A stretch of DNA of 64,000 nucleotides from an uncultured virus (IMG/VR IMGVR_UViG_3300006921_000001). Lineage: Duplodnaviria > Heunggongvirae > Uroviricota > Caudoviricetes. How positions within the stretch are numbered: the stretch's first letter is position 1; each line of letters begins with the position of its first letter. Made by a program: the position numbers and the translations under genes. The stretch lies in the IMG/VR virus record IMGVR_UViG_3300006921_000001; one strand, given 5' to 3'. Positions 1 through 64,000 of this stretch are shown here, piece after piece. The notes beneath the pieces are model-generated. The model worked only from the letters and a program-made list of their open reading frames with translations, searched no databases and was not told the origin of the DNA.

Positions 1-480
1 TACGATGGAATAACAATTACAATGGGAGAATATTTTTTTAATACATCATTGCCGAGATTACTCAGTCCAGAAGATTGCCCTACGCTGCAACACAAACCAA
101 CTAAAAGTCAGATTTGCATACAACAAGACCGTGGACACTATCGTAATATCCCTCAAGGGCCCATGTTTGATACTATATTTACTATATTCGCCCTCCTTGC
201 GTCTCGACAAAAAGGTGTTGTGCCCCTTCTAGATTATTTTATATATCTTACAGATTTAGGCATAAATACTGAGGCACACTATTCAGAACATTTAAACATA
301 GAGATAACTGGAGCAACTAAATCTCAGATTACCGCTTTTAGGCGAACTGTTGAGCACTTCAAAGGATTGCGGCTATTTAACTTTAGCGAATCTTCCTCAC
401 GAATTAGGACTAAAACATTACCTCCTATTAATACATTTATAAATAGATTTCGTAGAGAAAGAAAAAGGATACAAAGATAG
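1..480 (+). CDS. hypothetical protein, probably 5'-truncated by window edge
   Basis: Frame of ORF 22..480 is open back to base 1 (YDGITITM...); no recognisable motif. Confidence 0.6.
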   Translation, partial: YDGITITMGEYFFNTSLPRLLSPEDCPTLQHKPTKSQICIQQDRGHYRNIPQGPMFDTIFTIFALLASRQKGVVPLLDYFIYLTDLGINTEAHYSEHLNIEITGATKSQITAFRRTVEHFKGLRLFNFSESSSRIRTKTLPPINTFINRFRRERKRIQR

Positions 481-498
481 ATTTTAAAGGGTGATTAA

Positions 499-1923
499 TT
501 GGATAATAACTTATTATACGAAATGGATTTAAAAATGTCTAAAGGTAATTTTGATTATTTTTTTACTAAGGTATTAGGTTATGAAATGGCACCCTTTCAT
601 AAACAGTGGTTAGAAGAAGTACAGAGTAGTAATAGAACTGTTATTATTTGTTCTCGTGACCACGGCAAGTCGGTTTTTTTCCACTCTTGGTGTGTATTTC
701 AATTATGTTTTCAGGAGCCTCCATATCAAATGCTGTATATTTCATCTAATCATAAACAAACAATGGTGCATATGAAAGATATTGACCGCATGTTTACTAA
801 CATACCACAGTTAAAGCGATTTAAGCCGAGGGCTGGTTGGGCTGTAGGTGCTATGCGCTTAACAAACGGAAATGAAATACTTGAGCGTTCCGTTGGTTCA
901 CAGATTCGTGGGCTTCACCCTCAAGAAATTATTATTGACGACCCACTAAAAGAGTTCTCAATGAATGCTATTCAACGTGTAACAGATTGGTTTTGGGGTG
1001 ATATGATTCCCACATTACATCATACTGCTGCTTTACGAATGGTGGGGACTCCTTTTACTTACACGGATATTTTTTCACAACTATCTGAAAACCCAGCATA
1101 TGAAGTTAAAAGATACCCTGCTATAAACCAAGCAGGTGAGGCTTTATGGCCTTCCAGATGGGACAAAGATAAATTAGAACAACGTAAAATAGAAATTGGT
1201 TCCAGTAAGTTTACTAGAGAATATCTATGTATTCCTATAAGCACAAACACCATGCTCTTTGCACCCGACCATATAGAAAAATGTAAGGACCGAGATGCAG
1301 TTCTTACATCATCTAGAATAGCCGAAGATAGAAGATACTATATTGGTTACGACCCAGCGATTTCAGCGAATGGCGATTGGACAGTAATGACTGTATTAGA
1401 GGTAGATGATGAAATGAATAAAAAAATAGTCCATATATTTAGAGCACAAGGTTTAGATTTTAGAGAACATATAATGCATGTTATGGACCTCTGTAGAAGA
1501 TACCAACCGGAAATTGTTATGATTGAAACAAACACATTCGCTAAAGCGTTTTCTATGGAGTTAAAAAATATTAGTGACTTCCCAATAAAAGAATTTACCA
1601 TGAGTAGAAAACGTAAAGAAGAAATTATTTTAAACTTACAAATGAATATTGATAATCATAAAATTATTTTTCCCTACGGTAATGAAGAATCAAGAAAGGT
1701 TAGTAGACAATTGATTCAGGAGTTAGAAGCCTTCGGTATTAATCACAATGGTAAGATAGAAGGCGTGGGCGCACATGACGATATGGTTATATCTTTAGCG
1801 TTGGCTAATTATGCTACAAAGAAGTTCTCGGATGTATTTACGCTACTCGATGATGAGGGAATCTTTAATAATGGCTCCCCGTCTATCCCCTTTATAGGTG
1901 GTGGTATCTATGGTATTAATTAA
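499..1923 (+). CDS. terL: terminase large subunit
   Basis: Walker A CSRDHGKS, Walker B IIIDDP, GTP coupling motif, RNase H-like nuclease GYDPA ... HDDMV; TTG start after GGGTGA RBS. Confidence 0.95.
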   Translation: MDNNLLYEMDLKMSKGNFDYFFTKVLGYEMAPFHKQWLEEVQSSNRTVIICSRDHGKSVFFHSWCVFQLCFQEPPYQMLYISSNHKQTMVHMKDIDRMFTNIPQLKRFKPRAGWAVGAMRLTNGNEILERSVGSQIRGLHPQEIIIDDPLKEFSMNAIQRVTDWFWGDMIPTLHHTAALRMVGTPFTYTDIFSQLSENPAYEVKRYPAINQAGEALWPSRWDKDKLEQRKIEIGSSKFTREYLCIPISTNTMLFAPDHIEKCKDRDAVLTSSRIAEDRRYYIGYDPAISANGDWTVMTVLEVDDEMNKKIVHIFRAQGLDFREHIMHVMDLCRRYQPEIVMIETNTFAKAFSMELKNISDFPIKEFTMSRKRKEEIILNLQMNIDNHKIIFPYGNEESRKVSRQLIQELEAFGINHNGKIEGVGAHDDMVISLALANYATKKFSDVFTLLDDEGIFNNGSPSIPFIGGGIYGIN

Positions 1924-3301
1924 GTTCGATACAGACCAAATGCGGCAAGAATTGGACGAGTTAGACAGGGCAAAACAAGACGTTAAACAACAAGAAGAAG
2001 CAAGAGTTAAACCTATTGAGGAACGAATTAAACAGAACCTTAAAACTAAGTCAGAAATTAACTCTTGGTTAGACATGCAATCAGATTCAGAAATTGATGT
2101 AGTTAAGTCCATTTCTGCTATGTGTGGGGTGAATCTAACAAGTGCTATGTCTTTTATTCCTGCCTACCCTACCCCTCCTGTTGTTGGCGATAAAAATCTT
2201 CCTGATTTAGTAAAGGAGATGAGAAAAATCCGCAGAGGTCTAAAGGGTGGACAGCGTGATAGTATCGCTAAAGGTATTGACCACCTAATTACCGCATATC
2301 AAGAATACATCGGTAAATGTGTAGATTCTATTTATTGGCTCCGCCCATATCACTCCCCACTCTATGATTCAGGTCTATCCGAATCAAAAATCAAAAAACT
2401 ATACAGTGTTAAGGATTCAGACCGTAGACAAACAATTATTGATAATCTTTGTAAAATGTGGGACGCTAAGTTAGAGCGTAGGGAATTAGATTACGGTCCA
2501 GAATACTCTACTTTAACAAAAGAAATCAATAAGGGTAAAAAAGAAATTTCATCCATACTTCGTTCTATTAAACATCAAGATATTAGAAAGTCCCGAAGAG
2601 AAAATATCGAAATAGAAATTAGAGATATTATTAATGAAAATCCGGGAATTACTTCTAATACTATTTTTGAGAAAATGAGTGAGAAACATGCAAAGTATTC
2701 CACACCATCTACGATTGCTAAGATGGCTATGACAATAGGCGCTACTAATGTAAATAGTGAATATTACCTTATTAGAGATGCTATTCGTAAAGATTTATAT
2801 TCCTATGTTGCCGGCTTTATTGATTCGGATGGATATATTACTATGGATAGTAAGTACTCTCCGAGAGTAGGCATGGTCGCCACCGGTAATAGAGGTAGAG
2901 CCTTTTTTACTGAATTGGAGTCAGAACTAAAATGTGGTAGATTACATTTAGACCAAAAAGTAGGAGAAAATAATAGAAGTCAGCACCGACTAAATTTTTA
3001 CAGTGCTAATGATATTGGGACTGTTTTAGATAAGTGTATTCCCCATCTTCGTATGAAAAAGAGTCAGGGGAGATTAGTCAAGGAAGCATTAAGAATTAAA
3101 AAGAATCATAAGAACCAACCGTGGGCAAAAGAACGCCTTAAGGAAATTTTCCAACTAATTAAATATGAAAACTGGAAGGATGCTAGGAACACTTATGAAT
3201 TAGACAAGTATGGAGTTAATCCAGAAGTAGTAGTTAAGTATTTTGATAATGATAAAAATTCAATAATGGATGATTTAGAATCCATCGTAAAGGAGGAATA
3301 A
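1910..3301 (+). CDS. multidomain protein with C-terminal single-motif LAGLIDADG endonuclease domain and a probable wHTH
   Basis: YVAGFIDSDGYI LAGLIDADG helix, CIPHLRMKK downstream motif, INENPGIT wHTH-like segment; ATG 1910 follows AGGTGGT. Confidence 0.8.
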   Translation: MVLIKFDTDQMRQELDELDRAKQDVKQQEEARVKPIEERIKQNLKTKSEINSWLDMQSDSEIDVVKSISAMCGVNLTSAMSFIPAYPTPPVVGDKNLPDLVKEMRKIRRGLKGGQRDSIAKGIDHLITAYQEYIGKCVDSIYWLRPYHSPLYDSGLSESKIKKLYSVKDSDRRQTIIDNLCKMWDAKLERRELDYGPEYSTLTKEINKGKKEISSILRSIKHQDIRKSRRENIEIEIRDIINENPGITSNTIFEKMSEKHAKYSTPSTIAKMAMTIGATNVNSEYYLIRDAIRKDLYSYVAGFIDSDGYITMDSKYSPRVGMVATGNRGRAFFTELESELKCGRLHLDQKVGENNRSQHRLNFYSANDIGTVLDKCIPHLRMKKSQGRLVKEALRIKKNHKNQPWAKERLKEIFQLIKYENWKDARNTYELDKYGVNPEVVVKYFDNDKNSIMDDLESIVKEE

Positions 3302-3302
3302 T

Positions 3303-4928
3303 ATGGGAGTAAGAGATAGGCTAAGTAATTTAATCAGGAGAAGGACACCTACTCCTGTAGAAAAGGAAGTATATAATTTAGGTATACAAGAAAAGAAACA
3401 CCCTCAACATATTTTGGGTCCTGCCCTATACAACGTAGCAGACCAATCTGTTGTTGTTAGGACGTGTATTACACAATTAAAAACGGAAATTTTCCGTCGA
3501 GGATATCAGTGGGAAAAGGCATTTTATAAAAAATGTACTAGTTGTGGTGAAGAATATCAATCAGAAATAGACGAGTGTTCTGTTTGTGGCTGTGTTGAAT
3601 TTAGAGGCCCCGACCCCATGCAAAAGAAATATGCTGAAAAAATGGTAAACGGGTATGTAAACAAATCAGACCAGTTATTCGTTGATGTTTTAAAAGAAAT
3701 AGAAAGAGATTTAAATGTTGCTGATGATGCATATCTTATATTTGTTAAGGAATATTATGTAGATGAGTTAGGTAATATTAAACTACATAAAGTAAAAGAA
3801 CTATACCGTGGTGACCCACTAACTATGTATATTGATGTAGACAACGACGGTGATAGAGGAACTTCACATTATACTTGTGTTACCCATAGAGAACTATATA
3901 CAGATGACCCACATGAAAATTGTCCTGAATGTAATGCTTCTTTACACCCTGTTGTATATGTTAATCGCGTTCATGGACATGAACAATATTATATCGAAGG
4001 GGAGGTTGTTCACGTTAGTAAATTTAGCCCTAGTAGGCTATACGGAACATCACCAATTATTACTCTATGGAGTCATATTACTACCCTTCTTGCTATGGAG
4101 AATTATATTAATACATCGTATAGTAAGGCCCGCACACCGAAGGGTATCTTAGCGGTTCAGACAAACAATATGGATTCACTAATTAGATACTGGAGAGGTG
4201 TTAAAGAGAAGTTAGAAAAAGACCCACACTATATTCCTATTATGGGTATTGAGACAGAAGCCGGAGGACGTGGAGAAGTTAAATGGGTTCCGTTTATGCA
4301 GAGCCTAAAAGAAATGGATTATTCCGCAGTTAAGGATGATTTAAGAATGCGTATTGGTGCTTTCTATGGTATATCACCGATTTTTCAGGCTGATAACACA
4401 ACCGGTGGCGGTCTAAATAATGAAGGTTTACAAATTACAGTAACTAACAGAACCATAGAATTAGCACAAAGCGTATATAATAAATATATATTTCCTTATA
4501 TGGAAAGACAGTTTGGTGTTACTGATTGGAATATTAGGCTGCTACGCTCTGAGGAAGAGGACGATGTTCATGCTATGCGACGACGTGAAACAGAAGTCAA
4601 TATTGCTGGTCAAATGAAGAACTTAGGGTTTGATGTAGATATGGACGAAGACGGAAACTTTATCTTTAAGAAGATGGTTAAGCCGGATGAAGTAATACAA
4701 CAAGCACAGGCTAAAGGTGCAGAATTTCAGGCAGACCCATATGCAGGAACAGATATAGATGCTAGATACTTAGGGCAAATGCAAGCAGATATGATGCAGC
4801 AAGGCAACCAACCAATACAAACAGAGGGCCGTGGAAATAAGAGTAGTACTGCTTTACAATTAGCAAATAGAAATACAGGTGCTCCCGCAGGAACAGCGAA
4901 TGAAAATGTGGATAGGAGGACAGAATAA
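3303..4928 (+). CDS. portal protein with Zn-finger-like insertions
   Basis: Position after terL; portal motifs YGTSPI, TPKGIL, IGAFYGISPIF; inserts CTSC..CSVC and CVTH..CPEC. Confidence 0.9.
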   Translation: MGVRDRLSNLIRRRTPTPVEKEVYNLGIQEKKHPQHILGPALYNVADQSVVVRTCITQLKTEIFRRGYQWEKAFYKKCTSCGEEYQSEIDECSVCGCVEFRGPDPMQKKYAEKMVNGYVNKSDQLFVDVLKEIERDLNVADDAYLIFVKEYYVDELGNIKLHKVKELYRGDPLTMYIDVDNDGDRGTSHYTCVTHRELYTDDPHENCPECNASLHPVVYVNRVHGHEQYYIEGEVVHVSKFSPSRLYGTSPIITLWSHITTLLAMENYINTSYSKARTPKGILAVQTNNMDSLIRYWRGVKEKLEKDPHYIPIMGIETEAGGRGEVKWVPFMQSLKEMDYSAVKDDLRMRIGAFYGISPIFQADNTTGGGLNNEGLQITVTNRTIELAQSVYNKYIFPYMERQFGVTDWNIRLLRSEEEDDVHAMRRRETEVNIAGQMKNLGFDVDMDEDGNFIFKKMVKPDEVIQQAQAKGAEFQADPYAGTDIDARYLGQMQADMMQQGNQPIQTEGRGNKSSTALQLANRNTGAPAGTANENVDRRTE

Positions 4929-5116
4929 TGAACTGGCAAGATATTCTTAAAACAGATTTTAAGAAATTAGATAATATAGCATTAAGAAATTTATATTATA
5001 GTTTAAAAGATACTGCTAGAACTGAAGAGGATAGAAAATTTCTTTTTCAAATAATTGAAGAAATGATACAAAGAGGTATGTGGAGAACTTCCAATTACAG
5101 AACAGGCAGAAAATAA
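4928..5116 (+). CDS. small hypothetical protein with N-terminal WxxILK tag
   Basis: TAATG coupling to portal; begins MNWQDILKT. Confidence 0.7.
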   Translation: MNWQDILKTDFKKLDNIALRNLYYSLKDTARTEEDRKFLFQIIEEMIQRGMWRTSNYRTGRK

Positions 5117-5130
5117 AGAGAGATGATAAA

Positions 5131-5349
5131 ATGACTGACATGATTAAAAGAAAGTTAAATGATATGAAACAACAATTAAGTAAAATCGAGAGCAAAGTAA
5201 ATGCTCCCGAACCCGTTCAGAAAACAACAACTAACATGGTTCCCGCAGGTGTTGGTGAAGCAACAGAACCTACGCGAGAAGCAGAACCCGGCGCACCCGG
5301 TTTTATTACTGGTGGGCCTAGAATGAGTAAGAAGATGAAAGAAGTTTAA
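5131..5349 (+). CDS. hypothetical head-module protein
   Basis: ATG 5131 preceded by GAGATGATAAA; coiled-coil N-terminus, Pro/Gly-rich C-terminus. Confidence 0.65.
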   Translation: MTDMIKRKLNDMKQQLSKIESKVNAPEPVQKTTTNMVPAGVGEATEPTREAEPGAPGFITGGPRMSKKMKEV

Positions 5350-5358
5350 GGTGATTAA

Positions 5359-7416
5359 ATGGGTTGGGAAAATATTGTGAAAATTAAAAAACCATCACCA
5401 TATGTCCCAAGAACGGTCACCGTTGGTGAAGAACCAAACAAAAAGGATTTTAAAGAAATAGGTATTCCACAACCTTTTTTTAATAATTTAGAGGAAAGTT
5501 TTCTTAATGATATTTTAGAATTATTACCTGACCTAAAAATGGATACTATCCAAAAAATTGAGGTTCCATACGATAAAATATTAACATTAGATTTTCTAAG
5601 ATATAAAAAAATACCATCAGAAAAAAAGAAAGAATACTTAACTGATATAAAAAACAAAATAGTTAATGAAATTTTTTATATAGTTATAAAACCTACATTA
5701 AAGGGACGGCAATCGGTTCTCCCTCCATATCCAAAAACACCATTAAAAATATTACAGGATAGACCTAATATTGATTATGAAAAATATGGTGGGGAGGGTA
5801 CGCTTTCAGATAGATTTGTAGACCAAGCGGAAGAATTAGTTACGGATATAGCCACAGCAATCAGTAGAATATTAGTACCCTATGTTAAAGAAACCACTAA
5901 AAGGTCCGAGCCATCCAAAGATGATGACGATACTCCGAGACAAGAACAGATTGTAGAAACACCAGCGAGTAGTGTAGATATGGGTACGGTCTATGCTACA
6001 TTATTACAGGGTACGGATAAAGCCAGAGGCTTCAGGGATACAGTTGATTTAGATTCCGAAGGTAAGCCCAATATTACTAACGAGGTTGTAAGAATCTTTG
6101 AAATACATATTAATGACTTGTATAAAAATGTGTATATACATAATGCAAGTAAATTTAATGACAAAATTTACGCTAAAGTGGATAAATTTTTTGAGCAGTT
6201 ACAAGAACTAGATAACTCCGATAAAGATAACGCCTACAGAAAACCTCATGTTCTCCTAGATAATATATCAATGTTAAGAATAATAATGAGAATATGGTTC
6301 ACTGCATATAGATTAACTAATGTAAGAAATCTGAATACTGGGTTAAATAAACCAGTACGACAATCTGCAAAACGTGAATATAAACCAAAGGGCTTAAAAA
6401 TGTGGATTGGGGATGAAGAATTTGAACTAACTCCACAAAATGCTCAATTGTTACAGGAAGAATACAAAAAGGTAGGAACGTATAGTTTCCGCGACCCAAA
6501 AGCGGGAGAAAAAACGGCTAAAAGAGAGCAGGAACTTGCTGAAAAACAAAAACAATTAAAAGAAACAGTAAGTAAAATTAAGGAAATAGATAAACTTTTA
6601 CAGGATACAGATGAAAGAAAAAACGAAGACGGGCTATTAGACCTAGCAAATATGATTGATAGTGGTGAGGTTGAAGTATCGGTAGGTGGAAAGTCGATAC
6701 AAGACAGTGAATTAGTATCAAGTCAGAAGTTAAGAGCAGACCGTAAAGAATTATTACGTCAGCATAAAGAATTAGAGGCTACTATTCGTGTTAAACCATC
6801 CATTGAAGACAAAGAAATAATTGAAGCGGCTATGGCAATGGTAGACCCTTCTTATGCAAGGTCAGGAAAAACAATTACTAGAGAAGGTTCTCAACAGACG
6901 CAATCAATGAAAAGACGTGCTGCACTTGGAGCATATGATACGCCACCATCGGATGATAAGCGTTCTAAAGAAGAGTGGGAAAAAGAATTCCAAGAGGCTC
7001 AAGCCGAAATGTATGGCGAAGGTAAATACCCTAAAGGGGGTAAAGTGGGCAAAGCATTGGATTTACTAATGGGTGAATTGGGTGTAACATCAAATACTAT
7101 AATTAAAGCAGACAATAGTAAAATTCTACAAGAATTAAATAAAAAAGACAAAAGATTAGTAAAGACCCTACTACAGTTGGCACACCCAACAGAATACTTC
7201 AATGAGGATGCCCTAAAATTAGGAGAACTTATTACGGTATTGAAGTCGTTGGGTATTGTTAACGATAATAAGGCGCTAAAAAAGAAAGTCCTTAAATACG
7301 AGGACGAGAATCTAAAGGTTGTGAAGAGAGCGGTTCGATTACGCCGCGAATATGAAAAACTATATAAATCAATTAGAGAAGTAATCTACCCGAAGTCAGG
7401 TGAAAAAGATGAGTGA
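5359..7416 (+). CDS. large hypothetical protein with N-terminal WxxIVK tag, candidate internal head protein
   Basis: AGGTGA RBS; begins MGWENIVKI; helical and charged; internal TIIK-A site before a C-terminal coiled-coil domain. Confidence 0.75.
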   Translation: MGWENIVKIKKPSPYVPRTVTVGEEPNKKDFKEIGIPQPFFNNLEESFLNDILELLPDLKMDTIQKIEVPYDKILTLDFLRYKKIPSEKKKEYLTDIKNKIVNEIFYIVIKPTLKGRQSVLPPYPKTPLKILQDRPNIDYEKYGGEGTLSDRFVDQAEELVTDIATAISRILVPYVKETTKRSEPSKDDDDTPRQEQIVETPASSVDMGTVYATLLQGTDKARGFRDTVDLDSEGKPNITNEVVRIFEIHINDLYKNVYIHNASKFNDKIYAKVDKFFEQLQELDNSDKDNAYRKPHVLLDNISMLRIIMRIWFTAYRLTNVRNLNTGLNKPVRQSAKREYKPKGLKMWIGDEEFELTPQNAQLLQEEYKKVGTYSFRDPKAGEKTAKREQELAEKQKQLKETVSKIKEIDKLLQDTDERKNEDGLLDLANMIDSGEVEVSVGGKSIQDSELVSSQKLRADRKELLRQHKELEATIRVKPSIEDKEIIEAAMAMVDPSYARSGKTITREGSQQTQSMKRRAALGAYDTPPSDDKRSKEEWEKEFQEAQAEMYGEGKYPKGGKVGKALDLLMGELGVTSNTIIKADNSKILQELNKKDKRLVKTLLQLAHPTEYFNEDALKLGELITVLKSLGIVNDNKALKKKVLKYEDENLKVVKRAVRLRREYEKLYKSIREVIYPKSGEKDE

Positions 7417-7642
7417 TGATAACGATTTACAAATGTTACTAAAAGAGTTAGTAGACCGTGTTAAAAGCCTTGAGGCTATGGTTTACAGTTCAGATAATAT
7501 TCTTATGAAGTCGGGTCTTGTTAAGACCCAAACACAGGTTCCCGCTGTTTCTAGTGGTAGTCCACTACCCGATGCTGATACCATCGCAAAAATGGATTGG
7601 ACAGAACTAGACAGCATGGTTAAAAAAATTAATGGTGAATAA
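7409..7642 (+). CDS. hypothetical head-module protein
   Basis: AGGTGA RBS before ATG 7409; C-terminal IAKMDWTELDSMV resembles scaffold C-terminus IGELSWEEVNALA. Confidence 0.7.
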   Translation: MSDDNDLQMLLKELVDRVKSLEAMVYSSDNILMKSGLVKTQTQVPAVSSGSPLPDADTIAKMDWTELDSMVKKINGE

Positions 7643-7643
7643 T

Positions 7644-8252
7644 ATGGAATACGATAATTTAGGAGAAACAGAAAATTTAAGCGCACATAGGGATGCCCAA
7701 AGCGATGCGGAAAAGAAAGTAACAATGGCCCTAACACAATTACGAGATTTAACAACATTGATTAGTAACCATTTAGGAAGTCCAGTGGACCCTGATGAAC
7801 ACGCAGAAGATGTTAAAGTAAATAAGCCAGCATCTAAGAAAGTAGATGTATTTGGTGTTCAATTTGATGATGGTCCATTAGGTCCACGTTCTATTCCTCG
7901 TGGTGCTGCAAAACCAAATAAGCCAACAACAATGAAAAAGGCATATGGTCGTGATAAACTAGATAGAGATTTAGCAGGACAAAAGTATGTAGGGCGTGGT
8001 GCAGACCGTGAACCTATGGAGGATGAAGCCGGTCCTATGGAAAGAGGTCCAGTAATGGGTAAAAAGCGTAAACCATCAGTAAAGGAATCTTTACCAGAAA
8101 TGGCTGCTTCTTTTAAAGCAATTGCTGAACAGGTAAAATCTGTGAACATGTTGTTGGGCAAATTAGTCGAGCAAGAGGCTTCAACAAAAGTTTCCGCTAA
8201 AAGAGCAAATAGACCACAGGATGAAGACGAGCCTACTAAGGACAGATTCTAG
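7644..8252 (+). CDS. hypothetical head-module protein (low complexity, charged)
   Basis: GGTGA RBS before ATG 7644; long ORF in operon. Confidence 0.7.
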   Translation: MEYDNLGETENLSAHRDAQSDAEKKVTMALTQLRDLTTLISNHLGSPVDPDEHAEDVKVNKPASKKVDVFGVQFDDGPLGPRSIPRGAAKPNKPTTMKKAYGRDKLDRDLAGQKYVGRGADREPMEDEAGPMERGPVMGKKRKPSVKESLPEMAASFKAIAEQVKSVNMLLGKLVEQEASTKVSAKRANRPQDEDEPTKDRF

Positions 8253-8262
8253 GTGGTTTAAT

Positions 8263-8682
8263 GTGGATTGGAAAATTATCCTAAAAGCAAAATTATCTGA
8301 TTCTCAACGTATTACTATAATGCGTATTATTACTAAATATTTACAAGATAAAAATATAGGTATTAACATAGAATATACCGGTATAGACCCCGGTGAATTT
8401 AGTTTTGGGACTGAACAAGAAGTAAGATTTCCTAATAACTATAAAATTACCACATCAGACGCTTCAGCAAATTTTCATATAGATTTTAATCCTCATAATT
8501 TACAACCTGTAATTAGACATAAAAGTGGTCAACTAAGTTTAACACTAATGTTAGAAGATATTTTAGGAGTAGGGGACCCAGAAAGAGCCGAAGAACCATT
8601 AATAGATATGATAATGGAAGTAATGAAAAAACCAAAAGCCGGCAAACCAAAAGACGACAAAGGGGATGTTTCTTTTGGTTAA
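8263..8682 (+). CDS. hypothetical protein with N-terminal WxxILK tag
   Basis: AGGTGG at 8251-8256 favours GTG 8263, giving MDWKIILKA. Confidence 0.7.
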   Translation: MDWKIILKAKLSDSQRITIMRIITKYLQDKNIGINIEYTGIDPGEFSFGTEQEVRFPNNYKITTSDASANFHIDFNPHNLQPVIRHKSGQLSLTLMLEDILGVGDPERAEEPLIDMIMEVMKKPKAGKPKDDKGDVSFG

Positions 8683-10765
8683 TAGGTGGATGCCAAAATA
8701 TAATCACTGTAGGGTCTTATATCTTACCGCCAAAGAAGACCCAAAAACCTATGGTGGTGAATGGGCAGAACTTATTTCTGAACTACAAACGAGTATGGAA
8801 GATGACGAACATCTTAAATCATACGTTGAACTACGAATACCACTTACTCGACTTAATCAAGCAAGGAATGTTACATCATCCCATGCAAAATTAGTTCTAG
8901 ACGTGCTACGTGAAATTGCCACATCTAGCCCTATATCAAAAGAAGACCAAACTAAACTAAACACTTTTATTATGCCAAATAAACCTATGTATAGAATATT
9001 CGAGATTGATGACCTTAAAGAACTTAAGGGGTTTACAGGTGAGTGGATTGTTCAAGAAAAATTTGATGGTCTTCGTATTCAGATTCACAAACTTAAAACT
9101 GTAAAAATATTTTCATTTAATGGTAGAGATATTACAGATAAGTTCCCAAAACAAGTAAAAAGATTAGAGCAAGATGTGTTTCCAAAATGTATATTAGATG
9201 CGGAAGCCGTTCTTTACAAAGATAACGAACCCCTACATAGAGCAGACACAATTGCTTATATTAACAAAAAAGATGCTAAGGCAGATATCAAAGTTCACGT
9301 ATTCGATATTCTTCGCCATCAAGGTGAAGATATTTATGCTAAGAAGTTAGAGGAAAGAATTATGACTCTCTTTAAAGAATATTCTGCACTAAGCGACGAC
9401 CAAATACAATTCCCATCTAAACGCGATACGCGCTCTGCAGATTCATACGAAGAGATAGAAGATTACGCAAAGGAGATAATGCAAAATCCAACATCAGAAG
9501 GAGTAGTTATTAAAGATAGTAAGTCATCATATGTTATTGGTAAGAAGAAAAATCCTAAGTGGGTTAAATGGAAAAAATTCATAGATTTAGATTTAATGGT
9601 ATTAGAAGTTAGAGAAAATAAAAATGGGACTTATAGTTACACATTAGGTGCTGGACCTATGGATGACGATGATGAATATAAACCAGTTGTAGAACATGAG
9701 GGTAAAAAATACCTTAACGTTGGAAAGGCTCTAAATACAAAAGAAAAGGTAGAAGTTGGAGATATTATTAGAGTTAAGGTTGACGAAGTTCAAGCAAATA
9801 AAAAGGGATTTTCTATCTACTCTGCCAAATTTGTCGAGATACCTGAAGTAACAGAAGCGGAAAGAATTATTACCTTAAAGTTCCTTTCAGAAGATAACAA
9901 AAAAAGATTATCAGATTATACTATTGAAGCACTAACTAAATCATATGTAATTACAGATAACATACATGGGTCTGCAATTATTAAAGGTGAACTATCTATG
10001 GAAGGTTTTATCGTTCACGGGTTTGAAGAAAATAACCTCATGGCAAAAAATGCTACTATTGATATAGAACTTTGGAAGGAGGAACTAGGTAATAAGTATC
10101 TAAAGGATAGTGCTGTTTTAATGACATTGGTTAGTAATATGACTCAAGAAGATACCAAAGTATCTGTAAAAGAAATAATCTCCCGTGCTGAAAATATGAA
10201 TAATATACTTAGTAGATTATTTAAGGGTAAGGGTGAAAAGTTAGAAGAAGAAGTTACTGCCTTTTTACGTGAGCGTGGTAATGCTTATGGTATTCTGTAT
10301 GATAAACCTGCTCGTCTTTTTTATAATGATGATAAAATAGAATTAAAAGAAGAACCTACCACGTTTGAATTATGGCGAAGAAAGGACAAAGACCTTAATT
10401 TTGTAATAAAGCACAAAGGAAAAGAAATGGTTTGGCGAATAGAACAAAGTGAAGACATAGATATGTATAATTTGTTTGGTAAGGCGGATAAATTTTTAGC
10501 ACAAATAGATACTGATGCGGATAAAGTAAAATTATTATCTAAAGGTGGTGCAGTAATTGGTAGTCAAAGAAATGGTTATCACGAATACATAATTGATTCA
10601 AAAATGTATGATGGTAAGATACACTATCGGGTCGTACCATTTAAAGATAAGAATAAGTGGATAGTATGGACAGGTTATAAAACCAAGCCCACAGATAAGA
10701 CAAGCGATGAAGGACTTGTAAATATCTACGACGATAAGTATAAAAAACTCAAGTTTTCCGATTAA
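8666..10765 (+). CDS. lig: ATP-dependent DNA ligase embedded in head module, with long C-terminal extension
   Basis: Motif I EKFDGLR, III ILDAEAV, IIIa VFDIL, IV SEGVVIK, V WVKWK, then OB fold; start may be ATG 8690. Confidence 0.9.
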   Translation: MFLLVNRWMPKYNHCRVLYLTAKEDPKTYGGEWAELISELQTSMEDDEHLKSYVELRIPLTRLNQARNVTSSHAKLVLDVLREIATSSPISKEDQTKLNTFIMPNKPMYRIFEIDDLKELKGFTGEWIVQEKFDGLRIQIHKLKTVKIFSFNGRDITDKFPKQVKRLEQDVFPKCILDAEAVLYKDNEPLHRADTIAYINKKDAKADIKVHVFDILRHQGEDIYAKKLEERIMTLFKEYSALSDDQIQFPSKRDTRSADSYEEIEDYAKEIMQNPTSEGVVIKDSKSSYVIGKKKNPKWVKWKKFIDLDLMVLEVRENKNGTYSYTLGAGPMDDDDEYKPVVEHEGKKYLNVGKALNTKEKVEVGDIIRVKVDEVQANKKGFSIYSAKFVEIPEVTEAERIITLKFLSEDNKKRLSDYTIEALTKSYVITDNIHGSAIIKGELSMEGFIVHGFEENNLMAKNATIDIELWKEELGNKYLKDSAVLMTLVSNMTQEDTKVSVKEIISRAENMNNILSRLFKGKGEKLEEEVTAFLRERGNAYGILYDKPARLFYNDDKIELKEEPTTFELWRRKDKDLNFVIKHKGKEMVWRIEQSEDIDMYNLFGKADKFLAQIDTDADKVKLLSKGGAVIGSQRNGYHEYIIDSKMYDGKIHYRVVPFKDKNKWIVWTGYKTKPTDKTSDEGLVNIYDDKYKKLKFSD

Positions 10766-10766
10766 C

Positions 10767-10797
10767 TTTATATAGTATAGTGGATTAACCTCTGAGT
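10767..10797 (+). promoter_or_regulatory. archaeal TATA-box promoter, probably leaderless transcript of capsid operon
   Basis: TTTATATA at 10767-10774, ATG at 10798, no RBS between. Confidence 0.7.
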
Positions 10798-12048
10798 ATG
10801 GCGTTAAGCACAAATATGCTAGGAGCGCATTTTGGAGCCGGAAGTGAACTGGTTATTCTAAAGGGTAGTAGAAACGAACCTTTAGTAATTGCTGGCTACG
10901 CATCAGTAGATGTAGTAGATAAGCAGAATGACCTAATTACGTTAGATGCACTTAAGGAAGCATCTGATAAGTTCATGAAAGGTGATTATAAAAATGTTAT
11001 GATAACGCATTCCAATGTGCAGGTAGGAGAAGTGATTGATAATTGGACGGACTCAAAAGGAAATGTATTAAAAACACAAGTTGATGATACAGGACTTTTT
11101 GTAGTTATTAAACTTAGAGAAGATATTGAGAAAGCAAGAGAAGTAGGACGTGAGATTCGTAGGGGAAATCTACGTTCTTTTAGTATCGGAGGTCAAGCCC
11201 TTCACAAGTCGAATAGATACGACCCCGATGTTGGAACATATAAGGAGATAGATAAGTTGGAGTTACACGAAGTAACGATTTGTGAAGAAGGCATAAACCC
11301 CGAAGCGAAATTCGATATTGTTAAAGAACATAAAAGAGATGATAAAATGTCAGAAGAAATTGCAAAAGCATTAGAAGAATTTAACGACGTTGTAGCAGCA
11401 TTGCGCAACCAAGTTGATATTAAGAAAGATGATTCAATGGACGAGGAAAACATGGAACCTATGATGGAAACAGATGAGGAACTCATGGAAGCCCCGGTAG
11501 AGAATCTTATGGATAAGGCTGAAGAAGATGACGAAGAGATGTTAGACGACGAGGAAAATAAGGCTGAGTCCGTAGTATACGGACACAACGAAACTGGTCA
11601 GTCCCGCATTGATGGTGCATTAACTGGACGCTACAGTGGCGAATTTAAGAATTTCGTCACACGAAAGTCCGAGAGTATTAACTCATTGGACTTAAGCGAG
11701 GAAACCCTCGCAAAGGCTTACGAGCAGTTTAAGTTAGAAAAGGAAGAGGCCCGCGCTTATGATGTAATCAAGGAGCAGTTTGAAAACCTTTACGAGCAAG
11801 AACTAAAGTCAGAAGCAGAAGATATTGCTAAGGCAAATTACGACGCTGCTGCTGAAGTCGCTGCACTCAAGAATGAGTTCGCAGAACTTCGCAAGTCATT
11901 AGAAAGTAATAACAATGTTATTGCAAAGCAGGTTCAGAGCGTTGCTGCTGGACCACAGTTAAGTGAGGAAATGCTCTTAAAGATGCAAAACATTGGAGAA
12001 CTATCGTGGGAAGAGGTTAACGCCCTAGCCCGCGAACTACAGGAGTGA
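10798..12048 (+). CDS. prohead protease (HK97-type) fused to acidic scaffold domain
   Basis: IAGYASVDVVDKQND, MITHS, LRSFSIGG, LHEVTICEEGINPEAKF; acidic coiled-coil C-terminal half; directly upstream of MCP. Confidence 0.92.
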   Translation: MALSTNMLGAHFGAGSELVILKGSRNEPLVIAGYASVDVVDKQNDLITLDALKEASDKFMKGDYKNVMITHSNVQVGEVIDNWTDSKGNVLKTQVDDTGLFVVIKLREDIEKAREVGREIRRGNLRSFSIGGQALHKSNRYDPDVGTYKEIDKLELHEVTICEEGINPEAKFDIVKEHKRDDKMSEEIAKALEEFNDVVAALRNQVDIKKDDSMDEENMEPMMETDEELMEAPVENLMDKAEEDDEEMLDDEENKAESVVYGHNETGQSRIDGALTGRYSGEFKNFVTRKSESINSLDLSEETLAKAYEQFKLEKEEARAYDVIKEQFENLYEQELKSEAEDIAKANYDAAAEVAALKNEFAELRKSLESNNNVIAKQVQSVAAGPQLSEEMLLKMQNIGELSWEEVNALARELQE

Positions 12049-12053
12049 TATAA

Positions 12054-13352
12054 ATGAGTGTAAACACAATTAGAACAATTCAGGATTTAGAACGAGCAAC
12101 CTACGGTAGTATGGGTGGAATGCAGTTACTAAAGGGAGCAGGAGCAGAATCAGGTATTCACTCCGCTCACGATGTAACTCTTCAATCTGCATTTAACGGT
12201 AGTGGGCTTTACAACCATATTTACGGACAGAAAGTTTGGTCAATGCTTAACCGCGAAATTAACGCATTAAGTATTTTACCTAAGAAACCTTGGTCTTCCT
12301 CCGGTTGGCGCATCTTAAAGGAGCGAGCAATTGGTGGCGGAGCAGATGTTTGGGCTACGACTGGTGGAACTGGTCACGGTTCTCTAACAGAAGGAGCAAT
12401 TGGTGGTGTAGCAGAAAATGCAGCATTTACAACAAGTGCAACAGATGGACTAAGTCCATTGAAGCCAGTTTATGATGTACTATATGCTAGCCCAAAAACC
12501 ATTGCACATCAGTTCGAGATTTCCGAACTTGCTGCTGCTATGGCAAAGATTGACGATGGAATTGGCGATATTATGTCTGCTTACCGTGAAGAAATTGGTG
12601 TTTCTCACGCAGAAGTCATGAATCATATGGCTCTAATGCCACTTGAATCCCAATTTAGTGGTGCTACACCATTAAGCGGAATTGCTAACAACCTAACTTC
12701 TTTGTATAAGATTGTATCTTCATATGATGAAGTTAACGCTATGGACGGTGGAGTAATTATCACTGGTACACAAACTGCTGCTGAAGAATTAGTACGTCTT
12801 TATGGTCATGACCGCGCCGCTTCTGGTGCTGATTGGCTAAACGCATATGTTGACTACGGTTCTTCATATGCTGCACGACGACCATTAACTCTTAACTTGT
12901 TAAACACAGCATTACGCGAGTTGCAGATTCGTGGCGGTTCACCAAAGGTTATCCTAACAGGATATGATACAATTCAGGCCCTCGGTGAATTACTACAATC
13001 TCAAGAACGATTTATGGGACGAACAGAAATTGTTCCTACTCATAACGGTGTTCGCGGTGTAAAGGGACGAGAACTTGGATTCAAGGTTGCAACATACCAT
13101 GATATTCCAATTATCCCAACAAAGGAAATGGGAAGTACTGGCTCAGGAACTGGTCTATCAGATATACTTATCTTAGATACAGACCATATTTTCCTATGCA
13201 CTCTAAAACCAACCGAATATTTCGAGGGCGGTATTGACGCTGGCGACCCATTCGGTGTAGGCAAACTTGGAAACCGAGGGCTTTACCGAACAATTGGTGA
13301 AGTCGTCTGTACTTTCTTCAAGGGTCAAGGTAAGATTACTAACCTTTCGTGA
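12054..13352 (+). CDS. major capsid protein (HK97 fold)
   Basis: 432 aa after protease; YGQKVWSMLN, LPKKPWSSSGWR, LILDTD typical of archaeal tailed-virus capsids; QLLK-G probable maturation site. Confidence 0.9.
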   Translation: MSVNTIRTIQDLERATYGSMGGMQLLKGAGAESGIHSAHDVTLQSAFNGSGLYNHIYGQKVWSMLNREINALSILPKKPWSSSGWRILKERAIGGGADVWATTGGTGHGSLTEGAIGGVAENAAFTTSATDGLSPLKPVYDVLYASPKTIAHQFEISELAAAMAKIDDGIGDIMSAYREEIGVSHAEVMNHMALMPLESQFSGATPLSGIANNLTSLYKIVSSYDEVNAMDGGVIITGTQTAAEELVRLYGHDRAASGADWLNAYVDYGSSYAARRPLTLNLLNTALRELQIRGGSPKVILTGYDTIQALGELLQSQERFMGRTEIVPTHNGVRGVKGRELGFKVATYHDIPIIPTKEMGSTGSGTGLSDILILDTDHIFLCTLKPTEYFEGGIDAGDPFGVGKLGNRGLYRTIGEVVCTFFKGQGKITNLS

Positions 13353-13364
13353 GTGTGATATAAG

Positions 13365-13730
13365 ATGACACATACAGTAACACTAATTAGTGACCATTTA
13401 GGCTCGACTCGTCCTAGAGTTATGGGTAGTGAATATGTTGTAGATGCTAGTATTGATATTACTTCATATACCGCTAACGGGGAAACAATTACTGCCTCTA
13501 GTTTAGGCTTAAGTGAAATTTCTTGTGTAGTAGTATCTGGTATTTCAGTAGATACTATTTCTGGTGGATATGCTGTATCTATGATTAGTGCAGAAGTAGC
13601 ATCTGGAGCAACCGATGGTGGTAAATACCAAACGGGTGCAAACAGAAATGAGTTTCAAATTCATGCTGCTGCTGCATCTAATACTGATAACATTGGCGAA
13701 ATTAGAGTAAGAGTTTGGGGACTACTTTGA
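13365..13730 (+). CDS. probable minor capsid/decoration protein
   Basis: Beta-rich 121 aa directly after MCP (SYTANGE ... IRVRVWG). Confidence 0.55.
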   Translation: MTHTVTLISDHLGSTRPRVMGSEYVVDASIDITSYTANGETITASSLGLSEISCVVVSGISVDTISGGYAVSMISAEVASGATDGGKYQTGANRNEFQIHAAAASNTDNIGEIRVRVWGLL

Positions 13731-13740
13731 GGTGAATAAG

Positions 13741-14112
13741 ATGGTTCGAGTACGATACTTAAATGGATTTTGTCGCGTATATGGTAAAGAATTTTACCCT
13801 AATATGTGGACAGAAGTACCGGACGATTGGCTGCCTAGATTAAGTAATGATGCAGGTTGGGAAATTGAAGGAGAAACAACAGAAGAAACAACAGAAGAAA
13901 CAACTGAATTAGTTGAAGAAACTGTTGAAGAAACTGTTGAAGAAACTCTTGTGGTGGAGGAAGAAGAATCTTCCGATGAAGCCCAAGAGGAACCTTCACT
14001 ATCAATGACCAAAAAAGAATTACAAGGTCTATGTGACGAAAAAGGACTTGAGTATTCTAAGTTAGATACTAAGTCCACACTTCTAGGTTTATTATCCGGT
14101 GAAGAAGAATAA
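13741..14112 (+). CDS. acidic protein with C-terminal SAP/HeH-like DNA-binding motif
   Basis: GAGGTGA RBS before ATG 13741; MTKKELQGLCDEKGLEYSKLDTKSTLLGLL; ETTE/ETVE repeats. Confidence 0.7.
   Translation: MVRVRYLNGFCRVYGKEFYPNMWTEVPDDWLPRLSNDAGWEIEGETTEETTEETTELVEETVEETVEETLVVEEEESSDEAQEEPSLSMTKKELQGLCDEKGLEYSKLDTKSTLLGLLSGEEE
13872..13947 (+). repeat. 12-bp in-frame tandem repeats (GAAGAAACAACA / GAAGAAACTGTT)
   Basis: Directly visible; encode EETT/EETV linker. Confidence 0.75.
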
Positions 14113-14121
14113 TTATTATGT

Positions 14122-14172
14122 CCGCTATCCGCAAATCTACACTAAGTTTATAAGTAGGTTTGCGGGTAGTGG
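14122..14172 (+). promoter_or_regulatory. 19-bp RNA hairpin with TATA-like box in its loop
   Basis: CCGCTATCCGCAAATCTAC pairs with GTAGGTTTGCGGGTAGTGG with three G-U pairs and no other mismatch; loop ACTAAGTTTATAA. Confidence 0.75.
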
Positions 14173-14190
14173 TATTAAGTCGGTGACTAT

Positions 14191-14796
14191 ATGCCTAGAA
14201 CAAGAAGCATTAGATGTACTGAAAACACAAATGTTATTCAGCAATTAGAAAAGATACGTGATGGTAATGTTACCACGCACGAAAACCCCTGTATGTTTAG
14301 GGGATTATTAATAGTTAGTACTAACTCTGGAGCAGATGTTGGTGCTAATTTTAGTATTTATGAAAATAATATTGGTAGTGGATTTACTGTCCCTGCCGCT
14401 GTTGCTGTTTCAGCATCGAATAAAACAATTACTTTATCTAGTGGTTCATGGTTAAATCGCGGCTTACGCGTTGGTATGGTTATTACTATTTCTGGTTCCG
14501 ATGAATCAGGTAATGATGGTGATAAAACAATTACCGCTTTAACCGACACTGTAATTACTGTATCGGAATCAATGGCTGATGATGCCTCAGATACAGGTAT
14601 GGTAATTGATATTAAAGGTGGAGATACTGTTGGATTAGTCGCAAAGTTCGCATATAAGAGTATGGGTTCTAGCGGTGGAGCCGGTGGAAATGACCCTACT
14701 GAATTATACGAATTTAGTGGTATTCTTTGTCGTGGTGGACTCCGAATTGAATCAAGTTCTTGGAGTAATTTAGAGGCTTACATTCTTGTGGAGTGA
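14191..14796 (+). CDS. virion structural protein with small beta-barrel module
   Basis: Contains GLRVGMVITISGS..NDG..TIT module shared with ORFs at 25048 and 27188. Confidence 0.7.
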   Translation: MPRTRSIRCTENTNVIQQLEKIRDGNVTTHENPCMFRGLLIVSTNSGADVGANFSIYENNIGSGFTVPAAVAVSASNKTITLSSGSWLNRGLRVGMVITISGSDESGNDGDKTITALTDTVITVSESMADDASDTGMVIDIKGGDTVGLVAKFAYKSMGSSGGAGGNDPTELYEFSGILCRGGLRIESSSWSNLEAYILVE

Positions 14797-17792
14797 GCCA
14801 CTTGACTTCTGTTCTTGCATTTAAGGACTATACTGCAATCGGTGCAGAAACAAAGTATACCCAAGAAATTGCTATAAATTTATTAAATAAATATATTTTT
14901 CCAAGTACTGCTTATGAGGGCGAAATAAATAATGTACAAAATCCTAGTAGAGTAGTAGAGGACGCTTCAAGAATTGCACAAATTAAAGGCGTGAAGCGTG
15001 GATTAATTAGTTGGTTATTTTCTCATGAAGATGATGCCGAACAATATATTCCTAACTTTAACGAACAAGAGTTTGATAATATTAATAGAGATGCGTTTAA
15101 TAGTATTTTAGACATGAACATGCAGGACTTTTTACGTGGTGTCGAAGGAACTACAGTAGAAGCCTTAACTCAAAGTATTGATAATCTTGATGTAGCGGCA
15201 GTTGGTGCTGATAAATTTAAAGCAATCGCAGATGCAGTTAAAGATGGTAAATTTTTCAATACAAATATTACGTTACGAGATATTAAAAATAAAACGGCAG
15301 TAAGCGAACAATTTTATAAATTAACACCTACTACTGTAGATGACCCCCTCTTTCAACAATATTTACAAATGACCGAAGATACACAATATGCTACTGCTAG
15401 TTCAGCAAAAGAAGGCACAAAAAAGGGCTATCTTAATATCAATAAAATGCTAGAAGTCGCAAAAAGATGGGCTCATGTTATTTCATCAAGAGAATTTACT
15501 AAAATTTTAAATGGTGTAGAATCTAATACAACCGATGAAGAACTAGAAGAATATAGAAGGCAGGGAGTGGATATAAAGTGGGAAGGTCTTAATTCACCTG
15601 AAGATATTATTGCACTTATGAAAAAAGGAGAAGATACACCTTGGCAGATAATCTTGGCTAATTTTTTGGCACGTAGTATTGTAGATAAAAGTAGACCAGA
15701 CCATATATCATATAACTACGAATTATTTTACCCATTATCTGTGTTTGATGAATTTTCAAAAATGGATGAACTGTTAGATGAAATTAAATCTGAATCTCTA
15801 GATAAATTAAAAAAATTTATGGTTAAAAACACATATGATTTTTCCTTTGACGTAGAGGACTTTGAAAAAGATTTAACATTTAATAATAACTTCAGTGATG
15901 GGGATGACTTAAATAAATTTTTAAACGTCTGCCATGTTATAGAACTAGTTAATGAACACGATAATAAAAAACTAAAAGGTTTAGATGCAGTAAATAAATT
16001 AGCATCAGAAATCGCAGAGGAGGTTTTAGAACAACTTTCTGGTGGTAAAATAATAGTGACACAATCTACTACTAAACAGGTAGATGTAGAGTTAGACGGT
16101 AAAAATTTACCATTAAGAATATTAGAGGGGACAAACCCCATATCTATAAATGACATGGAAGATTTACTAGGTGAGACAGAATACACTAAAGATACAATAA
16201 ATATGTTAGATGGAAAACAGGATGATGCTAGTATTATTGAAATATTTGATAAAATAACAAGTAAAAAGAAAACCGATAAAGGAATTGCATTCTCGAAAGC
16301 GATAGTATATACTAGTACTTCTGAGAAAGATACTGTAGAACTATCACTAAATATTAACTTAGATTTGTCTAAAAAATCACCAATTCCTGACGCAGCAAAA
16401 AGTATGACTAAAACTAGAAAACCTAACATACAAAAATTTAATAACGAGTTAAATTTACAAAAATACGCTGAAGTAAATACAGATAATACAGAACCAGCCA
16501 AATTATCAGTCGATGAACAGTTACTTAATATTGCTGAAAAGGCTTTAGACACTTTACAGGATTTTGGAAAAACACATAGAATGTTATCTATAATTAAAGG
16601 TAATGATGTTCAGAAAATACTAAGGCAGACCCAAATAAAATCTGTTATTAGTATTTTAAATTCTGTTATCAATTCGGCTAGTGATGAGGTAAAGGGACAA
16701 TATTCTGAAAGATTATCTAATATTACGAATGTTATTGTAAAAGATGATTTACAATACGATGAATTAATGACTGTTATAGAACCAATGTATACTTTAATAA
16801 CTGATATAACCCAACAATTAGAGCCTAGTGATGATGAATTAATGCCTGAAACTTCAGATATGTCCGACGAAGAATATGAAGAGTGGGCGGAAAGGAAAAA
16901 GAAAGATTTGCAGGAATTGGAAGATGAAGAATCCGATGAAGAAGAGGGGGTCGTACAAGACGACACATTATCCCCAGAGGTATTTTTAGAACTTGAAGGT
17001 GAAATAAAAGACCCTGATGATATTGGTACCATAGCCCATTTACGTAAAATTACTCAATCAGATAATGTAGACGATGTATATAGAGAGAAATTAGATTTTC
17101 TTAACGAATTTGGAAGAAGCGAAGACAATATTAATGCCATAAAAAGTTTAACAGATGAAAAAGAGAAACTAAAAGGGGATGATGAGAAGAAGGTACAACT
17201 ATTAAATGTTAATGCCGAATATAATCTACGTACTATCTTACAACAATTAATGCAGGTTGACGAAGAGGCCAGTGTTCCGTTTATAAACAGCCTAATTACA
17301 AAAGCAAAAAAATCAATCAGTAGTTTTAAAAAGACGAAGGGTATAGAAAGTACAATGGGTAGTAGTTATAAGTTACTAAAGGGCTATAATATTAAACAAA
17401 TGGTTATTGATATTCTTACACGTTCAAGTGGTTTTAATACCGTAGATATTGCGGACTTATCAGGGACAATAAAACTCACTTTTATATTTAATAAATCATA
17501 TGGGAGTCAACAAAGGTTTGGTAACAAACTTAAGTCCTTTACTAAATTACAATACTCGCAGAAAAAACGAGTTGAATCGACAAGCGGTAAAGTTGATTTT
17601 ACTGTGGTCCCTCTACACGGTAAAAACTATACAATGAGAAGTGTATTAACGCAGCAAGATACTGCTAGGGTTTCTGTTGGAGATAAGAGAAAAGGTGAAA
17701 TATATGACTTCTTTAAGGTAAGGATTTATAATGAACTTTACTCTAACATTAACGAGTTAGATAGATTACTTAAGCGGGTGGAAGCAGAATGA
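14793..17792 (+). CDS. large hypothetical protein (999 aa), possible internal/ejection protein
   Basis: Long AT-rich ORF, GTGA/ATGA-coupled on both sides; helical with acidic tract; no catalytic motif seen. Confidence 0.7.
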   Translation: MSHLTSVLAFKDYTAIGAETKYTQEIAINLLNKYIFPSTAYEGEINNVQNPSRVVEDASRIAQIKGVKRGLISWLFSHEDDAEQYIPNFNEQEFDNINRDAFNSILDMNMQDFLRGVEGTTVEALTQSIDNLDVAAVGADKFKAIADAVKDGKFFNTNITLRDIKNKTAVSEQFYKLTPTTVDDPLFQQYLQMTEDTQYATASSAKEGTKKGYLNINKMLEVAKRWAHVISSREFTKILNGVESNTTDEELEEYRRQGVDIKWEGLNSPEDIIALMKKGEDTPWQIILANFLARSIVDKSRPDHISYNYELFYPLSVFDEFSKMDELLDEIKSESLDKLKKFMVKNTYDFSFDVEDFEKDLTFNNNFSDGDDLNKFLNVCHVIELVNEHDNKKLKGLDAVNKLASEIAEEVLEQLSGGKIIVTQSTTKQVDVELDGKNLPLRILEGTNPISINDMEDLLGETEYTKDTINMLDGKQDDASIIEIFDKITSKKKTDKGIAFSKAIVYTSTSEKDTVELSLNINLDLSKKSPIPDAAKSMTKTRKPNIQKFNNELNLQKYAEVNTDNTEPAKLSVDEQLLNIAEKALDTLQDFGKTHRMLSIIKGNDVQKILRQTQIKSVISILNSVINSASDEVKGQYSERLSNITNVIVKDDLQYDELMTVIEPMYTLITDITQQLEPSDDELMPETSDMSDEEYEEWAERKKKDLQELEDEESDEEEGVVQDDTLSPEVFLELEGEIKDPDDIGTIAHLRKITQSDNVDDVYREKLDFLNEFGRSEDNINAIKSLTDEKEKLKGDDEKKVQLLNVNAEYNLRTILQQLMQVDEEASVPFINSLITKAKKSISSFKKTKGIESTMGSSYKLLKGYNIKQMVIDILTRSSGFNTVDIADLSGTIKLTFIFNKSYGSQQRFGNKLKSFTKLQYSQKKRVESTSGKVDFTVVPLHGKNYTMRSVLTQQDTARVSVGDKRKGEIYDFFKVRIYNELYSNINELDRLLKRVEAE

Positions 17793-18877
17793 TACACAGA
17801 CCTTCAGATACATCAATAAATCAAGCGGACTACGCAAACGGTATAGGTTACTATACCGACGTGGCAAGAATTGCTAATTTACTCAGTGTTCCAGAATTCG
17901 ATGATTCATCATATCCGACAGAAGGTCATGTGGGTGAACTAATTCGCTATGCAGAAGATTATATTGACGAATATACAAAAGATTCATGGCGACCAATTTT
18001 AATCGAAAACGAATACCATGATTTTGATTATGATATGTTTAGAATGAATAGGGCTAGCATGTATAATAAGTATACAGATTATGTAGGGTATATCCGACTC
18101 AATGCAGAAAATCTTCGTAAAATAGTTAGGCTTGCTGTATGGCGTGGTAATCAGTGGGAAGAACTTGCTGGTGCTACTTCTTCTGTAACAATTACTGACC
18201 ATACTAATATTACAAATGTTGTTTTACGTTTACCTAATAGCGGAACTACTTTTACACTAACTCCCGGAACTACGGTTAGTACATTCAATACTACTTATGG
18301 TAATCGCACCGCTGCATATGAGTTAGCATATCTAATTAACGAACAGTTACCTGTTATGACTAATGGGTTTACCGGGTCAAGTGGGAGGAAGGCTATAACA
18401 TCAGGTTCAGATTCTATTAGTGATTTCTTTTATGCTACTGTGGAGCAGGACAATAAGATAGTAATCTCATCTACGCTACTGGGCGATGATGGTAAAAACT
18501 GCACACTTACTGTAAGTGGTAGTGGGGTTTCAAGGGAAGATTTTTCAGATACCGAGGCCCGGGGCCGTGAGCAGGACTGGTGGGATATTCGTAATGATGG
18601 TGCTATATTTTTCCGAACTAACTACCCATATAATCAAAAACACTCTATTCGTGTTACATATCTTACAGGAGGGGCGTCAGTCCCTGCTATTATTACTGAG
18701 GCCGCTACCAAAATTGTAGCATGTGAACTTATGGCCGAAGACGATTCAACGCTTTTACTTGGTGAGAACGGTGAGGCCGGACTTGCTTTAACAGATAAAT
18801 ATACTAAGTATAAGGAAGAAATTGATAAAATTCTCGGTATGAAAAAGCGCCTTATTTATTTCTTGGATAGTGATTAA
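17789..18877 (+). CDS. head-tail adaptor (gp6-like) with inserted beta domain
   Basis: YYTDVARIA..AEDYIDEYT N-terminus and RVTYLTG..VPAIITEAATKIVA C-terminus, typical of adaptors. Confidence 0.75.
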   Translation: MIHRPSDTSINQADYANGIGYYTDVARIANLLSVPEFDDSSYPTEGHVGELIRYAEDYIDEYTKDSWRPILIENEYHDFDYDMFRMNRASMYNKYTDYVGYIRLNAENLRKIVRLAVWRGNQWEELAGATSSVTITDHTNITNVVLRLPNSGTTFTLTPGTTVSTFNTTYGNRTAAYELAYLINEQLPVMTNGFTGSSGRKAITSGSDSISDFFYATVEQDNKIVISSTLLGDDGKNCTLTVSGSGVSREDFSDTEARGREQDWWDIRNDGAIFFRTNYPYNQKHSIRVTYLTGGASVPAIITEAATKIVACELMAEDDSTLLLGENGEAGLALTDKYTKYKEEIDKILGMKKRLIYFLDSD

Positions 18878-18878
18878 T

Positions 18879-19607
18879 ATGTGGTATGATATAATTAAAC
18901 AGGATAATGAGTTTTTTCTTGGTATAGAAACCTATGGTCCAGAAGTTAGCATGGCTATTTCTAATTATTCTATGGGGCTTACAGATACATTAGGTTTACG
19001 ACTTATAATTGATACTCCTACAGCAAAACGTTTTAGGAAAAAAAATAGAAAAAAACTTATAGATGGTATATTTACTAAAATATATTCCGATATAATTAAA
19101 AATCATATGGAACTTGGAGAACCTATTGCTAAAGATAAGTTTTACGAATTAGTTGCGGATGAAGCAAAAAAATATACTATAACGATGGAAATTTTAACCA
19201 AGAATAAAATTAGTAAGAAAGTAACTAATTTATACGTTTTAACATCAAGTGGAAAAATTGGAAGAAAATACCAACATTATTACAAATATGCGCGTAAAGT
19301 GAGCCCCCGACCAGTTCAAGATTTAATATCAAGGGGATATATTGAATCTATTTCTGCCACAAATTTAGCACCAAGAGGAAATGACCCGGACGGCAGCAGG
19401 CGAACCAATACACATAGTCCTGACACAGCATATGGTTCGAAAGGAAGGGCAGTCCGAACATTAAGTAGAGATTACGAAAATAGTTTTATTAAAAAAAGAG
19501 AAGTTCCTCCTGATTTATATTTAGATAAACTACGTCCGTATATGGCAAGACCAACAGTTTCACGCGATAGAAGCCATCCCCCTAAACCATTTAGAGGGCG
19601 ACGATAA
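18879..19607 (+). CDS. basic hypothetical protein with N-terminal WxxIIK tag
   Basis: ATG 18879, one base after previous stop, gives MWYDIIKQ. Confidence 0.7.
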   Translation: MWYDIIKQDNEFFLGIETYGPEVSMAISNYSMGLTDTLGLRLIIDTPTAKRFRKKNRKKLIDGIFTKIYSDIIKNHMELGEPIAKDKFYELVADEAKKYTITMEILTKNKISKKVTNLYVLTSSGKIGRKYQHYYKYARKVSPRPVQDLISRGYIESISATNLAPRGNDPDGSRRTNTHSPDTAYGSKGRAVRTLSRDYENSFIKKREVPPDLYLDKLRPYMARPTVSRDRSHPPKPFRGRR

Positions 19608-19813
19608 TGTTTGATAAGATTTTAAAGAAACTACAAACCTTACAAGAAAAAATACCTAATGTAGTAGAAACTACTAAGTCGCAGGCAGAAGAAGTAGAAA
19701 ATATGAGCGAAGAACTTCTTGGGGTTAGAATGTCAGAAGAACTTACTGCTAAGTTTATAAAGGGAGAAATAAATAATAAAATTACTCAGGAATTAAAAAA
19801 GGTGTTTGAGTAA
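19607..19813 (+). CDS. small hypothetical protein
   Basis: TAATG-coupled both sides; begins MFDKILKK. Confidence 0.65.
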   Translation: MFDKILKKLQTLQEKIPNVVETTKSQAEEVENMSEELLGVRMSEELTAKFIKGEINNKITQELKKVFE

Positions 19814-20454
19814 TGGCAGTAACAGAAGACGAAACAACATCACTTATTACAATCCTTAGTGATAACTGGGCTGCTGCTTGTACTGCTTTAGATACTACAA
19901 ACGGTAATGGACAAATAGCAGACATACACGCAGTAACTCCACAAATACTAGATATTAGAAATATGAATTCTGGTAAAAATACTGATGCTCAAGGTCGCGC
20001 CCGTGGTGGTAATAGGATTAATACTAGTAAGGTAGAAACAGGAGATAGAACTGCTGGGACTCCCGAACCTATTTATTCTAATGATTTACTTATTATTTCT
20101 CAAAGTTCTCAAACTGTAAATTACCCTACGGTATTTTGGGATTCCCGTGACGAAATTCATGAAATGGAAATATGGATTCGCACTAGACAGGATGATAGAA
20201 CACTAACTAATGGAAGTAAGGTTTCCCCTAATTCTGGTACATTTGGTATAGACCGAATCCGAAGCCTTTATATTATAGTTAGGTATATAATCGAATTAAG
20301 GCGTAAGGGCTATATCAAAAATGGCTTGTTGTATCAAAATATTAACCACTTAATACTAGGCGGAAGAACAGAAAGTAACGACAAGAGAAATAAATTATTC
20401 GGATATAAAGTAAATATAACAATGAGAAGATTAGCACAAGGCGTCACATGTTAA
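19813..20454 (+). CDS. probable tail terminator/completion protein
   Basis: Position directly upstream of tail tube; ILSDNW N-terminus, beta-strand C-terminus. Confidence 0.55.
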   Translation: MAVTEDETTSLITILSDNWAAACTALDTTNGNGQIADIHAVTPQILDIRNMNSGKNTDAQGRARGGNRINTSKVETGDRTAGTPEPIYSNDLLIISQSSQTVNYPTVFWDSRDEIHEMEIWIRTRQDDRTLTNGSKVSPNSGTFGIDRIRSLYIIVRYIIELRRKGYIKNGLLYQNINHLILGGRTESNDKRNKLFGYKVNITMRRLAQGVTC

Positions 20455-20475
20455 CAAAAAAAGTAGGTAAGTAAA

Positions 20476-22779
20476 ATGTCAACATCAGAAGTATGGATGG
20501 GTTCCGGTCTAACAATGACTATGGCCCCTGAAGCAAAACTGTTTTTAGGATATATGCCGTATGGCCCAACATTAGGTAGAGCAAGCACAAATAGAGCGCA
20601 CTTAATTAAGTATAGTTTAGGCTATGCTGTGGATGGAGCATCTGTGGTAATTGATAATGCACATGGAGAAGGTAGTAACGCTGTAAAACATTTTACAGAT
20701 TATTACCATTTAGTTCCTGATTTATATACGGGTTGTACAGCAGAATTTTATACTAAGAGTGCTTCTGGAGATTCTTACGCATTAGAATTTACTGCTATGG
20801 TAGCAGGTAATGATGCTGACGCTATTTACCTTTCTGGTAATCTTGCTGATTTTCCAACATTATTCGCTGACGAAAATGCTGCTGTTTCTTCTTCAAGAAA
20901 AAGAGGATATATTTGTTTACAACAACATGGGGCAGTAGTTCCTGCACCTATTAGTTTAGAAACAGTTGCTGCCGTTGCTTCATTTACAACGGGTATTGAA
21001 GAAGTAACTGCTACATCAGGTACAGATTTAACTAAATTAGCGGTTGATGAATTAGTTTATGATACAGCGAATGGTGTTTGTGTTGGTAAAGTGTGGGGTT
21101 TTTCTGCTAATAATACTGCATTAGCGGCAAGAGATGCACATGATGGTGCTTCCACAGATGATACAGTACACTTTTTGTCTGCTAATTTAGGTACAGTTTC
21201 GGGTGCTTCAAGTGCTTCAAATAGTATTGGTACAGTAGTTATGCCTACATCTATGACCGGAATTTTAACAGCAGGTGATTTTATTTCAGGTGATTTAAAT
21301 ACTAGAACAAATGCAGCAGTTATTGGTATTGTAATTACTCTTAGTTCTGATGGTACAACAGTTACGTTTGCACAAACGGCAACTCAATCATTTGGTTCAG
21401 GACATGAATTATATTGGGGTAGAGATACTTCTTTCGCTTTATCATCCAGTTTAACTTCTATTGCTAGAGTAAGTGCTAGAGTTCTTTCAGATAACTGGTT
21501 GGGGTTAGTAGATTCTGCTACTCCATCTACACCAGATGTAATGACAGAACAAAAAATGATGGCTATTGGTGGAACTAGAAACGTAACATATCAATACAAA
21601 GGTATTGAAACTCCAGCAGCGGCATCATTAGATGCTACATTAAATCACGGAACATGGTTACATTATGCTTTGGGGACAACTACTGCTAGTTCTACTGTTG
21701 TAGATACTAACCCTGCAACAAATGTTTTCCAAAGAGCAGGAGCAAACGCATCAACACACGAAGTTCATGCTGGTTATACCGAAAACGCTACTTTAGATTA
21801 CGACGGAGGCTCACAAAATGGTAAATTCCATAGAGTATTAAAAGGAACTGCTACTATTTGCCCACCATTAATACCCGGAGAAGCCACTGCTAAAGTAACT
21901 TTACCAAGTGTTTCTTCTGGACTTATTCAAAACGCAATCACTTATACATTTAGCGAGCGTAATGATAATATTTTACCTTCTTTTGCTTTTGAATTATTAG
22001 CAGAAAAGGGTTCAAATGTTGACTCTATACCAATGGTTGACCGAGGAACAACTGCAAGACAAGATGCAACTACTTTTGATACGAAAGATAACGTATATGC
22101 AGAAATACATCCGGGAGCAACATTAGGTTCATTAACTTTAACTGCTTCTGCGGAATCTGCAGTTACTGCTAACATGTCATTTAATGTTAAAACCGTCTTT
22201 GATTGTCCTACAGGGTATGTTGGAAGGGCCTATGATGCTACAAATAATATCACTAAGGGTTCTAACTTACCTAGAGTTCTTAATAACTTCGGACAAAATA
22301 CTGGAGTCGCTACTGCTTCTAAGCAGGATTTCTTAACCCCATATTACTTTAGCGATGGAACTATTAGTTTATTCGGTAGTGAATTTATGCGTGTTACTAG
22401 TTTCGATTTAGCCATAGAAAACACCCTAACTGATAAACGTTTTATCGGCCAACACAATAAGAAAATACAAAGCGCACTACCCGGACAAAGGACATATACT
22501 ATTAATATGACTGCTCAACTAACAGACCGAAGGCTATTTGCAGAACTTAGAAATGAGGATTCTTTCCGTAGTGCTATGAGTAATGCTAATATTCAGTTAC
22601 TTCTAACCAAAGCAACCGGAGAAAATATTAAACTTCAATTCGATGATTATATGATTTCTGTTGCTAGTTTCCCCGGACCTACAGATGACCGAGGGCCGCT
22701 TGAAGTATCATTTACTATTATGCCTATCCGTAAGGGAACCGAAATATCCACTAAAACCTCTTGGGTTCTTCAAGGATAA
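20476..22779 (+). CDS. tail tube protein with large inserted domains
   Basis: C-terminal tube-type motifs LPSFAFE, YFSDGTISLFG, VTSFDLAIENTL, GQRTYTINMT; precedes chaperone and tape measure. Confidence 0.8.
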   Translation: MSTSEVWMGSGLTMTMAPEAKLFLGYMPYGPTLGRASTNRAHLIKYSLGYAVDGASVVIDNAHGEGSNAVKHFTDYYHLVPDLYTGCTAEFYTKSASGDSYALEFTAMVAGNDADAIYLSGNLADFPTLFADENAAVSSSRKRGYICLQQHGAVVPAPISLETVAAVASFTTGIEEVTATSGTDLTKLAVDELVYDTANGVCVGKVWGFSANNTALAARDAHDGASTDDTVHFLSANLGTVSGASSASNSIGTVVMPTSMTGILTAGDFISGDLNTRTNAAVIGIVITLSSDGTTVTFAQTATQSFGSGHELYWGRDTSFALSSSLTSIARVSARVLSDNWLGLVDSATPSTPDVMTEQKMMAIGGTRNVTYQYKGIETPAAASLDATLNHGTWLHYALGTTTASSTVVDTNPATNVFQRAGANASTHEVHAGYTENATLDYDGGSQNGKFHRVLKGTATICPPLIPGEATAKVTLPSVSSGLIQNAITYTFSERNDNILPSFAFELLAEKGSNVDSIPMVDRGTTARQDATTFDTKDNVYAEIHPGATLGSLTLTASAESAVTANMSFNVKTVFDCPTGYVGRAYDATNNITKGSNLPRVLNNFGQNTGVATASKQDFLTPYYFSDGTISLFGSEFMRVTSFDLAIENTLTDKRFIGQHNKKIQSALPGQRTYTINMTAQLTDRRLFAELRNEDSFRSAMSNANIQLLLTKATGENIKLQFDDYMISVASFPGPTDDRGPLEVSFTIMPIRKGTEISTKTSWVLQG

Positions 22780-22789
22780 CTGCATAAGG

Positions 22790-22829
22790 TTTATTAATAA
22801 AGGGCGTATTGCTAAGGTTAGTGACAACT
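22790..22829 (+). promoter_or_regulatory. candidate TATA-box promoter for chaperone/tape-measure genes
   Basis: TTTATTAA at 22790-22797 in intergenic gap before ATG 22830. Confidence 0.45.
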
Positions 22830-23207
22830 ATGAGTTACACAATAGCCACAGATAAAAGCAAGTTGCTAGTTTCACGACAAGCAACGGAGCATTATGTTAG
22901 AATCGCTCCCGGTAGCGAAGAGTACCTAAAAATTTGGATTAAGGAACCAACGTTCCTGCAATTAGAACAGGCGCAAATGAAGTTATTCGACTTCAATGCT
23001 GGTTCTCAAGAAGTGAACCTAGACATGGCGGAAGTATACCGTTACCTTTGGGATGCATTTGTGGAGAAAACTGAACCTGCTCTTAGTGCTATGGATGTAT
23101 TAGGTCTTAATCCCTATATCGGCTCGCAAATCAAGGAGATTTTACCAAATCCCTTTGCATTTACAGAGGTGGATGAGGATTTAAAAGTGCCTATCGTCGA
23201 GCAATAA
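22830..23207 (+). CDS. tail assembly chaperone (gpG analogue)
   Basis: Between tube and tape measure; slippery heptamer near 3' end. Confidence 0.8.
   Translation: MSYTIATDKSKLLVSRQATEHYVRIAPGSEEYLKIWIKEPTFLQLEQAQMKLFDFNAGSQEVNLDMAEVYRYLWDAFVEKTEPALSAMDVLGLNPYIGSQIKEILPNPFAFTEVDEDLKVPIVEQ
23180..23186 (+). other. programmed -1 ribosomal frameshift site T TTA AAA
   Basis: X XXY YYZ heptamer in correct phase; -1 frame open from 23186 into ORF 23252..23440. Confidence 0.85.
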
Positions 23208-23440
23208 GAACAGGAAAAATAGATAATCCACAAATTGCATCGAGGGTAATTATGTATACTTTAGCCAAAGAATTGAATATTCCACCTCATGAGTTAATAA
23301 ACTATCCTATTAGTTTAGTTACTGATTTAATGACTATTTTTTCCGAAGTGAAATTATATGAGGCTGATTTAATAGACAAATCTACTAATAAAACTAGTGG
23401 AACTACAATGTCTAGTAATGATGGGATAAACTTTGGGTGA
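23186..23440 (+). CDS. C-terminal part of frameshifted chaperone (gpGT analogue)
   Basis: -1 frame reads SAYRRAIRTGKIDNPQIASRVIMYTLAKELNIPPHEL...; LAKELNIPP typical of gpT. Confidence 0.8.
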   Translation, partial: SAYRRAIRTGKIDNPQIASRVIMYTLAKELNIPPHELINYPISLVTDLMTIFSEVKLYEADLIDKSTNKTSGTTMSSNDGINFG

Positions 23441-23446
23441 TTTTAA

Positions 23447-25048
23447 ATGGCATGGAACTATAATGCAAAAACTTCAACGGATTCAATGGACAGTGTAGGT
23501 TTTAAATTAGAGGCTATGATTGCTGGTATTTCAAGAATGGTTGAACTACAGGAACAATCTATAGAAAATGCTAAAAAATTAGGCAAAGAAACAGAAAAGG
23601 CTGATAAAAAAACTAAGACGTTGCTAAGAAGTGCCGCCAATCTATCATCCAGTGATACATGGTATGGTAAAGCATGGGTAGCAGTTAGACGTATTTCTTC
23701 CCGTGTTGCTCCTGAGTTTTGGGCAATACAGAATGCTGCTGTTGGTGCTATGGACACTGTAGAATCCTATTATAAATTTCTAGATGCAAGAAAGAAAAAG
23801 GATTCTGGTGAAAAATTATCCCCTATGCAGAAAATAGCACTAGGTATTATGGACACTAAAAAAGGCTTTGAAAAAGGAATGCAATTGGAACGTCTAAGAT
23901 TAGATACTGGTATAACTAGAGATACTATAAAAGATAATGAAGAACTTGCAGAGGCTTATTTTACTGCACAGCAAAACGTTGCTGAAAAAACAGCAAGGGG
24001 TGAATTTGCGCTAGAAGATATGGAGGCTATGGAGACAGCAAAAAATCAGTTAGCGCAAGCACAAAAAATTGGTGAAGCAGTGGCTGTTGCTGAAGCAGGA
24101 GGCATGGCTAAATACAAGAGACAACTTTATAGAAAAGAGCAAGCCGCTAAGTTAGTAGAAAAATTTACTAGTATGAAAAATTTCTTTAAGGGTTTAAGAA
24201 AATTTGATTGGAAGGCATTTGGCGCACAGATTAAATTAATTGCAGGTGCTGTTGCTAAATTTTTACTAGCGATTACATTAGTTATAGTTATATTTAAAGC
24301 ACTTAATTTAGGTAAATTACTTCTTGCGATTGGTAAGGGGATATATGAATTTGGTGTAAAAGTAGTAGAAGGAATACTAATACTTATTGATGGTTTCGGA
24401 ACGTTGATAGGTGGATTTATTGATTTATATAATGCGGTAGATACATTTATGGAAGAAGGTAACTGGCAACCTATATTAGATGCTATAATTAAAATAGTTA
24501 CTGGTGCCGGGCTTATACTTTGGGGTCTAATTAGCACATTGATAGTACCCATACTTGTGGGTATATGGGAGTTCCTTTCTTCAGCATTTACGGATTGGTT
24601 ATCTTCTACTGCGGATGATGTTGAAGGAGGATTTAATAAAGCCTTATCTATTGGATTGAACATACTTACTATTATTGGTTCTATTGCTGCGTTTATATAT
24701 TTTCTTCCGTCAGTAATGTTAGGTCTACTAGCGGCTGCCTCTGTTGCCCTTGTTGGAACATTAATACAAGGATTTATTCCGGGTAGGGCGATGGGTGGTC
24801 CCGCGTCAGGTTTAACTTTAGTAGGTGAAAGAGGTCCGGAATTAGTATCTTTACCAACAGGTTCTACAGTATATAGTAATTCAGATTCAAAGAGAATGGC
24901 TACAGGTAATACTAATAATATCACAGTTAATGTTCAAGGCCGTATTGGTGCGTCCGATACAGAACTACGAGATATAGCACAAAAGATTGGGCGCATGGTT
25001 AATATGGAAGTTAATCGCACTACAGCAAGTAGAACGAGGGGAGCATAA
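23447..25048 (+). CDS. tape measure protein
   Basis: Helical with hydrophobic/amphipathic central region; C-terminal GRAMGG..LVGERGPELV motif. Confidence 0.85.
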   Translation: MAWNYNAKTSTDSMDSVGFKLEAMIAGISRMVELQEQSIENAKKLGKETEKADKKTKTLLRSAANLSSSDTWYGKAWVAVRRISSRVAPEFWAIQNAAVGAMDTVESYYKFLDARKKKDSGEKLSPMQKIALGIMDTKKGFEKGMQLERLRLDTGITRDTIKDNEELAEAYFTAQQNVAEKTARGEFALEDMEAMETAKNQLAQAQKIGEAVAVAEAGGMAKYKRQLYRKEQAAKLVEKFTSMKNFFKGLRKFDWKAFGAQIKLIAGAVAKFLLAITLVIVIFKALNLGKLLLAIGKGIYEFGVKVVEGILILIDGFGTLIGGFIDLYNAVDTFMEEGNWQPILDAIIKIVTGAGLILWGLISTLIVPILVGIWEFLSSAFTDWLSSTADDVEGGFNKALSIGLNILTIIGSIAAFIYFLPSVMLGLLAAASVALVGTLIQGFIPGRAMGGPASGLTLVGERGPELVSLPTGSTVYSNSDSKRMATGNTNNITVNVQGRIGASDTELRDIAQKIGRMVNMEVNRTTASRTRGA

Positions 25049-26079
25049 TGACTGAAAGCGCAATAGTAGCAATTAGTATTTCTGGTTCTACAATTACTAG
25101 AGCATCTGGGAATTTTACTACCGATGGTTTTATTGTTGGGGATTTAATTAGAATTATTGCTTCAACAAATAATACTGGAACATATACTGTAAGCGAAGTA
25201 GGAACTACAACAATGGTAGTTACTCAAGCACTAATTACTGAAGGTGCTTTTTCTGGAGCAGTAATAAATTATATATTATTTAATACTGAATCCATTTCAT
25301 CTAGTTCACAAGCCCCACAAACAAGAGGTATGTCTTATCACGTTTTCTTAGATTTTAGTGCTAGGGCAGATGACGACTTAGGCTCACAATCTCCAATTAC
25401 AAATAGAATTGGTCTACTGGCTGAATCTTTTAACGTACAAACAAACAAATCAAGACCTACATTTTCTATTCCCGGAACAGCGTTAGTTACTGGTGAATCA
25501 AAAACACTATCAATTGACCTTGCAGCGGCAACTAAAACGTTTAGTATAACTGGTATTATTACCGAACAATTAATGGTTAGAAAATACCCTACTGGTGGTA
25601 AGTTAGATGAAAATAACCCACTTGCTGCTAGTGGTGAATATCCCGGAAAGGATGGTTCAGAAGTCGCTAGAATTTTTACAGCGCAAGAAATAGCGCAATT
25701 TTTACATTCCTCATTAGATTCCTCATTCCTACAACCATATCAAAATATTACAAATATGGCCGTACTTATTCCTAGTAGAGTTGGTTATGACTATAACTAC
25801 CATACAGGTGTTGATGAAAATACCCCTGTAGAATACTTACCACTTATCCCATATTCTTTTAAGGCTAGATACCAAGATAACCTTAGAGCAGTTACATTAG
25901 ATAATTCTGAATACTTCAAACCATCCCATTCCTCATCAATAGTTTCTCACCCTGTTGTTATCCAAAGTATTACTACAGATTTTGTGCCGGGGCAACCTTG
26001 GTTAACATTTACCATCAATGGTGAATTTATCTTCGACGTAATGGGTAGCGCAAAGGATATATTTGGTGAAGATGCATGA
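25048..26079 (+). CDS. probable distal tail protein
   Basis: Directly after TMP; KTFSITGIIT; N-terminal shared beta module. Confidence 0.55.
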   Translation: MTESAIVAISISGSTITRASGNFTTDGFIVGDLIRIIASTNNTGTYTVSEVGTTTMVVTQALITEGAFSGAVINYILFNTESISSSSQAPQTRGMSYHVFLDFSARADDDLGSQSPITNRIGLLAESFNVQTNKSRPTFSIPGTALVTGESKTLSIDLAAATKTFSITGIITEQLMVRKYPTGGKLDENNPLAASGEYPGKDGSEVARIFTAQEIAQFLHSSLDSSFLQPYQNITNMAVLIPSRVGYDYNYHTGVDENTPVEYLPLIPYSFKARYQDNLRAVTLDNSEYFKPSHSSSIVSHPVVIQSITTDFVPGQPWLTFTINGEFIFDVMGSAKDIFGEDA

Positions 26080-27191
26080 ATTTAATTCCATATGCGGGAA
26101 ATCAATATGGGTTAAAATTCCCAGTTCTTTGTGATGGGTATGTTAGTGTAGATTATTCTGATAATATTGCATCAGAGGCTAGGGGTATTTGGGACCACGA
26201 AGGTAGTTTTACAGTTGAAATGTTATTCGTTCCTTACGATGTAAACGGATATGGTTCTAATTCTCAGGCTGCAGCCACTTATGATAGGTCTATTAATGGT
26301 GACTTTGGACACCAAACTAGTCAAAAAACTATGCCTTCTAGAGAAAAAAACATCAGTACAACTACATTAGATGAAGGCTACATGCCTACAACTAATAGAT
26401 TATCTCACCAAATGTGTTTATTTTCAAGTACTAATTTTAAATTATATTTAATAAACAGCACAACAACAAATGTTAATCAACCAGCGGAGTATTATTTTGA
26501 AGCAAAATTAACTACAGGTAGTACAACTAGTACAATAAGAACTCCTGTATTATTTAAATCAAGAAATACACATAGTATGAATGCTTCTGCTCCTACCGAG
26601 TTTAATTATATTAATAACCAAGTTCATTTGATGGATAGTGGATTTAACGCTACCTATCCTTCTTCGGCCGCATCTCCTACTACTAGTAAAATGGATATAA
26701 TTGATTCAAATAATGGTAGAGCGCAAATAGGTACAAAGTTATATAAAAGTGATGGAACTGTTATGGGTACTATTACCGCTGCTACGTATACTTCCGGTAG
26801 AGCATTACTAACATTAGATTCAAACGTAAGTTCTCTTAATGGAGAAGATATATACATAGAAGCACCTCGAGAAATTACTTACCCGCTATCACCTCATCAT
26901 GTTGGGGTTAGTTATCATAAAGCATCTAACTCTATTAATATATTTTACAACGGTGCTAAGGTTAGTACATTAAAGCACACAGATACAAACACATTTAGTT
27001 TCGGTAATGCTGATATTACTTTAGGTCAGGATAGAACTAGTTCCTCTAAAAGATATTCACAGTTTATGGGAGAACTTCACGAAGTAGCAGTAATACGTGG
27101 TTCAAAAAATTCTATCAATACTACAACTACTTTATTACCACAATATAATGATACGTTACTATATGTTGATTTCGAGGAGGCAGATATATGA
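26076..27191 (+). CDS. tail protein with LamG/concanavalin-like domain
   Basis: SFTVEM, HHVGVSY, IFYNG, LGQ, FMGELHEV. Confidence 0.75.
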   Translation: MNLIPYAGNQYGLKFPVLCDGYVSVDYSDNIASEARGIWDHEGSFTVEMLFVPYDVNGYGSNSQAAATYDRSINGDFGHQTSQKTMPSREKNISTTTLDEGYMPTTNRLSHQMCLFSSTNFKLYLINSTTTNVNQPAEYYFEAKLTTGSTTSTIRTPVLFKSRNTHSMNASAPTEFNYINNQVHLMDSGFNATYPSSAASPTTSKMDIIDSNNGRAQIGTKLYKSDGTVMGTITAATYTSGRALLTLDSNVSSLNGEDIYIEAPREITYPLSPHHVGVSYHKASNSINIFYNGAKVSTLKHTDTNTFSFGNADITLGQDRTSSSKRYSQFMGELHEVAVIRGSKNSINTTTTLLPQYNDTLLYVDFEEADI

Positions 27192-30100
27192 GTTTACACG
27201 CAGTAGATACTGGACAAAGTTTACCACCGTTAATTGATGTTGTTGGTGACTTTGATGCTAGTGCTAATACTTTTAGTAGAGATAGTGGTGGAACTATTAC
27301 TGGTTTAAAACAGGGAATGGTTATTACAATTACAAATGCTGTTGATGGTGGAAATAATACTAACTATACTTTAACCGCAGATGCAAGCACTACGTTAGCA
27401 TTAGGAAGTGTCGCCGCTGATGAAAGTAACGACACTGTTACAATTACTCCTATTATTGGACATAATACACCAACTAACCCTACACTAGTAGAGATAAATA
27501 GTACAGCATTAGCCGGTGATATAAACTGTTTTGAGATATATAAAACAAGGGGTGCTGCCCCTGCTAATACTTTAAACAGTGTTTCATCATCTACTGTTAA
27601 TAGATTATATCCAACCAATACTACAATAGATAGTCACCAATCGGCTAAAAGTACAACTCCCGGATATAAAATTCATTCAGATGTTACGCTCACAAATATA
27701 CTAAGTGGTTCTTCTTTGGCTACGGCTAACGATTATTTTGTATTGATTTATTCCGATAATGGTAATAAACACCATTTTGCTAAAATTACCGAAGTATTAA
27801 ATTATGATAATGCTGGAGACGGCTTTGAATTTGAACCTAGATTAAAAGAAGATATACCAGAGGGAACCAAATTCGCGGTATACAAAGGGCCTTCATCTAC
27901 AAATACTGATTTAGTAGCAGTTAGTTACGGCTTAACAGGAACAGGTGATAAACATAACCACTATGTAAATGTTAGTCGACCAACGTTTTATTTCTACAAT
28001 GACCGAATAGATAACCCAATAGATAACGAACTAGCACATAATACAAAATATGAAGTTAGGAAAAGTAGATATGATGGGTCTAGCCATGTGCATAGTAGTA
28101 CTTGTTTCTTAACTAACCAATCATTCGGACCTAGATTATTAGATAAAAGTCCATACAAACAAACTGTTAAAATAGTAGATACGGCCCACACATATGATAG
28201 CACAGTTAGTGCTAGTACAACAACTCACTATACTAATTACGCTGGTTCAGCACAAACATATACTGCCAACTTAACTAGTTGGGACACTTGTTTTTTAAAT
28301 GCTAGTAGGCCAGTATATACCTTATCTGGTGGATTAGCAAGTGGAAGTCAATCTGTTGCTACTGTATATTCAGGACCATCTACACATTTATCATTTGTTG
28401 AATCACCGGAAATAACTAAAATATTAGAGAACGTATCATCAGTTAAGGTGTCTAAAACAGTTACTGTTTCGGGTAACTACGCTGAGTTAGAAATATATGA
28501 CTTTGAAAAGGTTCTAGATGAAAAAATTAAAATGAATGATGATTTTAAAGTTAGAAGCGTATTATACCAACAGAAGTTAAATAATAACTATGATGTAAAT
28601 TTACCCGGTAAGGTTCACACAAATACTACTGCTGGACAGTTAGAGTTTCAAGAACTCGGTGATGAACAAGATTTAGCCCGCCTATTAGGTGATGGGGAAA
28701 CTATTCGTATAGATGACTATATCTATGTGGTAGCCTCAATAGCATCTAAATCGGCAGGAACTCAAGTAGTTACAATTGATGCATATAAAACAAAAAATGC
28801 AGCCACATTTACAACAGGGACAACAATACATGATACTCTATCAGGCGTAAAAGCCTTTAGGAGAGCATGGTCTACGTTAAAATCTAATTTGTTAACTAAC
28901 GCTAAGATAGATACTGAAGTTGCGGCTGATGGTACAATAACTAAAAATGGTATTACTGTTACTACATCTCAAGTAGATTATAGGGATTTAAATATTGTTT
29001 TAGATGATGGTGACCTTAAGAGTTATAGATTATCTGTAGATAAAGGAGATAAGAATAACCAATACTTTGAACTAAATGATAGTGCTTTTAATATTTATCA
29101 ATATGGTAATGAAAATAGAGGAACTTCTACTGTAACAAGTAACTCTGTTAAATATATAGCGCCAATAATTAACTACGTTGGTGGTGGGGCATTTATTGAT
29201 AATGTTATTTTTGATGGAACTGTTGAATATATTAATAGTAAAACTGAAAGTACGCAAATGAAATACACAATTAGTGGTAGAGATGACTTAGGTAAGTTAT
29301 TAGCAAAGGTAAATAATAAAAAATACCTTTATTCCGATGAATATGTTTATTCTACTATGAGTCCGATTAGTCAAATGACTGATACAGGTTTAGATTTGAG
29401 AGTTACATCGGGTAGCACTCTCGCTACTCAAGATGCAGGTTCCGCTAATATTAGTACATCAAGAAGGGGTAGTGGAACGTACGTTCCTTTAGAAATTGGT
29501 GATAGAATATATTATAGGTATTTATCCTCACCGAGGGAACAGTATATTTTGTTAGGTATAGTGTCTGCAAATACCGCTACTTCTGACCCCGGAACTGGAG
29601 TAACAGTAACTGTGTCTTTAGAAACACCTCTATCAGAAGATATATTCAGAGATGTTACTACACCAAAATTTAGTGTTACTGCACCGGGGGCGGGAACGTC
29701 ACCATTCTCTATTGCTAATTCCACAGAAGCAATAGTTTATGTGGCTAAATCAACCATTATGGCAGGTAAATCTTTATCAACAAATCAAACTGATACTGAT
29801 ACTCCTACTACCTTAAGAGGTAGTGCAGACAAAGGTATAAACTTTATTTCTGGTAAAAAAATAAATGTCTATACTGGGCAGGATTCAACATCATTAGTTG
29901 GGTCAAAATCAGACACATATGTAGGATTAGATAATGAAAACTCATTAGGTTATACTATTTCAAATACTGTTCAAATTGATTCTAATATGTCCCCGGAAGG
30001 TTTTGTTCCTTTTAACTCTGATGGTACTGAAAACAAGTTACACACTGTTTCCTCTATGACCGAGTACGATGTAATAGATATAGAAACGTTAGATGATGGA

Positions 30101-33100
30101 CTTAACAATATCAGCGTAGCCCCAATCATGCCCACTGTCTTAGGTAGGATTGATTCAAATACTGCTAGAAAATCTATTACTAACGAACAACATATTTATC
30201 TAATTAACAAAGGGGGCTTGCCCTCCGGTGGGATATTACACCTATTAAATTCAGAAGCAATAACTAATAACGATTCTGAAAATTACCCTATATCCTTTGT
30301 AGGAAAATTAAATGATGATAACCTAGGTTCACCTAAACTATATGCAACATATAGTACTAGATTCGGTTCTTTTATGTGGAGGTATTCATACCTTGAAGAT
30401 GGTAGTATATACTATCAGGATGAAATAGGTGATAGAATAACTAATACTGCTAAGACATCTATACTTGGTATTACTGGTCTAGATTTATATAGAGATAAAA
30501 AAGGTAATATTAGAGCCTGTCTTACTGGTGTAAGAATTGATGGTAATGGACAAACTATCGCTTTAGGTGATGATAACTCAGTTTCTGATACAAAATTACG
30601 GGAGGGTTCTCCTGAAACTAGGGGTCCAATGCCCGTATTGGGTAGTAATTTCTATGATACAACTTTGATTCCTAGAAACTGTGATAACGCAAATCATAGT
30701 CAAGATTCTAGTAGTATTGCGAATAATGACCACGATAATTACAGAGAAAAATACTGGGGTAGGTTATTGGCCCAAGACAGCGATGACGATAATATTTTCT
30801 ATGTAGATAAGATGTTCTTTGAAGCAAATGACCCCAAAGCAATAAATACTTTTTTGTTTGCATTGGGTGATATTTATCCTGATAGTATGACTAGACCTAA
30901 TCATATAGGTTACCCTGCAGCCTCACGGTCTTTTACAGATTACTCTCTAATTTTTAAAGCCAGCGGTACTACGGTAGCAGGGATAGAGCATGATAAATAT
31001 GTCGGACAATTAACATCTAAAAGACAAAATGATGCCTCTTATGATATTTTACCAGTCAACACAAGTTCTATTTCACCTAATACTATGAAAAGATTTGGAG
31101 TAGTTAGGTTGGTAGAGATGACTATGGATTGGCATTTTAATAATGTTGATGTAGAAAATAAAACTGATATAAATAATTATACTGCGATGCTAGATGTTCA
31201 TAATAAAAAATTCCAATTGCATAATGAATTATTTAGTGCAAATGACCACCAAGTTAAATTTCATACTGCAGTATTAAATCTTGGAGCAGAATTAACTAAT
31301 GGTGCTAGTAGTGTGACTTTAAATGCATCTCCAGCGGCTACAGGTGGAAGGTCTAGTTCAGGATTAACAAGTTTACCTACTAATTATATAAATACTAGCG
31401 CAACAGTTACTGCTGTATCTGGTAATGTAATAACAATCAGTAATGGTGCTTACGGTAATGCTAGTCACTTTCACGAAGGTATGATTATTGCTAGAATTGG
31501 TAATACTGCTACGTCTGTAACTAACGAAGATAGACAATATGCTATGATAGAGAGCGCAGCAGATAATAGTTCAAATGTAGAAATTACTCTTAAATCCGCA
31601 AGTAGTAGCGAAAATGGTCCTAACGTTCCTGAGTATGAAAAGTTATTTGACCATGCTTTGATTAACCATTCACCTGCTGACCCAAGTGTTTCTGGTGGAG
31701 ATATTATACAAATAGTACCTATTGAAATTTACGCTGACCCTCTTACGGGTTCTTCTGCTACAAGTCCTAATAGAGTTTTTATAGGCACAGTTAGTGCCAT
31801 AAGTGGGGCTACTATAACTTTAGGTTCTAACTATAGTGGTCCTACTATTGCTAATGGAACTGAAGTATATTTTAGCGTTGGGCCAGATTCAGTTCATCAA
31901 AGTGGGACACCTATAAATATTAAACATGATTTTAATGTAAAAATACAAGAATTCAATTCACATATTATTAGTGGTAGCGTCCAGTTTCCTTGGTTTGTAA
32001 CTAATAACAATGCTGGATATAACCACAATAAAGAATTAATACATAATCAACTAATAAGTCCTTTATACTTAGGTAACACAAATACTAATGTTATTGCCTC
32101 GGACTATGGGCCTCTGGATGTAAATAAGGGATATTCCCCATTTAAATCTAGTATTCAAGGATTAATTAGAAGTAGTTCTAGAGTTATTAATGAAATGTTA
32201 GTACAAGATAGTTTTACGCAAACAAACACTAGTAATACTTCCCGTCTAACGGAAGTAGAAGTTTCTGGTGGTTCTAAGATTAGAAATAATATGATAGGTT
32301 TAATTACTAGAGGTTACAAACCGAATGCGTTTTTTGAAAATACGATGCTAAATGCTAAAAGGTCTAAAGATGTTATATTAGATTACCCATCAAATTCTTC
32401 AGATAACACAATGAATGTTAGAACTACAGGGGTTGGGTATGCTAGTGAATTTCAGGCTGGTGCTTATCTTAACACTAAAATAGGTGTTGATTCAGATGAT
32501 TTAGAAAATATAGATAAATTTGAGGCCATATATTTTCACCCAAGAAATGATGAAGATGGTGGTGGTGCTTCCGACGAATTTATTAGATTGTTAAGTAATA
32601 AGTTTAGAAGTAGTTTTGCTAGTGTAATTGCAGATGCTGCGATTCTTGTAGATGATATGGCTAACGCACAATATGGTTCAGGTAGTGTTAACTTTACAGT
32701 GGGTGATGCTTTCTTATTAGGTATGCGGGCTGACTATATTATAGCAACTACCGGTATGACTTTCCCAATTGTTAATTTAAGTTATCCTAAAGGTGATGGT
32801 GATAATTACTTTTATAGCACTTCTTACGGCCAAGCATATTTAGGTTCTGCTCAAACTGCTCATAGTGGAACTTCTTCGGATAACCCATACGCTGCTTTGA
32901 AGTTTGACGAATTAAGTAGATACACAAATAGTAATAAATTACAGGACGAAGGTACAGGAGAGTTAAATTCATATTTAGGATTAACTAAGGCGGGTAACGG
33001 TATTGAAGAAAAATCATCAAGTCCGGTGCAAGACCAAAGATTCAATGAAACCTCAATTACCGGAGCAGAAGTATACTATAAACCGGTTGTAAATTTACAG

Positions 33101-34951
33101 GCTGATGATGTAGGTATTGGTGGAACAATAGATATTCATGCTCAGAAAAGACGAAGGATTACTTTTAGTATTTATAATACTCCAGACAGTAATCATATTA
33201 CCGAACTAATTGAAAATAAAAGTTATGCAAATGACGGAGATGATAGACAATTACATAGATGGATTCATTTCTGTCCTGACCTTACGGGTTATTATTTAGT
33301 TAGTGAAGAAGGCAAAACGTTTGCTAATGCCTCTACATCCAATAGAGCAATTAATAATACTGTTCCCACATTTATACATAAAATTATATCTCATACTATA
33401 GAGAAACAATTATCTGAAACAAGTAACACAGAATACTTTAAACACGTAATTGAAATAGATAATGCTAATACTTATAGCACAGGGTTTTATCGAGTTATGA
33501 GAATATCACAAGATACATTCTATGACTTTACCCCGTCAGAAATTAACCTGTTAACACTATCTAATTCTTATTCTAAAGTAACAGGTAGCGATAAATGTTA
33601 TGGGCCTATTAATAGGTTTAACTATTATGATGCTGGGTTTGATGCCAGTGTAGATACTATGTATAATGAGGGTTTACTATCTATGTTTATGCCTATTAAT
33701 ATAGATGTAATTGACGGAGGCTTCGTAGATATTAGAAGTGCACAACATTTCGCTACTGCTACTAATTCACCTGAAACAGTTAATGGTGTAGCAAATGTTA
33801 CAAAACCAAGATTTGTAGATAATACAACATATCAAATGTCTATTACCGATGGGCACTCTAGATATAGTTCAGGGGTTAAAGTAGCAAGAGCGAACACCAC
33901 CCCAGTTGTATATAGATTAGAAATGTCTAATATTAAAGCAATGGGTGGTGTAGTATCTTTTGGGGAGATTTTTACTTTGTCTACTTTTAATAAACCTAAA
34001 TTTAATGGTAAGCGATGTTCCATAGGTACTAATTTCCAAGTAGTAGATGAGGCAGAACAAGTAATTAATGATTTAATAGAAAATACAGATATAACATATA
34101 CTCAAACAACAGATACTGCAAAGTACTATGAAGCGTTTAATGTGCAAGGTTTAGACAGTTTTAGTGCTGTGAATTTTGTCGCATCTCTCAAAAATAGAAA
34201 ATTAATAGTAGACGGTAAAACCGTTCAATTAGTTAAGGATATTGAAGATGAAGATTATACTAATATTGAATTTAATGAATTTGATGCAGACAATAGAATA
34301 GGACAAATATCTAGAGATAATAACTTATTTGATTTCTTTAATCAAATTACAGTGTATGGTGACGGTGTTAAGAGCACAGTAAGAGATTATAATTCTGTAA
34401 AGAAAGATGGGTTAAAAGAATTAGAAGAGGTTGACTTAACTATAGTCACAGAAGAAGCATGTAAAAGAAAGGCTATGAATCTATTACGAGTTCACTCGGA
34501 ATCTAGTCCAGCAATATCTTTTAAGGTGTTATATGAACAATGCCCATACTTAAGACCCGGACAAATAATTAATATTAATTACCCATCAGAAAAAATAGCA
34601 AGGGGTGAGTATATCGTATTGGAAATTAACTATGAAATAGGAGGATTCATGGATGTTAAAGTAGGTAAATATGCTAAGAATCTAACAAACCGCATTGCAG
34701 AATTATTAGTACAGGGTAAAAGGGTAGATGCTGCTTTACGTGGTGACCGATATAAAACCACGACTCCTAGCAGTTTTATACAAGAAGAAGTTGCGCTTAG
34801 AGCAGTTAAACTTAAAGTACAGTATACTACTGCTACAAGTACAGTAGCAAATGTATTTGGATTTACGACCATATTTGGTGTTGATACAACACTAGGAATA
34901 ACGGTCCCAACAGGAGAGTCAACACAAAACTTGGAGTATGATTTACTATGA
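27188..34951 (+). CDS. very large tail tip/hub protein (2587 aa)
   Basis: Hub motifs IFDGTVE..ISGRD and NQITVYG..LRPGQII separated by about 1500 aa Ser/Thr/Asn-rich insert. Confidence 0.8.
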   Translation: MSLHAVDTGQSLPPLIDVVGDFDASANTFSRDSGGTITGLKQGMVITITNAVDGGNNTNYTLTADASTTLALGSVAADESNDTVTITPIIGHNTPTNPTLVEINSTALAGDINCFEIYKTRGAAPANTLNSVSSSTVNRLYPTNTTIDSHQSAKSTTPGYKIHSDVTLTNILSGSSLATANDYFVLIYSDNGNKHHFAKITEVLNYDNAGDGFEFEPRLKEDIPEGTKFAVYKGPSSTNTDLVAVSYGLTGTGDKHNHYVNVSRPTFYFYNDRIDNPIDNELAHNTKYEVRKSRYDGSSHVHSSTCFLTNQSFGPRLLDKSPYKQTVKIVDTAHTYDSTVSASTTTHYTNYAGSAQTYTANLTSWDTCFLNASRPVYTLSGGLASGSQSVATVYSGPSTHLSFVESPEITKILENVSSVKVSKTVTVSGNYAELEIYDFEKVLDEKIKMNDDFKVRSVLYQQKLNNNYDVNLPGKVHTNTTAGQLEFQELGDEQDLARLLGDGETIRIDDYIYVVASIASKSAGTQVVTIDAYKTKNAATFTTGTTIHDTLSGVKAFRRAWSTLKSNLLTNAKIDTEVAADGTITKNGITVTTSQVDYRDLNIVLDDGDLKSYRLSVDKGDKNNQYFELNDSAFNIYQYGNENRGTSTVTSNSVKYIAPIINYVGGGAFIDNVIFDGTVEYINSKTESTQMKYTISGRDDLGKLLAKVNNKKYLYSDEYVYSTMSPISQMTDTGLDLRVTSGSTLATQDAGSANISTSRRGSGTYVPLEIGDRIYYRYLSSPREQYILLGIVSANTATSDPGTGVTVTVSLETPLSEDIFRDVTTPKFSVTAPGAGTSPFSIANSTEAIVYVAKSTIMAGKSLSTNQTDTDTPTTLRGSADKGINFISGKKINVYTGQDSTSLVGSKSDTYVGLDNENSLGYTISNTVQIDSNMSPEGFVPFNSDGTENKLHTVSSMTEYDVIDIETLDDGLNNISVAPIMPTVLGRIDSNTARKSITNEQHIYLINKGGLPSGGILHLLNSEAITNNDSENYPISFVGKLNDDNLGSPKLYATYSTRFGSFMWRYSYLEDGSIYYQDEIGDRITNTAKTSILGITGLDLYRDKKGNIRACLTGVRIDGNGQTIALGDDNSVSDTKLREGSPETRGPMPVLGSNFYDTTLIPRNCDNANHSQDSSSIANNDHDNYREKYWGRLLAQDSDDDNIFYVDKMFFEANDPKAINTFLFALGDIYPDSMTRPNHIGYPAASRSFTDYSLIFKASGTTVAGIEHDKYVGQLTSKRQNDASYDILPVNTSSISPNTMKRFGVVRLVEMTMDWHFNNVDVENKTDINNYTAMLDVHNKKFQLHNELFSANDHQVKFHTAVLNLGAELTNGASSVTLNASPAATGGRSSSGLTSLPTNYINTSATVTAVSGNVITISNGAYGNASHFHEGMIIARIGNTATSVTNEDRQYAMIESAADNSSNVEITLKSASSSENGPNVPEYEKLFDHALINHSPADPSVSGGDIIQIVPIEIYADPLTGSSATSPNRVFIGTVSAISGATITLGSNYSGPTIANGTEVYFSVGPDSVHQSGTPINIKHDFNVKIQEFNSHIISGSVQFPWFVTNNNAGYNHNKELIHNQLISPLYLGNTNTNVIASDYGPLDVNKGYSPFKSSIQGLIRSSSRVINEMLVQDSFTQTNTSNTSRLTEVEVSGGSKIRNNMIGLITRGYKPNAFFENTMLNAKRSKDVILDYPSNSSDNTMNVRTTGVGYASEFQAGAYLNTKIGVDSDDLENIDKFEAIYFHPRNDEDGGGASDEFIRLLSNKFRSSFASVIADAAILVDDMANAQYGSGSVNFTVGDAFLLGMRADYIIATTGMTFPIVNLSYPKGDGDNYFYSTSYGQAYLGSAQTAHSGTSSDNPYAALKFDELSRYTNSNKLQDEGTGELNSYLGLTKAGNGIEEKSSSPVQDQRFNETSITGAEVYYKPVVNLQADDVGIGGTIDIHAQKRRRITFSIYNTPDSNHITELIENKSYANDGDDRQLHRWIHFCPDLTGYYLVSEEGKTFANASTSNRAINNTVPTFIHKIISHTIEKQLSETSNTEYFKHVIEIDNANTYSTGFYRVMRISQDTFYDFTPSEINLLTLSNSYSKVTGSDKCYGPINRFNYYDAGFDASVDTMYNEGLLSMFMPINIDVIDGGFVDIRSAQHFATATNSPETVNGVANVTKPRFVDNTTYQMSITDGHSRYSSGVKVARANTTPVVYRLEMSNIKAMGGVVSFGEIFTLSTFNKPKFNGKRCSIGTNFQVVDEAEQVINDLIENTDITYTQTTDTAKYYEAFNVQGLDSFSAVNFVASLKNRKLIVDGKTVQLVKDIEDEDYTNIEFNEFDADNRIGQISRDNNLFDFFNQITVYGDGVKSTVRDYNSVKKDGLKELEEVDLTIVTEEACKRKAMNLLRVHSESSPAISFKVLYEQCPYLRPGQIININYPSEKIARGEYIVLEINYEIGGFMDVKVGKYAKNLTNRIAELLVQGKRVDAALRGDRYKTTTPSSFIQEEVALRAVKLKVQYTTATSTVANVFGFTTIFGVDTTLGITVPTGESTQNLEYDLL

Positions 34952-35343
34952 TAACAGAACTAGCAAGACAAGCACTTAGGGATTTTGTACAAGATAATTT
35001 TTTAGGATATAAAATAGGCACAGGTGGAGATAGTTCCAACCCAAATGCTACAAACTTAGATGCACCGCTTAGTGTAGGGGGTACAGAACTTCAAACTAGT
35101 GGAATAACTATAACCACTTCAGGTATTTCGTCAATTGATTTCACAATAACTTTAAGTGCTAGTTCCTATGTAGGAGAAGTAATAAGAGAGGTTGGTATTT
35201 TTAATACCGCAACAGATATTACAATTGATGGAACAACCTACGCGGCTGGTGCAATAATGTTAGTGAGAGTCCCTTTTGATGGTATTGGACCTATTACTTC
35301 TAGTGATAATATAGAATTAGTTGTTTCAGTGGACGTGGTATAA
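34948..35343 (+). CDS. tail tip/fibre attachment protein
   Basis: KIGTGG, IREVGIFN, RVPF motifs typical of fibre-base proteins. Confidence 0.65.
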   Translation: MITELARQALRDFVQDNFLGYKIGTGGDSSNPNATNLDAPLSVGGTELQTSGITITTSGISSIDFTITLSASSYVGEVIREVGIFNTATDITIDGTTYAAGAIMLVRVPFDGIGPITSSDNIELVVSVDVV

Positions 35344-37505
35344 TGGTAGCAAACGAAGGGAAAATTACTACATTTGGGACTACAGGAACTCTTGGTGGTT
35401 TAGTAGACGGTACCGATACTATTCATACCGGTGTTGCTAAAACATTATTTGCTATTGCTTCTGGTTGTCGTGTTGTTAGTAGTGGAACTTTTACACAATC
35501 TTCTGATGATTTTGTGTTGGCTAACCCAACTACTTATAGAACACTAGGAACAAAAGTTACTTTATCTAGTAGTTCCGGACACAATACAGTTACAGTTGGT
35601 GCTGGTGATAGCACTTACGATAGATATGATTTAATATATATTGATGCTGGAAACAATAGATTAGCAATTAGTGCGGGTCAAGTTAATCCTGCTAGAATTG
35701 CAGATATAAATAATGATGATGTTCCAGTTGCTATTGTTAAAGTAGCGGCAGGTGCGGCGGCAACAAACACACATAGTTTCCAAACTTTAATGAGTGTATA
35801 TAATACAGATAGTTTTGCTGGTGATGATATAGTTAGTTTAATTATAGGTGCAGATGCAGATGGTACAGATAGAACAATTACTTTTGGTCATTCAACTCTT
35901 AAAACAATTATGGGAATTGATGATAGTGCTGATAAATTTATTATTAACACTGATGCTACTTTTGATGCTACTGCCGCAAATAACTCATTAACAATTGATG
36001 CATCACATAATGTTACTATTGCTGGTGACTTAACTGTTACTGGAGGGATTATAGATAATAGTGGAAGTATTGGTTTTAATAACGGACAAAACGCAACACT
36101 TGACGTTGCTGCTACCGCACATAACGTAGCAGGTAAGAATCTAACAATTAGTGCTGGAACTACAACTGTTGGAACTACAAATGATATTGCTGGTGGTTCA
36201 GTTACTATTAAAGGTGGAGCAGGTAAAGGAACAGGAGCAGGTGGAGATATTGTTTTTCAAACTGCAAATGCTGCCGGTGGTAGTGCTCACACACCTTTAA
36301 ATTCACATGCTACTGCTTTAACTCTTAGTGATGATTTATCTGCTACCTTTGGTGGGAATGTATCTTTTGCTGGAACAACTCTTACTAGCACAGGGGCTGA
36401 TTTGAATATAATTTCTGCTGGTAACATGGTATTGAGAATAGATAGTAACAATGATGAAACCGGCCAATCTTTTGCTTTTCAAAATAACGCGTCTACAGAA
36501 ATTGCCAATCTTAGTGAAGCAGGTAATCTACAAATAGACGGCACTTTAAATGTTGATGGGTCTGGTGCTTCAGATATTGCTGGTCCTTTATCTGCTGCTG
36601 GCTTACATACTAGCAATGCATTTACTACTGGTAGACAACTTATAAATGCTAGTGATAGTAGTTCATCTAATAGAATAGTTAGTGCTGAACATACAATGAT
36701 ATTTTTCCACACTGCTGATTCTAATAATAACGTGTGCACTTTACCCACAGCAGTAAATGGAACTATACAGTTTTTATTTAATGTTGATTCCGCTCATGAT
36801 ATTACTATAACTTCTTCACAACATATTAATGATAGTAATACTGGACATACGCTAATTCCTAGTGCTAATACTATTTCTCTAAAACCTTATCAATCTATTA
36901 TTTTAAGAGGTGCAGCAGATGATAGTCCTATGAACGCAGGATATTATACGCTCGACTTTGATTCAGATACAGGGACTACCAGTGCTATTGAGCAAGGATT
37001 ACATACTATTTGGGTTCCAGCCGCATCTATGTACCCTAATACTACTAGTGGTTGTGCTGCCTTAGCACAAGTAGAACTAGCAAATGGTCCCGAATTAAAA
37101 TGTTTAGATTTCGACACTTCTTCAGATGAGTTTGCTCAATTTACAGTAGCGTTCCCTAAATCATGGAATGAAGGAACAATAACCTTTCAACCATTTTGGA
37201 CAGTTACAGGGACAAATACAGGTACAGTTGCTTGGGAATTATCGGGTGTTGGGTTTGGTAACAGCGATGATATTAATACTGCTTTTGGAACTGCCATTTC
37301 TACTACTGCTTTAGCCCATAGCGGTACATCGAACGATATGATGGTTTCAGCAACAAGTGGTGCTGTCACAATTAGTGGTGCTTCTGTTGACAGTGTTACT
37401 TACTTTCAAATAAATAGAGATACTGGTGGGGACACCCAAACAGGTGATGCAAGATTAGTAGGCATTAAAATATATTACACAATTAACGCGGGGAATGATG
37501 CTTGA
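35343..37505 (+). CDS. tail fibre protein
   Basis: RYDLIYID N-terminal anchor motif, Gly/Thr-rich shaft, C-terminal beta domain. Confidence 0.8.
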   Translation: MVANEGKITTFGTTGTLGGLVDGTDTIHTGVAKTLFAIASGCRVVSSGTFTQSSDDFVLANPTTYRTLGTKVTLSSSSGHNTVTVGAGDSTYDRYDLIYIDAGNNRLAISAGQVNPARIADINNDDVPVAIVKVAAGAAATNTHSFQTLMSVYNTDSFAGDDIVSLIIGADADGTDRTITFGHSTLKTIMGIDDSADKFIINTDATFDATAANNSLTIDASHNVTIAGDLTVTGGIIDNSGSIGFNNGQNATLDVAATAHNVAGKNLTISAGTTTVGTTNDIAGGSVTIKGGAGKGTGAGGDIVFQTANAAGGSAHTPLNSHATALTLSDDLSATFGGNVSFAGTTLTSTGADLNIISAGNMVLRIDSNNDETGQSFAFQNNASTEIANLSEAGNLQIDGTLNVDGSGASDIAGPLSAAGLHTSNAFTTGRQLINASDSSSSNRIVSAEHTMIFFHTADSNNNVCTLPTAVNGTIQFLFNVDSAHDITITSSQHINDSNTGHTLIPSANTISLKPYQSIILRGAADDSPMNAGYYTLDFDSDTGTTSAIEQGLHTIWVPAASMYPNTTSGCAALAQVELANGPELKCLDFDTSSDEFAQFTVAFPKSWNEGTITFQPFWTVTGTNTGTVAWELSGVGFGNSDDINTAFGTAISTTALAHSGTSNDMMVSATSGAVTISGASVDSVTYFQINRDTGGDTQTGDARLVGIKIYYTINAGNDA

Positions 37506-38500
37506 GTGGTTTTGGTTATACTGTTTTAGGATTCGGCGCTCATCCAAACAGAACAGCACCTTCTCCTTATGTTTCATTTCCATCAATTACTGGTTTAAGT
37601 ATTGATACAGATTTTGCCACATTACAAATAGATGGAAGTAACTATTCTAATACAGCAGGTATGGCTGTTGGTGCAGATGAAATAGTTTGCGGGTTGGCTG
37701 GTGTTCTCAGTTTAGGTGGTAGCAACGTAAACCTATTAAGTTACAACTACGATACATCTACTACTCTTAGCACGGGAACTGGTTCACCAGCATCTATGGG
37801 TTATGCTGCTGACGCAAGTGGAAATGTTCAATCAACAGTAAGGGGAGCGTGTTTTTCTTACAATGGTGCTTATTTATATGTCGCTGGTCAGGCAGATACT
37901 AATAGGGTAATTAGATTTGACCTCGGAACTCCTTATGATTTAAGTACTGTAACTAGTAATAGTAACAGTGCTCAATTGGGTTCTGCTATGAATAGTTTAC
38001 AGGGTATTGCTATTTTAGGTGACGGAACTAAATTTTATGCTATGCGTTCTACTACTGGTGCAGTTGGTCGAACTATCGAATATTCTATGTCTACACCTTA
38101 TGATTTATCTACACTTTCTGTAACTAGAACAGTTGATGCTGCATATACTGGTAACGTATCGGGAGGCTTTTGCATGGATATTGCTATTGCTCCAGATGGT
38201 AGTAGTTTTATTGTAGGTAGTGTTGGTGGTTCAGGCGGAGCAGGTTATTCAACCATATTAGACCAATGGTCAATTACTAATGGTGATATATCTCCTATCT
38301 CTGGCACAAGTGGTAGAGTATCTGCTAACTTCAGTAAGAACCTTAGTAATACTTATGACGCAGTTGGTGATGATGCCGATACATACTCACAGGCATTTAA
38401 CTTTAATAATACTGGAACCGCACTACTTCTTGCAGCAGTTCATGAAGATGACGGACCTTCAGGAACATCTAATCAATGGCATGTTACTAGATGGACATGA
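37502..38500 (+). CDS. probable adhesin/receptor-binding protein with beta-propeller-like repeats
   Basis: GFGYTVLGFG N-terminal anchor; repeated TPYDLST blades; follows fibre. Confidence 0.7.
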   Translation: MSGFGYTVLGFGAHPNRTAPSPYVSFPSITGLSIDTDFATLQIDGSNYSNTAGMAVGADEIVCGLAGVLSLGGSNVNLLSYNYDTSTTLSTGTGSPASMGYAADASGNVQSTVRGACFSYNGAYLYVAGQADTNRVIRFDLGTPYDLSTVTSNSNSAQLGSAMNSLQGIAILGDGTKFYAMRSTTGAVGRTIEYSMSTPYDLSTLSVTRTVDAAYTGNVSGGFCMDIAIAPDGSSFIVGSVGGSGGAGYSTILDQWSITNGDISPISGTSGRVSANFSKNLSNTYDAVGDDADTYSQAFNFNNTGTALLLAAVHEDDGPSGTSNQWHVTRWT

Positions 38501-38531
38501 TTTATATAACAGTAAGTGGATGGTTTAAGTA
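38501..38531 (+). promoter_or_regulatory. archaeal TATA-box promoter, probably leaderless
   Basis: TTTATATA at 38501-38508, ATG at 38532; same 31-nt spacing and AGTGGAT element as at 10767. Confidence 0.7.
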
Positions 38532-38741
38532 ATGTCGCTAGAAGATGCTCTAAACGGCGATTTAGATGAAAAGATTAATTGGTTAATTTCTAATCAAGTA
38601 AGTACAACTAAAGACATTGAAGCAATTAAAAACAACCACCTTTCCCATATTGAAACTGATATGGCTGCGCTAAAACAACGTATATGGTGGATGACGGCAT
38701 TTATTATTTCAGTAGTTACAGGGCAGAATGTGATGTTATGA
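38532..38741 (+). CDS. small membrane-anchored coiled-coil protein (possible lysis-related)
   Basis: NNHLSHIE motif, C-terminal hydrophobic IWWMTAFIISVVTG. Confidence 0.6.
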   Translation: MSLEDALNGDLDEKINWLISNQVSTTKDIEAIKNNHLSHIETDMAALKQRIWWMTAFIISVVTGQNVML

Positions 38742-39412
38742 GTTGGGAAAATACAATTAAGGCTCCACCACCTAGACCATCAGATAAAGATATACCAAAA
38801 AAAAGTAGGTATTTCGGTCCTAGATGGCTCAAGACGAAAACCGAGAGTGTTCGTGAAGCCGGATTCCACGCGGCAATTGATATATCCCCTATACATTCTA
38901 ATTTTGACGCGTTTATAGTAAACGTTACCGATTTTTATATTTTTGAGGATTTAAGTGCTCTTAACATAGAAGATATTAAAAGGCGATTAGAAGCAGATGT
39001 TGGAGAAGGTAAACTTACCATTGAGGGCGATGAGTTATTGACCGAATCGGGCTATTTAGCATCAGAAGTGTATGAAGTTTATGACCAAATGTTAGACGAC
39101 ATATATGATGATTTTGAAGTTTGGGACGCATATGGTGGGTGGAAAATGTTTAACAAGAAATATCACACACCACATCCTGACTCTAATCGTAACCTCCATA
39201 AAATGAGACCTCGTTTTGGTGGTGATTTATATATAATAGCACAAGAAGTTGAGGATTGGAAGCAAGATGCTCAAGAGTTAATGAATAGTAAATATCCCGC
39301 TATGAACGTTAGAATTAGAACTACAGTAACTAATTTACTTAACGGTTTACAACAATTAAAACCAAAAACTATACAAGTTCTTAACCCGTCGAATATGTGG
39401 TATTGGAAATGA
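38738..39412 (+). CDS. hypothetical protein with N-terminal WxxTIK tag
   Basis: ATGA overlap at 38738 gives MSWENTIKA. Confidence 0.7.
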   Translation: MSWENTIKAPPPRPSDKDIPKKSRYFGPRWLKTKTESVREAGFHAAIDISPIHSNFDAFIVNVTDFYIFEDLSALNIEDIKRRLEADVGEGKLTIEGDELLTESGYLASEVYEVYDQMLDDIYDDFEVWDAYGGWKMFNKKYHTPHPDSNRNLHKMRPRFGGDLYIIAQEVEDWKQDAQELMNSKYPAMNVRIRTTVTNLLNGLQQLKPKTIQVLNPSNMWYWK

Positions 39413-39416
39413 TAAT

Positions 39417-39668
39417 TTGAATAACTCTCGTAAAATTCGAATTAGAAAATGGTTTAGAGATTTAAAAGATACACTATCTTGTGAAATATGTGGGGAAAAC
39501 CACCCTTCTTGTCTAGAATTTCACCATTTACGTAAAAAAGATAATATAATTTCTAAAATGGTTGTTTCAGGCTATGCAATTGACTCAATTCAAAAAGAAA
39601 TGGCTAAATGTCAGGTAGTTTGTGCTAATTGTCACCGAAAAATACATTATTTAGACGAAAAAAAATAA
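39417..39668 (+). CDS. HNH endonuclease
   Basis: CEICG..LEFHH..KCQVVCANCHRKIH. Confidence 0.85.
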   Translation: MNNSRKIRIRKWFRDLKDTLSCEICGENHPSCLEFHHLRKKDNIISKMVVSGYAIDSIQKEMAKCQVVCANCHRKIHYLDEKK

Positions 39669-39695
39669 TTTAGTTGTAAAAAAGTTACATGAAAC

Positions 39696-39744
39696 AAAAA
39701 AAATAAAAAAAAGTTGGACCCGACCCCGAATTGGGGCCGAGTCC
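39696..39744 (-). terminator. hairpin plus U-tract terminator at the convergence of the two arms
   Basis: Minus strand GGACTCGGCCCC-AATTC-GGGGTCGGGTCC (two G-U pairs) then AACTTTTTTTATTTTTTTT. Confidence 0.85.
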
Positions 39745-39751
39745 GTAATTT

Positions 39752-40360
39752 TTACCAGTCAATTTCGACTGACTCTACAGAATCTTCTTCTTCGTCATAA
39801 AACTTAATAATTCCGTTATCCTGACCATATTTCCATAGGTCATAAGTTAACTTTGTGTCGCTTAAACAGTATTTTAGAACTTCTTCAAATTCCCCTGCTC
39901 TCCACTTAACAACTGCATCTGTTCCTGCCATTAATTTACCAGTATCTAGTGTGCATCTAACGGTATTATCTAGGTGAATGCGTCTTCCGGTTGCTTTACT
40001 CAAAAGGGCAGATGTATCAATACACCTTTCTTCTTTTTCTTGTAAATACTTTCTTACAATATAAATATCCATTGAGTCCCTAAGAACTGGAAGGTCGAAC
40101 ACATTAATATTATGTCCTAGTAACTTCCCACCCTTTTGAAAATGGTCGTCTAAATCATACTTTAGTTGCTTTAGGGGTTTCCATTGAACACCTTCACTCT
40201 TACAGAAAGCGGAGTCACCCCCACTATCAGAATACAACATAGCATTATTTCCATCCCATGTTGCTACACACGCTACCTTAAATAAATGGGGGTTTCCCCA
40301 ACCACCAATTTCATGACTTAAATTCTTTGTTTCTATATCTATTGATAATACATTATTCAT
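39752..40360 (-). CDS. DEDD 3'-5' exonuclease (RNase H fold)
   Basis: SIDIETK, GHNINVFDL, YCLSD. Confidence 0.85.
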   Translation of the reverse strand: MNNVLSIDIETKNLSHEIGGWGNPHLFKVACVATWDGNNAMLYSDSGGDSAFCKSEGVQWKPLKQLKYDLDDHFQKGGKLLGHNINVFDLPVLRDSMDIYIVRKYLQEKEERCIDTSALLSKATGRRIHLDNTVRCTLDTGKLMAGTDAVVKWRAGEFEEVLKYCLSDTKLTYDLWKYGQDNGIIKFYDEEEDSVESVEIDW

Positions 40361-40361
40361 A

Positions 40362-41882
40362 TTACTCCCTCAATTTTACATACGATTTTTTATTTCTCTT
40401 TTCTTCAAAAAGGTGTGCTACTTCCGGCCATGTTCTATAAAACTTACTTGGTGCACAACTTTCATACTTTGCATACTTTGCCACCATTGTTGTTTTTGCG
40501 ACCCAACCGTCGTCCCCACCAACTCTTACCTTTTTACATTGTGCATAAACCGCCCTATAAACCTTTTCAGTTTGGTTACCAATACGTTTCTTAGGCTTTG
40601 ATTTAAGTTTATCCGAGAACCAATTAGTAATTGAGTCAAAACTTTCGTCTGTTAACTGCCTACCCATGTCAATGTGTCTAGGTAATATAATGTGACTTCT
40701 TTCAGATACAGCACAGAGCGCAGCGGATATAGCAATGTTGTTAATAATATTCATTAAGAAAGTATTTAATGCTTCAAACACTTGGTCTTCAATGCCTTCC
40801 ATATACTTCCGCATACCTTTGTGTACAATTTTTAACTTACTCTGAGCATCAGGACTCCATACTATAACTCTACGTTTATCACCATTAACTTCCGCAAGCC
40901 TATTCTGCGCCCAACGGAATGTTCCATATAACATTTCTGAGAACTCCTCAAAATATTGCTCATTATTATTTTCATCACCATCAACTATCATACCAATACT
41001 ATCAATATACTGTTCTTCCATTTGCTGTTTTAGTGATTCTGGAACTTCACGGACATACAACCACATACGTTGGAATACACCCTTCGTTAGAATTACTCTT
41101 TCAAGTCCTTCTGGTGGTAGAGTAGTGGCCCATAATGACCTTTGGGAATCTACTACTAAGTCCTTACCCCATTCAGTGAGTCGCTTTTTAATAAGGTGAG
41201 TATCTGAATCCAAACGATTCATAAACTTCTGAAATAACATTACAGTTTCGGACTTATGTTGAGTTTCTTTAAATATACCCGAATGTTCAAATTCATCGAA
41301 AGCGATAACACCACTTCCATATAAACTACCATAAATAGGAATGTCTGTAACTTCGGGAATATTATAATCTTCATCATCACGCGCTTGGACGCGGTCATAA
41401 TCTGGATTAGGTTGATTCACCTTCAGTGTTCCCAATAAACCTTGGTCTGTAAAACTATCAGGGTTTTGTAAGTTAAACTCTTTTACTCCACTTAACGGGA
41501 GTGTGGGTTCTTGTAGGGTAGCACCATGATTATTAACTAATTCAAAGGTGCGTTGCCATACAGGTGAGAGGAAATCAAACATTGTTGTTTTTCCTGACCT
41601 TGCTGACTGAACCCAACAATAGTGAATACGTGGGTCTAACGTGAGCATTCCCACAGGTATTCTAATAGTGTCTTTTAATATTTGCCCCAATGATACAAAG
41701 TATGCCATTGTTGCCGGATATTCATTATACAATGAAAACCTTGTTACAACCTCAGTCCATCTTTGTACGTCTTCTGGTAATACTGTATGTTCACTTCTCA
41801 TACTAGTATATATTTCATCCTTTTGGATGCGTTCTAATTTATCATATATTTCCCAAGCGTCTACCTCGTAATCTTGTGCCAT
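40362..41882 (-). CDS. AAA+ ATPase, probable divergent MCM-like replicative helicase
   Basis: Walker A QSARSGKTT, Walker B IAFDEFE, GVFQRM Arg finger; in replication cluster. Confidence 0.7.
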   Translation of the reverse strand: MAQDYEVDAWEIYDKLERIQKDEIYTSMRSEHTVLPEDVQRWTEVVTRFSLYNEYPATMAYFVSLGQILKDTIRIPVGMLTLDPRIHYCWVQSARSGKTTMFDFLSPVWQRTFELVNNHGATLQEPTLPLSGVKEFNLQNPDSFTDQGLLGTLKVNQPNPDYDRVQARDDEDYNIPEVTDIPIYGSLYGSGVIAFDEFEHSGIFKETQHKSETVMLFQKFMNRLDSDTHLIKKRLTEWGKDLVVDSQRSLWATTLPPEGLERVILTKGVFQRMWLYVREVPESLKQQMEEQYIDSIGMIVDGDENNNEQYFEEFSEMLYGTFRWAQNRLAEVNGDKRRVIVWSPDAQSKLKIVHKGMRKYMEGIEDQVFEALNTFLMNIINNIAISAALCAVSERSHIILPRHIDMGRQLTDESFDSITNWFSDKLKSKPKKRIGNQTEKVYRAVYAQCKKVRVGGDDGWVAKTTMVAKYAKYESCAPSKFYRTWPEVAHLFEEKRNKKSYVKLRE

Positions 41883-42577
41883 TAATCCTTTACCTCCTTC
41901 TCTTCATTTAATGTTTTTAATATTCTATTTGCTAGCACCATACCAAAACCGTCAAGTCCAGTTATTTCTTTAACTGAAGCAGAAGACAGTTCTGCTATAC
42001 TACCCCATTTGTTTAATAGTATTTTTGCTTTACTTTGTGATATTCCTTTTATTTGTGTTAACATGTCTACTCTTAAATCATCTGTTCTTTGTCTTTTTGG
42101 TAATTCTTTCTTTAATTCAAATTTTCCATCTAGGTGAGAATGCATTGATAATATACAGTGTGCCGCAATTGTTACATTGGGAACCCATAATACCTTAGCA
42201 TTTGTTTTAATTTGCAGAGCACCTATGGCTCCAACAAACATTCTCTTTAATCTATTTTTCCACACCATAGAGTTATACTGTTTATTGTCTTTTCTATCTA
42301 AGTATTTTAACGCCTCTTCAAACGTACCATATATCAATACTACAGATACATCATAGTTATCTAACATATTAGATGTTTGATTAAACACCCGCTTGTTTCT
42401 AATTGATGCTAAAAAATCACCTGATGATTTAGCCTCAATTGCTACTTTAGTGTCTGCCATCATAATATAATCTCCAACTTCTAACCATTGTTTTTGATAT
42501 TCGATTTTTTGTTCTTCACATAACTTCTCTACTGCACCGCTTAATATTGAATCTTCTCTACTATCTATTACTATCAT
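41882..42577 (-). CDS. ERCC4/XPF (Hef-type) nuclease with HhH domain
   Basis: IVIDSRE, VGDY, IEAKS..DF, IKGISQSKA / LDGFG HhH; ATG 42577. Confidence 0.9.
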   Translation of the reverse strand: MIVIDSREDSILSGAVEKLCEEQKIEYQKQWLEVGDYIMMADTKVAIEAKSSGDFLASIRNKRVFNQTSNMLDNYDVSVVLIYGTFEEALKYLDRKDNKQYNSMVWKNRLKRMFVGAIGALQIKTNAKVLWVPNVTIAAHCILSMHSHLDGKFELKKELPKRQRTDDLRVDMLTQIKGISQSKAKILLNKWGSIAELSSASVKEITGLDGFGMVLANRILKTLNEEKEVKD

Positions 42578-43599
42578 TGTCCATACCTCCAACATTTACC
42601 AACGCATAAACCTTCATTAATTAATGTATTACATGAAGGAGCCATATAACGCTTATCTACAATAAACGAAACATGTTTATGTGTTTCTTGTTCGTTATAA
42701 TCAATCCAAACATTTTCATTATCAGCAATTGTTGATACTTCTTTGCATATACTTGTCTTTATTGTTCTTAGTGCCGGCCCTCCAACTTTTCTAGGACTGG
42801 CAAAACTACCTGTTTCTAATACTGCCATCTCTGATAATATCTCATTATACCATTGTACAAGTAAAACTCTGGCTCTATGATTTGGATTCTCTACCATTAC
42901 TGCGTTTTTAAGACAGGGTAGAATAGGTAGTTCACCCGGAGATTCCACGCTATCTATTTCAATAGGTATAGCATGGAACTCCTTAACTTCAGGCCATTGA
43001 ACTAATTTATCCCCATAGTATTCAGGTTGTTGAAGACATGGCCCACTTGATGCTTGTAATATCCAGTCAATACCTTGTGTAATATCATTGGTATTAATTG
43101 GTATGCAATACCTTGCACCGACCATATTCCATGTGTTTAACACACGGCGTAGCCTAGCGGTATTAATTACCGAAGCATCAAGAGTAGTGGATTGGGCCAC
43201 ATCAACGCATATATCAAAGAACGCTCTTATCTGTCTGATATTATCTGCTACCTCTCCATATACGAAGATGTAGAACCCGCGCCCACTAAAGGCCATAGAA
43301 TGTTTTAGGTCTTCTGATACTAACCAATGATGAACTTTTACAAGAGCATCATAGGCTTCATCTAAGTTACCATCATGAGCATCGAAGTCAAGAAAGATGC
43401 GGTCAAGAATAATTGAATGTTCAAGCCCCCTATTGTGTGTAAAGTCGTTGTAATCATATACAGAAGTATAGACACTCATCTTACCATTATAGGCTTTAAC
43501 AAACTGCTCATATTCTTCTTTATTCTCAACTACTTTTCTTGATGGGTTTATTGCGCCTTTAATATGACTACCTGCCCACATCTCTCTTGGAAACTTCAA
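42574..43599 (-). CDS. archaeo-eukaryotic primase, catalytic domain fused to PriL-like Fe-S domain
   Basis: FLDFDAH, FSGRGFY, RLRRVLNT; C-terminal PCL..NH..R, PSC..C..C. Confidence 0.85.
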   Translation of the reverse strand: MKFPREMWAGSHIKGAINPSRKVVENKEEYEQFVKAYNGKMSVYTSVYDYNDFTHNRGLEHSIILDRIFLDFDAHDGNLDEAYDALVKVHHWLVSEDLKHSMAFSGRGFYIFVYGEVADNIRQIRAFFDICVDVAQSTTLDASVINTARLRRVLNTWNMVGARYCIPINTNDITQGIDWILQASSGPCLQQPEYYGDKLVQWPEVKEFHAIPIEIDSVESPGELPILPCLKNAVMVENPNHRARVLLVQWYNEILSEMAVLETGSFASPRKVGGPALRTIKTSICKEVSTIADNENVWIDYNEQETHKHVSFIVDKRYMAPSCNTLINEGLCVGKCWRYGQ

Positions 43600-44069
43600 T
43601 CAATCATCCCCTGTTTTTTCATATCATCTTCTGTTAATAACTTTGCATCCTTTCGGATTCTTTCCTTTAGTGACTGTATTGCAGGTATTTCTTCCACAAT
43701 TTCTTCCACTACTTCTTCTACTACATCTTCTACAGATGTTTTAGTTTCAGGAGCATGACGCATAATCCCACCAATATCCACTTCGGCTTCGTCTAATACT
43801 TGACTAACCATACTTCTAATATAAATAGAAGCACTCTCAATAAATTTCTCCTTAATGAATACTTGCATTTCAGCATCAAAGAAACGATACACACTTAACA
43901 AATCTGCGTTATTAAAACATTCTACTGCCAAGTGTTCAGATATACGTTCTATATCTAATACATCTCTTACTGACCATTTCTTTTCTGCAATTAATTTCAT
44001 CAAATGTTGTTCTATATCTTCCCCTTTGTAACTTTCAGGTTCACCAGAAGTCATAACCACTACCTCCAC
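43596..44069 (-). CDS. hypothetical protein
   Basis: ORF tiling replication operon; start uncertain. Confidence 0.6.
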   Translation of the reverse strand: MEVVVMTSGEPESYKGEDIEQHLMKLIAEKKWSVRDVLDIERISEHLAVECFNNADLLSVYRFFDAEMQVFIKEKFIESASIYIRSMVSQVLDEAEVDIGGIMRHAPETKTSVEDVVEEVVEEIVEEIPAIQSLKERIRKDAKLLTEDDMKKQGMID

Positions 44070-44904
44070 CTACTGCTTCACAATGGTCGTAATGCCCACA
44101 GTGAACACACTTTTTAATAAAGAAATCAGCAGGAAACTCATTAGCCTTGTAATGTGCAATCAATTTATCAATTGACCTTAGTACTGCCGTTGTAGTTCTC
44201 TTAGATACCTTTTCCCCATAAACATAATTTGAGGCTGGATAGAACCAACCCCAATGTGTTATATCAATATCTGGGTTTAATCCTACCTTTCTCTTTTGTT
44301 CATCGTCTGCGCATTCGTATAATAGTTTATAGAACGCCATTTCCTTTCGCATCATAGTTTTCTTTGAATCCTTCCATGCACCTGTCTTTAGTTCAAAGGG
44401 TAAATATCCCCCATCTTCTAAAAACATTCTATCAATAATACCTTGAAGGTGAACAGTTACTCCGTCATCAGTAGTAAATCTACCATCTAACATGAGTTCA
44501 TTACCAACAGGTATGTAGTTATTTAGAGCCTTTTCTTCGATAGATTCCATTAATCTTTCTACATCATATGCCGCCATAGCCGTATATATCTGCTCGTATG
44601 AATCATCCTTCGCTTCTCCGTATAGGTCACGGAAATAATTAACTGCGTCCATCGGATTCTCAACTAATTTCTGCGCCTTCTTAATGTCTAAGTCATCCCA
44701 AAACTTCTCTCTAGCATCATGAATAATTGTTCCTTTAAGCATAGCATCTGATGTGGCTTGCTTAATATCATCAATATATCCATATTTGTAGTTCAATCTA
44801 CAAAAACCAAAAGAACCGAGTGATGACTTAGTTATCTTAAGTATGGGTCCGTCCTCATCGTTCGGATTCCATCTATATGTATATATTCCATTTTCTGTTC
44901 TCAT
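44041..44904 (-). CDS. Cas4/RecB-like PD-(D/E)XK exonuclease
   Basis: N-terminal Cys (FCRL), GTIIH, GIIDR, ELKTG, C-terminal CVHC..C Fe-S staple. Confidence 0.88.
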   Translation of the reverse strand: MRTENGIYTYRWNPNDEDGPILKITKSSLGSFGFCRLNYKYGYIDDIKQATSDAMLKGTIIHDAREKFWDDLDIKKAQKLVENPMDAVNYFRDLYGEAKDDSYEQIYTAMAAYDVERLMESIEEKALNNYIPVGNELMLDGRFTTDDGVTVHLQGIIDRMFLEDGGYLPFELKTGAWKDSKKTMMRKEMAFYKLLYECADDEQKRKVGLNPDIDITHWGWFYPASNYVYGEKVSKRTTTAVLRSIDKLIAHYKANEFPADFFIKKCVHCGHYDHCEAVGGGSGYDFW

Positions 44905-44939
44905 TCTATATTCCTTCTTATAATTTGGTTGTGGGAGCC

Positions 44940-45440
44940 TCAGAATCTTACTTCCGTTGCTTCCTTTGCTCTCTTTATCGAGTTCTCTTTTTTTAGCACG
45001 TCGATTAACGCGCTAGCCTCTCTACGAGTTATTCCTGCGGGAACCTCCCCACCTAACTTTTTAATATAGTTAACCTGCTTTTCAGTTGGTTCTAGACCTG
45101 CATTATCTTCTGCTACTTCTTTTGCATCTAATTTCTTTCTAATCATAGAGGCAGTAGTCAAATCATGACATGTTTTACACAATTCTATTACATTACCTCT
45201 AAGCCTAATATAGTGATGCAGTCCTTCTTCTTTACATCTATGTTGTGAAATAATGTGATGCCACTCAGTATAGCCTTCGGCTCCACATATTTGACATTCA
45301 CCTGTTTTATCCCACAGTTCTCCTTCTTGTTCAAGAAGGTTATCTAATGTTTCTTGTCTAGCATCAACTGTCTGTCGTGCTTTTTCTAAGGCTTCTACGG
45401 CCTTCATAATACTCTTTCTATATGTTTTTGTTTTTCCCAT
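44940..45440 (-). CDS. HNH endonuclease-domain protein with small C-terminal helical domain
   Basis: CQICG..EWHHII..NVIELCKTCH; PTEKQVNYIKKLG..TRREASALID. Confidence 0.8.
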   Translation of the reverse strand: MGKTKTYRKSIMKAVEALEKARQTVDARQETLDNLLEQEGELWDKTGECQICGAEGYTEWHHIISQHRCKEEGLHHYIRLRGNVIELCKTCHDLTTASMIRKKLDAKEVAEDNAGLEPTEKQVNYIKKLGGEVPAGITRREASALIDVLKKENSIKRAKEATEVRF

Positions 45441-45441
45441 A

Positions 45442-47904
45442 TTACCACCATTCAGCAATAGTTGTTTGTGTTCCCTGTTCAGAAATATTCAACAGGTCCC
45501 ATCCTAAACTGTCATAAATTAATGTTACTTTCTTAACCACCTCAGATTCGGCTAAGGATAGCCAATCCGGAGGATAGTCACTAATGACTTCATCAATACG
45601 TTTACACGCGATGTAGTCCACTTGTCTTATTCGTTCTCCGACCATAAAGGTTCTAGCCTTTTTAACGCTTCGGTTATCACAGCGGTAAAAGTAATAACTA
45701 TCACCAACTGAAATAGTTCCGGTTCCGCTATTATATACTGCGACTCCGGCTACACCACCTGCTAATACTTTGTAGTCAGTTAGTTCTTGTCGTAACCTTG
45801 ACCTCTTAGCAATAGTGGACATATTTACTTCACCCGACTTTAATAGGTTATACCTTTCTTTATTAAATTTAGTAACTTCATTCTCTAACTTACCTGATGC
45901 TACCATTTTTAATGTTGTTAATTGAACATTCTTAGCGAATGATGTTTCATTACTTTTCTTTGCTTCGAATCCCATCATAAAGAAATTCTCCTCATCTAAA
46001 TATTCCCCATCCTTCCATGATAAATATCCGCAGTATCTATTCTTTTTCTTAGACAAGAAAAACGATTTAGCAAATTTCTCGAACTCTAGAGTTACGAAAT
46101 CATTGAACACTGTTGTTTTCAAATGTGCATTTAGTTTACCACACAATTCTTGTGATTCTTCTGGATTCTTTACAAGCACAAATATTGAATCTGTATGTCC
46201 ATAAATAACTTCGTAACCTAATCGTTGTGCTTCAAATGCAGCACTACGCATAGCATATCTAGCAGAAGCAGTAATAGCGGCGGCCATTTCCATATCGCCC
46301 CAACCATACCCATCTTTAGCCAATACACCATATAGAGCATTAACAACACGCTTAGTAGCCAATTGTGCTGAATCCCACATACGGCGGTCCTCATCGGACT
46401 TAGCGGCCTTTAGTTCTCTTTTGTATTCGTCTCGCATTTTCATTAGACCAATAACACATTCAGGTAAAAGTCCGAGTGGTTCTTTCTTGAACCCAACATT
46501 ACATTGAGCCTCTTCTCTATTAAACTCACCAAGATTTTTAGGTGTACCAAAGTAAATATTATGGCAATCGTCGCCTCCCTTAATTTGTTTGGTTTCCCAA
46601 GAAATATTGTTCGCGGCCATCATACTTGGATAAAGCGATTTAAAATCAAATACTGCTACATCACTATGTAACCCATACGTGTTTTCAAAGTCAGGGTCCA
46701 TAACGAAAGCCGCTTCATACTTCTCTTTGTTACCTTTAACACCAGTCGGTGCTTTCCATGAAGCGTGTTTCATGAAATATGCAGCACCCATTTGACTATT
46801 GTAAAATACACATTCAAAGGGGCAGATTAGTAATCTTTGTAGGGCCAAATCATTTTCACTGATACGCATCTTTTCATCCATCTCAACCATTAGTTTAACG
46901 TCAACATAGTTATATTCAAGAAACACTTCTGTATCTTCAAGCCATGCTCTTCGGAAAAACTCATCCCCTTCAAACTTTGACTTCTTGACTTTACCTCCGG
47001 CCTCTTCACCTAGTAGTGCTTTAGAACAATACTCAAGCGAAAGTGACGGAAGAGTTCCTCGTTGTGAATCAAGCCACAATCTTTCAAACCTAGTCATTAA
47101 ACAATATGAAATGCGACCCTTAATAGGTTGTGCCGTATTAGTATACTGAGTTCTAGGTGCTTTACTGAGGTCAGTATATACACCTGTGACTTCGTTATAA
47201 GGACTTAACTTCCTAGCATTAATATTATTACTACACATGTTTTGAATAATGACCGGAATATCGAATCCCAATACATACCACCCAATAATCATATCTGGGT
47301 CTTGTTGAATACACTGTCTAAGGAATGCTCTCAACATAAGTTTTTCACTTTCAAAGATATGTAATTCAATATTTTCGTCTACCCACTCATTCTTTAAACT
47401 ATCTTGATGTTCTTTATCGGGAAACCATGTGTATACTGTATATAATTTGGTATAACTATCGTATACAGTAATAGCATTAATTTGTTTATAATCCCGACCG
47501 CTGGTTGTTTCAATATCAAGATACCACTTACGTAGGTTATACGTGTGTATTTTGTTCATCTCATCAACACAATACTTACGCGCTAAAGAAATGTCAGCCT
47601 CATACGTTCGTATAGCCTCCTTATGCATTTGGTCCTTAAGCCAATACATTTCATTTCTAGAACCAACCGTTATTTTAACTAGAGGGTCACCGTTAAGGTT
47701 CTTTTCTTCAGTTTGTTCATATATTGGGCGTAATGTTCTTGGTTGCCCCCAATGTTTGTAAGTATAATGTGTTCGTAACTTATTATAATTTTTTGATTCT
47801 ACATAAAAATAGTGTCTAAAATTGTCAATCGTCTCGGTTAAACGTTGGTTGTTGTCGTCTCTCCATCGAAGATTAACTTTATCTCTTACCTCTGTAATTA
47901 TCAT
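45442..47904 (-). CDS. polB: family B DNA polymerase
   Basis: Exo LDIET, FDIP, YNYVD; pol DFKSLYPS, KRVVNALYG, YGHTDS, KNRY; C-terminal PIP box QTTIAEWW. Confidence 0.97.
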   Translation of the reverse strand: MIITEVRDKVNLRWRDDNNQRLTETIDNFRHYFYVESKNYNKLRTHYTYKHWGQPRTLRPIYEQTEEKNLNGDPLVKITVGSRNEMYWLKDQMHKEAIRTYEADISLARKYCVDEMNKIHTYNLRKWYLDIETTSGRDYKQINAITVYDSYTKLYTVYTWFPDKEHQDSLKNEWVDENIELHIFESEKLMLRAFLRQCIQQDPDMIIGWYVLGFDIPVIIQNMCSNNINARKLSPYNEVTGVYTDLSKAPRTQYTNTAQPIKGRISYCLMTRFERLWLDSQRGTLPSLSLEYCSKALLGEEAGGKVKKSKFEGDEFFRRAWLEDTEVFLEYNYVDVKLMVEMDEKMRISENDLALQRLLICPFECVFYNSQMGAAYFMKHASWKAPTGVKGNKEKYEAAFVMDPDFENTYGLHSDVAVFDFKSLYPSMMAANNISWETKQIKGGDDCHNIYFGTPKNLGEFNREEAQCNVGFKKEPLGLLPECVIGLMKMRDEYKRELKAAKSDEDRRMWDSAQLATKRVVNALYGVLAKDGYGWGDMEMAAAITASARYAMRSAAFEAQRLGYEVIYGHTDSIFVLVKNPEESQELCGKLNAHLKTTVFNDFVTLEFEKFAKSFFLSKKKNRYCGYLSWKDGEYLDEENFFMMGFEAKKSNETSFAKNVQLTTLKMVASGKLENEVTKFNKERYNLLKSGEVNMSTIAKRSRLRQELTDYKVLAGGVAGVAVYNSGTGTISVGDSYYFYRCDNRSVKKARTFMVGERIRQVDYIACKRIDEVISDYPPDWLSLAESEVVKKVTLIYDSLGWDLLNISEQGTQTTIAEWW

Positions 47905-48145
47905 ATATCTCTCCTTCCTTTCCTGAGTTATGTATCTTCATTAACGGCGAAGATATACCGTTACCCCAACTATCGTATGTTTCTAATATTCTAATAGTCG
48001 GGTAAACTTTGTCCTTTGCTGCTTTATCTCTAAGAACTATATGGTGAACTTTACCCTTTGAAATATATGCGCCCATGTAAAGACATTCATAATCTTCATC
48101 ATAATATCTATACATTATAGGGGCATTATAATCAATGTGGCTCAT
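47879..48145 (-). CDS. hypothetical protein
   Basis: ATGA-coupled ORF. Confidence 0.55.
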   Translation of the reverse strand: MSHIDYNAPIMYRYYDEDYECLYMGAYISKGKVHHIVLRDKAAKDKVYPTIRILETYDSWGNGISSPLMKIHNSGKEGEIYDNYRGKR

Positions 48146-48252
48146 TCCTCTTCACCTTCAAAGCATTCATTACAAAAGTCACCATCAATTAATTCATCCC
48201 AATCTAAAGGTTTACCACAAATAGTACATTCATAGGTTTTGACTTTTACCAT
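48142..48252 (-). CDS. Cys4 Zn-finger microprotein (36 aa), absent from ORF track
   Basis: MVKVKTYECTICGKPLDWDELIDGDFCNECFEGEEE; fills gap exactly. Confidence 0.75.
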   Translation of the reverse strand: MVKVKTYECTICGKPLDWDELIDGDFCNECFEGEEE

Positions 48253-48476
48253 AGAGGGTCTTCAACTCCCGGCATTCCTAATACCCACTGTAACGATTTA
48301 ACTACACCACGTAAAGCATTGTAATTTCTAACGGCTTCAGCAATATCGGCTCTAGGGTATTGGTTATCCGGGTTGGTCTTATTATGCTCACGCATTTCAT
48401 TAGCCCAAAGTTCCCATTCACCTCTTAATCGTTTTGCTTCTGTCATCATTTCTCTAACTTGTCTAGTATCTTTCAT
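48246..48476 (-). CDS. hypothetical protein
   Basis: GAGGA RBS, helical 76 aa. Confidence 0.65.
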   Translation of the reverse strand: MKDTRQVREMMTEAKRLRGEWELWANEMREHNKTNPDNQYPRADIAEAVRNYNALRGVVKSLQWVLGMPGVEDPLW

Positions 48477-48477
48477 T

Positions 48478-48738
48478 TTAATTCCTCATCATGGTTAAGT
48501 ATTCATTAAACGGTATATCTTTTTCGTCTGATGCCATGTCATTTCTAAGCATATCACAGTATACTATCAGTTCTGAAAATGTAACTAATGATTCTAGTTC
48601 CTCGGTTTCTAGTATTTCACATAGTTTATTTTCTAATATTCTACAATGATTACAAATTGGTATTCCTTGTATTCTTGATTTAGTGCCTTCACCACTTGCA
48701 TTACACAAGTTACACATGTTACTCTTCCTCCAATTCAA
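48478..48738 (-). CDS. Zn-finger protein
   Basis: CNLC..CNHC; start probably at the internal MCNLC. Confidence 0.6.
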   Translation of the reverse strand: MNWRKSNMCNLCNASGEGTKSRIQGIPICNHCRILENKLCEILETEELESLVTFSELIVYCDMLRNDMASDEKDIPFNEYLTMMRN

Positions 48739-48949
48739 GTAGGTCGGCCGTCTGTTCGTCTAATATCATTTGCTGAATTAGTGTATCAATAATAGTCATC
48801 TGCCCTAGTATAAATGCTATTTTCTCTTCTGTTGTTTCTATCTTAAGGTCTCTGTGTCTCATGTATTCTTCCATAGAAGAACACCCCACAATGTTCAATA
48901 ACTGTCTCAATTCATTCTGTAGTGGTTGTACAAATTCTAGTAAATTCAT
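48719..48949 (-). CDS. hypothetical protein
   Basis: ATGA-coupled ORF. Confidence 0.6.
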   Translation of the reverse strand: MNLLEFVQPLQNELRQLLNIVGCSSMEEYMRHRDLKIETTEEKIAFILGQMTIIDTLIQQMILDEQTADLLELEEE

Positions 48950-49698
48950 GTTCTTAGCCTCGGTGCTCTTAGTATCATAACATCATCTGTCTTAAACAAA
49001 ATTGGGTTGCGGGTATTAGTAGCAATAGTTAAGTTACCTTTTAGGAACCTATGGAACGGTCCCGTATATTCAACTACAGCATCTTCACTTACCGCTTCCG
49101 AAAGTGTTATCCTTTCTTGGTAGTTTTCATTATTGTCTTCTGATGAAATAATAAGGTGTGTATCTTTAACGTTAATATGATAGATACCACTACCAACCTG
49201 TTCGCACATCTTAAGTGCATTACTAAAAGACGCACTACTAGTTTTAATTACTGAACGAAGTGTTGTCCGTTCACTAATACTAATACCGTCTTCGCTTTCT
49301 ATATCACCGCTAAGGTTTTTCCTACTCCTAAGAATAGTGTCAGCATTTGGGTGACGTGTTAATACGGGGAAAGATGATGTAGTCCCTGTATTTTTATCCA
49401 TATAGAATTTATTATCCTTTACAGATATTTTAATTGAGCCGCTATTACGCATATACTTTATCGCAACAGACGCGTCAATTACTACATTACTTATCGCTTC
49501 AATGTTTGCTGCTGTAATACTGGTCCAAATAAAGGTAGTATTATCTGCATTAGCAAGATGAAGTTTGGTTCCTTCCGTCCATATCATAATTTCATTTCCT
49601 AAATAACTGGTTTTAATAGATGGACCAATAGCCCATTTACCTTTACAAACTACAGTTTCTATCGCTCTTTTCAAATCTTTACAATCTACTGTCGTCAT
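48946..49698 (-). CDS. probable PCNA-like sliding clamp
   Basis: About 250 aa from ATG 49698 (AGGTGA RBS); clamp-like alpha/beta pattern, C-terminal ILRAPR; PolB carries a PIP box. Confidence 0.65.
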   Translation of the reverse strand: MTTVDCKDLKRAIETVVCKGKWAIGPSIKTSYLGNEIMIWTEGTKLHLANADNTTFIWTSITAANIEAISNVVIDASVAIKYMRNSGSIKISVKDNKFYMDKNTGTTSSFPVLTRHPNADTILRSRKNLSGDIESEDGISISERTTLRSVIKTSSASFSNALKMCEQVGSGIYHINVKDTHLIISSEDNNENYQERITLSEAVSEDAVVEYTGPFHRFLKGNLTIATNTRNPILFKTDDVMILRAPRLRT

Positions 49699-49748
49699 AT
49701 TATCACCTAAAGTGAAGCAGTTTAGTGACTTGCTTAGGTCTGTACAAA

Positions 49749-50666
49749 TCAAAGAGTTCCGTCTTTAATCTGTGGAAGGCCGTGCCATGTGACTTTACCG
49801 CCTTCATTTTCCATAATTAGGAATTTCTGTCCTAGGTTTTCTGCATTTGTCTTTGACTTCTTTACTGTAGCATATAACTTTAATGACTTACCGCGTTCTT
49901 CACGACTCATCTCTATATACTGAAACAGTTTTGCAGTTGTTGACTTCTCCCAATCTGGCTTAGTTCCTACAATTTCAAACCCATCATGAACTTCTTTCAT
50001 ATGTGTAATGAAGAACTTATGACATTTAAGTTGTAGGGCTGCTTGAAATAGACGCTTATACATAGCATTTCTAGCATACCATTGGGTAGGAACCATCTTG
50101 ACTTTATCAGCCTGTCTTGGGTCACCACCCTTAATATGATTAAGTCGTGCAATCATATTTGTTGTATCTAACCATGAATCGAGTCCATCAAAGATAATAG
50201 CCTTAACCGCTTCTACCTCAACAACTTCATCCTCATATTCAATCTTTCCTGTTTCAATTGCTTCATTAACCATAGCCATAAAGAAGCGTGACATATCTGC
50301 CGTCTTCTCATAATCTACAGTCATATCCTCATTATATACATAAGGATTAAAGATAACAACCTTTTCGTCTGAACTCCAATGTTGTCGCCATGTTGGTTCA
50401 GCACCTTCATCGTAATCTAATACGAATATCCAATGTGAATCTAATTCATCATCAGAACGACAATCAAGACATGTGCCTGTTTTGCCGTCACCGGGATTAC
50501 CACTAACTCCACAAACAAGGAATGCTTGTTCTTGTTCTAGAAGATTTTTACGTTGACTCATGGCTCGCATCTTTGCTACCTTGAACGCACTATCTCCTAG
50601 ATTTTCATTAGCCTTAGTTAAAACAGAACCTGCTGCCTTACCTGATTTACTCCCAATACCCATCAA
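49749..50666 (-). CDS. RecA-fold ATPase (RadA/Sak4-like recombinase)
   Basis: Walker A GNPGDGKT, LDYDEG, Walker B IIFDGLDS, FITH, KSK. Confidence 0.8.
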   Translation of the reverse strand: MMGIGSKSGKAAGSVLTKANENLGDSAFKVAKMRAMSQRKNLLEQEQAFLVCGVSGNPGDGKTGTCLDCRSDDELDSHWIFVLDYDEGAEPTWRQHWSSDEKVVIFNPYVYNEDMTVDYEKTADMSRFFMAMVNEAIETGKIEYEDEVVEVEAVKAIIFDGLDSWLDTTNMIARLNHIKGGDPRQADKVKMVPTQWYARNAMYKRLFQAALQLKCHKFFITHMKEVHDGFEIVGTKPDWEKSTTAKLFQYIEMSREERGKSLKLYATVKKSKTNAENLGQKFLIMENEGGKVTWHGLPQIKDGTL

Positions 50667-50863
50667 TTCACCACCTTATGATGTGTAGCGTATTGTTCCT
50701 TAATTGAATTAAGGTCCTTTTCACTAACCTGACGGGTATACATTTTTCCACTTGTTGTGTGTAGTCGAAGTGAGTATTGGCCTTTATCGTCCTCTAACTC
50801 CTTCCACTCTAAACTTTCCACCTTTCCAAAATCAACTACTAACTGATTTAATTTTACAATCAT
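50663..50863 (-). CDS. small hypothetical protein
   Basis: AAGGTGA RBS before ATG 50863. Confidence 0.65.
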   Translation of the reverse strand: MIVKLNQLVVDFGKVESLEWKELEDDKGQYSLRLHTTSGKMYTRQVSEKDLNSIKEQYATHHKVVN

Positions 50864-50877
50864 TTGTTTCACCTTTT

Positions 50878-50974
50878 AATGGTTGGGCTTCGCACCCATT
50901 TGACCGTCATTTGCCTACGGTTACACATACTAACATAAAGTTTCCATCTCCTATTGTATATTTCCCTTTAGGGA
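50878..50974 (-). ncRNA. candidate structured intergenic RNA
   Basis: Three hairpins in about 100 nt, including UGGG-UGCGAAG-CCCA T-loop-like arm. Confidence 0.4.
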
Positions 50975-52240
50975 TTACCAATATTCAATACTGTTTTCTT
51001 CATCGCTAGATTCAGGGGCTTCTGGATTACCCAAAGCCACTCGCGGCAATACCCCATAAAGATTAATTGAAACTGGGTTCCATTCATCTTCTAGTGCATT
51101 TCCATTATCATCCTTCTTTTGTGTTTGATTTGTTCGACCAATAATAATTACGTCTGAACCAACTCCAAAGTCAATGTTTAGATACGAAGGAACCCAAATG
51201 GGTGTAGATTCAGGAACATCATCAGATTCAAAACCATAGTTTGCTTCTGCTGATTCAATCCACATTGTCCTATTTCCTGTACGTTCATTTGGAGTAAGGT
51301 TCATACTACTAATAATACCATCAGTAATTACCAACTTCATGCCCGGTTCATTACGAATAGAATCATGGTAGTCCTCAATTTCTAATAGGTCAGCAATATA
51401 TCCGCCCATGTTTTCTACAAGAAGGTCTTCCATTAATAGACCATCTGTATTAACATATTCATCTCCATCGGGGTCCATTACATCATTATATGTTAGGGAC
51501 TCAAGAGTTTTACCACGAATACCATATACTGCATTTCGTTCTTCATTAAACAATCCGAATAGGTGAACCCATCGGAATGTATCACAAGCGAAGTTCTTAG
51601 CAGCATCATTCTTTAGACCTAGAGTCCAATACTGGAAATCACCATCTTCCTTTCGACCAACGAAATGCGCTCTTAGCCTATATTCTTCTGCTGGTAGTGG
51701 CTTACCATATCGAGGGTTTACATCTCCACTACCAAATGTCTTGATATTATCAAGTGGGACAATCCACTTAGAATCACCTTCTGTCCCAACTTCCATAGCG
51801 GAATTAGGGACTTCGGGGATATTCTTTGTATCAACATCACCATTTACGATTTGTGACTTTTCAAATACACCAGCAGATACTTCTGTAATTTCAGCAATAT
51901 CTCCTGCGTTGAAAACCTCACTAGGGTTTGCATTATATCGAGACATAATATTACGTCGTCGCCAATCTTGCACATCCCTTGCTTGTTCAACACCAACTAG
52001 GAAACCAAAACCTTGATTCCCAAAGGTGCTTTTACTACTAGATGACTTAGAGCGTAAAGCCCCACGAACAAAATTACGCGTTAATGTTAGCGCAATCATG
52101 CCGGAGCGAGGCTGCTCCATATCTAGGTTGTTCTGTGTAGCAATTTCATTATACTTTGCTACAATTTGTTCTTCATTCATACTAACTCTGTTACCTAATG
52201 CTTTCAATTCTTCTAATACTCGTTCTTGCATTGCATTCAC
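50975..52240 (-). CDS. probable RPA/SSB-like single-stranded DNA-binding protein
   Basis: OB-fold-like C-terminal strands (FGVGSDVIIIGRT), acidic tail ending in aromatic residues (EENSIEYW), next to recombinase; start GTG 52240 or ATG 52231. Confidence 0.65.
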   Translation of the reverse strand: MNAMQERVLEELKALGNRVSMNEEQIVAKYNEIATQNNLDMEQPRSGMIALTLTRNFVRGALRSKSSSSKSTFGNQGFGFLVGVEQARDVQDWRRRNIMSRYNANPSEVFNAGDIAEITEVSAGVFEKSQIVNGDVDTKNIPEVPNSAMEVGTEGDSKWIVPLDNIKTFGSGDVNPRYGKPLPAEEYRLRAHFVGRKEDGDFQYWTLGLKNDAAKNFACDTFRWVHLFGLFNEERNAVYGIRGKTLESLTYNDVMDPDGDEYVNTDGLLMEDLLVENMGGYIADLLEIEDYHDSIRNEPGMKLVITDGIISSMNLTPNERTGNRTMWIESAEANYGFESDDVPESTPIWVPSYLNIDFGVGSDVIIIGRTNQTQKKDDNGNALEDEWNPVSINLYGVLPRVALGNPEAPESSDEENSIEYW

Positions 52241-52304
52241 TTCCGTTTTTTTCTACTTAAGTCAAAGACCCTTGATGGGCCTCTGTCCACTGTTTTCTTA
52301 ACGA

Positions 52305-52329
52305 TGAGAGGGTATATGAACCCCTCTCA
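52305..52329. repeat. inverted repeat TGAGAGGG-N9-CCCTCTCA upstream of SSB gene
   Basis: Perfect 8-bp arms; minus-strand loop contains TTCATATA. Confidence 0.65.
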
Positions 52330-52363
52330 ACTATATACCTATCATTTTGTAGACATACTGGTT

Positions 52364-52606
52364 TTATTCTTCCTCAGTATGCAAACGATAGATGATACCA
52401 TACCTACTTTTACGAATCGCTTCGTATTTCTTTTGTGCTTTAAGGTAGTGGCAAATCTTCCGATGTTCGGGAACATAGATGGTTGATTTGTTACCTGTAT
52501 CAAACCATCTATTCATTATTTCATCAAGAACCTGTCTTGCTGTTCTTTCTCTTCCATCTTCCATAACCATGTCTATATATCGTTCTGAATGCTGTCGTCT
52601 TCCCAC
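52364..52606 (-). CDS. small basic protein, possible winged helix
   Basis: RTARQVLDEIM..PEHRKICHYLK..IIYRL pattern; GGAGG RBS. Confidence 0.55.
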   Translation of the reverse strand: MGRRQHSERYIDMVMEDGRERTARQVLDEIMNRWFDTGNKSTIYVPEHRKICHYLKAQKKYEAIRKSRYGIIYRLHTEEE

Positions 52607-52761
52607 GACAAGCCCTCCTTAATATAAACTTCTTTAGGTGTTAAATTATCATTATAGTAATCTCTTAACACTTTATATCTAATTTTATTTTCTCTCTTTT
52701 TGGGAATATAACCTATCCATTTATTAAATGAATAACCACACCCCTTTCTTATTTCATCCAT
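52573..52761 (-). CDS. small basic hypothetical protein
   Basis: AGGAG RBS before ATG 52761. Confidence 0.5.
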   Translation of the reverse strand: MDEIRKGCGYSFNKWIGYIPKKRENKIRYKVLRDYYNDNLTPKEVYIKEGLSWEDDSIQNDI

Positions 52762-52779
52762 TGAATGTTCTCCTAGTAA

Positions 52780-52833
52780 GTGGGAGAGAGATACGATACA
52801 CAATAACCACTTTTATCGTTTCTCTCTGCCCAC
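52780..52833. repeat. long imperfect inverted repeat/hairpin
   Basis: Minus strand GTGGG-C-AGAGAGA-A-ACGATA ... TATCGT-A-TCTCTCT-CCCAC (18 bp). Confidence 0.7.
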
Positions 52834-52872
52834 AAAATAATAATAACTCATTATTAATATAGTTATTGTTAA

Positions 52873-53271
52873 TCATACTTCTTTAGCATCACGAATCATC
52901 CACTTAAGGTCTTCAATACCTTCGGCTGTTTTGTGAGCATCTTCCTTAACTTCAGTTAAGAAATTCTTCAATAATACCCAATGGTGTTCATTACCCTTTG
53001 GGAAAACGTCAGGGATTTCTTCCCAAAGTTCTATTAGATTAAACAATGACTCTCTCTTAGTTATAGCCAACACAGTTCCAGTGTTAGCGTTTTGAATACC
53101 ACATTCAATTTCATACTGAGCGAGAGTATTCTGTAATTGGTTTAAGAATTCATTTCTTCCTCTTAGAAGAACTTGAGTTCTAATAACCGTTTTATTCTCT
53201 TCACCGTATATAGCGGTAAAGGGCTTTCCTAAACACATAAATATTCCTTTTAATTCATCTTTTGTATACAT
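52873..53271 (-). CDS. degenerate LAGLIDADG-fold protein
   Basis: LKGIFMCLG in place of LAGLIDADG; FLNQLQNTL, AITKRESL, HKTAEGIEDL resemble downstream LAGLIDADG motifs. Confidence 0.55.
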   Translation of the reverse strand: MYTKDELKGIFMCLGKPFTAIYGEENKTVIRTQVLLRGRNEFLNQLQNTLAQYEIECGIQNANTGTVLAITKRESLFNLIELWEEIPDVFPKGNEHHWVLLKNFLTEVKEDAHKTAEGIEDLKWMIRDAKEV

Positions 53272-53508
53272 TTATACACCGCCGTAATTTTCGGCTTGTT
53301 CATCTACATGGTCATGGTATTTTTCATGACCTAGTAGAAATAGTCCTGCATCTTTTTTATTACCAATAAAGGCTTCTAAGCATATGGGGCAGGTTACTTT
53401 AACCATTTCTGCTTCGAAAAATATACCTATATCAGTGGCATAAGTAATGATATCGCCTTCAACAAAAATGTTTCTTGGCGCGTAGTCCTCCCACATATCA
53501 TCGTCCAT
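53272..53508 (-). CDS. C2H2-type Zn-finger protein
   Basis: CPIC..GHEKYH; TTTATAA at 53543-53537 upstream. Confidence 0.65.
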   Translation of the reverse strand: MDDDMWEDYAPRNIFVEGDIITYATDIGIFFEAEMVKVTCPICLEAFIGNKKDAGLFLLGHEKYHDHVDEQAENYGGV

Positions 53509-53548
53509 ATCTAAATATACTACTTGGTAAGGTTAATTATAAATCCTC

Positions 53549-53707
53549 TTATCGTTCATAGTTACCGACACCAAGATGAAACATATAATAATCTAAGGCT
53601 CTGTATACACAATCATAACAGTATGAGATGCCGTCACCCCGCATATTATGAATCATGCTTTCACCTACTTGGTTACATATTTTACATTTACCTTGTATAT
53701 TGCTCAT
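53549..53707 (-). CDS. Cys4 Zn-finger small protein
   Basis: ATGA start 53707; CKIC..CYDC. Confidence 0.65.
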   Translation of the reverse strand: MSNIQGKCKICNQVGESMIHNMRGDGISYCYDCVYRALDYYMFHLGVGNYER

Positions 53708-53904
53708 TCCTCTTCCCCAAATAGTTCCCAATGTCGTAATGTATTTTCATTAAGAGTGAACATACTTCCGTCATCTTTGTATTTAAGTTTGTATATACTC
53801 ATAGGTTGCCCTCGCATATATATCCAAGAATGTAATATAACTTGAGCAATTCTTCCTGTATGTGTATTTTGTATAATATCACTTATCTTTAAGTTCTTCA
53901 ACAT
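53704..53904 (-). CDS. hypothetical protein (SH3-like beta pattern)
   Basis: ORF tiling operon, ends GEEE. Confidence 0.55.
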   Translation of the reverse strand: MLKNLKISDIIQNTHTGRIAQVILHSWIYMRGQPMSIYKLKYKDDGSMFTLNENTLRHWELFGEEE

Positions 53905-54115
53905 CTTCTAGTCCCCAGTGTTTCTTTAACATGTCTCCTGTATTTGTATTCCACCATCCGGGGTGTTGTAAATACCATCTGATATTTTCTTGCTTAATTT
54001 TTTCTTGCTGCTTGGCAACATATTCTTTATTCTCTTTTGTAATTTTTGGCTTGTTAAATTTAATGTCTTTGGGTATCATTTTAAACCACTCCCATATTTT
54101 TATTGCTAATAGCAA
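53879..54115 (-). CDS. hypothetical protein
   Basis: ORF tiling operon; start probably at internal MIPKD. Confidence 0.5.
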   Translation of the reverse strand: MLLAIKIWEWFKMIPKDIKFNKPKITKENKEYVAKQQEKIKQENIRWYLQHPGWWNTNTGDMLKKHWGLEDVEELKDK

Positions 54116-55618
54116 TTATCCAATCAACTCCTTAACTGACTTGAACTCACTAGGCACATCTTTATCGGTGCGGAGCCTAATAAACCTCGGGAATCTAAGT
54201 CCTATATTTCCATCTTGGTCTTGAGTTACAATATCAGCATGCACTTCCATTATAGTGACTGGGTTATCATTATGATATTCATGAACCATTTCTAAATCCA
54301 AATCAGTGAAACCAGTTCCCACGGAACCCACTGGTGTAAGTTGCCCATCAATTTTAACACCTATAAGATATGAACCGTAAAGTCCGGCCCTTTTACCTGA
54401 ACCCATTGTAGCATCAATTATTTCACAATCCAAATCTACTAGAGCAGGCTTGTGTTTTAACCATGAACGCTTACCCGGTTCATATACTTGGTTAGCCCCT
54501 TTAAGGACTAAACCTTCATAGCCAGCCTTGATTGCTTTATCGTAGGCGGCTCGGATTTCCTCTTCACCATTAACGATTTCAGTATCTGTAATGTTGACAT
54601 TTGGAAAGTGCATACGGATAGTATCTAGTCGATTACCATATCCAAAACTATACGTGTCTTGCTTATTGAAGGTGAGAATATCAAATATGATTGCCTTAAC
54701 CGCTACACGGTTACGCACCTCTGGTGTCTTACCATGAATACGTGGCATAATCTCCTTGAACTCAAGAACATCTCCTTGCTCATTAACAGGAACAATTTCA
54801 CCATCTAGGATAAACTCATCATATTGTTCACCCCAAGATTCAACATCAAGGTCTGCGAACTTCTCTGTAATATCTACACCCTTGCGGTTAAAGATACATA
54901 CATGACCGTTTTCATCCCTATGAAACTGAGCACGAATACCATCATACTTAACATCAGCATAAAAAGTCCCTCGCAGGTTCTTTGCTGTTTTTGCTAGTTG
55001 TGGTTTAACGTAACTGCCCGGCTCTGGAACCAATAGTTCTCCTACACCATTACCTTGACACACTTCATCAATAATAATATTTAGATTATTAAACTTAAGT
55101 GCCGTCTTAAAATCTCCTGATGGGATAAGATACTTCTTTTGCAGGGATTTTTTAGTTACATTATCACCTGCACCGTTTCTCTTTTGGTTTATTACAACTG
55201 CTGTATACCACTTCTTTTCTAGTTTACCCATATTACTGAAACGTTCCATGAATAGTTGCCTAGCGGTAACTATATCTTCTGCAATAGAAAGTGGGTGAAA
55301 CGCATCATATAAACAATAGTCAATAGAATCACCGGCATCAGTTCCAAACTCTTCAAGTAGTTCGGGAACTCCACCAAAATCATCTACTAAATCCTGTAGG
55401 CCTTCATCATCTAATCCTAGATGTGTAGCAATATGTGGTAAAAGGTTCTTTGCTCCTAAACCCACATTACTAAACTTATCTGTTAGTGTGTGGTAGAACA
55501 TAGACCAGTCCTTTGATAAATCATTATCAGCAACAATACTGTTAATAATTTGTGTTGGGGTCATATCGAGATATGATTCCATCTTTTGTGCAAAATCACT
55601 CATCAACATTTGTTTCAT
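54116..55618 (-). CDS. lig: ATP-dependent DNA ligase (replication arm)
   Basis: KPQLA, KYDGIR, ILDGEIV, IFDIL, YEGLVLK, WLKHK, VGTGF, LRFPRF. Confidence 0.95.
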   Translation of the reverse strand: MKQMLMSDFAQKMESYLDMTPTQIINSIVADNDLSKDWSMFYHTLTDKFSNVGLGAKNLLPHIATHLGLDDEGLQDLVDDFGGVPELLEEFGTDAGDSIDYCLYDAFHPLSIAEDIVTARQLFMERFSNMGKLEKKWYTAVVINQKRNGAGDNVTKKSLQKKYLIPSGDFKTALKFNNLNIIIDEVCQGNGVGELLVPEPGSYVKPQLAKTAKNLRGTFYADVKYDGIRAQFHRDENGHVCIFNRKGVDITEKFADLDVESWGEQYDEFILDGEIVPVNEQGDVLEFKEIMPRIHGKTPEVRNRVAVKAIIFDILTFNKQDTYSFGYGNRLDTIRMHFPNVNITDTEIVNGEEEIRAAYDKAIKAGYEGLVLKGANQVYEPGKRSWLKHKPALVDLDCEIIDATMGSGKRAGLYGSYLIGVKIDGQLTPVGSVGTGFTDLDLEMVHEYHNDNPVTIMEVHADIVTQDQDGNIGLRFPRFIRLRTDKDVPSEFKSVKELIG

Positions 55619-55841
55619 CCCCCATAGTTTTTAGGGCATCATTATAGTATACCCATGCTAAACTAACATGGTTTGCAGTTATTCTTTCACTGTCTGTTTT
55701 AGTATAATTTAATATACTTTTAATAAATTCTTCCATAAATTCTTGTGTGCGATGAGCAATTGCTTCTCGCGCTTCTGCCTTAAACTGCCTATCGGGAATA
55801 CACCCGGCAATAATTCTCTTTACTTCTCTTTCGCTAACCAT
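55596..55841 (-). CDS. histone-fold protein
   Basis: VKRII..RQFKAEAREAI..(long helix)..SERITANHVSLA matches helix1-L1-helix2-L2-helix3 of archaeal histones. Confidence 0.65.
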   Translation of the reverse strand: MVSEREVKRIIAGCIPDRQFKAEAREAIAHRTQEFMEEFIKSILNYTKTDSERITANHVSLAWVYYNDALKTMGDETNVDE

Positions 55842-56206
55842 TTTTCCATCTCCTTTTTGTTATAAAAATACTTTAATATTTTATTGTTTAAATCTGTAAT
55901 AATAAATACTACTCCCATTATGCTATTTACAGAAATCACTTGCTTTTGCCCCTGAACCTTGTAGGTTTCTACCGTTGGTGTAATACCATACAGCCGACTA
56001 CTTTCAAATGATACCCGTTGAGCATTGTCTTTTATCCATTTAATGATATGAGGTTCTTGAACCTCGACCCACATAGGACCATCAAGTTCCAATTCTCCGG
56101 TAAGATTGCATACATTACATTCTTTACCATCACAGATTGGGCACTTGATACTTAAGACGTTAACTGGGAATCTAATAGTATTTACTCTTCCTCTATGTCC
56201 AGACAT
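55820..56206 (-). CDS. protein with DnaJ-like Zn ribbon
   Basis: CPICDGKECNVCNLTG. Confidence 0.65.
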   Translation of the reverse strand: MSGHRGRVNTIRFPVNVLSIKCPICDGKECNVCNLTGELELDGPMWVEVQEPHIIKWIKDNAQRVSFESSRLYGITPTVETYKVQGQKQVISVNSIMGVVFIITDLNNKILKYFYNKKEMEKWLAKEK

Positions 56207-56649
56207 ATTGCTTCCGTCCTGTATAGCATATCTCCTTCACTTTGATTGTTTTCCCATCTCATAGATTGCTTATCACCTAAGACAATTGCTTCCATAAGAA
56301 TAGGTCTTTGTGTATTGATTGTTCTCCAATCCGTTCCACTAAAATATGCTTGCCCGAAAGGATGTGTATGAATCCAACACTTGATTGGAATCCTCATACC
56401 TGCTACATTTTCATCTGTGTAATCGACAAATACCCCTGTCCCTTTACTAATATACAACTTATTATTACCATCTACTATTACACTTACCTCTAATCCCGGT
56501 AAGACCTTTGTTGATACGTACCATATTTCATCTAAGAACCGTTGGTTATATTGTGTTTGTCCATATTGGTTAAACACCTTAACAATAACTTGCTTCCAGT
56601 GTTCCCATTCTTTGTTCGTAATTTCTTTCTTTTGTTCATTGAGTTGCAT
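56182..56649 (-). CDS. JAB/MPN+ metallo-isopeptidase
   Basis: LEVS (catalytic E) ... WIHTHPFGQAYFSGTD (HxH-x7-S-x2-D). Confidence 0.9.
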   Translation of the reverse strand: MQLNEQKKEITNKEWEHWKQVIVKVFNQYGQTQYNQRFLDEIWYVSTKVLPGLEVSVIVDGNNKLYISKGTGVFVDYTDENVAGMRIPIKCWIHTHPFGQAYFSGTDWRTINTQRPILMEAIVLGDKQSMRWENNQSEGDMLYRTEAICLDIEEE

Positions 56650-56745
56650 TTAATCACTCCTATATTTTTTACAGTGGGGACAATTATCCTCACTTTTATT
56701 TTGGGCTAATCCATATCCACATTTAGTGCAATTTTTCTTAGCCAT
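56650..56745 (-). CDS. Cys4 Zn-finger microprotein (31 aa), absent from ORF track
   Basis: MAKKNCTKCGYGLAQNKSEDNCPHCKKYRSD; TAATG-coupled. Confidence 0.75.
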   Translation of the reverse strand: MAKKNCTKCGYGLAQNKSEDNCPHCKKYRSD

Positions 56746-56900
56746 TATTCTTCCTCTCCTTCAAAAACAAATCCAAAGGACTCTAATTGTGTTTGGGACC
56801 AATCATGAGAACCAAACAGTAAATCCCATACCTTATCTAATAGTTCATCATTTTTATCATGAGTTGCCCTAATAATACAGTTAAGAATCTTAACTGACAT
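56745..56900 (-). CDS. small hypothetical protein
   Basis: GAGGT RBS before ATG 56900 (MSVKILNC...), ends GEEE. Confidence 0.6.
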   Translation of the reverse strand: MSVKILNCIIRATHDKNDELLDKVWDLLFGSHDWSQTQLESFGFVFEGEEE

Positions 56901-56901
56901 T

Positions 56902-57015
56902 TCATACCTCTTGTTCAAAGGTTCCACCTCCACAGTTACTACATTCGTGTTCACTAGTGGTTAAATCTAAATGTAGGTAAAACCCACATACTCCGCATTG
57001 TTTTTCATCTTCCAT
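56902..57015 (-). CDS. Cys4 Zn-ribbon microprotein (37 aa), absent from ORF track
   Basis: MEDEKQCGVCGFYLHLDLTTSEHECSNCGGGTFEQEV; GGGTGA RBS. Confidence 0.75.
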   Translation of the reverse strand: MEDEKQCGVCGFYLHLDLTTSEHECSNCGGGTFEQEV

Positions 57016-57019
57016 GTTA

Positions 57020-57595
57020 TCACCCATTATATGTTGCGTGTTTCTTCACGTCTTCACCGTTAAACCAACGTTGAACCCATTGTGCGCCATAACCTGCTGC
57101 TACTACTTGCATAAAATGAACGCCTGTAGCATCTCCTTCCCATGAATCACCTTGACATGAAAATGAACCATCAGGTCCAGCAGTAAACGATGAATATAAT
57201 TCAGGTCTTTCTAGTGATGAGATAAGAGCAGCATTTCTACCTTGTGCTCTAAGGTCTAACCACTTAATACCATCTGAACTGTATAGTGTTCGTCTAACCG
57301 CAAGATTGTCTGCACAACAAATAACTAGGTCGAAACCCTTTACTTGCTTTGCAGTTAGAACCTTGTATGGTTCTCCCTTTACAGTAGAGTATCTCTTATC
57401 CATAACATCAACCTTATGCTTTTCAACATCGTCTTCATCGAAGTTCTGATACGTTAGATTTTTTGTTTCGACTGTATCGGGGTCGAATGCTGTAATATCA
57501 TACAGCCCCGTTTTATCCAGTAGGGGTATTAGGAAACTCCCAATACCACCAGCACCTATAATCATAATCTTTCTCTTCTTATTCTTTCTAGCCAT
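57020..57595 (-). CDS. ThiF/MoeB/E1-like adenylating enzyme
   Basis: IIGAGGIGS, DPDTVETKNLTYQ, DLVICCADN, DLRAQG, FSCQ. Confidence 0.92.
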   Translation of the reverse strand: MARKNKKRKIMIIGAGGIGSFLIPLLDKTGLYDITAFDPDTVETKNLTYQNFDEDDVEKHKVDVMDKRYSTVKGEPYKVLTAKQVKGFDLVICCADNLAVRRTLYSSDGIKWLDLRAQGRNAALISSLERPELYSSFTAGPDGSFSCQGDSWEGDATGVHFMQVVAAGYGAQWVQRWFNGEDVKKHATYNG

Positions 57596-58232
57596 TTCTA
57601 ATCACCTTTAAATGTCTTTTCAAGCGTTGGAGGCTAACCCCCATTTTTTCACAGACCCGCGCTTGAGTCAAATCTGAATATTCGTAAAGAATAGCAGCAT
57701 ACAAGCCGCGTGTAACCGTGTAACGTTCTTCCATTTCTGTTAGGAACTTTTTTCCTGCTTCGGATAGTTCGTTACCAACAACTATTATTGGTCTAACATC
57801 AAACTCCTCAGCATTGTTTTCACGATAAAAGAAATGCTTAACCTTCTTTACATTGTTAAACACTTTATTTTTATTAACACCTATAAACGCACACATTTTA
57901 TGAATGTTATACTCGGCGTTAGATTTTTGTAATACGTAATATGCTACGGTTGTAAACCTAATATTCTGTTCCATGTTTCTAAAGAACAAATGTTTATTTA
58001 ATGTATTATATACTTTAATACATTCATTTCTGTAATCTTGCAAATCGAATTCATTCAATAATATATCAAGGGGTGCAAAATCACGATTTGTATTTGCGTG
58101 TAGATTTTGTGTCTTTTCAGTACGTATTGTAAATATTCGTGATACTGCAAGCAACCCACAATCTTCACACTCGTATAGGTTTACGATAGGAACATACTTT
58201 AAATTTGTAGAGTCACAATTTTCACATGGCAT
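57588..58232 (-). CDS. transcription factor B (TFIIB)-like protein
   Basis: N-terminal Zn ribbon CENC..CEDCG, two cyclin-like repeats, C-terminal HTH LTQARVCEKMGVS. Confidence 0.75.
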   Translation of the reverse strand: MPCENCDSTNLKYVPIVNLYECEDCGLLAVSRIFTIRTEKTQNLHANTNRDFAPLDILLNEFDLQDYRNECIKVYNTLNKHLFFRNMEQNIRFTTVAYYVLQKSNAEYNIHKMCAFIGVNKNKVFNNVKKVKHFFYRENNAEEFDVRPIIVVGNELSEAGKKFLTEMEERYTVTRGLYAAILYEYSDLTQARVCEKMGVSLQRLKRHLKVIRNG

Positions 58233-59379
58233 CCCACTTGAACCGCCCTGCTAACTTTTCGTCCTCTTCTATATTACTAAGATACCGTCTTACAGTACTA
58301 ACATACGAACCTAGAACATTATCATTCATTACAGCCATAGCGCGAGCAGCGTATTGGTCTCCTTTAGCCGCACCACTCATCATATTATCAATACAGATTG
58401 GGCCTACTAAACCAGTTCCCTTTTCAACCTTTAGTTTGTTTGACTTTACTAAATCCGTATTATTGTTGCCTGCTTGTAACATATATGTTGATACATCTTG
58501 AATACCCTGCTTCATACCATTGTCTGCAATAATCCAATCCGTTAACTTACCACGTATTGCTAGGGCCAACTCAGCCTTCTCATGTCTAGGACTCTTGAAC
58601 TTAATCAGTTTAACCTGCTTATAGTTCTTAGCCATATCTTGTAGTAGTTCCATAGCACGTTTCTCTACATTTTCTGCTTGGCGGTTTTGCATAACGAACG
58701 CCTTAATAACCGCTATTTGTGCATCGGATGCTTTTTTGCCACTGAGAACATATACTAGTTCTTCAGGACTAATAGCATAATACCTACCTCGCCTGTCATC
58801 CTTGAGATAACTATTAACAAACTGCTTTAGATGCTTCAAGGATATATCATACCAAAAAGCATTATTTAGTTCTAATGCAAAGTCCTCCGGCCCTACTTGA
58901 GCAACGTTTAACCTACATTCACGAATATCGCCATTATCGTCAATAAACTTATATGGCACTCGGTTCTCAAGAACATAACTTAGTTCCATAGGCATTTTGA
59001 TACAACGTTCCATATAGTCACGTAGTTGTTTTTGCCCTTCCTTTGAAATTTCTGTATACACTGACCTCATTAGGGTTCTAGTTATTACATTTATTATATC
59101 CCCAAAATTATGGGTAATCATATTTAGTGAGTATCTTCGATTGTCCTTACGAAGTAACATCTTGAAACCCTTTACATCTATTAGGCAAGCACCATCTTCT
59201 TTGGCCGCTCTACCTATAGTTGAATTTACAACATTTTTTACTGCTAGAAATATCGGGTCTTCCCCACGGTCATTTCTTCGGTGTCTGCTAGGATAAACGG
59301 TGTATTCACCATCTACTCCCCCTACTATGATATTAGTGTATGTATTATAATCACTAGGACTTCTAATCCTAATATTCAT
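58222..59379 (-). CDS. hypothetical protein, C-terminal domain with GPICID Cys motif
   Basis: 385 aa ORF; AIRGKLTDW..GPICIDN..GDQYAARAMAVMND. Confidence 0.7.
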   Translation of the reverse strand: MNIRIRSPSDYNTYTNIIVGGVDGEYTVYPSRHRRNDRGEDPIFLAVKNVVNSTIGRAAKEDGACLIDVKGFKMLLRKDNRRYSLNMITHNFGDIINVITRTLMRSVYTEISKEGQKQLRDYMERCIKMPMELSYVLENRVPYKFIDDNGDIRECRLNVAQVGPEDFALELNNAFWYDISLKHLKQFVNSYLKDDRRGRYYAISPEELVYVLSGKKASDAQIAVIKAFVMQNRQAENVEKRAMELLQDMAKNYKQVKLIKFKSPRHEKAELALAIRGKLTDWIIADNGMKQGIQDVSTYMLQAGNNNTDLVKSNKLKVEKGTGLVGPICIDNMMSGAAKGDQYAARAMAVMNDNVLGSYVSTVRRYLSNIEEDEKLAGRFKWDAM

Positions 59380-59630
59380 TATACATTTTCCTCCATTTGT
59401 ATCTGTTCTAGTAGAACTCCATCACATAATTCGTTTAACTTATCAGCAAGGCTTTCGCAAATACCGGGAATTGTTTTCCTTTGTAGGCCCAACCATACCT
59501 TATGATGTAAGTTCATCACTACTATAGGTATAAGTTCTTCATCATCATACTTGATAATTACTGGTGGTAGTTCTTCATCATTTACCATTCTGAATTCTAC
59601 TGTCTTCCTAGTTCTTGGGGCCATATTCAT
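59379..59630 (-). CDS. hypothetical protein
   Basis: Coupled ORF. Confidence 0.65.
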   Translation of the reverse strand: MNMAPRTRKTVEFRMVNDEELPPVIIKYDDEELIPIVVMNLHHKVWLGLQRKTIPGICESLADKLNELCDGVLLEQIQMEENV

Positions 59631-59953
59631 TCCTTCACTTCCGGCTTTGGTCCTGTCTTGATAACCTGACGGCTAACAATTACGTGAGGGAACTTCTCAA
59701 TTAGAATGGGCATAATCTCATTCCAATCTACCTTTTCATCATACTGCTTTGTCCAAACACTTCCGTTTGTCTTTAGCGACGTTAGGCGATATACTACCTT
59801 CTCGTTCGTTGTTGCGCCCATATCACCTAATAGGGATAGGCTGTCTGCATCAATCTTCATTCCTGCGTTTTGCATTTTCATCATTTCTTCCATATTCATT
59901 TTTTTCACTTCCATTGTGTTTACCGGCTTAAATATCACACGACCCGCCAGCAC
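59627..59953 (-). CDS. hypothetical protein
   Basis: ORF after RNR; true start probably an internal Met near 59898. Confidence 0.6.
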   Translation of the reverse strand: MLAGRVIFKPVNTMEVKKMNMEEMMKMQNAGMKIDADSLSLLGDMGATTNEKVVYRLTSLKTNGSVWTKQYDEKVDWNEIMPILIEKFPHVIVSRQVIKTGPKPEVKE

Positions 59954-61793
59954 AAGCGGGAGAACCGCTTAGGTCAGTGTTATCCTCAGATTCATATACT
60001 TGTGTTAAATCAACACTAGTAAGTGACTCCATCATCTCACGATATTTGAGGACATTCGTGGACTCAAATGGAGCCTGTATATATGTTCCACCATCATAAG
60101 GTAGAACAGATAAACCATTGTAGAACTTTCTATTATTCCACATCCAGTTTCCAACATCTTCCCATTCGTCTTCACGAATAGATACTGTTGCTGAAACATT
60201 GTGGGTATTCATCCCGTCATTATGACCGGTTCTTACCCAATTTTCTGCGAACCACTTTACTCTTTCTAACAAAGAGATAGCAGGTTCAGTTCTAAGTGTT
60301 GCACCATCAGGTGCGCGTTGGGGAATACCAATTACCGCTTCTAAGTGCGGTTTAAAGTGGTCATCCTCAATTAATTCTGGGTGATTATTCACCAAATAAC
60401 TGTATATTGCCTCGGTCTTTCCTACTCTAACACGACGAACATAATGTTTATCGTGCCAAGCATGAATACCAGAACTAGTTCCTAAAACTAGAGAAGTAGT
60501 TCCTGCAGGTTTAATACAAGTTGTTCTTGCTGCTATATTAATTCCGATTTTTTCAGCATATAACTTATTAGTTGCTCGGACTAAATTGGCAGCGTATTCT
60601 AAATCTAAGCCTTTAACAGCATTAGACGCTATTCCAGTCATAGATACTCCAAGTAGAGCATCCTTTTCTGTTGTTTGCTTCCATATATCTCTAAGATAGT
60701 GGAAATCTGTATATCCTGCCTGTAAAGTTCCTAAGAACGCGGCATTGGCTACTCTTGAATTTAGGTCAGTTTGGTCCTTTACATCAGAAACATTCACTTC
60801 TGTAAGGTTACAGAACTGATAAGGTCTTAATGCAATCTCACAACATGGGTTAGTTCCCCAATCCTTATCATGAGATAAATAGATTCCCGGTTCTCCTGAA
60901 CCTGAATCTTTAATGCGTTGCCAAAGACCCATAAACATAGCCTTTCGTAATCTACTACGAATTAATACAGCAGAGTTATTAGCCCTACCGCGTTGTGGGT
61001 TTTGTTCCCACCATGCTCCTGATTTACAGGAAATCATATCATCATCATCAGCACTGAATAAACTAATCAATGCTGCCCTACGAATACCACCTGCTAATAC
61101 TGAATCAGCAATATAACACATAATATCATGTGCTTCTAGAGTAGTAAGTTTTGAACCGTGCTCTTTCTCAGTTAAAATATTTTCAATCTTCACCAAGCAT
61201 TCTCTAAGTGGTGTTGGTCCCGGTGCGCGACCTCCTGATGTTTTAAGTAGAGTTCCCTTTGCCCGAATATCTGAGTAATCAAATACGGGGGTTGTTTTGT
61301 AGTTGCCAAAATATGACTTCATTAATACTTTTACTGCATCGGCCCACCCTTCAATTGAGTCACCAATGAGATACCTCCGGGTTCTCTTATTATTAGGTTT
61401 AACTATCTCAGGTAGTTGTTCGATATGGTGCTTCTGCACGGAATATCCTACACCTGTTCCACCAAGTAATAAGAACATTGCCTCCCAAAAGGAATCAATA
61501 GAATCAATTGGTAGGTAGGCGCAGTTGTAAACTCTGTTCGGACTCACCTCAATTGGCTTACCGGCAAATTGCATACTTCGCATTGAGGGCAATATCTTTT
61601 TTGTTACTACATAATCATTGTAGCAGTGCTGTATCTCCTCCTTTAAATGCGGGTACTTTTTAATATGCATCTGCATATTACGGTCACATATCTCTGACCA
61701 TGTTTCTCTCCTAAATTCCGTTGGCTCAAACTTTGCATATTTCATATGCACTATTATATCACTTAATATTTCTTGACTTATATCCATCAACAC
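59928..61793 (-). CDS. nrdJ: class II (B12-dependent) ribonucleotide reductase
   Basis: PSMRSM, YNCAY, GGIRRAALISL, TNPCCEI, FCNLTE, KPAGTTS, C-terminal CAGGSC; no beta subunit nearby. Confidence 0.93.
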   Translation of the reverse strand: MLMDISQEILSDIIVHMKYAKFEPTEFRRETWSEICDRNMQMHIKKYPHLKEEIQHCYNDYVVTKKILPSMRSMQFAGKPIEVSPNRVYNCAYLPIDSIDSFWEAMFLLLGGTGVGYSVQKHHIEQLPEIVKPNNKRTRRYLIGDSIEGWADAVKVLMKSYFGNYKTTPVFDYSDIRAKGTLLKTSGGRAPGPTPLRECLVKIENILTEKEHGSKLTTLEAHDIMCYIADSVLAGGIRRAALISLFSADDDDMISCKSGAWWEQNPQRGRANNSAVLIRSRLRKAMFMGLWQRIKDSGSGEPGIYLSHDKDWGTNPCCEIALRPYQFCNLTEVNVSDVKDQTDLNSRVANAAFLGTLQAGYTDFHYLRDIWKQTTEKDALLGVSMTGIASNAVKGLDLEYAANLVRATNKLYAEKIGINIAARTTCIKPAGTTSLVLGTSSGIHAWHDKHYVRRVRVGKTEAIYSYLVNNHPELIEDDHFKPHLEAVIGIPQRAPDGATLRTEPAISLLERVKWFAENWVRTGHNDGMNTHNVSATVSIREDEWEDVGNWMWNNRKFYNGLSVLPYDGGTYIQAPFESTNVLKYREMMESLTSVDLTQVYESEDNTDLSGSPACAGGSCDI

Positions 61794-62275
61794 ACCTTCA
61801 TTAAATTGTCTATCTCACGAAGATAATCTCCGTTTTGTACAAGAACCCAAGACCGGACTTCAATCCATTCAAATTCATTCCAGTCCTTTAGTGCTTCCCA
61901 CCCATATGAATTTATGAGGTTCCACATACTATTGTATTCTTGTTTCTTATAGGCAACTTTGAGGTCTCCACAACTAATTAATTCTTTGTTCCGTATACCT
62001 CTTCCTAGCACTATTCCCTCGTCGTAAAAGTTGGGATTTAATAGCACTAAGTCGCTATCATTGAAACGGGGATGAAACTCATAAAGGTTTCTACCGCCCA
62101 AAGGTTTTAACTTCATAATCTGTAGTATTCTATCCAAGATATAGTCATATGTAATATCGTCGGATAGGTGTCCTAACCCTAGTTCTTCTAAATCTTCATT
62201 TTCCATATATTTTCTCCCTAAATAATTGGTCGGGCGTTGGAAACCATTCAGGTCGCCCATTACGCCAAGTAGCAA
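61787..62275 (-). CDS. hypothetical protein
   Basis: ORF in operon; start probably at internal MENEDL. Confidence 0.6.
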   Translation of the reverse strand: MLLGVMGDLNGFQRPTNYLGRKYMENEDLEELGLGHLSDDITYDYILDRILQIMKLKPLGGRNLYEFHPRFNDSDLVLLNPNFYDEGIVLGRGIRNKELISCGDLKVAYKKQEYNSMWNLINSYGWEALKDWNEFEWIEVRSWVLVQNGDYLREIDNLMKVC

Positions 62276-62753
62276 ATCGCCACTTATCTATTCTGTAATA
62301 TTCCTTATATGCTTCTATAGTACATGGGAATAATTCTTCATCCAACAAATGTGGATAAATGTCTTTTTTAATTGCTCTAGCGAAAGGAGTAAGACCTTCG
62401 TTATCAAACTCAGCATTTTGCAGCCATTTTGATACATCTTTATCAATCTCTCGCATAAGACGTTCTACTTTGTGTTGTTTCTTATAACGACCTGTATATT
62501 CGTCGCATAATGCCCAAGTATTATCCCACAACCATTGAAAGTTTTCTCTTGATTGTCTACCCCATACTGTAGATGGGTGAATAGCCATACCGCGTGAAAG
62601 TTTCTTCCAAACAATTTTGTCCGCAGGAAATCCTAACTCATGTAAATTATGTGAAATCATTTGAAATCCCTCTGTTGGCATCTTGACTACGTGTTTATCA
62701 CAACATAAACTAGCCGCTTGCATTGGGTCTTCATGTAAAAAGAATATATTCAT
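62196..62753 (-). CDS. pyrimidine dimer DNA glycosylase/endonuclease V-like protein
   Basis: MNIFFL..DKHVVKM..E..Q, HPSTVW, EYTGRY..H, AYKEYY..DK. Confidence 0.75.
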   Translation of the reverse strand: MNIFFLHEDPMQAASLCCDKHVVKMPTEGFQMISHNLHELGFPADKIVWKKLSRGMAIHPSTVWGRQSRENFQWLWDNTWALCDEYTGRYKKQHKVERLMREIDKDVSKWLQNAEFDNEGLTPFARAIKKDIYPHLLDEELFPCTIEAYKEYYRIDKWRFATWRNGRPEWFPTPDQLFREKIYGK

Positions 62754-62842
62754 TCTTCCTCACCACCCGTTTTAGCATATTTGTGACTCATTTGTTCTCG
62801 ACGTAATTGTCTATCATACATTTCATATTCTTCTTCATTCAT
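62750..62842 (-). CDS. 30-aa microprotein, absent from ORF track
   Basis: MNEEEYEMYDRQLRREQMSHKYAKTGGEEE; ATGA overlaps at both ends. Confidence 0.6.
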   Translation of the reverse strand: MNEEEYEMYDRQLRREQMSHKYAKTGGEEE

Positions 62843-62994
62843 TCTTCTTCATCCTCCTCTTTTATGTTTAAGTGTGATATAATTTGGTCTACGAGGTCGG
62901 CCTGACTATTGATAACATCCATAATCCATTTAGTATGACCAATAAAGAAAGCAAATAAAACCACAAGATTAATTACTATATATTCATAATCCAT
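62839..62994 (-). CDS. small single-TM membrane protein
   Basis: MDYEYIVINLVVLFAFFIG...; start revised to 62994. Confidence 0.6.
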   Translation of the reverse strand: MDYEYIVINLVVLFAFFIGHTKWIMDVINSQADLVDQIISHLNIKEEDEEE

Positions 62995-63070
62995 TGTTAC
63001 ACTTCCTACAGGAACCGATACGATACCAATTACCGCACTTATCACATTGACTGGGTATTGCTCCACACAT
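62984..63070 (-). CDS. Cys-rich Zn-finger microprotein (28 aa), absent from ORF track
   Basis: MCGAIPSQCDKCGNWYRIGSCRKCNNGL; TAATG-coupled, AGGAGG RBS. Confidence 0.65.
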   Translation of the reverse strand: MCGAIPSQCDKCGNWYRIGSCRKCNNGL

Positions 63071-63159
63071 TATCCCATCCTCCTAGAACACGGCATACAG
63101 AACTTCTCAGAGTATGAGAATACTGGATTCATGCAATTTTTATTCTTGCACAGTTTCAT
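63070..63159 (-). CDS. Cys4 Zn-finger microprotein (29 aa), absent from ORF track
   Basis: MKLCKNKNCMNPVFSYSEKFCMPCSRRMG; ATGA/TAATG-coupled. Confidence 0.7.
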   Translation of the reverse strand: MKLCKNKNCMNPVFSYSEKFCMPCSRRMG

Positions 63160-63428
63160 TCTGTAATCTCCCATTGTCCGTCGTCGTATACTATACTTGC
63201 ATTAAGTAGGTCAATATTCTCGAAATACATTCTAGGCGACCATCTAAAATTGTGTGCTCTTTGCATAGCACCAAATTGACGTTCTAACCATTCAATATAC
63301 TCAAGGATAACCATTCCATCAGTAATAACACTAGCCGGGTAAGGCCAAGTGCAAGAAGTATTAGTACAAATACCATCTCCATCTTCATCTCTTTTAGTTT
63401 CCCATGCACATCTAGGACATTTATTCAT
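63156..63428 (-). CDS. Zn-ribbon protein
   Basis: CPRC..CTNTSC. Confidence 0.65.
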   Translation of the reverse strand: MNKCPRCAWETKRDEDGDGICTNTSCTWPYPASVITDGMVILEYIEWLERQFGAMQRAHNFRWSPRMYFENIDLLNASIVYDDGQWEITE

Positions 63429-63711
63429 AATTTCGCCTCCATACTGTTAATCTTGCTACGTTATCCACGTCTGTCTTCCAACCTTTAAGATACATTCTTA
63501 GGAATTGACCAAATCGCACCTTGTTAGTTCTCAACTTCAAAGTGTGAACTTTAGCACTACCTGCATTTCCACAGTGTTTAGCATACAATTTCTCATATGT
63601 GTCGCACACTTCTTTCATTATTTCATCAGAAGACAGCATTTCTTCCCTGTCTTCAGCAACTGTTAATACAGCCTTTCTCATTAATTCTCTATTTGTCTTT
63701 TTTCCTGCCAT
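63421..63711 (-). CDS. hypothetical protein
   Basis: TAATG-coupled basic ORF. Confidence 0.6.
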   Translation of the reverse strand: MAGKKTNRELMRKAVLTVAEDREEMLSSDEIMKEVCDTYEKLYAKHCGNAGSAKVHTLKLRTNKVRFGQFLRMYLKGWKTDVDNVARLTVWRRNYE

Positions 63712-63983
63712 TATAAAACACTCCTGCTCAATTTATGTGACTTTTCGTCAGAATATTTCTTTTCAAATCGAAAAAGTCGGTAAAGTTCTCGCCTACGGAG
63801 TTCTTTACTGATAATTCTGTCAAGATATTCTTTTTTATACATTCTGAGGTCATTATTATTCGCATAATCTCTCAAAGTATGGTGTTTAGGCAAACTTTGC
63901 AAGTATTCTGTATTACTTATGTGTTTATGCATCATTCTTCCTCCATTACGTATGGTGACTTCATAAAAGGTACTTTTACCCAT
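63711..63983 (-). CDS. hypothetical basic protein
   Basis: ORF with AGGT RBS. Confidence 0.6.
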   Translation of the reverse strand: MGKSTFYEVTIRNGGRMMHKHISNTEYLQSLPKHHTLRDYANNNDLRMYKKEYLDRIISKELRRRELYRLFRFEKKYSDEKSHKLSRSVL

Positions 63984-64000
63984 GTGAGACCTAACGGTTT

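Follow-up and report, generated by a model that had tools for sequence, protein, structure and literature searches.

Gene order of the head module

The window analysed here is the whole 64,000-nt stretch from an uncultured marine archaeal virus, a magrovirus of the Caudoviricetes (IMGVR_UViG_3300006921_000001), and its gene map was drawn from the open reading frame (ORF) list together with Pfam and PHROG matches. On the plus strand, the gene of the large terminase (terL, 474 aa, 499..1923; phrog_38 E 4.2e-53, PF17289 E 8.4e-7) is followed by that of a nuclease protein, here called X (1910..3301; 463 aa from the ATG at 1910, or 467 aa from a GTG at 1898), and by the portal gene (3303..4928; phrog_18178 E 1.4e-68). 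Further along the same strand lie an ATP-dependent DNA ligase of 699 aa (8666..10765; PF01068 E 1.3e-27), a prohead serine protease of the S78 type with an acidic linker and a coiled-coil, scaffold-like C-terminus (10798..12048; PF04586 E 7e-13) and the major capsid protein (MCP, 12054..13352; phrog_24667 E 7.5e-24). A small ORF after the MCP gene (13732-14112) gives a weak endonuclease VII match among the PHROGs (E 4.3e-5). Upstream of terL, no recognisable small terminase was found. The nearest PDB sequence to TerL is T7 gp19 (4bij, E 1.6e-5), and its ATPase and RNase-H-like nuclease residues are intact: G56, K57, S58, D147, D148, D285, E343, D427 and D428 are invariant in 21 sequences and at least 97% kept in 52.

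The replication and repair module of the virus is rich. A further ligase, of the conventional archaeal type and 500 aa long, belongs to the replicative module (54116..55618, minus strand; PF01068 E 8.7e-36, PF04679 E 1.1e-11). It matches the P. furiosus ligase (2cfm, E 5.6e-36) and is 28% identical to the head-module ligase over 227 aa.

The same two genes, in the same placement, were described for magroviruses by Philosof 2017 (PMC5434244). That study already reported a ligase in the structural module, as well as, for groups A, B and D, a LAGLIDADG homing endonuclease gene that it calls 'inserted'; in group C a PolD-exonuclease homologue takes the LAGLIDADG place and there is no ligase (PMC5434244). 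Of the two, the earlier note on this DNA named only the structural-block ligase as noted in magroviruses, which is incomplete, the LAGLIDADG gene having been published too. The core observation has therefore been in print since 2017, and what is added here is the fixation of the two genes, their intactness and their coupling to terL and the protease gene. In the excerpts of Philosof 2017 used here, domain architecture, catalytic-residue conservation, terL or protease coupling, the LigD-PE-like domain (PE, phosphoesterase) and protease fusions do not appear (PMC5434244).

Nuclease protein X and its coupling to terL

Protein X is a single protein of three domains: a helical N-terminal domain, a winged helix-turn-helix (wHTH) and a LAGLIDADG domain of the I-CreI type. 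Its homologues begin at MVLI, matching the ATG at 1910. The family comprises 348 proteins at E<=1e-3, nearly all of 434-577 aa among the matches listed, and several members lie on contigs of 90-100 kb. The AF2 model has a mean pLDDT of 83.6. The N-terminal domain (residues 12-223 of P0001; 1931..2566, plus strand) is all-helical, opens with a long helix (12-47) and carries the invariant residues R112, R113, K116, G117, Y134 and W147; structure comparison gave no convincing fold match for it and the Atlas no match. The wHTH (residues 232-292; 2591..2773, plus strand) was recognised with VIA-align by its likeness to winged helices of the Z-alpha, IclR, Fur and MarR types (Z 7-8, which the tool itself rates as middling; rmsd 1.5-2.2 over 52-64 residues).

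The LAGLIDADG domain (residues 294-445; 2777..3232, plus strand) holds the sole LAGLIDADG motif of the protein, GFIDSDG (residues 306-312, at 2813-2833). Pfam did not match LAGLIDADG in X even at E<=10; a phmmer search of the PDB gave I-CvuI (E 0.0057), and Foldseek gave 47 PDB matches at E<=0.001, with an E of 5.7e-6 for the fold, and those listed were all LAGLIDADG enzymes. By VIA-align the domain superimposes on I-MsoI (Z 14.7, rmsd 2.7, 136 aligned), I-CvuI (Z 13.8) and an I-CreI variant (Z 13.7), the three alignments covering 133-136 residues, and it has the alpha-beta-beta-alpha-beta-beta-alpha fold of the homodimeric I-CreI type. A PHROG label would make X an HNH endonuclease (phrog_5046), which the LAGLIDADG fold contradicts. 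All 177 distinct sequences share D309, S310, D311, G312 and K387. We take D311 to be the counterpart of I-CreI D20 and K387 that of I-CreI K98, reading the equivalence from the I-CvuI alignment. With fold, single motif, catalytic Asp and Lys all shared with I-CreI, I-MsoI and I-CvuI, X is predicted to be a homodimer-type LAGLIDADG endonuclease. Enzymes of this type cleave a pseudo-palindromic site of ~22 bp and leave 4-nt 3' overhangs.

Homing endonuclease genes are patchy among close relatives, free-standing or borne by introns or inteins, and often decayed. A patchy, homing-like distribution is what the earlier note had named as evidence against its own reading, and it is not what we found. 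All 68 loci in which terL is seen have X after it, as one ORF; most of these loci come from closely related and many from near-identical viruses, so that the counts are not independent events. Its N- and C-terminal parts share one ORF in every one of the 68. In loci with a portal identity of 54-60%, the LAGLIDADG part shows 46-58% identity, and X thus evolves like the core head genes. Unlike the I-CreI-type enzymes, X is not borne by an intron or intein, carries fused domains and is fixed across the virus order. Universal presence, constant fused N-terminal domains and invariant catalytic residues rule it out as a homing-like mobile gene.

The X gene is coupled to terL, not to the protease gene. 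In the window its first 14 nt lie within the end of terL, and for 62 of the 64 loci compared its start falls within -113 to +12 nt of the terL stop. The gap between its end and the portal gene ranges from 0 to 2964 nt across the 68 loci. X and the head ligase are both present wherever a locus covers both positions (47/47, many of these loci being near-identical viruses).

The head-module ligase and its link to the protease

As the earlier note had it, an intact single-motif LAGLIDADG domain ends a 463-aa protein between terL and portal (borne out by the ORFs and fold matches), and a full ATP-dependent ligase sits between portal and protease besides the conventional one at 54116 (borne out by PF01068 and the full set of motifs). 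The head ligase family has 829 members at E<=1e-3. Its nucleotidyl-transferase and OB core (residues 100-395; 8963..9850, plus strand) contains motifs I, III, IIIa, IV and V, including the adenylation Lys K132 (9059-9061). By VIA-align the core matches the A. fulgidus ligase 3gde (Z 22.3) and the Sso ligase, Lig1 and Lig3 (Z 21-22); the OB fold is present, the alignment to full ligases spanning model residues 88-412 (Z 20-22), and PF04679 was not matched in the Pfam search. K132, D134, G135, R137, D178, E180, F213, D214, E278, G279, K283, K301 and K303 are invariant in 30 sequences and nearly so in a set of 174, in which K132 is kept in 173 (one gap) and D178, E278, G279, K283 and K303 in all. 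Archaeal and eukaryotic Lig1-type enzymes begin with a large DNA-binding domain; here only ~86 helical residues precede the core, and Lig1-type matches start at model residue 83-104.

Three regions follow the core on the plus strand. The stretch of residues 413-468 (9902..10069) is modelled with low confidence (pLDDT <50) and yet conserved, with Y418, K425, D431, H434, G435, N457, L458, M459, K461 and A463 invariant, and it could be a candidate partner-binding element. Residues 474-557 (10085..10336) form a helical, winged-helix-like domain whose VIA-align matches are weak (2od5, 1ldd and 9rvy, Z 8.1-9.0). The C-terminal beta domain (residues 564-674; 10355..10687) resembles a reduced LigD 3'-phosphoesterase. 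It has the PE beta-barrel fold (3p4h_A, an archaeal PE: Z 10.6, rmsd 2.0, 93/118 aligned; 3n9b_A: Z 8.9; both VIA-align), and the Atlas leads from it to LigD_N clusters at 0.83 and 0.82. Pfam gave no match in nine C-domain sequences at E<=10, PF13298 matched none of four magrovirus records (0/4), and the connection to that family runs only through intermediates, in which the matched region overlaps sub-threshold PF13298 hits (E 1.4e-5 and 2.2e-4). The LigD 3'-phosphoesterase binds its metal through a His/His/Asp/Arg motif. In a MAFFT alignment, viral relatives of the domain carry FVxQxHWxGxxxHxD[FL]R, whereas nine magrovirus C-domains have no His or Asp at the motif columns and lack the inserted segment. 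End-healing activity of the window ligase is therefore doubtful. Its likeness to the bacterial and archaeal LigD of non-homologous end joining lies in the joining of an ATP-dependent ligase core to a PE-fold domain; it differs in domain order (ligase, then PE) and in the absence of a polymerase domain, of a PF13298 match and of the His/Asp motif.

The ligase gene lies directly upstream of the protease gene wherever the latter is seen (65/65 loci), and in 57 of 57 loci its stop falls within -20 to +57 nt of the start of the protease gene. In other viruses, a profile of the ligase C-domain finds homologous PE domains fused to head-maturation proteases (P0286, P0290 and P0293), these distant matches having whole-library E-values of only 1e-7 to 1e-3. 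The protease parts of the fusions are recognised as Peptidase_S78_2 (E 1e-17 to 3e-30) and phrog_3017 (E 1e-21 to 1e-36), and P0290 belongs to a canonical head module, with the gene of an HK97-type MCP two genes downstream of it. Taken from gene order and fusions, this is a circumstantial link between the ligase and the capsid.

Unrelated head modules show comparable arrangements. The order in L089 is portal, LAGLIDADG protein, ligase-PE polyprotein, cement protein and MCP; in L091 and L092 it is portal, a giant protein joining an MBL nuclease to a ligase, S78 protease, cement protein and MCP. By tblastn, their matches to the window are confined to the ligase core (26-30% identity) and, for L092, the protease. 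The pairing of nuclease and ligase recurs in the unrelated head module of L089, although both L089 contigs come from one virus and count as a single lineage. The L089 LAGLIDADG protein has two motifs and no homology to X detectable beyond the motif, and it could be a selfish insertion.

Possible roles of the two enzymes

The reading that we tentatively prefer, at rather less than even confidence, is that X cuts viral DNA site-specifically together with the terminase, and that a capsid-loaded ligase seals the delivered genome. X and the ligase would then be two fixed accessory enzymes of the magrovirus head and packaging module that act on the virus's own DNA. Aimed by its winged helix, X would make a site-specific double-strand cut in replicated viral DNA, and might help the terminase much as the HNH protein gp74, which promotes cos cleavage by TerL, helps that of HK97 (PMC9410871). 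Both are nucleases encoded beside terminase genes; gp74 is small and of the HNH fold, whereas X joins a LAGLIDADG domain to a wHTH and a 220-aa helical domain, and its interaction with TerL is putative (PMC9410871). Against a helper role, TerL keeps its own nuclease residues and therefore does not obviously need one. The ligase, LigD-like and with extra domains that may bind DNA or a partner, would be loaded into the procapsid with the protease and scaffold and, on entry, would seal genome ends or nicks. A comparable route is known for non-structural enzymes encoded in or near the head modules of T4 and SPN3US (phiKZ-like), which enter the prohead, are trimmed by its protease and leave with the DNA at ejection, as established by virion mass spectrometry (PMC10052503). 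A packaged DNA ligase is not among the ejection-protein examples in the parts of that article used here (PMC10052503). The substrate, the timing, the encapsidation and any coupling of the two activities are what we infer.

A wider form of this idea, which we hold to be unlikely, has several tailed-virus lineages packing an end-joining kit into the capsid. Its parts would be a LigD-like ligase, a PE domain and a nuclease (LAGLIDADG, MBL or PolD-exo) that is site-specific or processes ends, and they would be loaded through coupling of their genes, or direct fusion, to the prohead protease. For magroviruses this would mean that the LAGLIDADG enzyme sets the genome ends at packaging as 4-nt cohesive ends, and that the co-delivered, pre-adenylated ligase recloses the genome within moments of entry, circularising it without a host ligase. 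The earlier note saw in both proteins packaged polyproteins, cut by the prohead protease at hydrophobic-x-K sites, with the nuclease cutting both terminal redundancies on entry and the ligase circularising the genome. All five sites are where it placed them, in predicted linkers or low-confidence stretches, with K298 and K425 invariant and K92, K231 and K561 kept in at least 90%. Similar motifs occur ~30 residues from the MCP N-terminus (an invariant L-L-K in 37 distinct aligned MCPs) and at the end of the protease domain (a conserved FDI[VL]K[EQ] in 51 distinct aligned sequences). The motif is common in these Lys-rich proteins, however (22 copies in X, 23 in the ligase), and its conserved copies mostly fall within helices or strands; the five sites alone are therefore weak evidence. 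The circumstantial link of the ligase to the capsid and the overlapping ends with which magrovirus genomes assemble (PMC5434244) also suit the polyprotein scheme. On the other hand, a cut at K298 would trim the LAGLIDADG domain and part it from the wHTH, cuts in both redundant ends on entry would cost the virus sequence with no clear benefit, and the gene to which X is tied is terL and not that of the protease. The interpretation of the earlier note is partly supported, by the non-patchy distribution, the invariant LAGLIDADG Asp, the circumstantial capsid link of the ligase and the recurrence of the pairing in L089; its particular step of cutting both terminal redundancies on entry finds no support, and its polyprotein scheme is in our view very improbable.

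Other readings do without encapsidation or without genome ends. The two enzymes might maintain DNA late in the cell, the ligase sealing concatemer nicks and so keeping the packaging motor from stalling, and X introducing breaks, either to start recombination-dependent replication or to resolve concatemers; a head-module location would then set late timing only. We give this a lesser but real chance. T4 packaging requires ligase and endonuclease VII, and the weakly endonuclease VII-like ORF at 13732-14112 and the rich replication and repair module fit such a role. It also comes close to the 'analogous roles in replication' suggested for the alternative nucleases by Philosof 2017 (PMC5434244). 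Yet the virus already encodes a replicative ligase, timing alone leaves the strict terL and protease adjacency unexplained while neighbouring genes vary, and the fusions of PE domains to head-maturation proteases are not accounted for. It is unlikely, though worth weighing, that the capsid instead delivers a repair kit unrelated to genome ends, which mends sunlight-damaged virion DNA after injection, X being a separate, terminase-linked matter. The kit would consist of the ligase and, in relatives, also of a pyrimidine-dimer glycosylase, PE, and MBL or LAGLIDADG nucleases. The hosts inhabit sunlit surface water (PMC5434244), 17 marine metagenome runs contain at least half of the words sampled from the first 10 kb of the window, and packaged, ejected phage enzymes are known from SPN3US (PMC10052503). 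In P0277 and P0287, moreover, Pyr_excise-like and DUF6884 parts are joined to ligase and LigD_N-like domains in one head-module polyprotein, although the Pyr_excise matches are short and near or below cut-off (E 5.9e-5 and 0.0029). The head ligase of the window has no glycosylase part, and it is not obvious what a site-specific LAGLIDADG enzyme would repair. Finally, LAGLIDADG genes are typically mobile. A domesticated or fossil homing endonuclease gene with a moron ligase, neither with a viral role, would agree with the word 'inserted' used by Philosof 2017 (PMC5434244). Universal presence, fused conserved domains, fixed gene order and catalytic residues invariant over 177 (X) and 174 (ligase) distinct sequences contradict it, and we regard it as hardly credible.

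In the surface ocean, magroviruses are among the most abundant viruses of archaea and, to our knowledge, none has been cultured. The protease fusions and the parallel modules make the question testable without culture, through recombinant proteins and viral-fraction proteomes. Should the enzymes act only inside the cell, the finding would be an already published curiosity of gene order. If the preferred reading of site-specific cutting and capsid-delivered sealing is true, a packaging system would for the first time be seen to use a LAGLIDADG enzyme, and a tailed virus to deliver a DNA ligase in its capsid, and fusion or coupling to the protease would be a general route for loading DNA enzymes into capsids.

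Gene order and published background

The head and tail module lies on the + strand of the window, from 1 to about 39.4 kb, while the - strand carries a replication module of archaeal type, with genes for a family B polymerase, an ERCC4 nuclease, a PD-(D/E)XK nuclease, ribonucleotide reductase, ThiF/JAB proteins and a ligase. Relatives lie on marine contigs of 90-100 kb. This layout and these relatives match what Philosof et al. (2017; PMC5434244) describe for magroviruses, which belong to Marine Group II archaea. An earlier note had placed a LAGLIDADG nuclease and a second DNA ligase within the head module, and ORF, Pfam and PHROG assignments bear out that order, all on the + strand: terL (499-1923; ORF, Pfam, PHROG), the LAGLIDADG protein that we call X (1898/1910-3301; the ORF after terL), portal (3303-4928; PHROG), a variable stretch (one ORF of 685 aa plus small ORFs), the head ligase (8666-10765; PF01068), the prohead protease (10798-12048; Pfam) and the major capsid protein (MCP; 12054-13352; PHROG).

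The presence of both genes is mostly published already. The main account describes an inserted LAGLIDADG homing endonuclease gene in the structural modules of magrovirus groups A, B and D, whereas group C has a PolD-exonuclease homologue instead and lacks ligases (PMC5434244). In their text, the magrovirus accounts that we found on the ligase or the LAGLIDADG protein give no mechanism past 'analogous roles in replication'; a 2025 paper simply names LAGLIDADG homologues among repair genes (PMC11706807).

Several further observations concern the window and its relatives. In the tail region, an ORF of 2587 aa (27188-34951, +) has no Pfam match at E<=0.001. At 56182-57595 (-) and 62196-62753 (-), a ThiF-like E1 (E 1e-16) adjoins an ORF with a weak JAB domain, which suggests a ubiquitin-like modification pair, and a weak match to pyrimidine-dimer glycosylase (PF03013, E 4.2e-4) lies within the replication module. 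The IMG/VR record of one compared locus (G005, for L023) has 184,733 bases and is rated 100% complete; magroviruses are usually about half that size (90-100 kb), so that a concatemer, or a relative with a larger genome, may lie behind this record. Three family members (P0099, P0102, P0204) are recorded publicly as bacterial MAG proteins (Maricaulis sp., Altibacter sp.). One MAG-labelled member sits on a 92.9-kb contig, a size typical of magroviruses, and such entries probably come from viral contigs that binning assigned to bacteria. Misbinning may explain why Philosof et al. (2017; PMC5434244) have 'uncharacterized bacteria' in their ligase clade.

The nuclease coupled to terL

We fetched 87 loci around relatives of the portal protein (54-100% identity; best 80 of 433 relatives), a sample that represents the family's nearer members and includes many near-identical viruses. 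TerL was visible in 68 loci, and X was present in every one (68/68, many near-identical), always as one ORF spanning both its N and C parts; the homing-like, patchy distribution against which the earlier note had wanted X checked was not seen. At the most distant loci, identity was 46-58% for the LAGLIDADG part of X, 54-60% for portal and 32-39% for the N-part of X. The start of X lies between -113 and +12 nt from the terL stop in 62/64 loci (57 and 241 nt in the other two); X starts were taken as longest-ORF starts, so the overlaps are upper bounds. Since this junction is kept while the gap between X and portal varies from 0 to 2964 nt, X is a satellite of terL.

TerL itself retains the Walker motifs and the acidic RNase-H-like nuclease residues. 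No recognisable small terminase was found upstream of terL, where a weak GNAT-like protein or a 448-aa protein is encoded instead. The window's own ORF at 1-480 corresponds to the C-terminal third of such a 448-aa ORF (L002:5832-7178), and two other loci (L010, L012) have a GNAT-like gene of ~180 aa before terL. In another two (L005, L006) terL is 100% identical to that of the window and the upstream ORF only 40% identical. These differences place a recombination boundary at the very start of terL.

Homologues of X begin at MVLI, which corresponds to the ATG at 1910, so the length of 463 aa given in the earlier note is right. Pfam returned no LAGLIDADG match in X, even at E<=10. Sequence comparison nevertheless identifies the C-terminal third as a LAGLIDADG domain of I-CreI type (I-CvuI, E 0.0057), and in a confident model (mean pLDDT 83.6) the fold is recovered by Foldseek (E 5.7e-6) and by VIA-align to I-MsoI (Z 14.7, rmsd 2.7, 136 residues), in agreement with the domain previously read at the end of the protein. 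Ahead of it lie a 220-residue helical domain and a winged helix at residues 232-292 (Z 7-8, middling). The N-domain had no match in the Atlas and no standout in fold searches; that it might resemble a small terminase is a conjecture. A search of the 'phages' collection with X gave no match. D309, S310, D311, G312 and K387 are identical in 177/177 distinct sequences, D311 being the LAGLIDADG Asp whose conservation had been in question. K387 aligns to a Lys of I-CvuI that we take to be the equivalent of I-CreI K98. By its constant presence in the sampled loci, the one-ORF fusion and the invariant catalytic residues, X is not a homing element.

Two related observations concern the fold. The family phrog_5046, labelled 'HNH endonuclease', matches the LAGLIDADG fold, and Haloarcula vallismortis tailed virus 1, one of the haloviruses with a magrovirus-like head module, encodes a free-standing 156-aa LAGLIDADG protein of similar fold (BFVD L7TNM9, E 2.3e-5).

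The head ligase and its C-terminal domain

The 699-aa head ligase has the complete ATP-dependent core claimed for it (PF01068, E 1.3e-27; Z 22 to archaeal and eukaryotic ligases), and is distinct from the conventional ligase, which was confirmed at 54116-55618 (-). Its core and C-terminal part lie directly upstream of the protease in 65/65 loci showing the protease, with -20 to +57 nt between ligase stop and protease start in 57/57 loci; the head ligase is a satellite of the protease with extra domains. Across 30 sequences, motifs I, III, IIIa, IV and V do not vary at all, and in 174 they are nearly invariant. The model (mean pLDDT 77) has a short helical N-domain, a disordered linker (88-99), the NTase and OB core, a helical, winged-helix-like domain (474-557) and a C-terminal beta domain (564-674). 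Residues 413-468 (window 9902-10069), with ten invariant positions, form the most conserved region outside the catalytic core, yet the least confidently modelled one (pLDDT 32-46).

In the model, the C-terminal beta domain matches LigD 3'-phosphoesterase domains (VIA-align to 3p4h_A, Z 10.6, rmsd 2.0, 93 of 118; to 3n9b_A, Z 8.9), and a protein language-model atlas independently gave LigD_N clusters (0.83 and 0.82), which we treat as a lead only. Neither a PDB profile search with this domain nor Pfam on nine of its sequences returned anything relevant, and PF13298 was found in 0/4 magrovirus records. Searched against 1.84 billion representatives, the domain profile gave 56 matches, mostly fragments of the same family, and eleven of these were distant proteins (whole-library E-values 1e-7 to 1e-3). 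Two distant matches, P0282 and P0283, are repeat proteins and were set aside. In P0277 and P0287 the matched region follows a ligase core and overlaps a sub-threshold PF13298 match (E 2.2e-4 and 1.4e-5); P0288, P0289 and P0294 combine a metallo-beta-lactamase-fold nuclease, a ligase and the domain homologue; and in P0286, P0290 and P0293 the homologue is N-terminal to a Peptidase_S78_2 / phrog_3017 head-maturation protease, P0290 containing a D12 methyltransferase as well. The C-terminal half of the alignment is common to all (I.D.G.V..G.Q+..[FY]HEY...G...R). Because the FV.Q.H...H.D.R segment of the relatives is missing from the magrovirus copies, the window's domain is, judged by its sequence, probably a non-catalytic remnant.

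For P0277 and P0287 we make no claim of a protease domain in the last ~115 aa, which had only weak local HMM matches (E 0.008-0.05) and no PHROG match. Enzyme-protease fusions seem to be included in the families phrog_1530 ('DNA methyltransferase') and phrog_14859 ('RNA ligase'), since it is the protease portion of P0286, P0290 and P0293 that they match; nucleic-acid enzymes fused to head proteases may be common. By eye, P0277, P0286, P0287 and a LAGLIDADG polyprotein of another virus (L089:1816-4014) have in common a repeated helical motif (~...LH.....H..I..EM..RG..H...D.LD), which could be a linker or capsid-targeting element, and a GDIDILI-type segment resembling a minimal nucleotidyl-transferase. 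Just past MCP and a 121-aa ORF, a 126-aa ORF (13732-14112, +) weakly matches one PHROG with the label endonuclease VII (E 4.3e-5) and another with the label Arc-like repressor; its product could be a third head-module DNA enzyme, or merely a ribbon-helix-helix protein.

Other head modules and a proposed role in packaging and delivery

P0290 is encoded on a 50-kb viral contig, two genes upstream of an HK97-type MCP (RcGTA capsid, E 1e-20). This makes it the prohead protease of that virus, carrying an attached enzyme cargo. For P0293, and for P0290 in metagenomes, the genomic context recovered consisted of fragments only. P0287 belongs to a different virus (L089), which represents a single lineage; the ligase core, at 30% identity, was the only part of it that the window matched by tblastn. 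In L089 the end of terL is followed by portal, a 732-aa protein whose LAGLIDADG domain has two motifs (PF14528, E 3.5e-10; phrog_4645, E 3.3e-38), the ligase polyprotein, an ORF of 220 aa, a cement protein and MCP. Two further viruses (L091, L092) have a Mu-type portal, a metallo-beta-lactamase-fold nuclease and ligase protein of 1568 or 1885 aa, an S78 protease-scaffold, a cement protein and a Mu gpT-type MCP. The flanks of these giants match those of the 732-aa protein on either side of the respective nuclease domains, which, by this alignment, looks like a swap of nuclease modules. A MuF-like identity for the large portal-adjacent proteins was dropped (PF04233 in 0/5 records). On a 97%-identical contig (L096:6644-7671, compared with L089:1816-4014), the LAGLIDADG polyprotein gene has ~1 kb of extra DNA, placed between residues 453 and 439-732 in L089 numbering; an insertion, an intron or intein, or a difference in assembly could each account for it.

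The earlier note had also proposed that five hydrophobic-x-Lys sites in X and the ligase are cut by the prohead protease. All five do fall in predicted linkers with a conserved Lys, but the motif is too frequent to be telling: there are 22 such sites in X and 23 in the ligase, and in X 12/19 conserved Lys have a conserved hydrophobic P3, mostly within helices. The pattern is compatible with processing and by itself shows nothing. MCP has an invariant L-L-K ~30 residues from its N-terminus, and the protease domain ends in a conserved FDI[VL]K[EQ]; an acidic linker comes next, and then a coiled-coil tail that resembles a scaffold.

That the two genes should be selfish relics is scarcely credible, given that their couplings are strict and their chemistry intact, that protease fusions exist and that the nuclease-ligase pairing recurs in other head modules. 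The model of the earlier note, in which both proteins are packaged as polyproteins and X cuts the terminal redundancies on entry before the ligase circularises the genome, strikes us as very improbable. A repair kit unconnected with the genome ends is rather unlikely. A late-phase role of both enzymes inside the cell is unlikely too, though somewhat less so.

From the strict terL-X and ligase-protease couplings, together with the chemistry, fusions and recurrence already weighed, we argue instead that X and the head ligase both serve genome packaging and delivery, rather than being selfish elements or spare genes for replication. How they might do so can be proposed tentatively, as the likeliest single reading though at less than even odds. 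X would cut with the terminase at packaging, the closest working precedent we found being HK97 gp74, an HNH nuclease described as promoting cos cleavage by TerL (PMC9410871). The head ligase, for which the closest parallel found is the class of internal head proteins described as entering the prohead, being trimmed by its protease and leaving by ejection (PMC10052503), would travel inside the capsid and seal the genome on entry.
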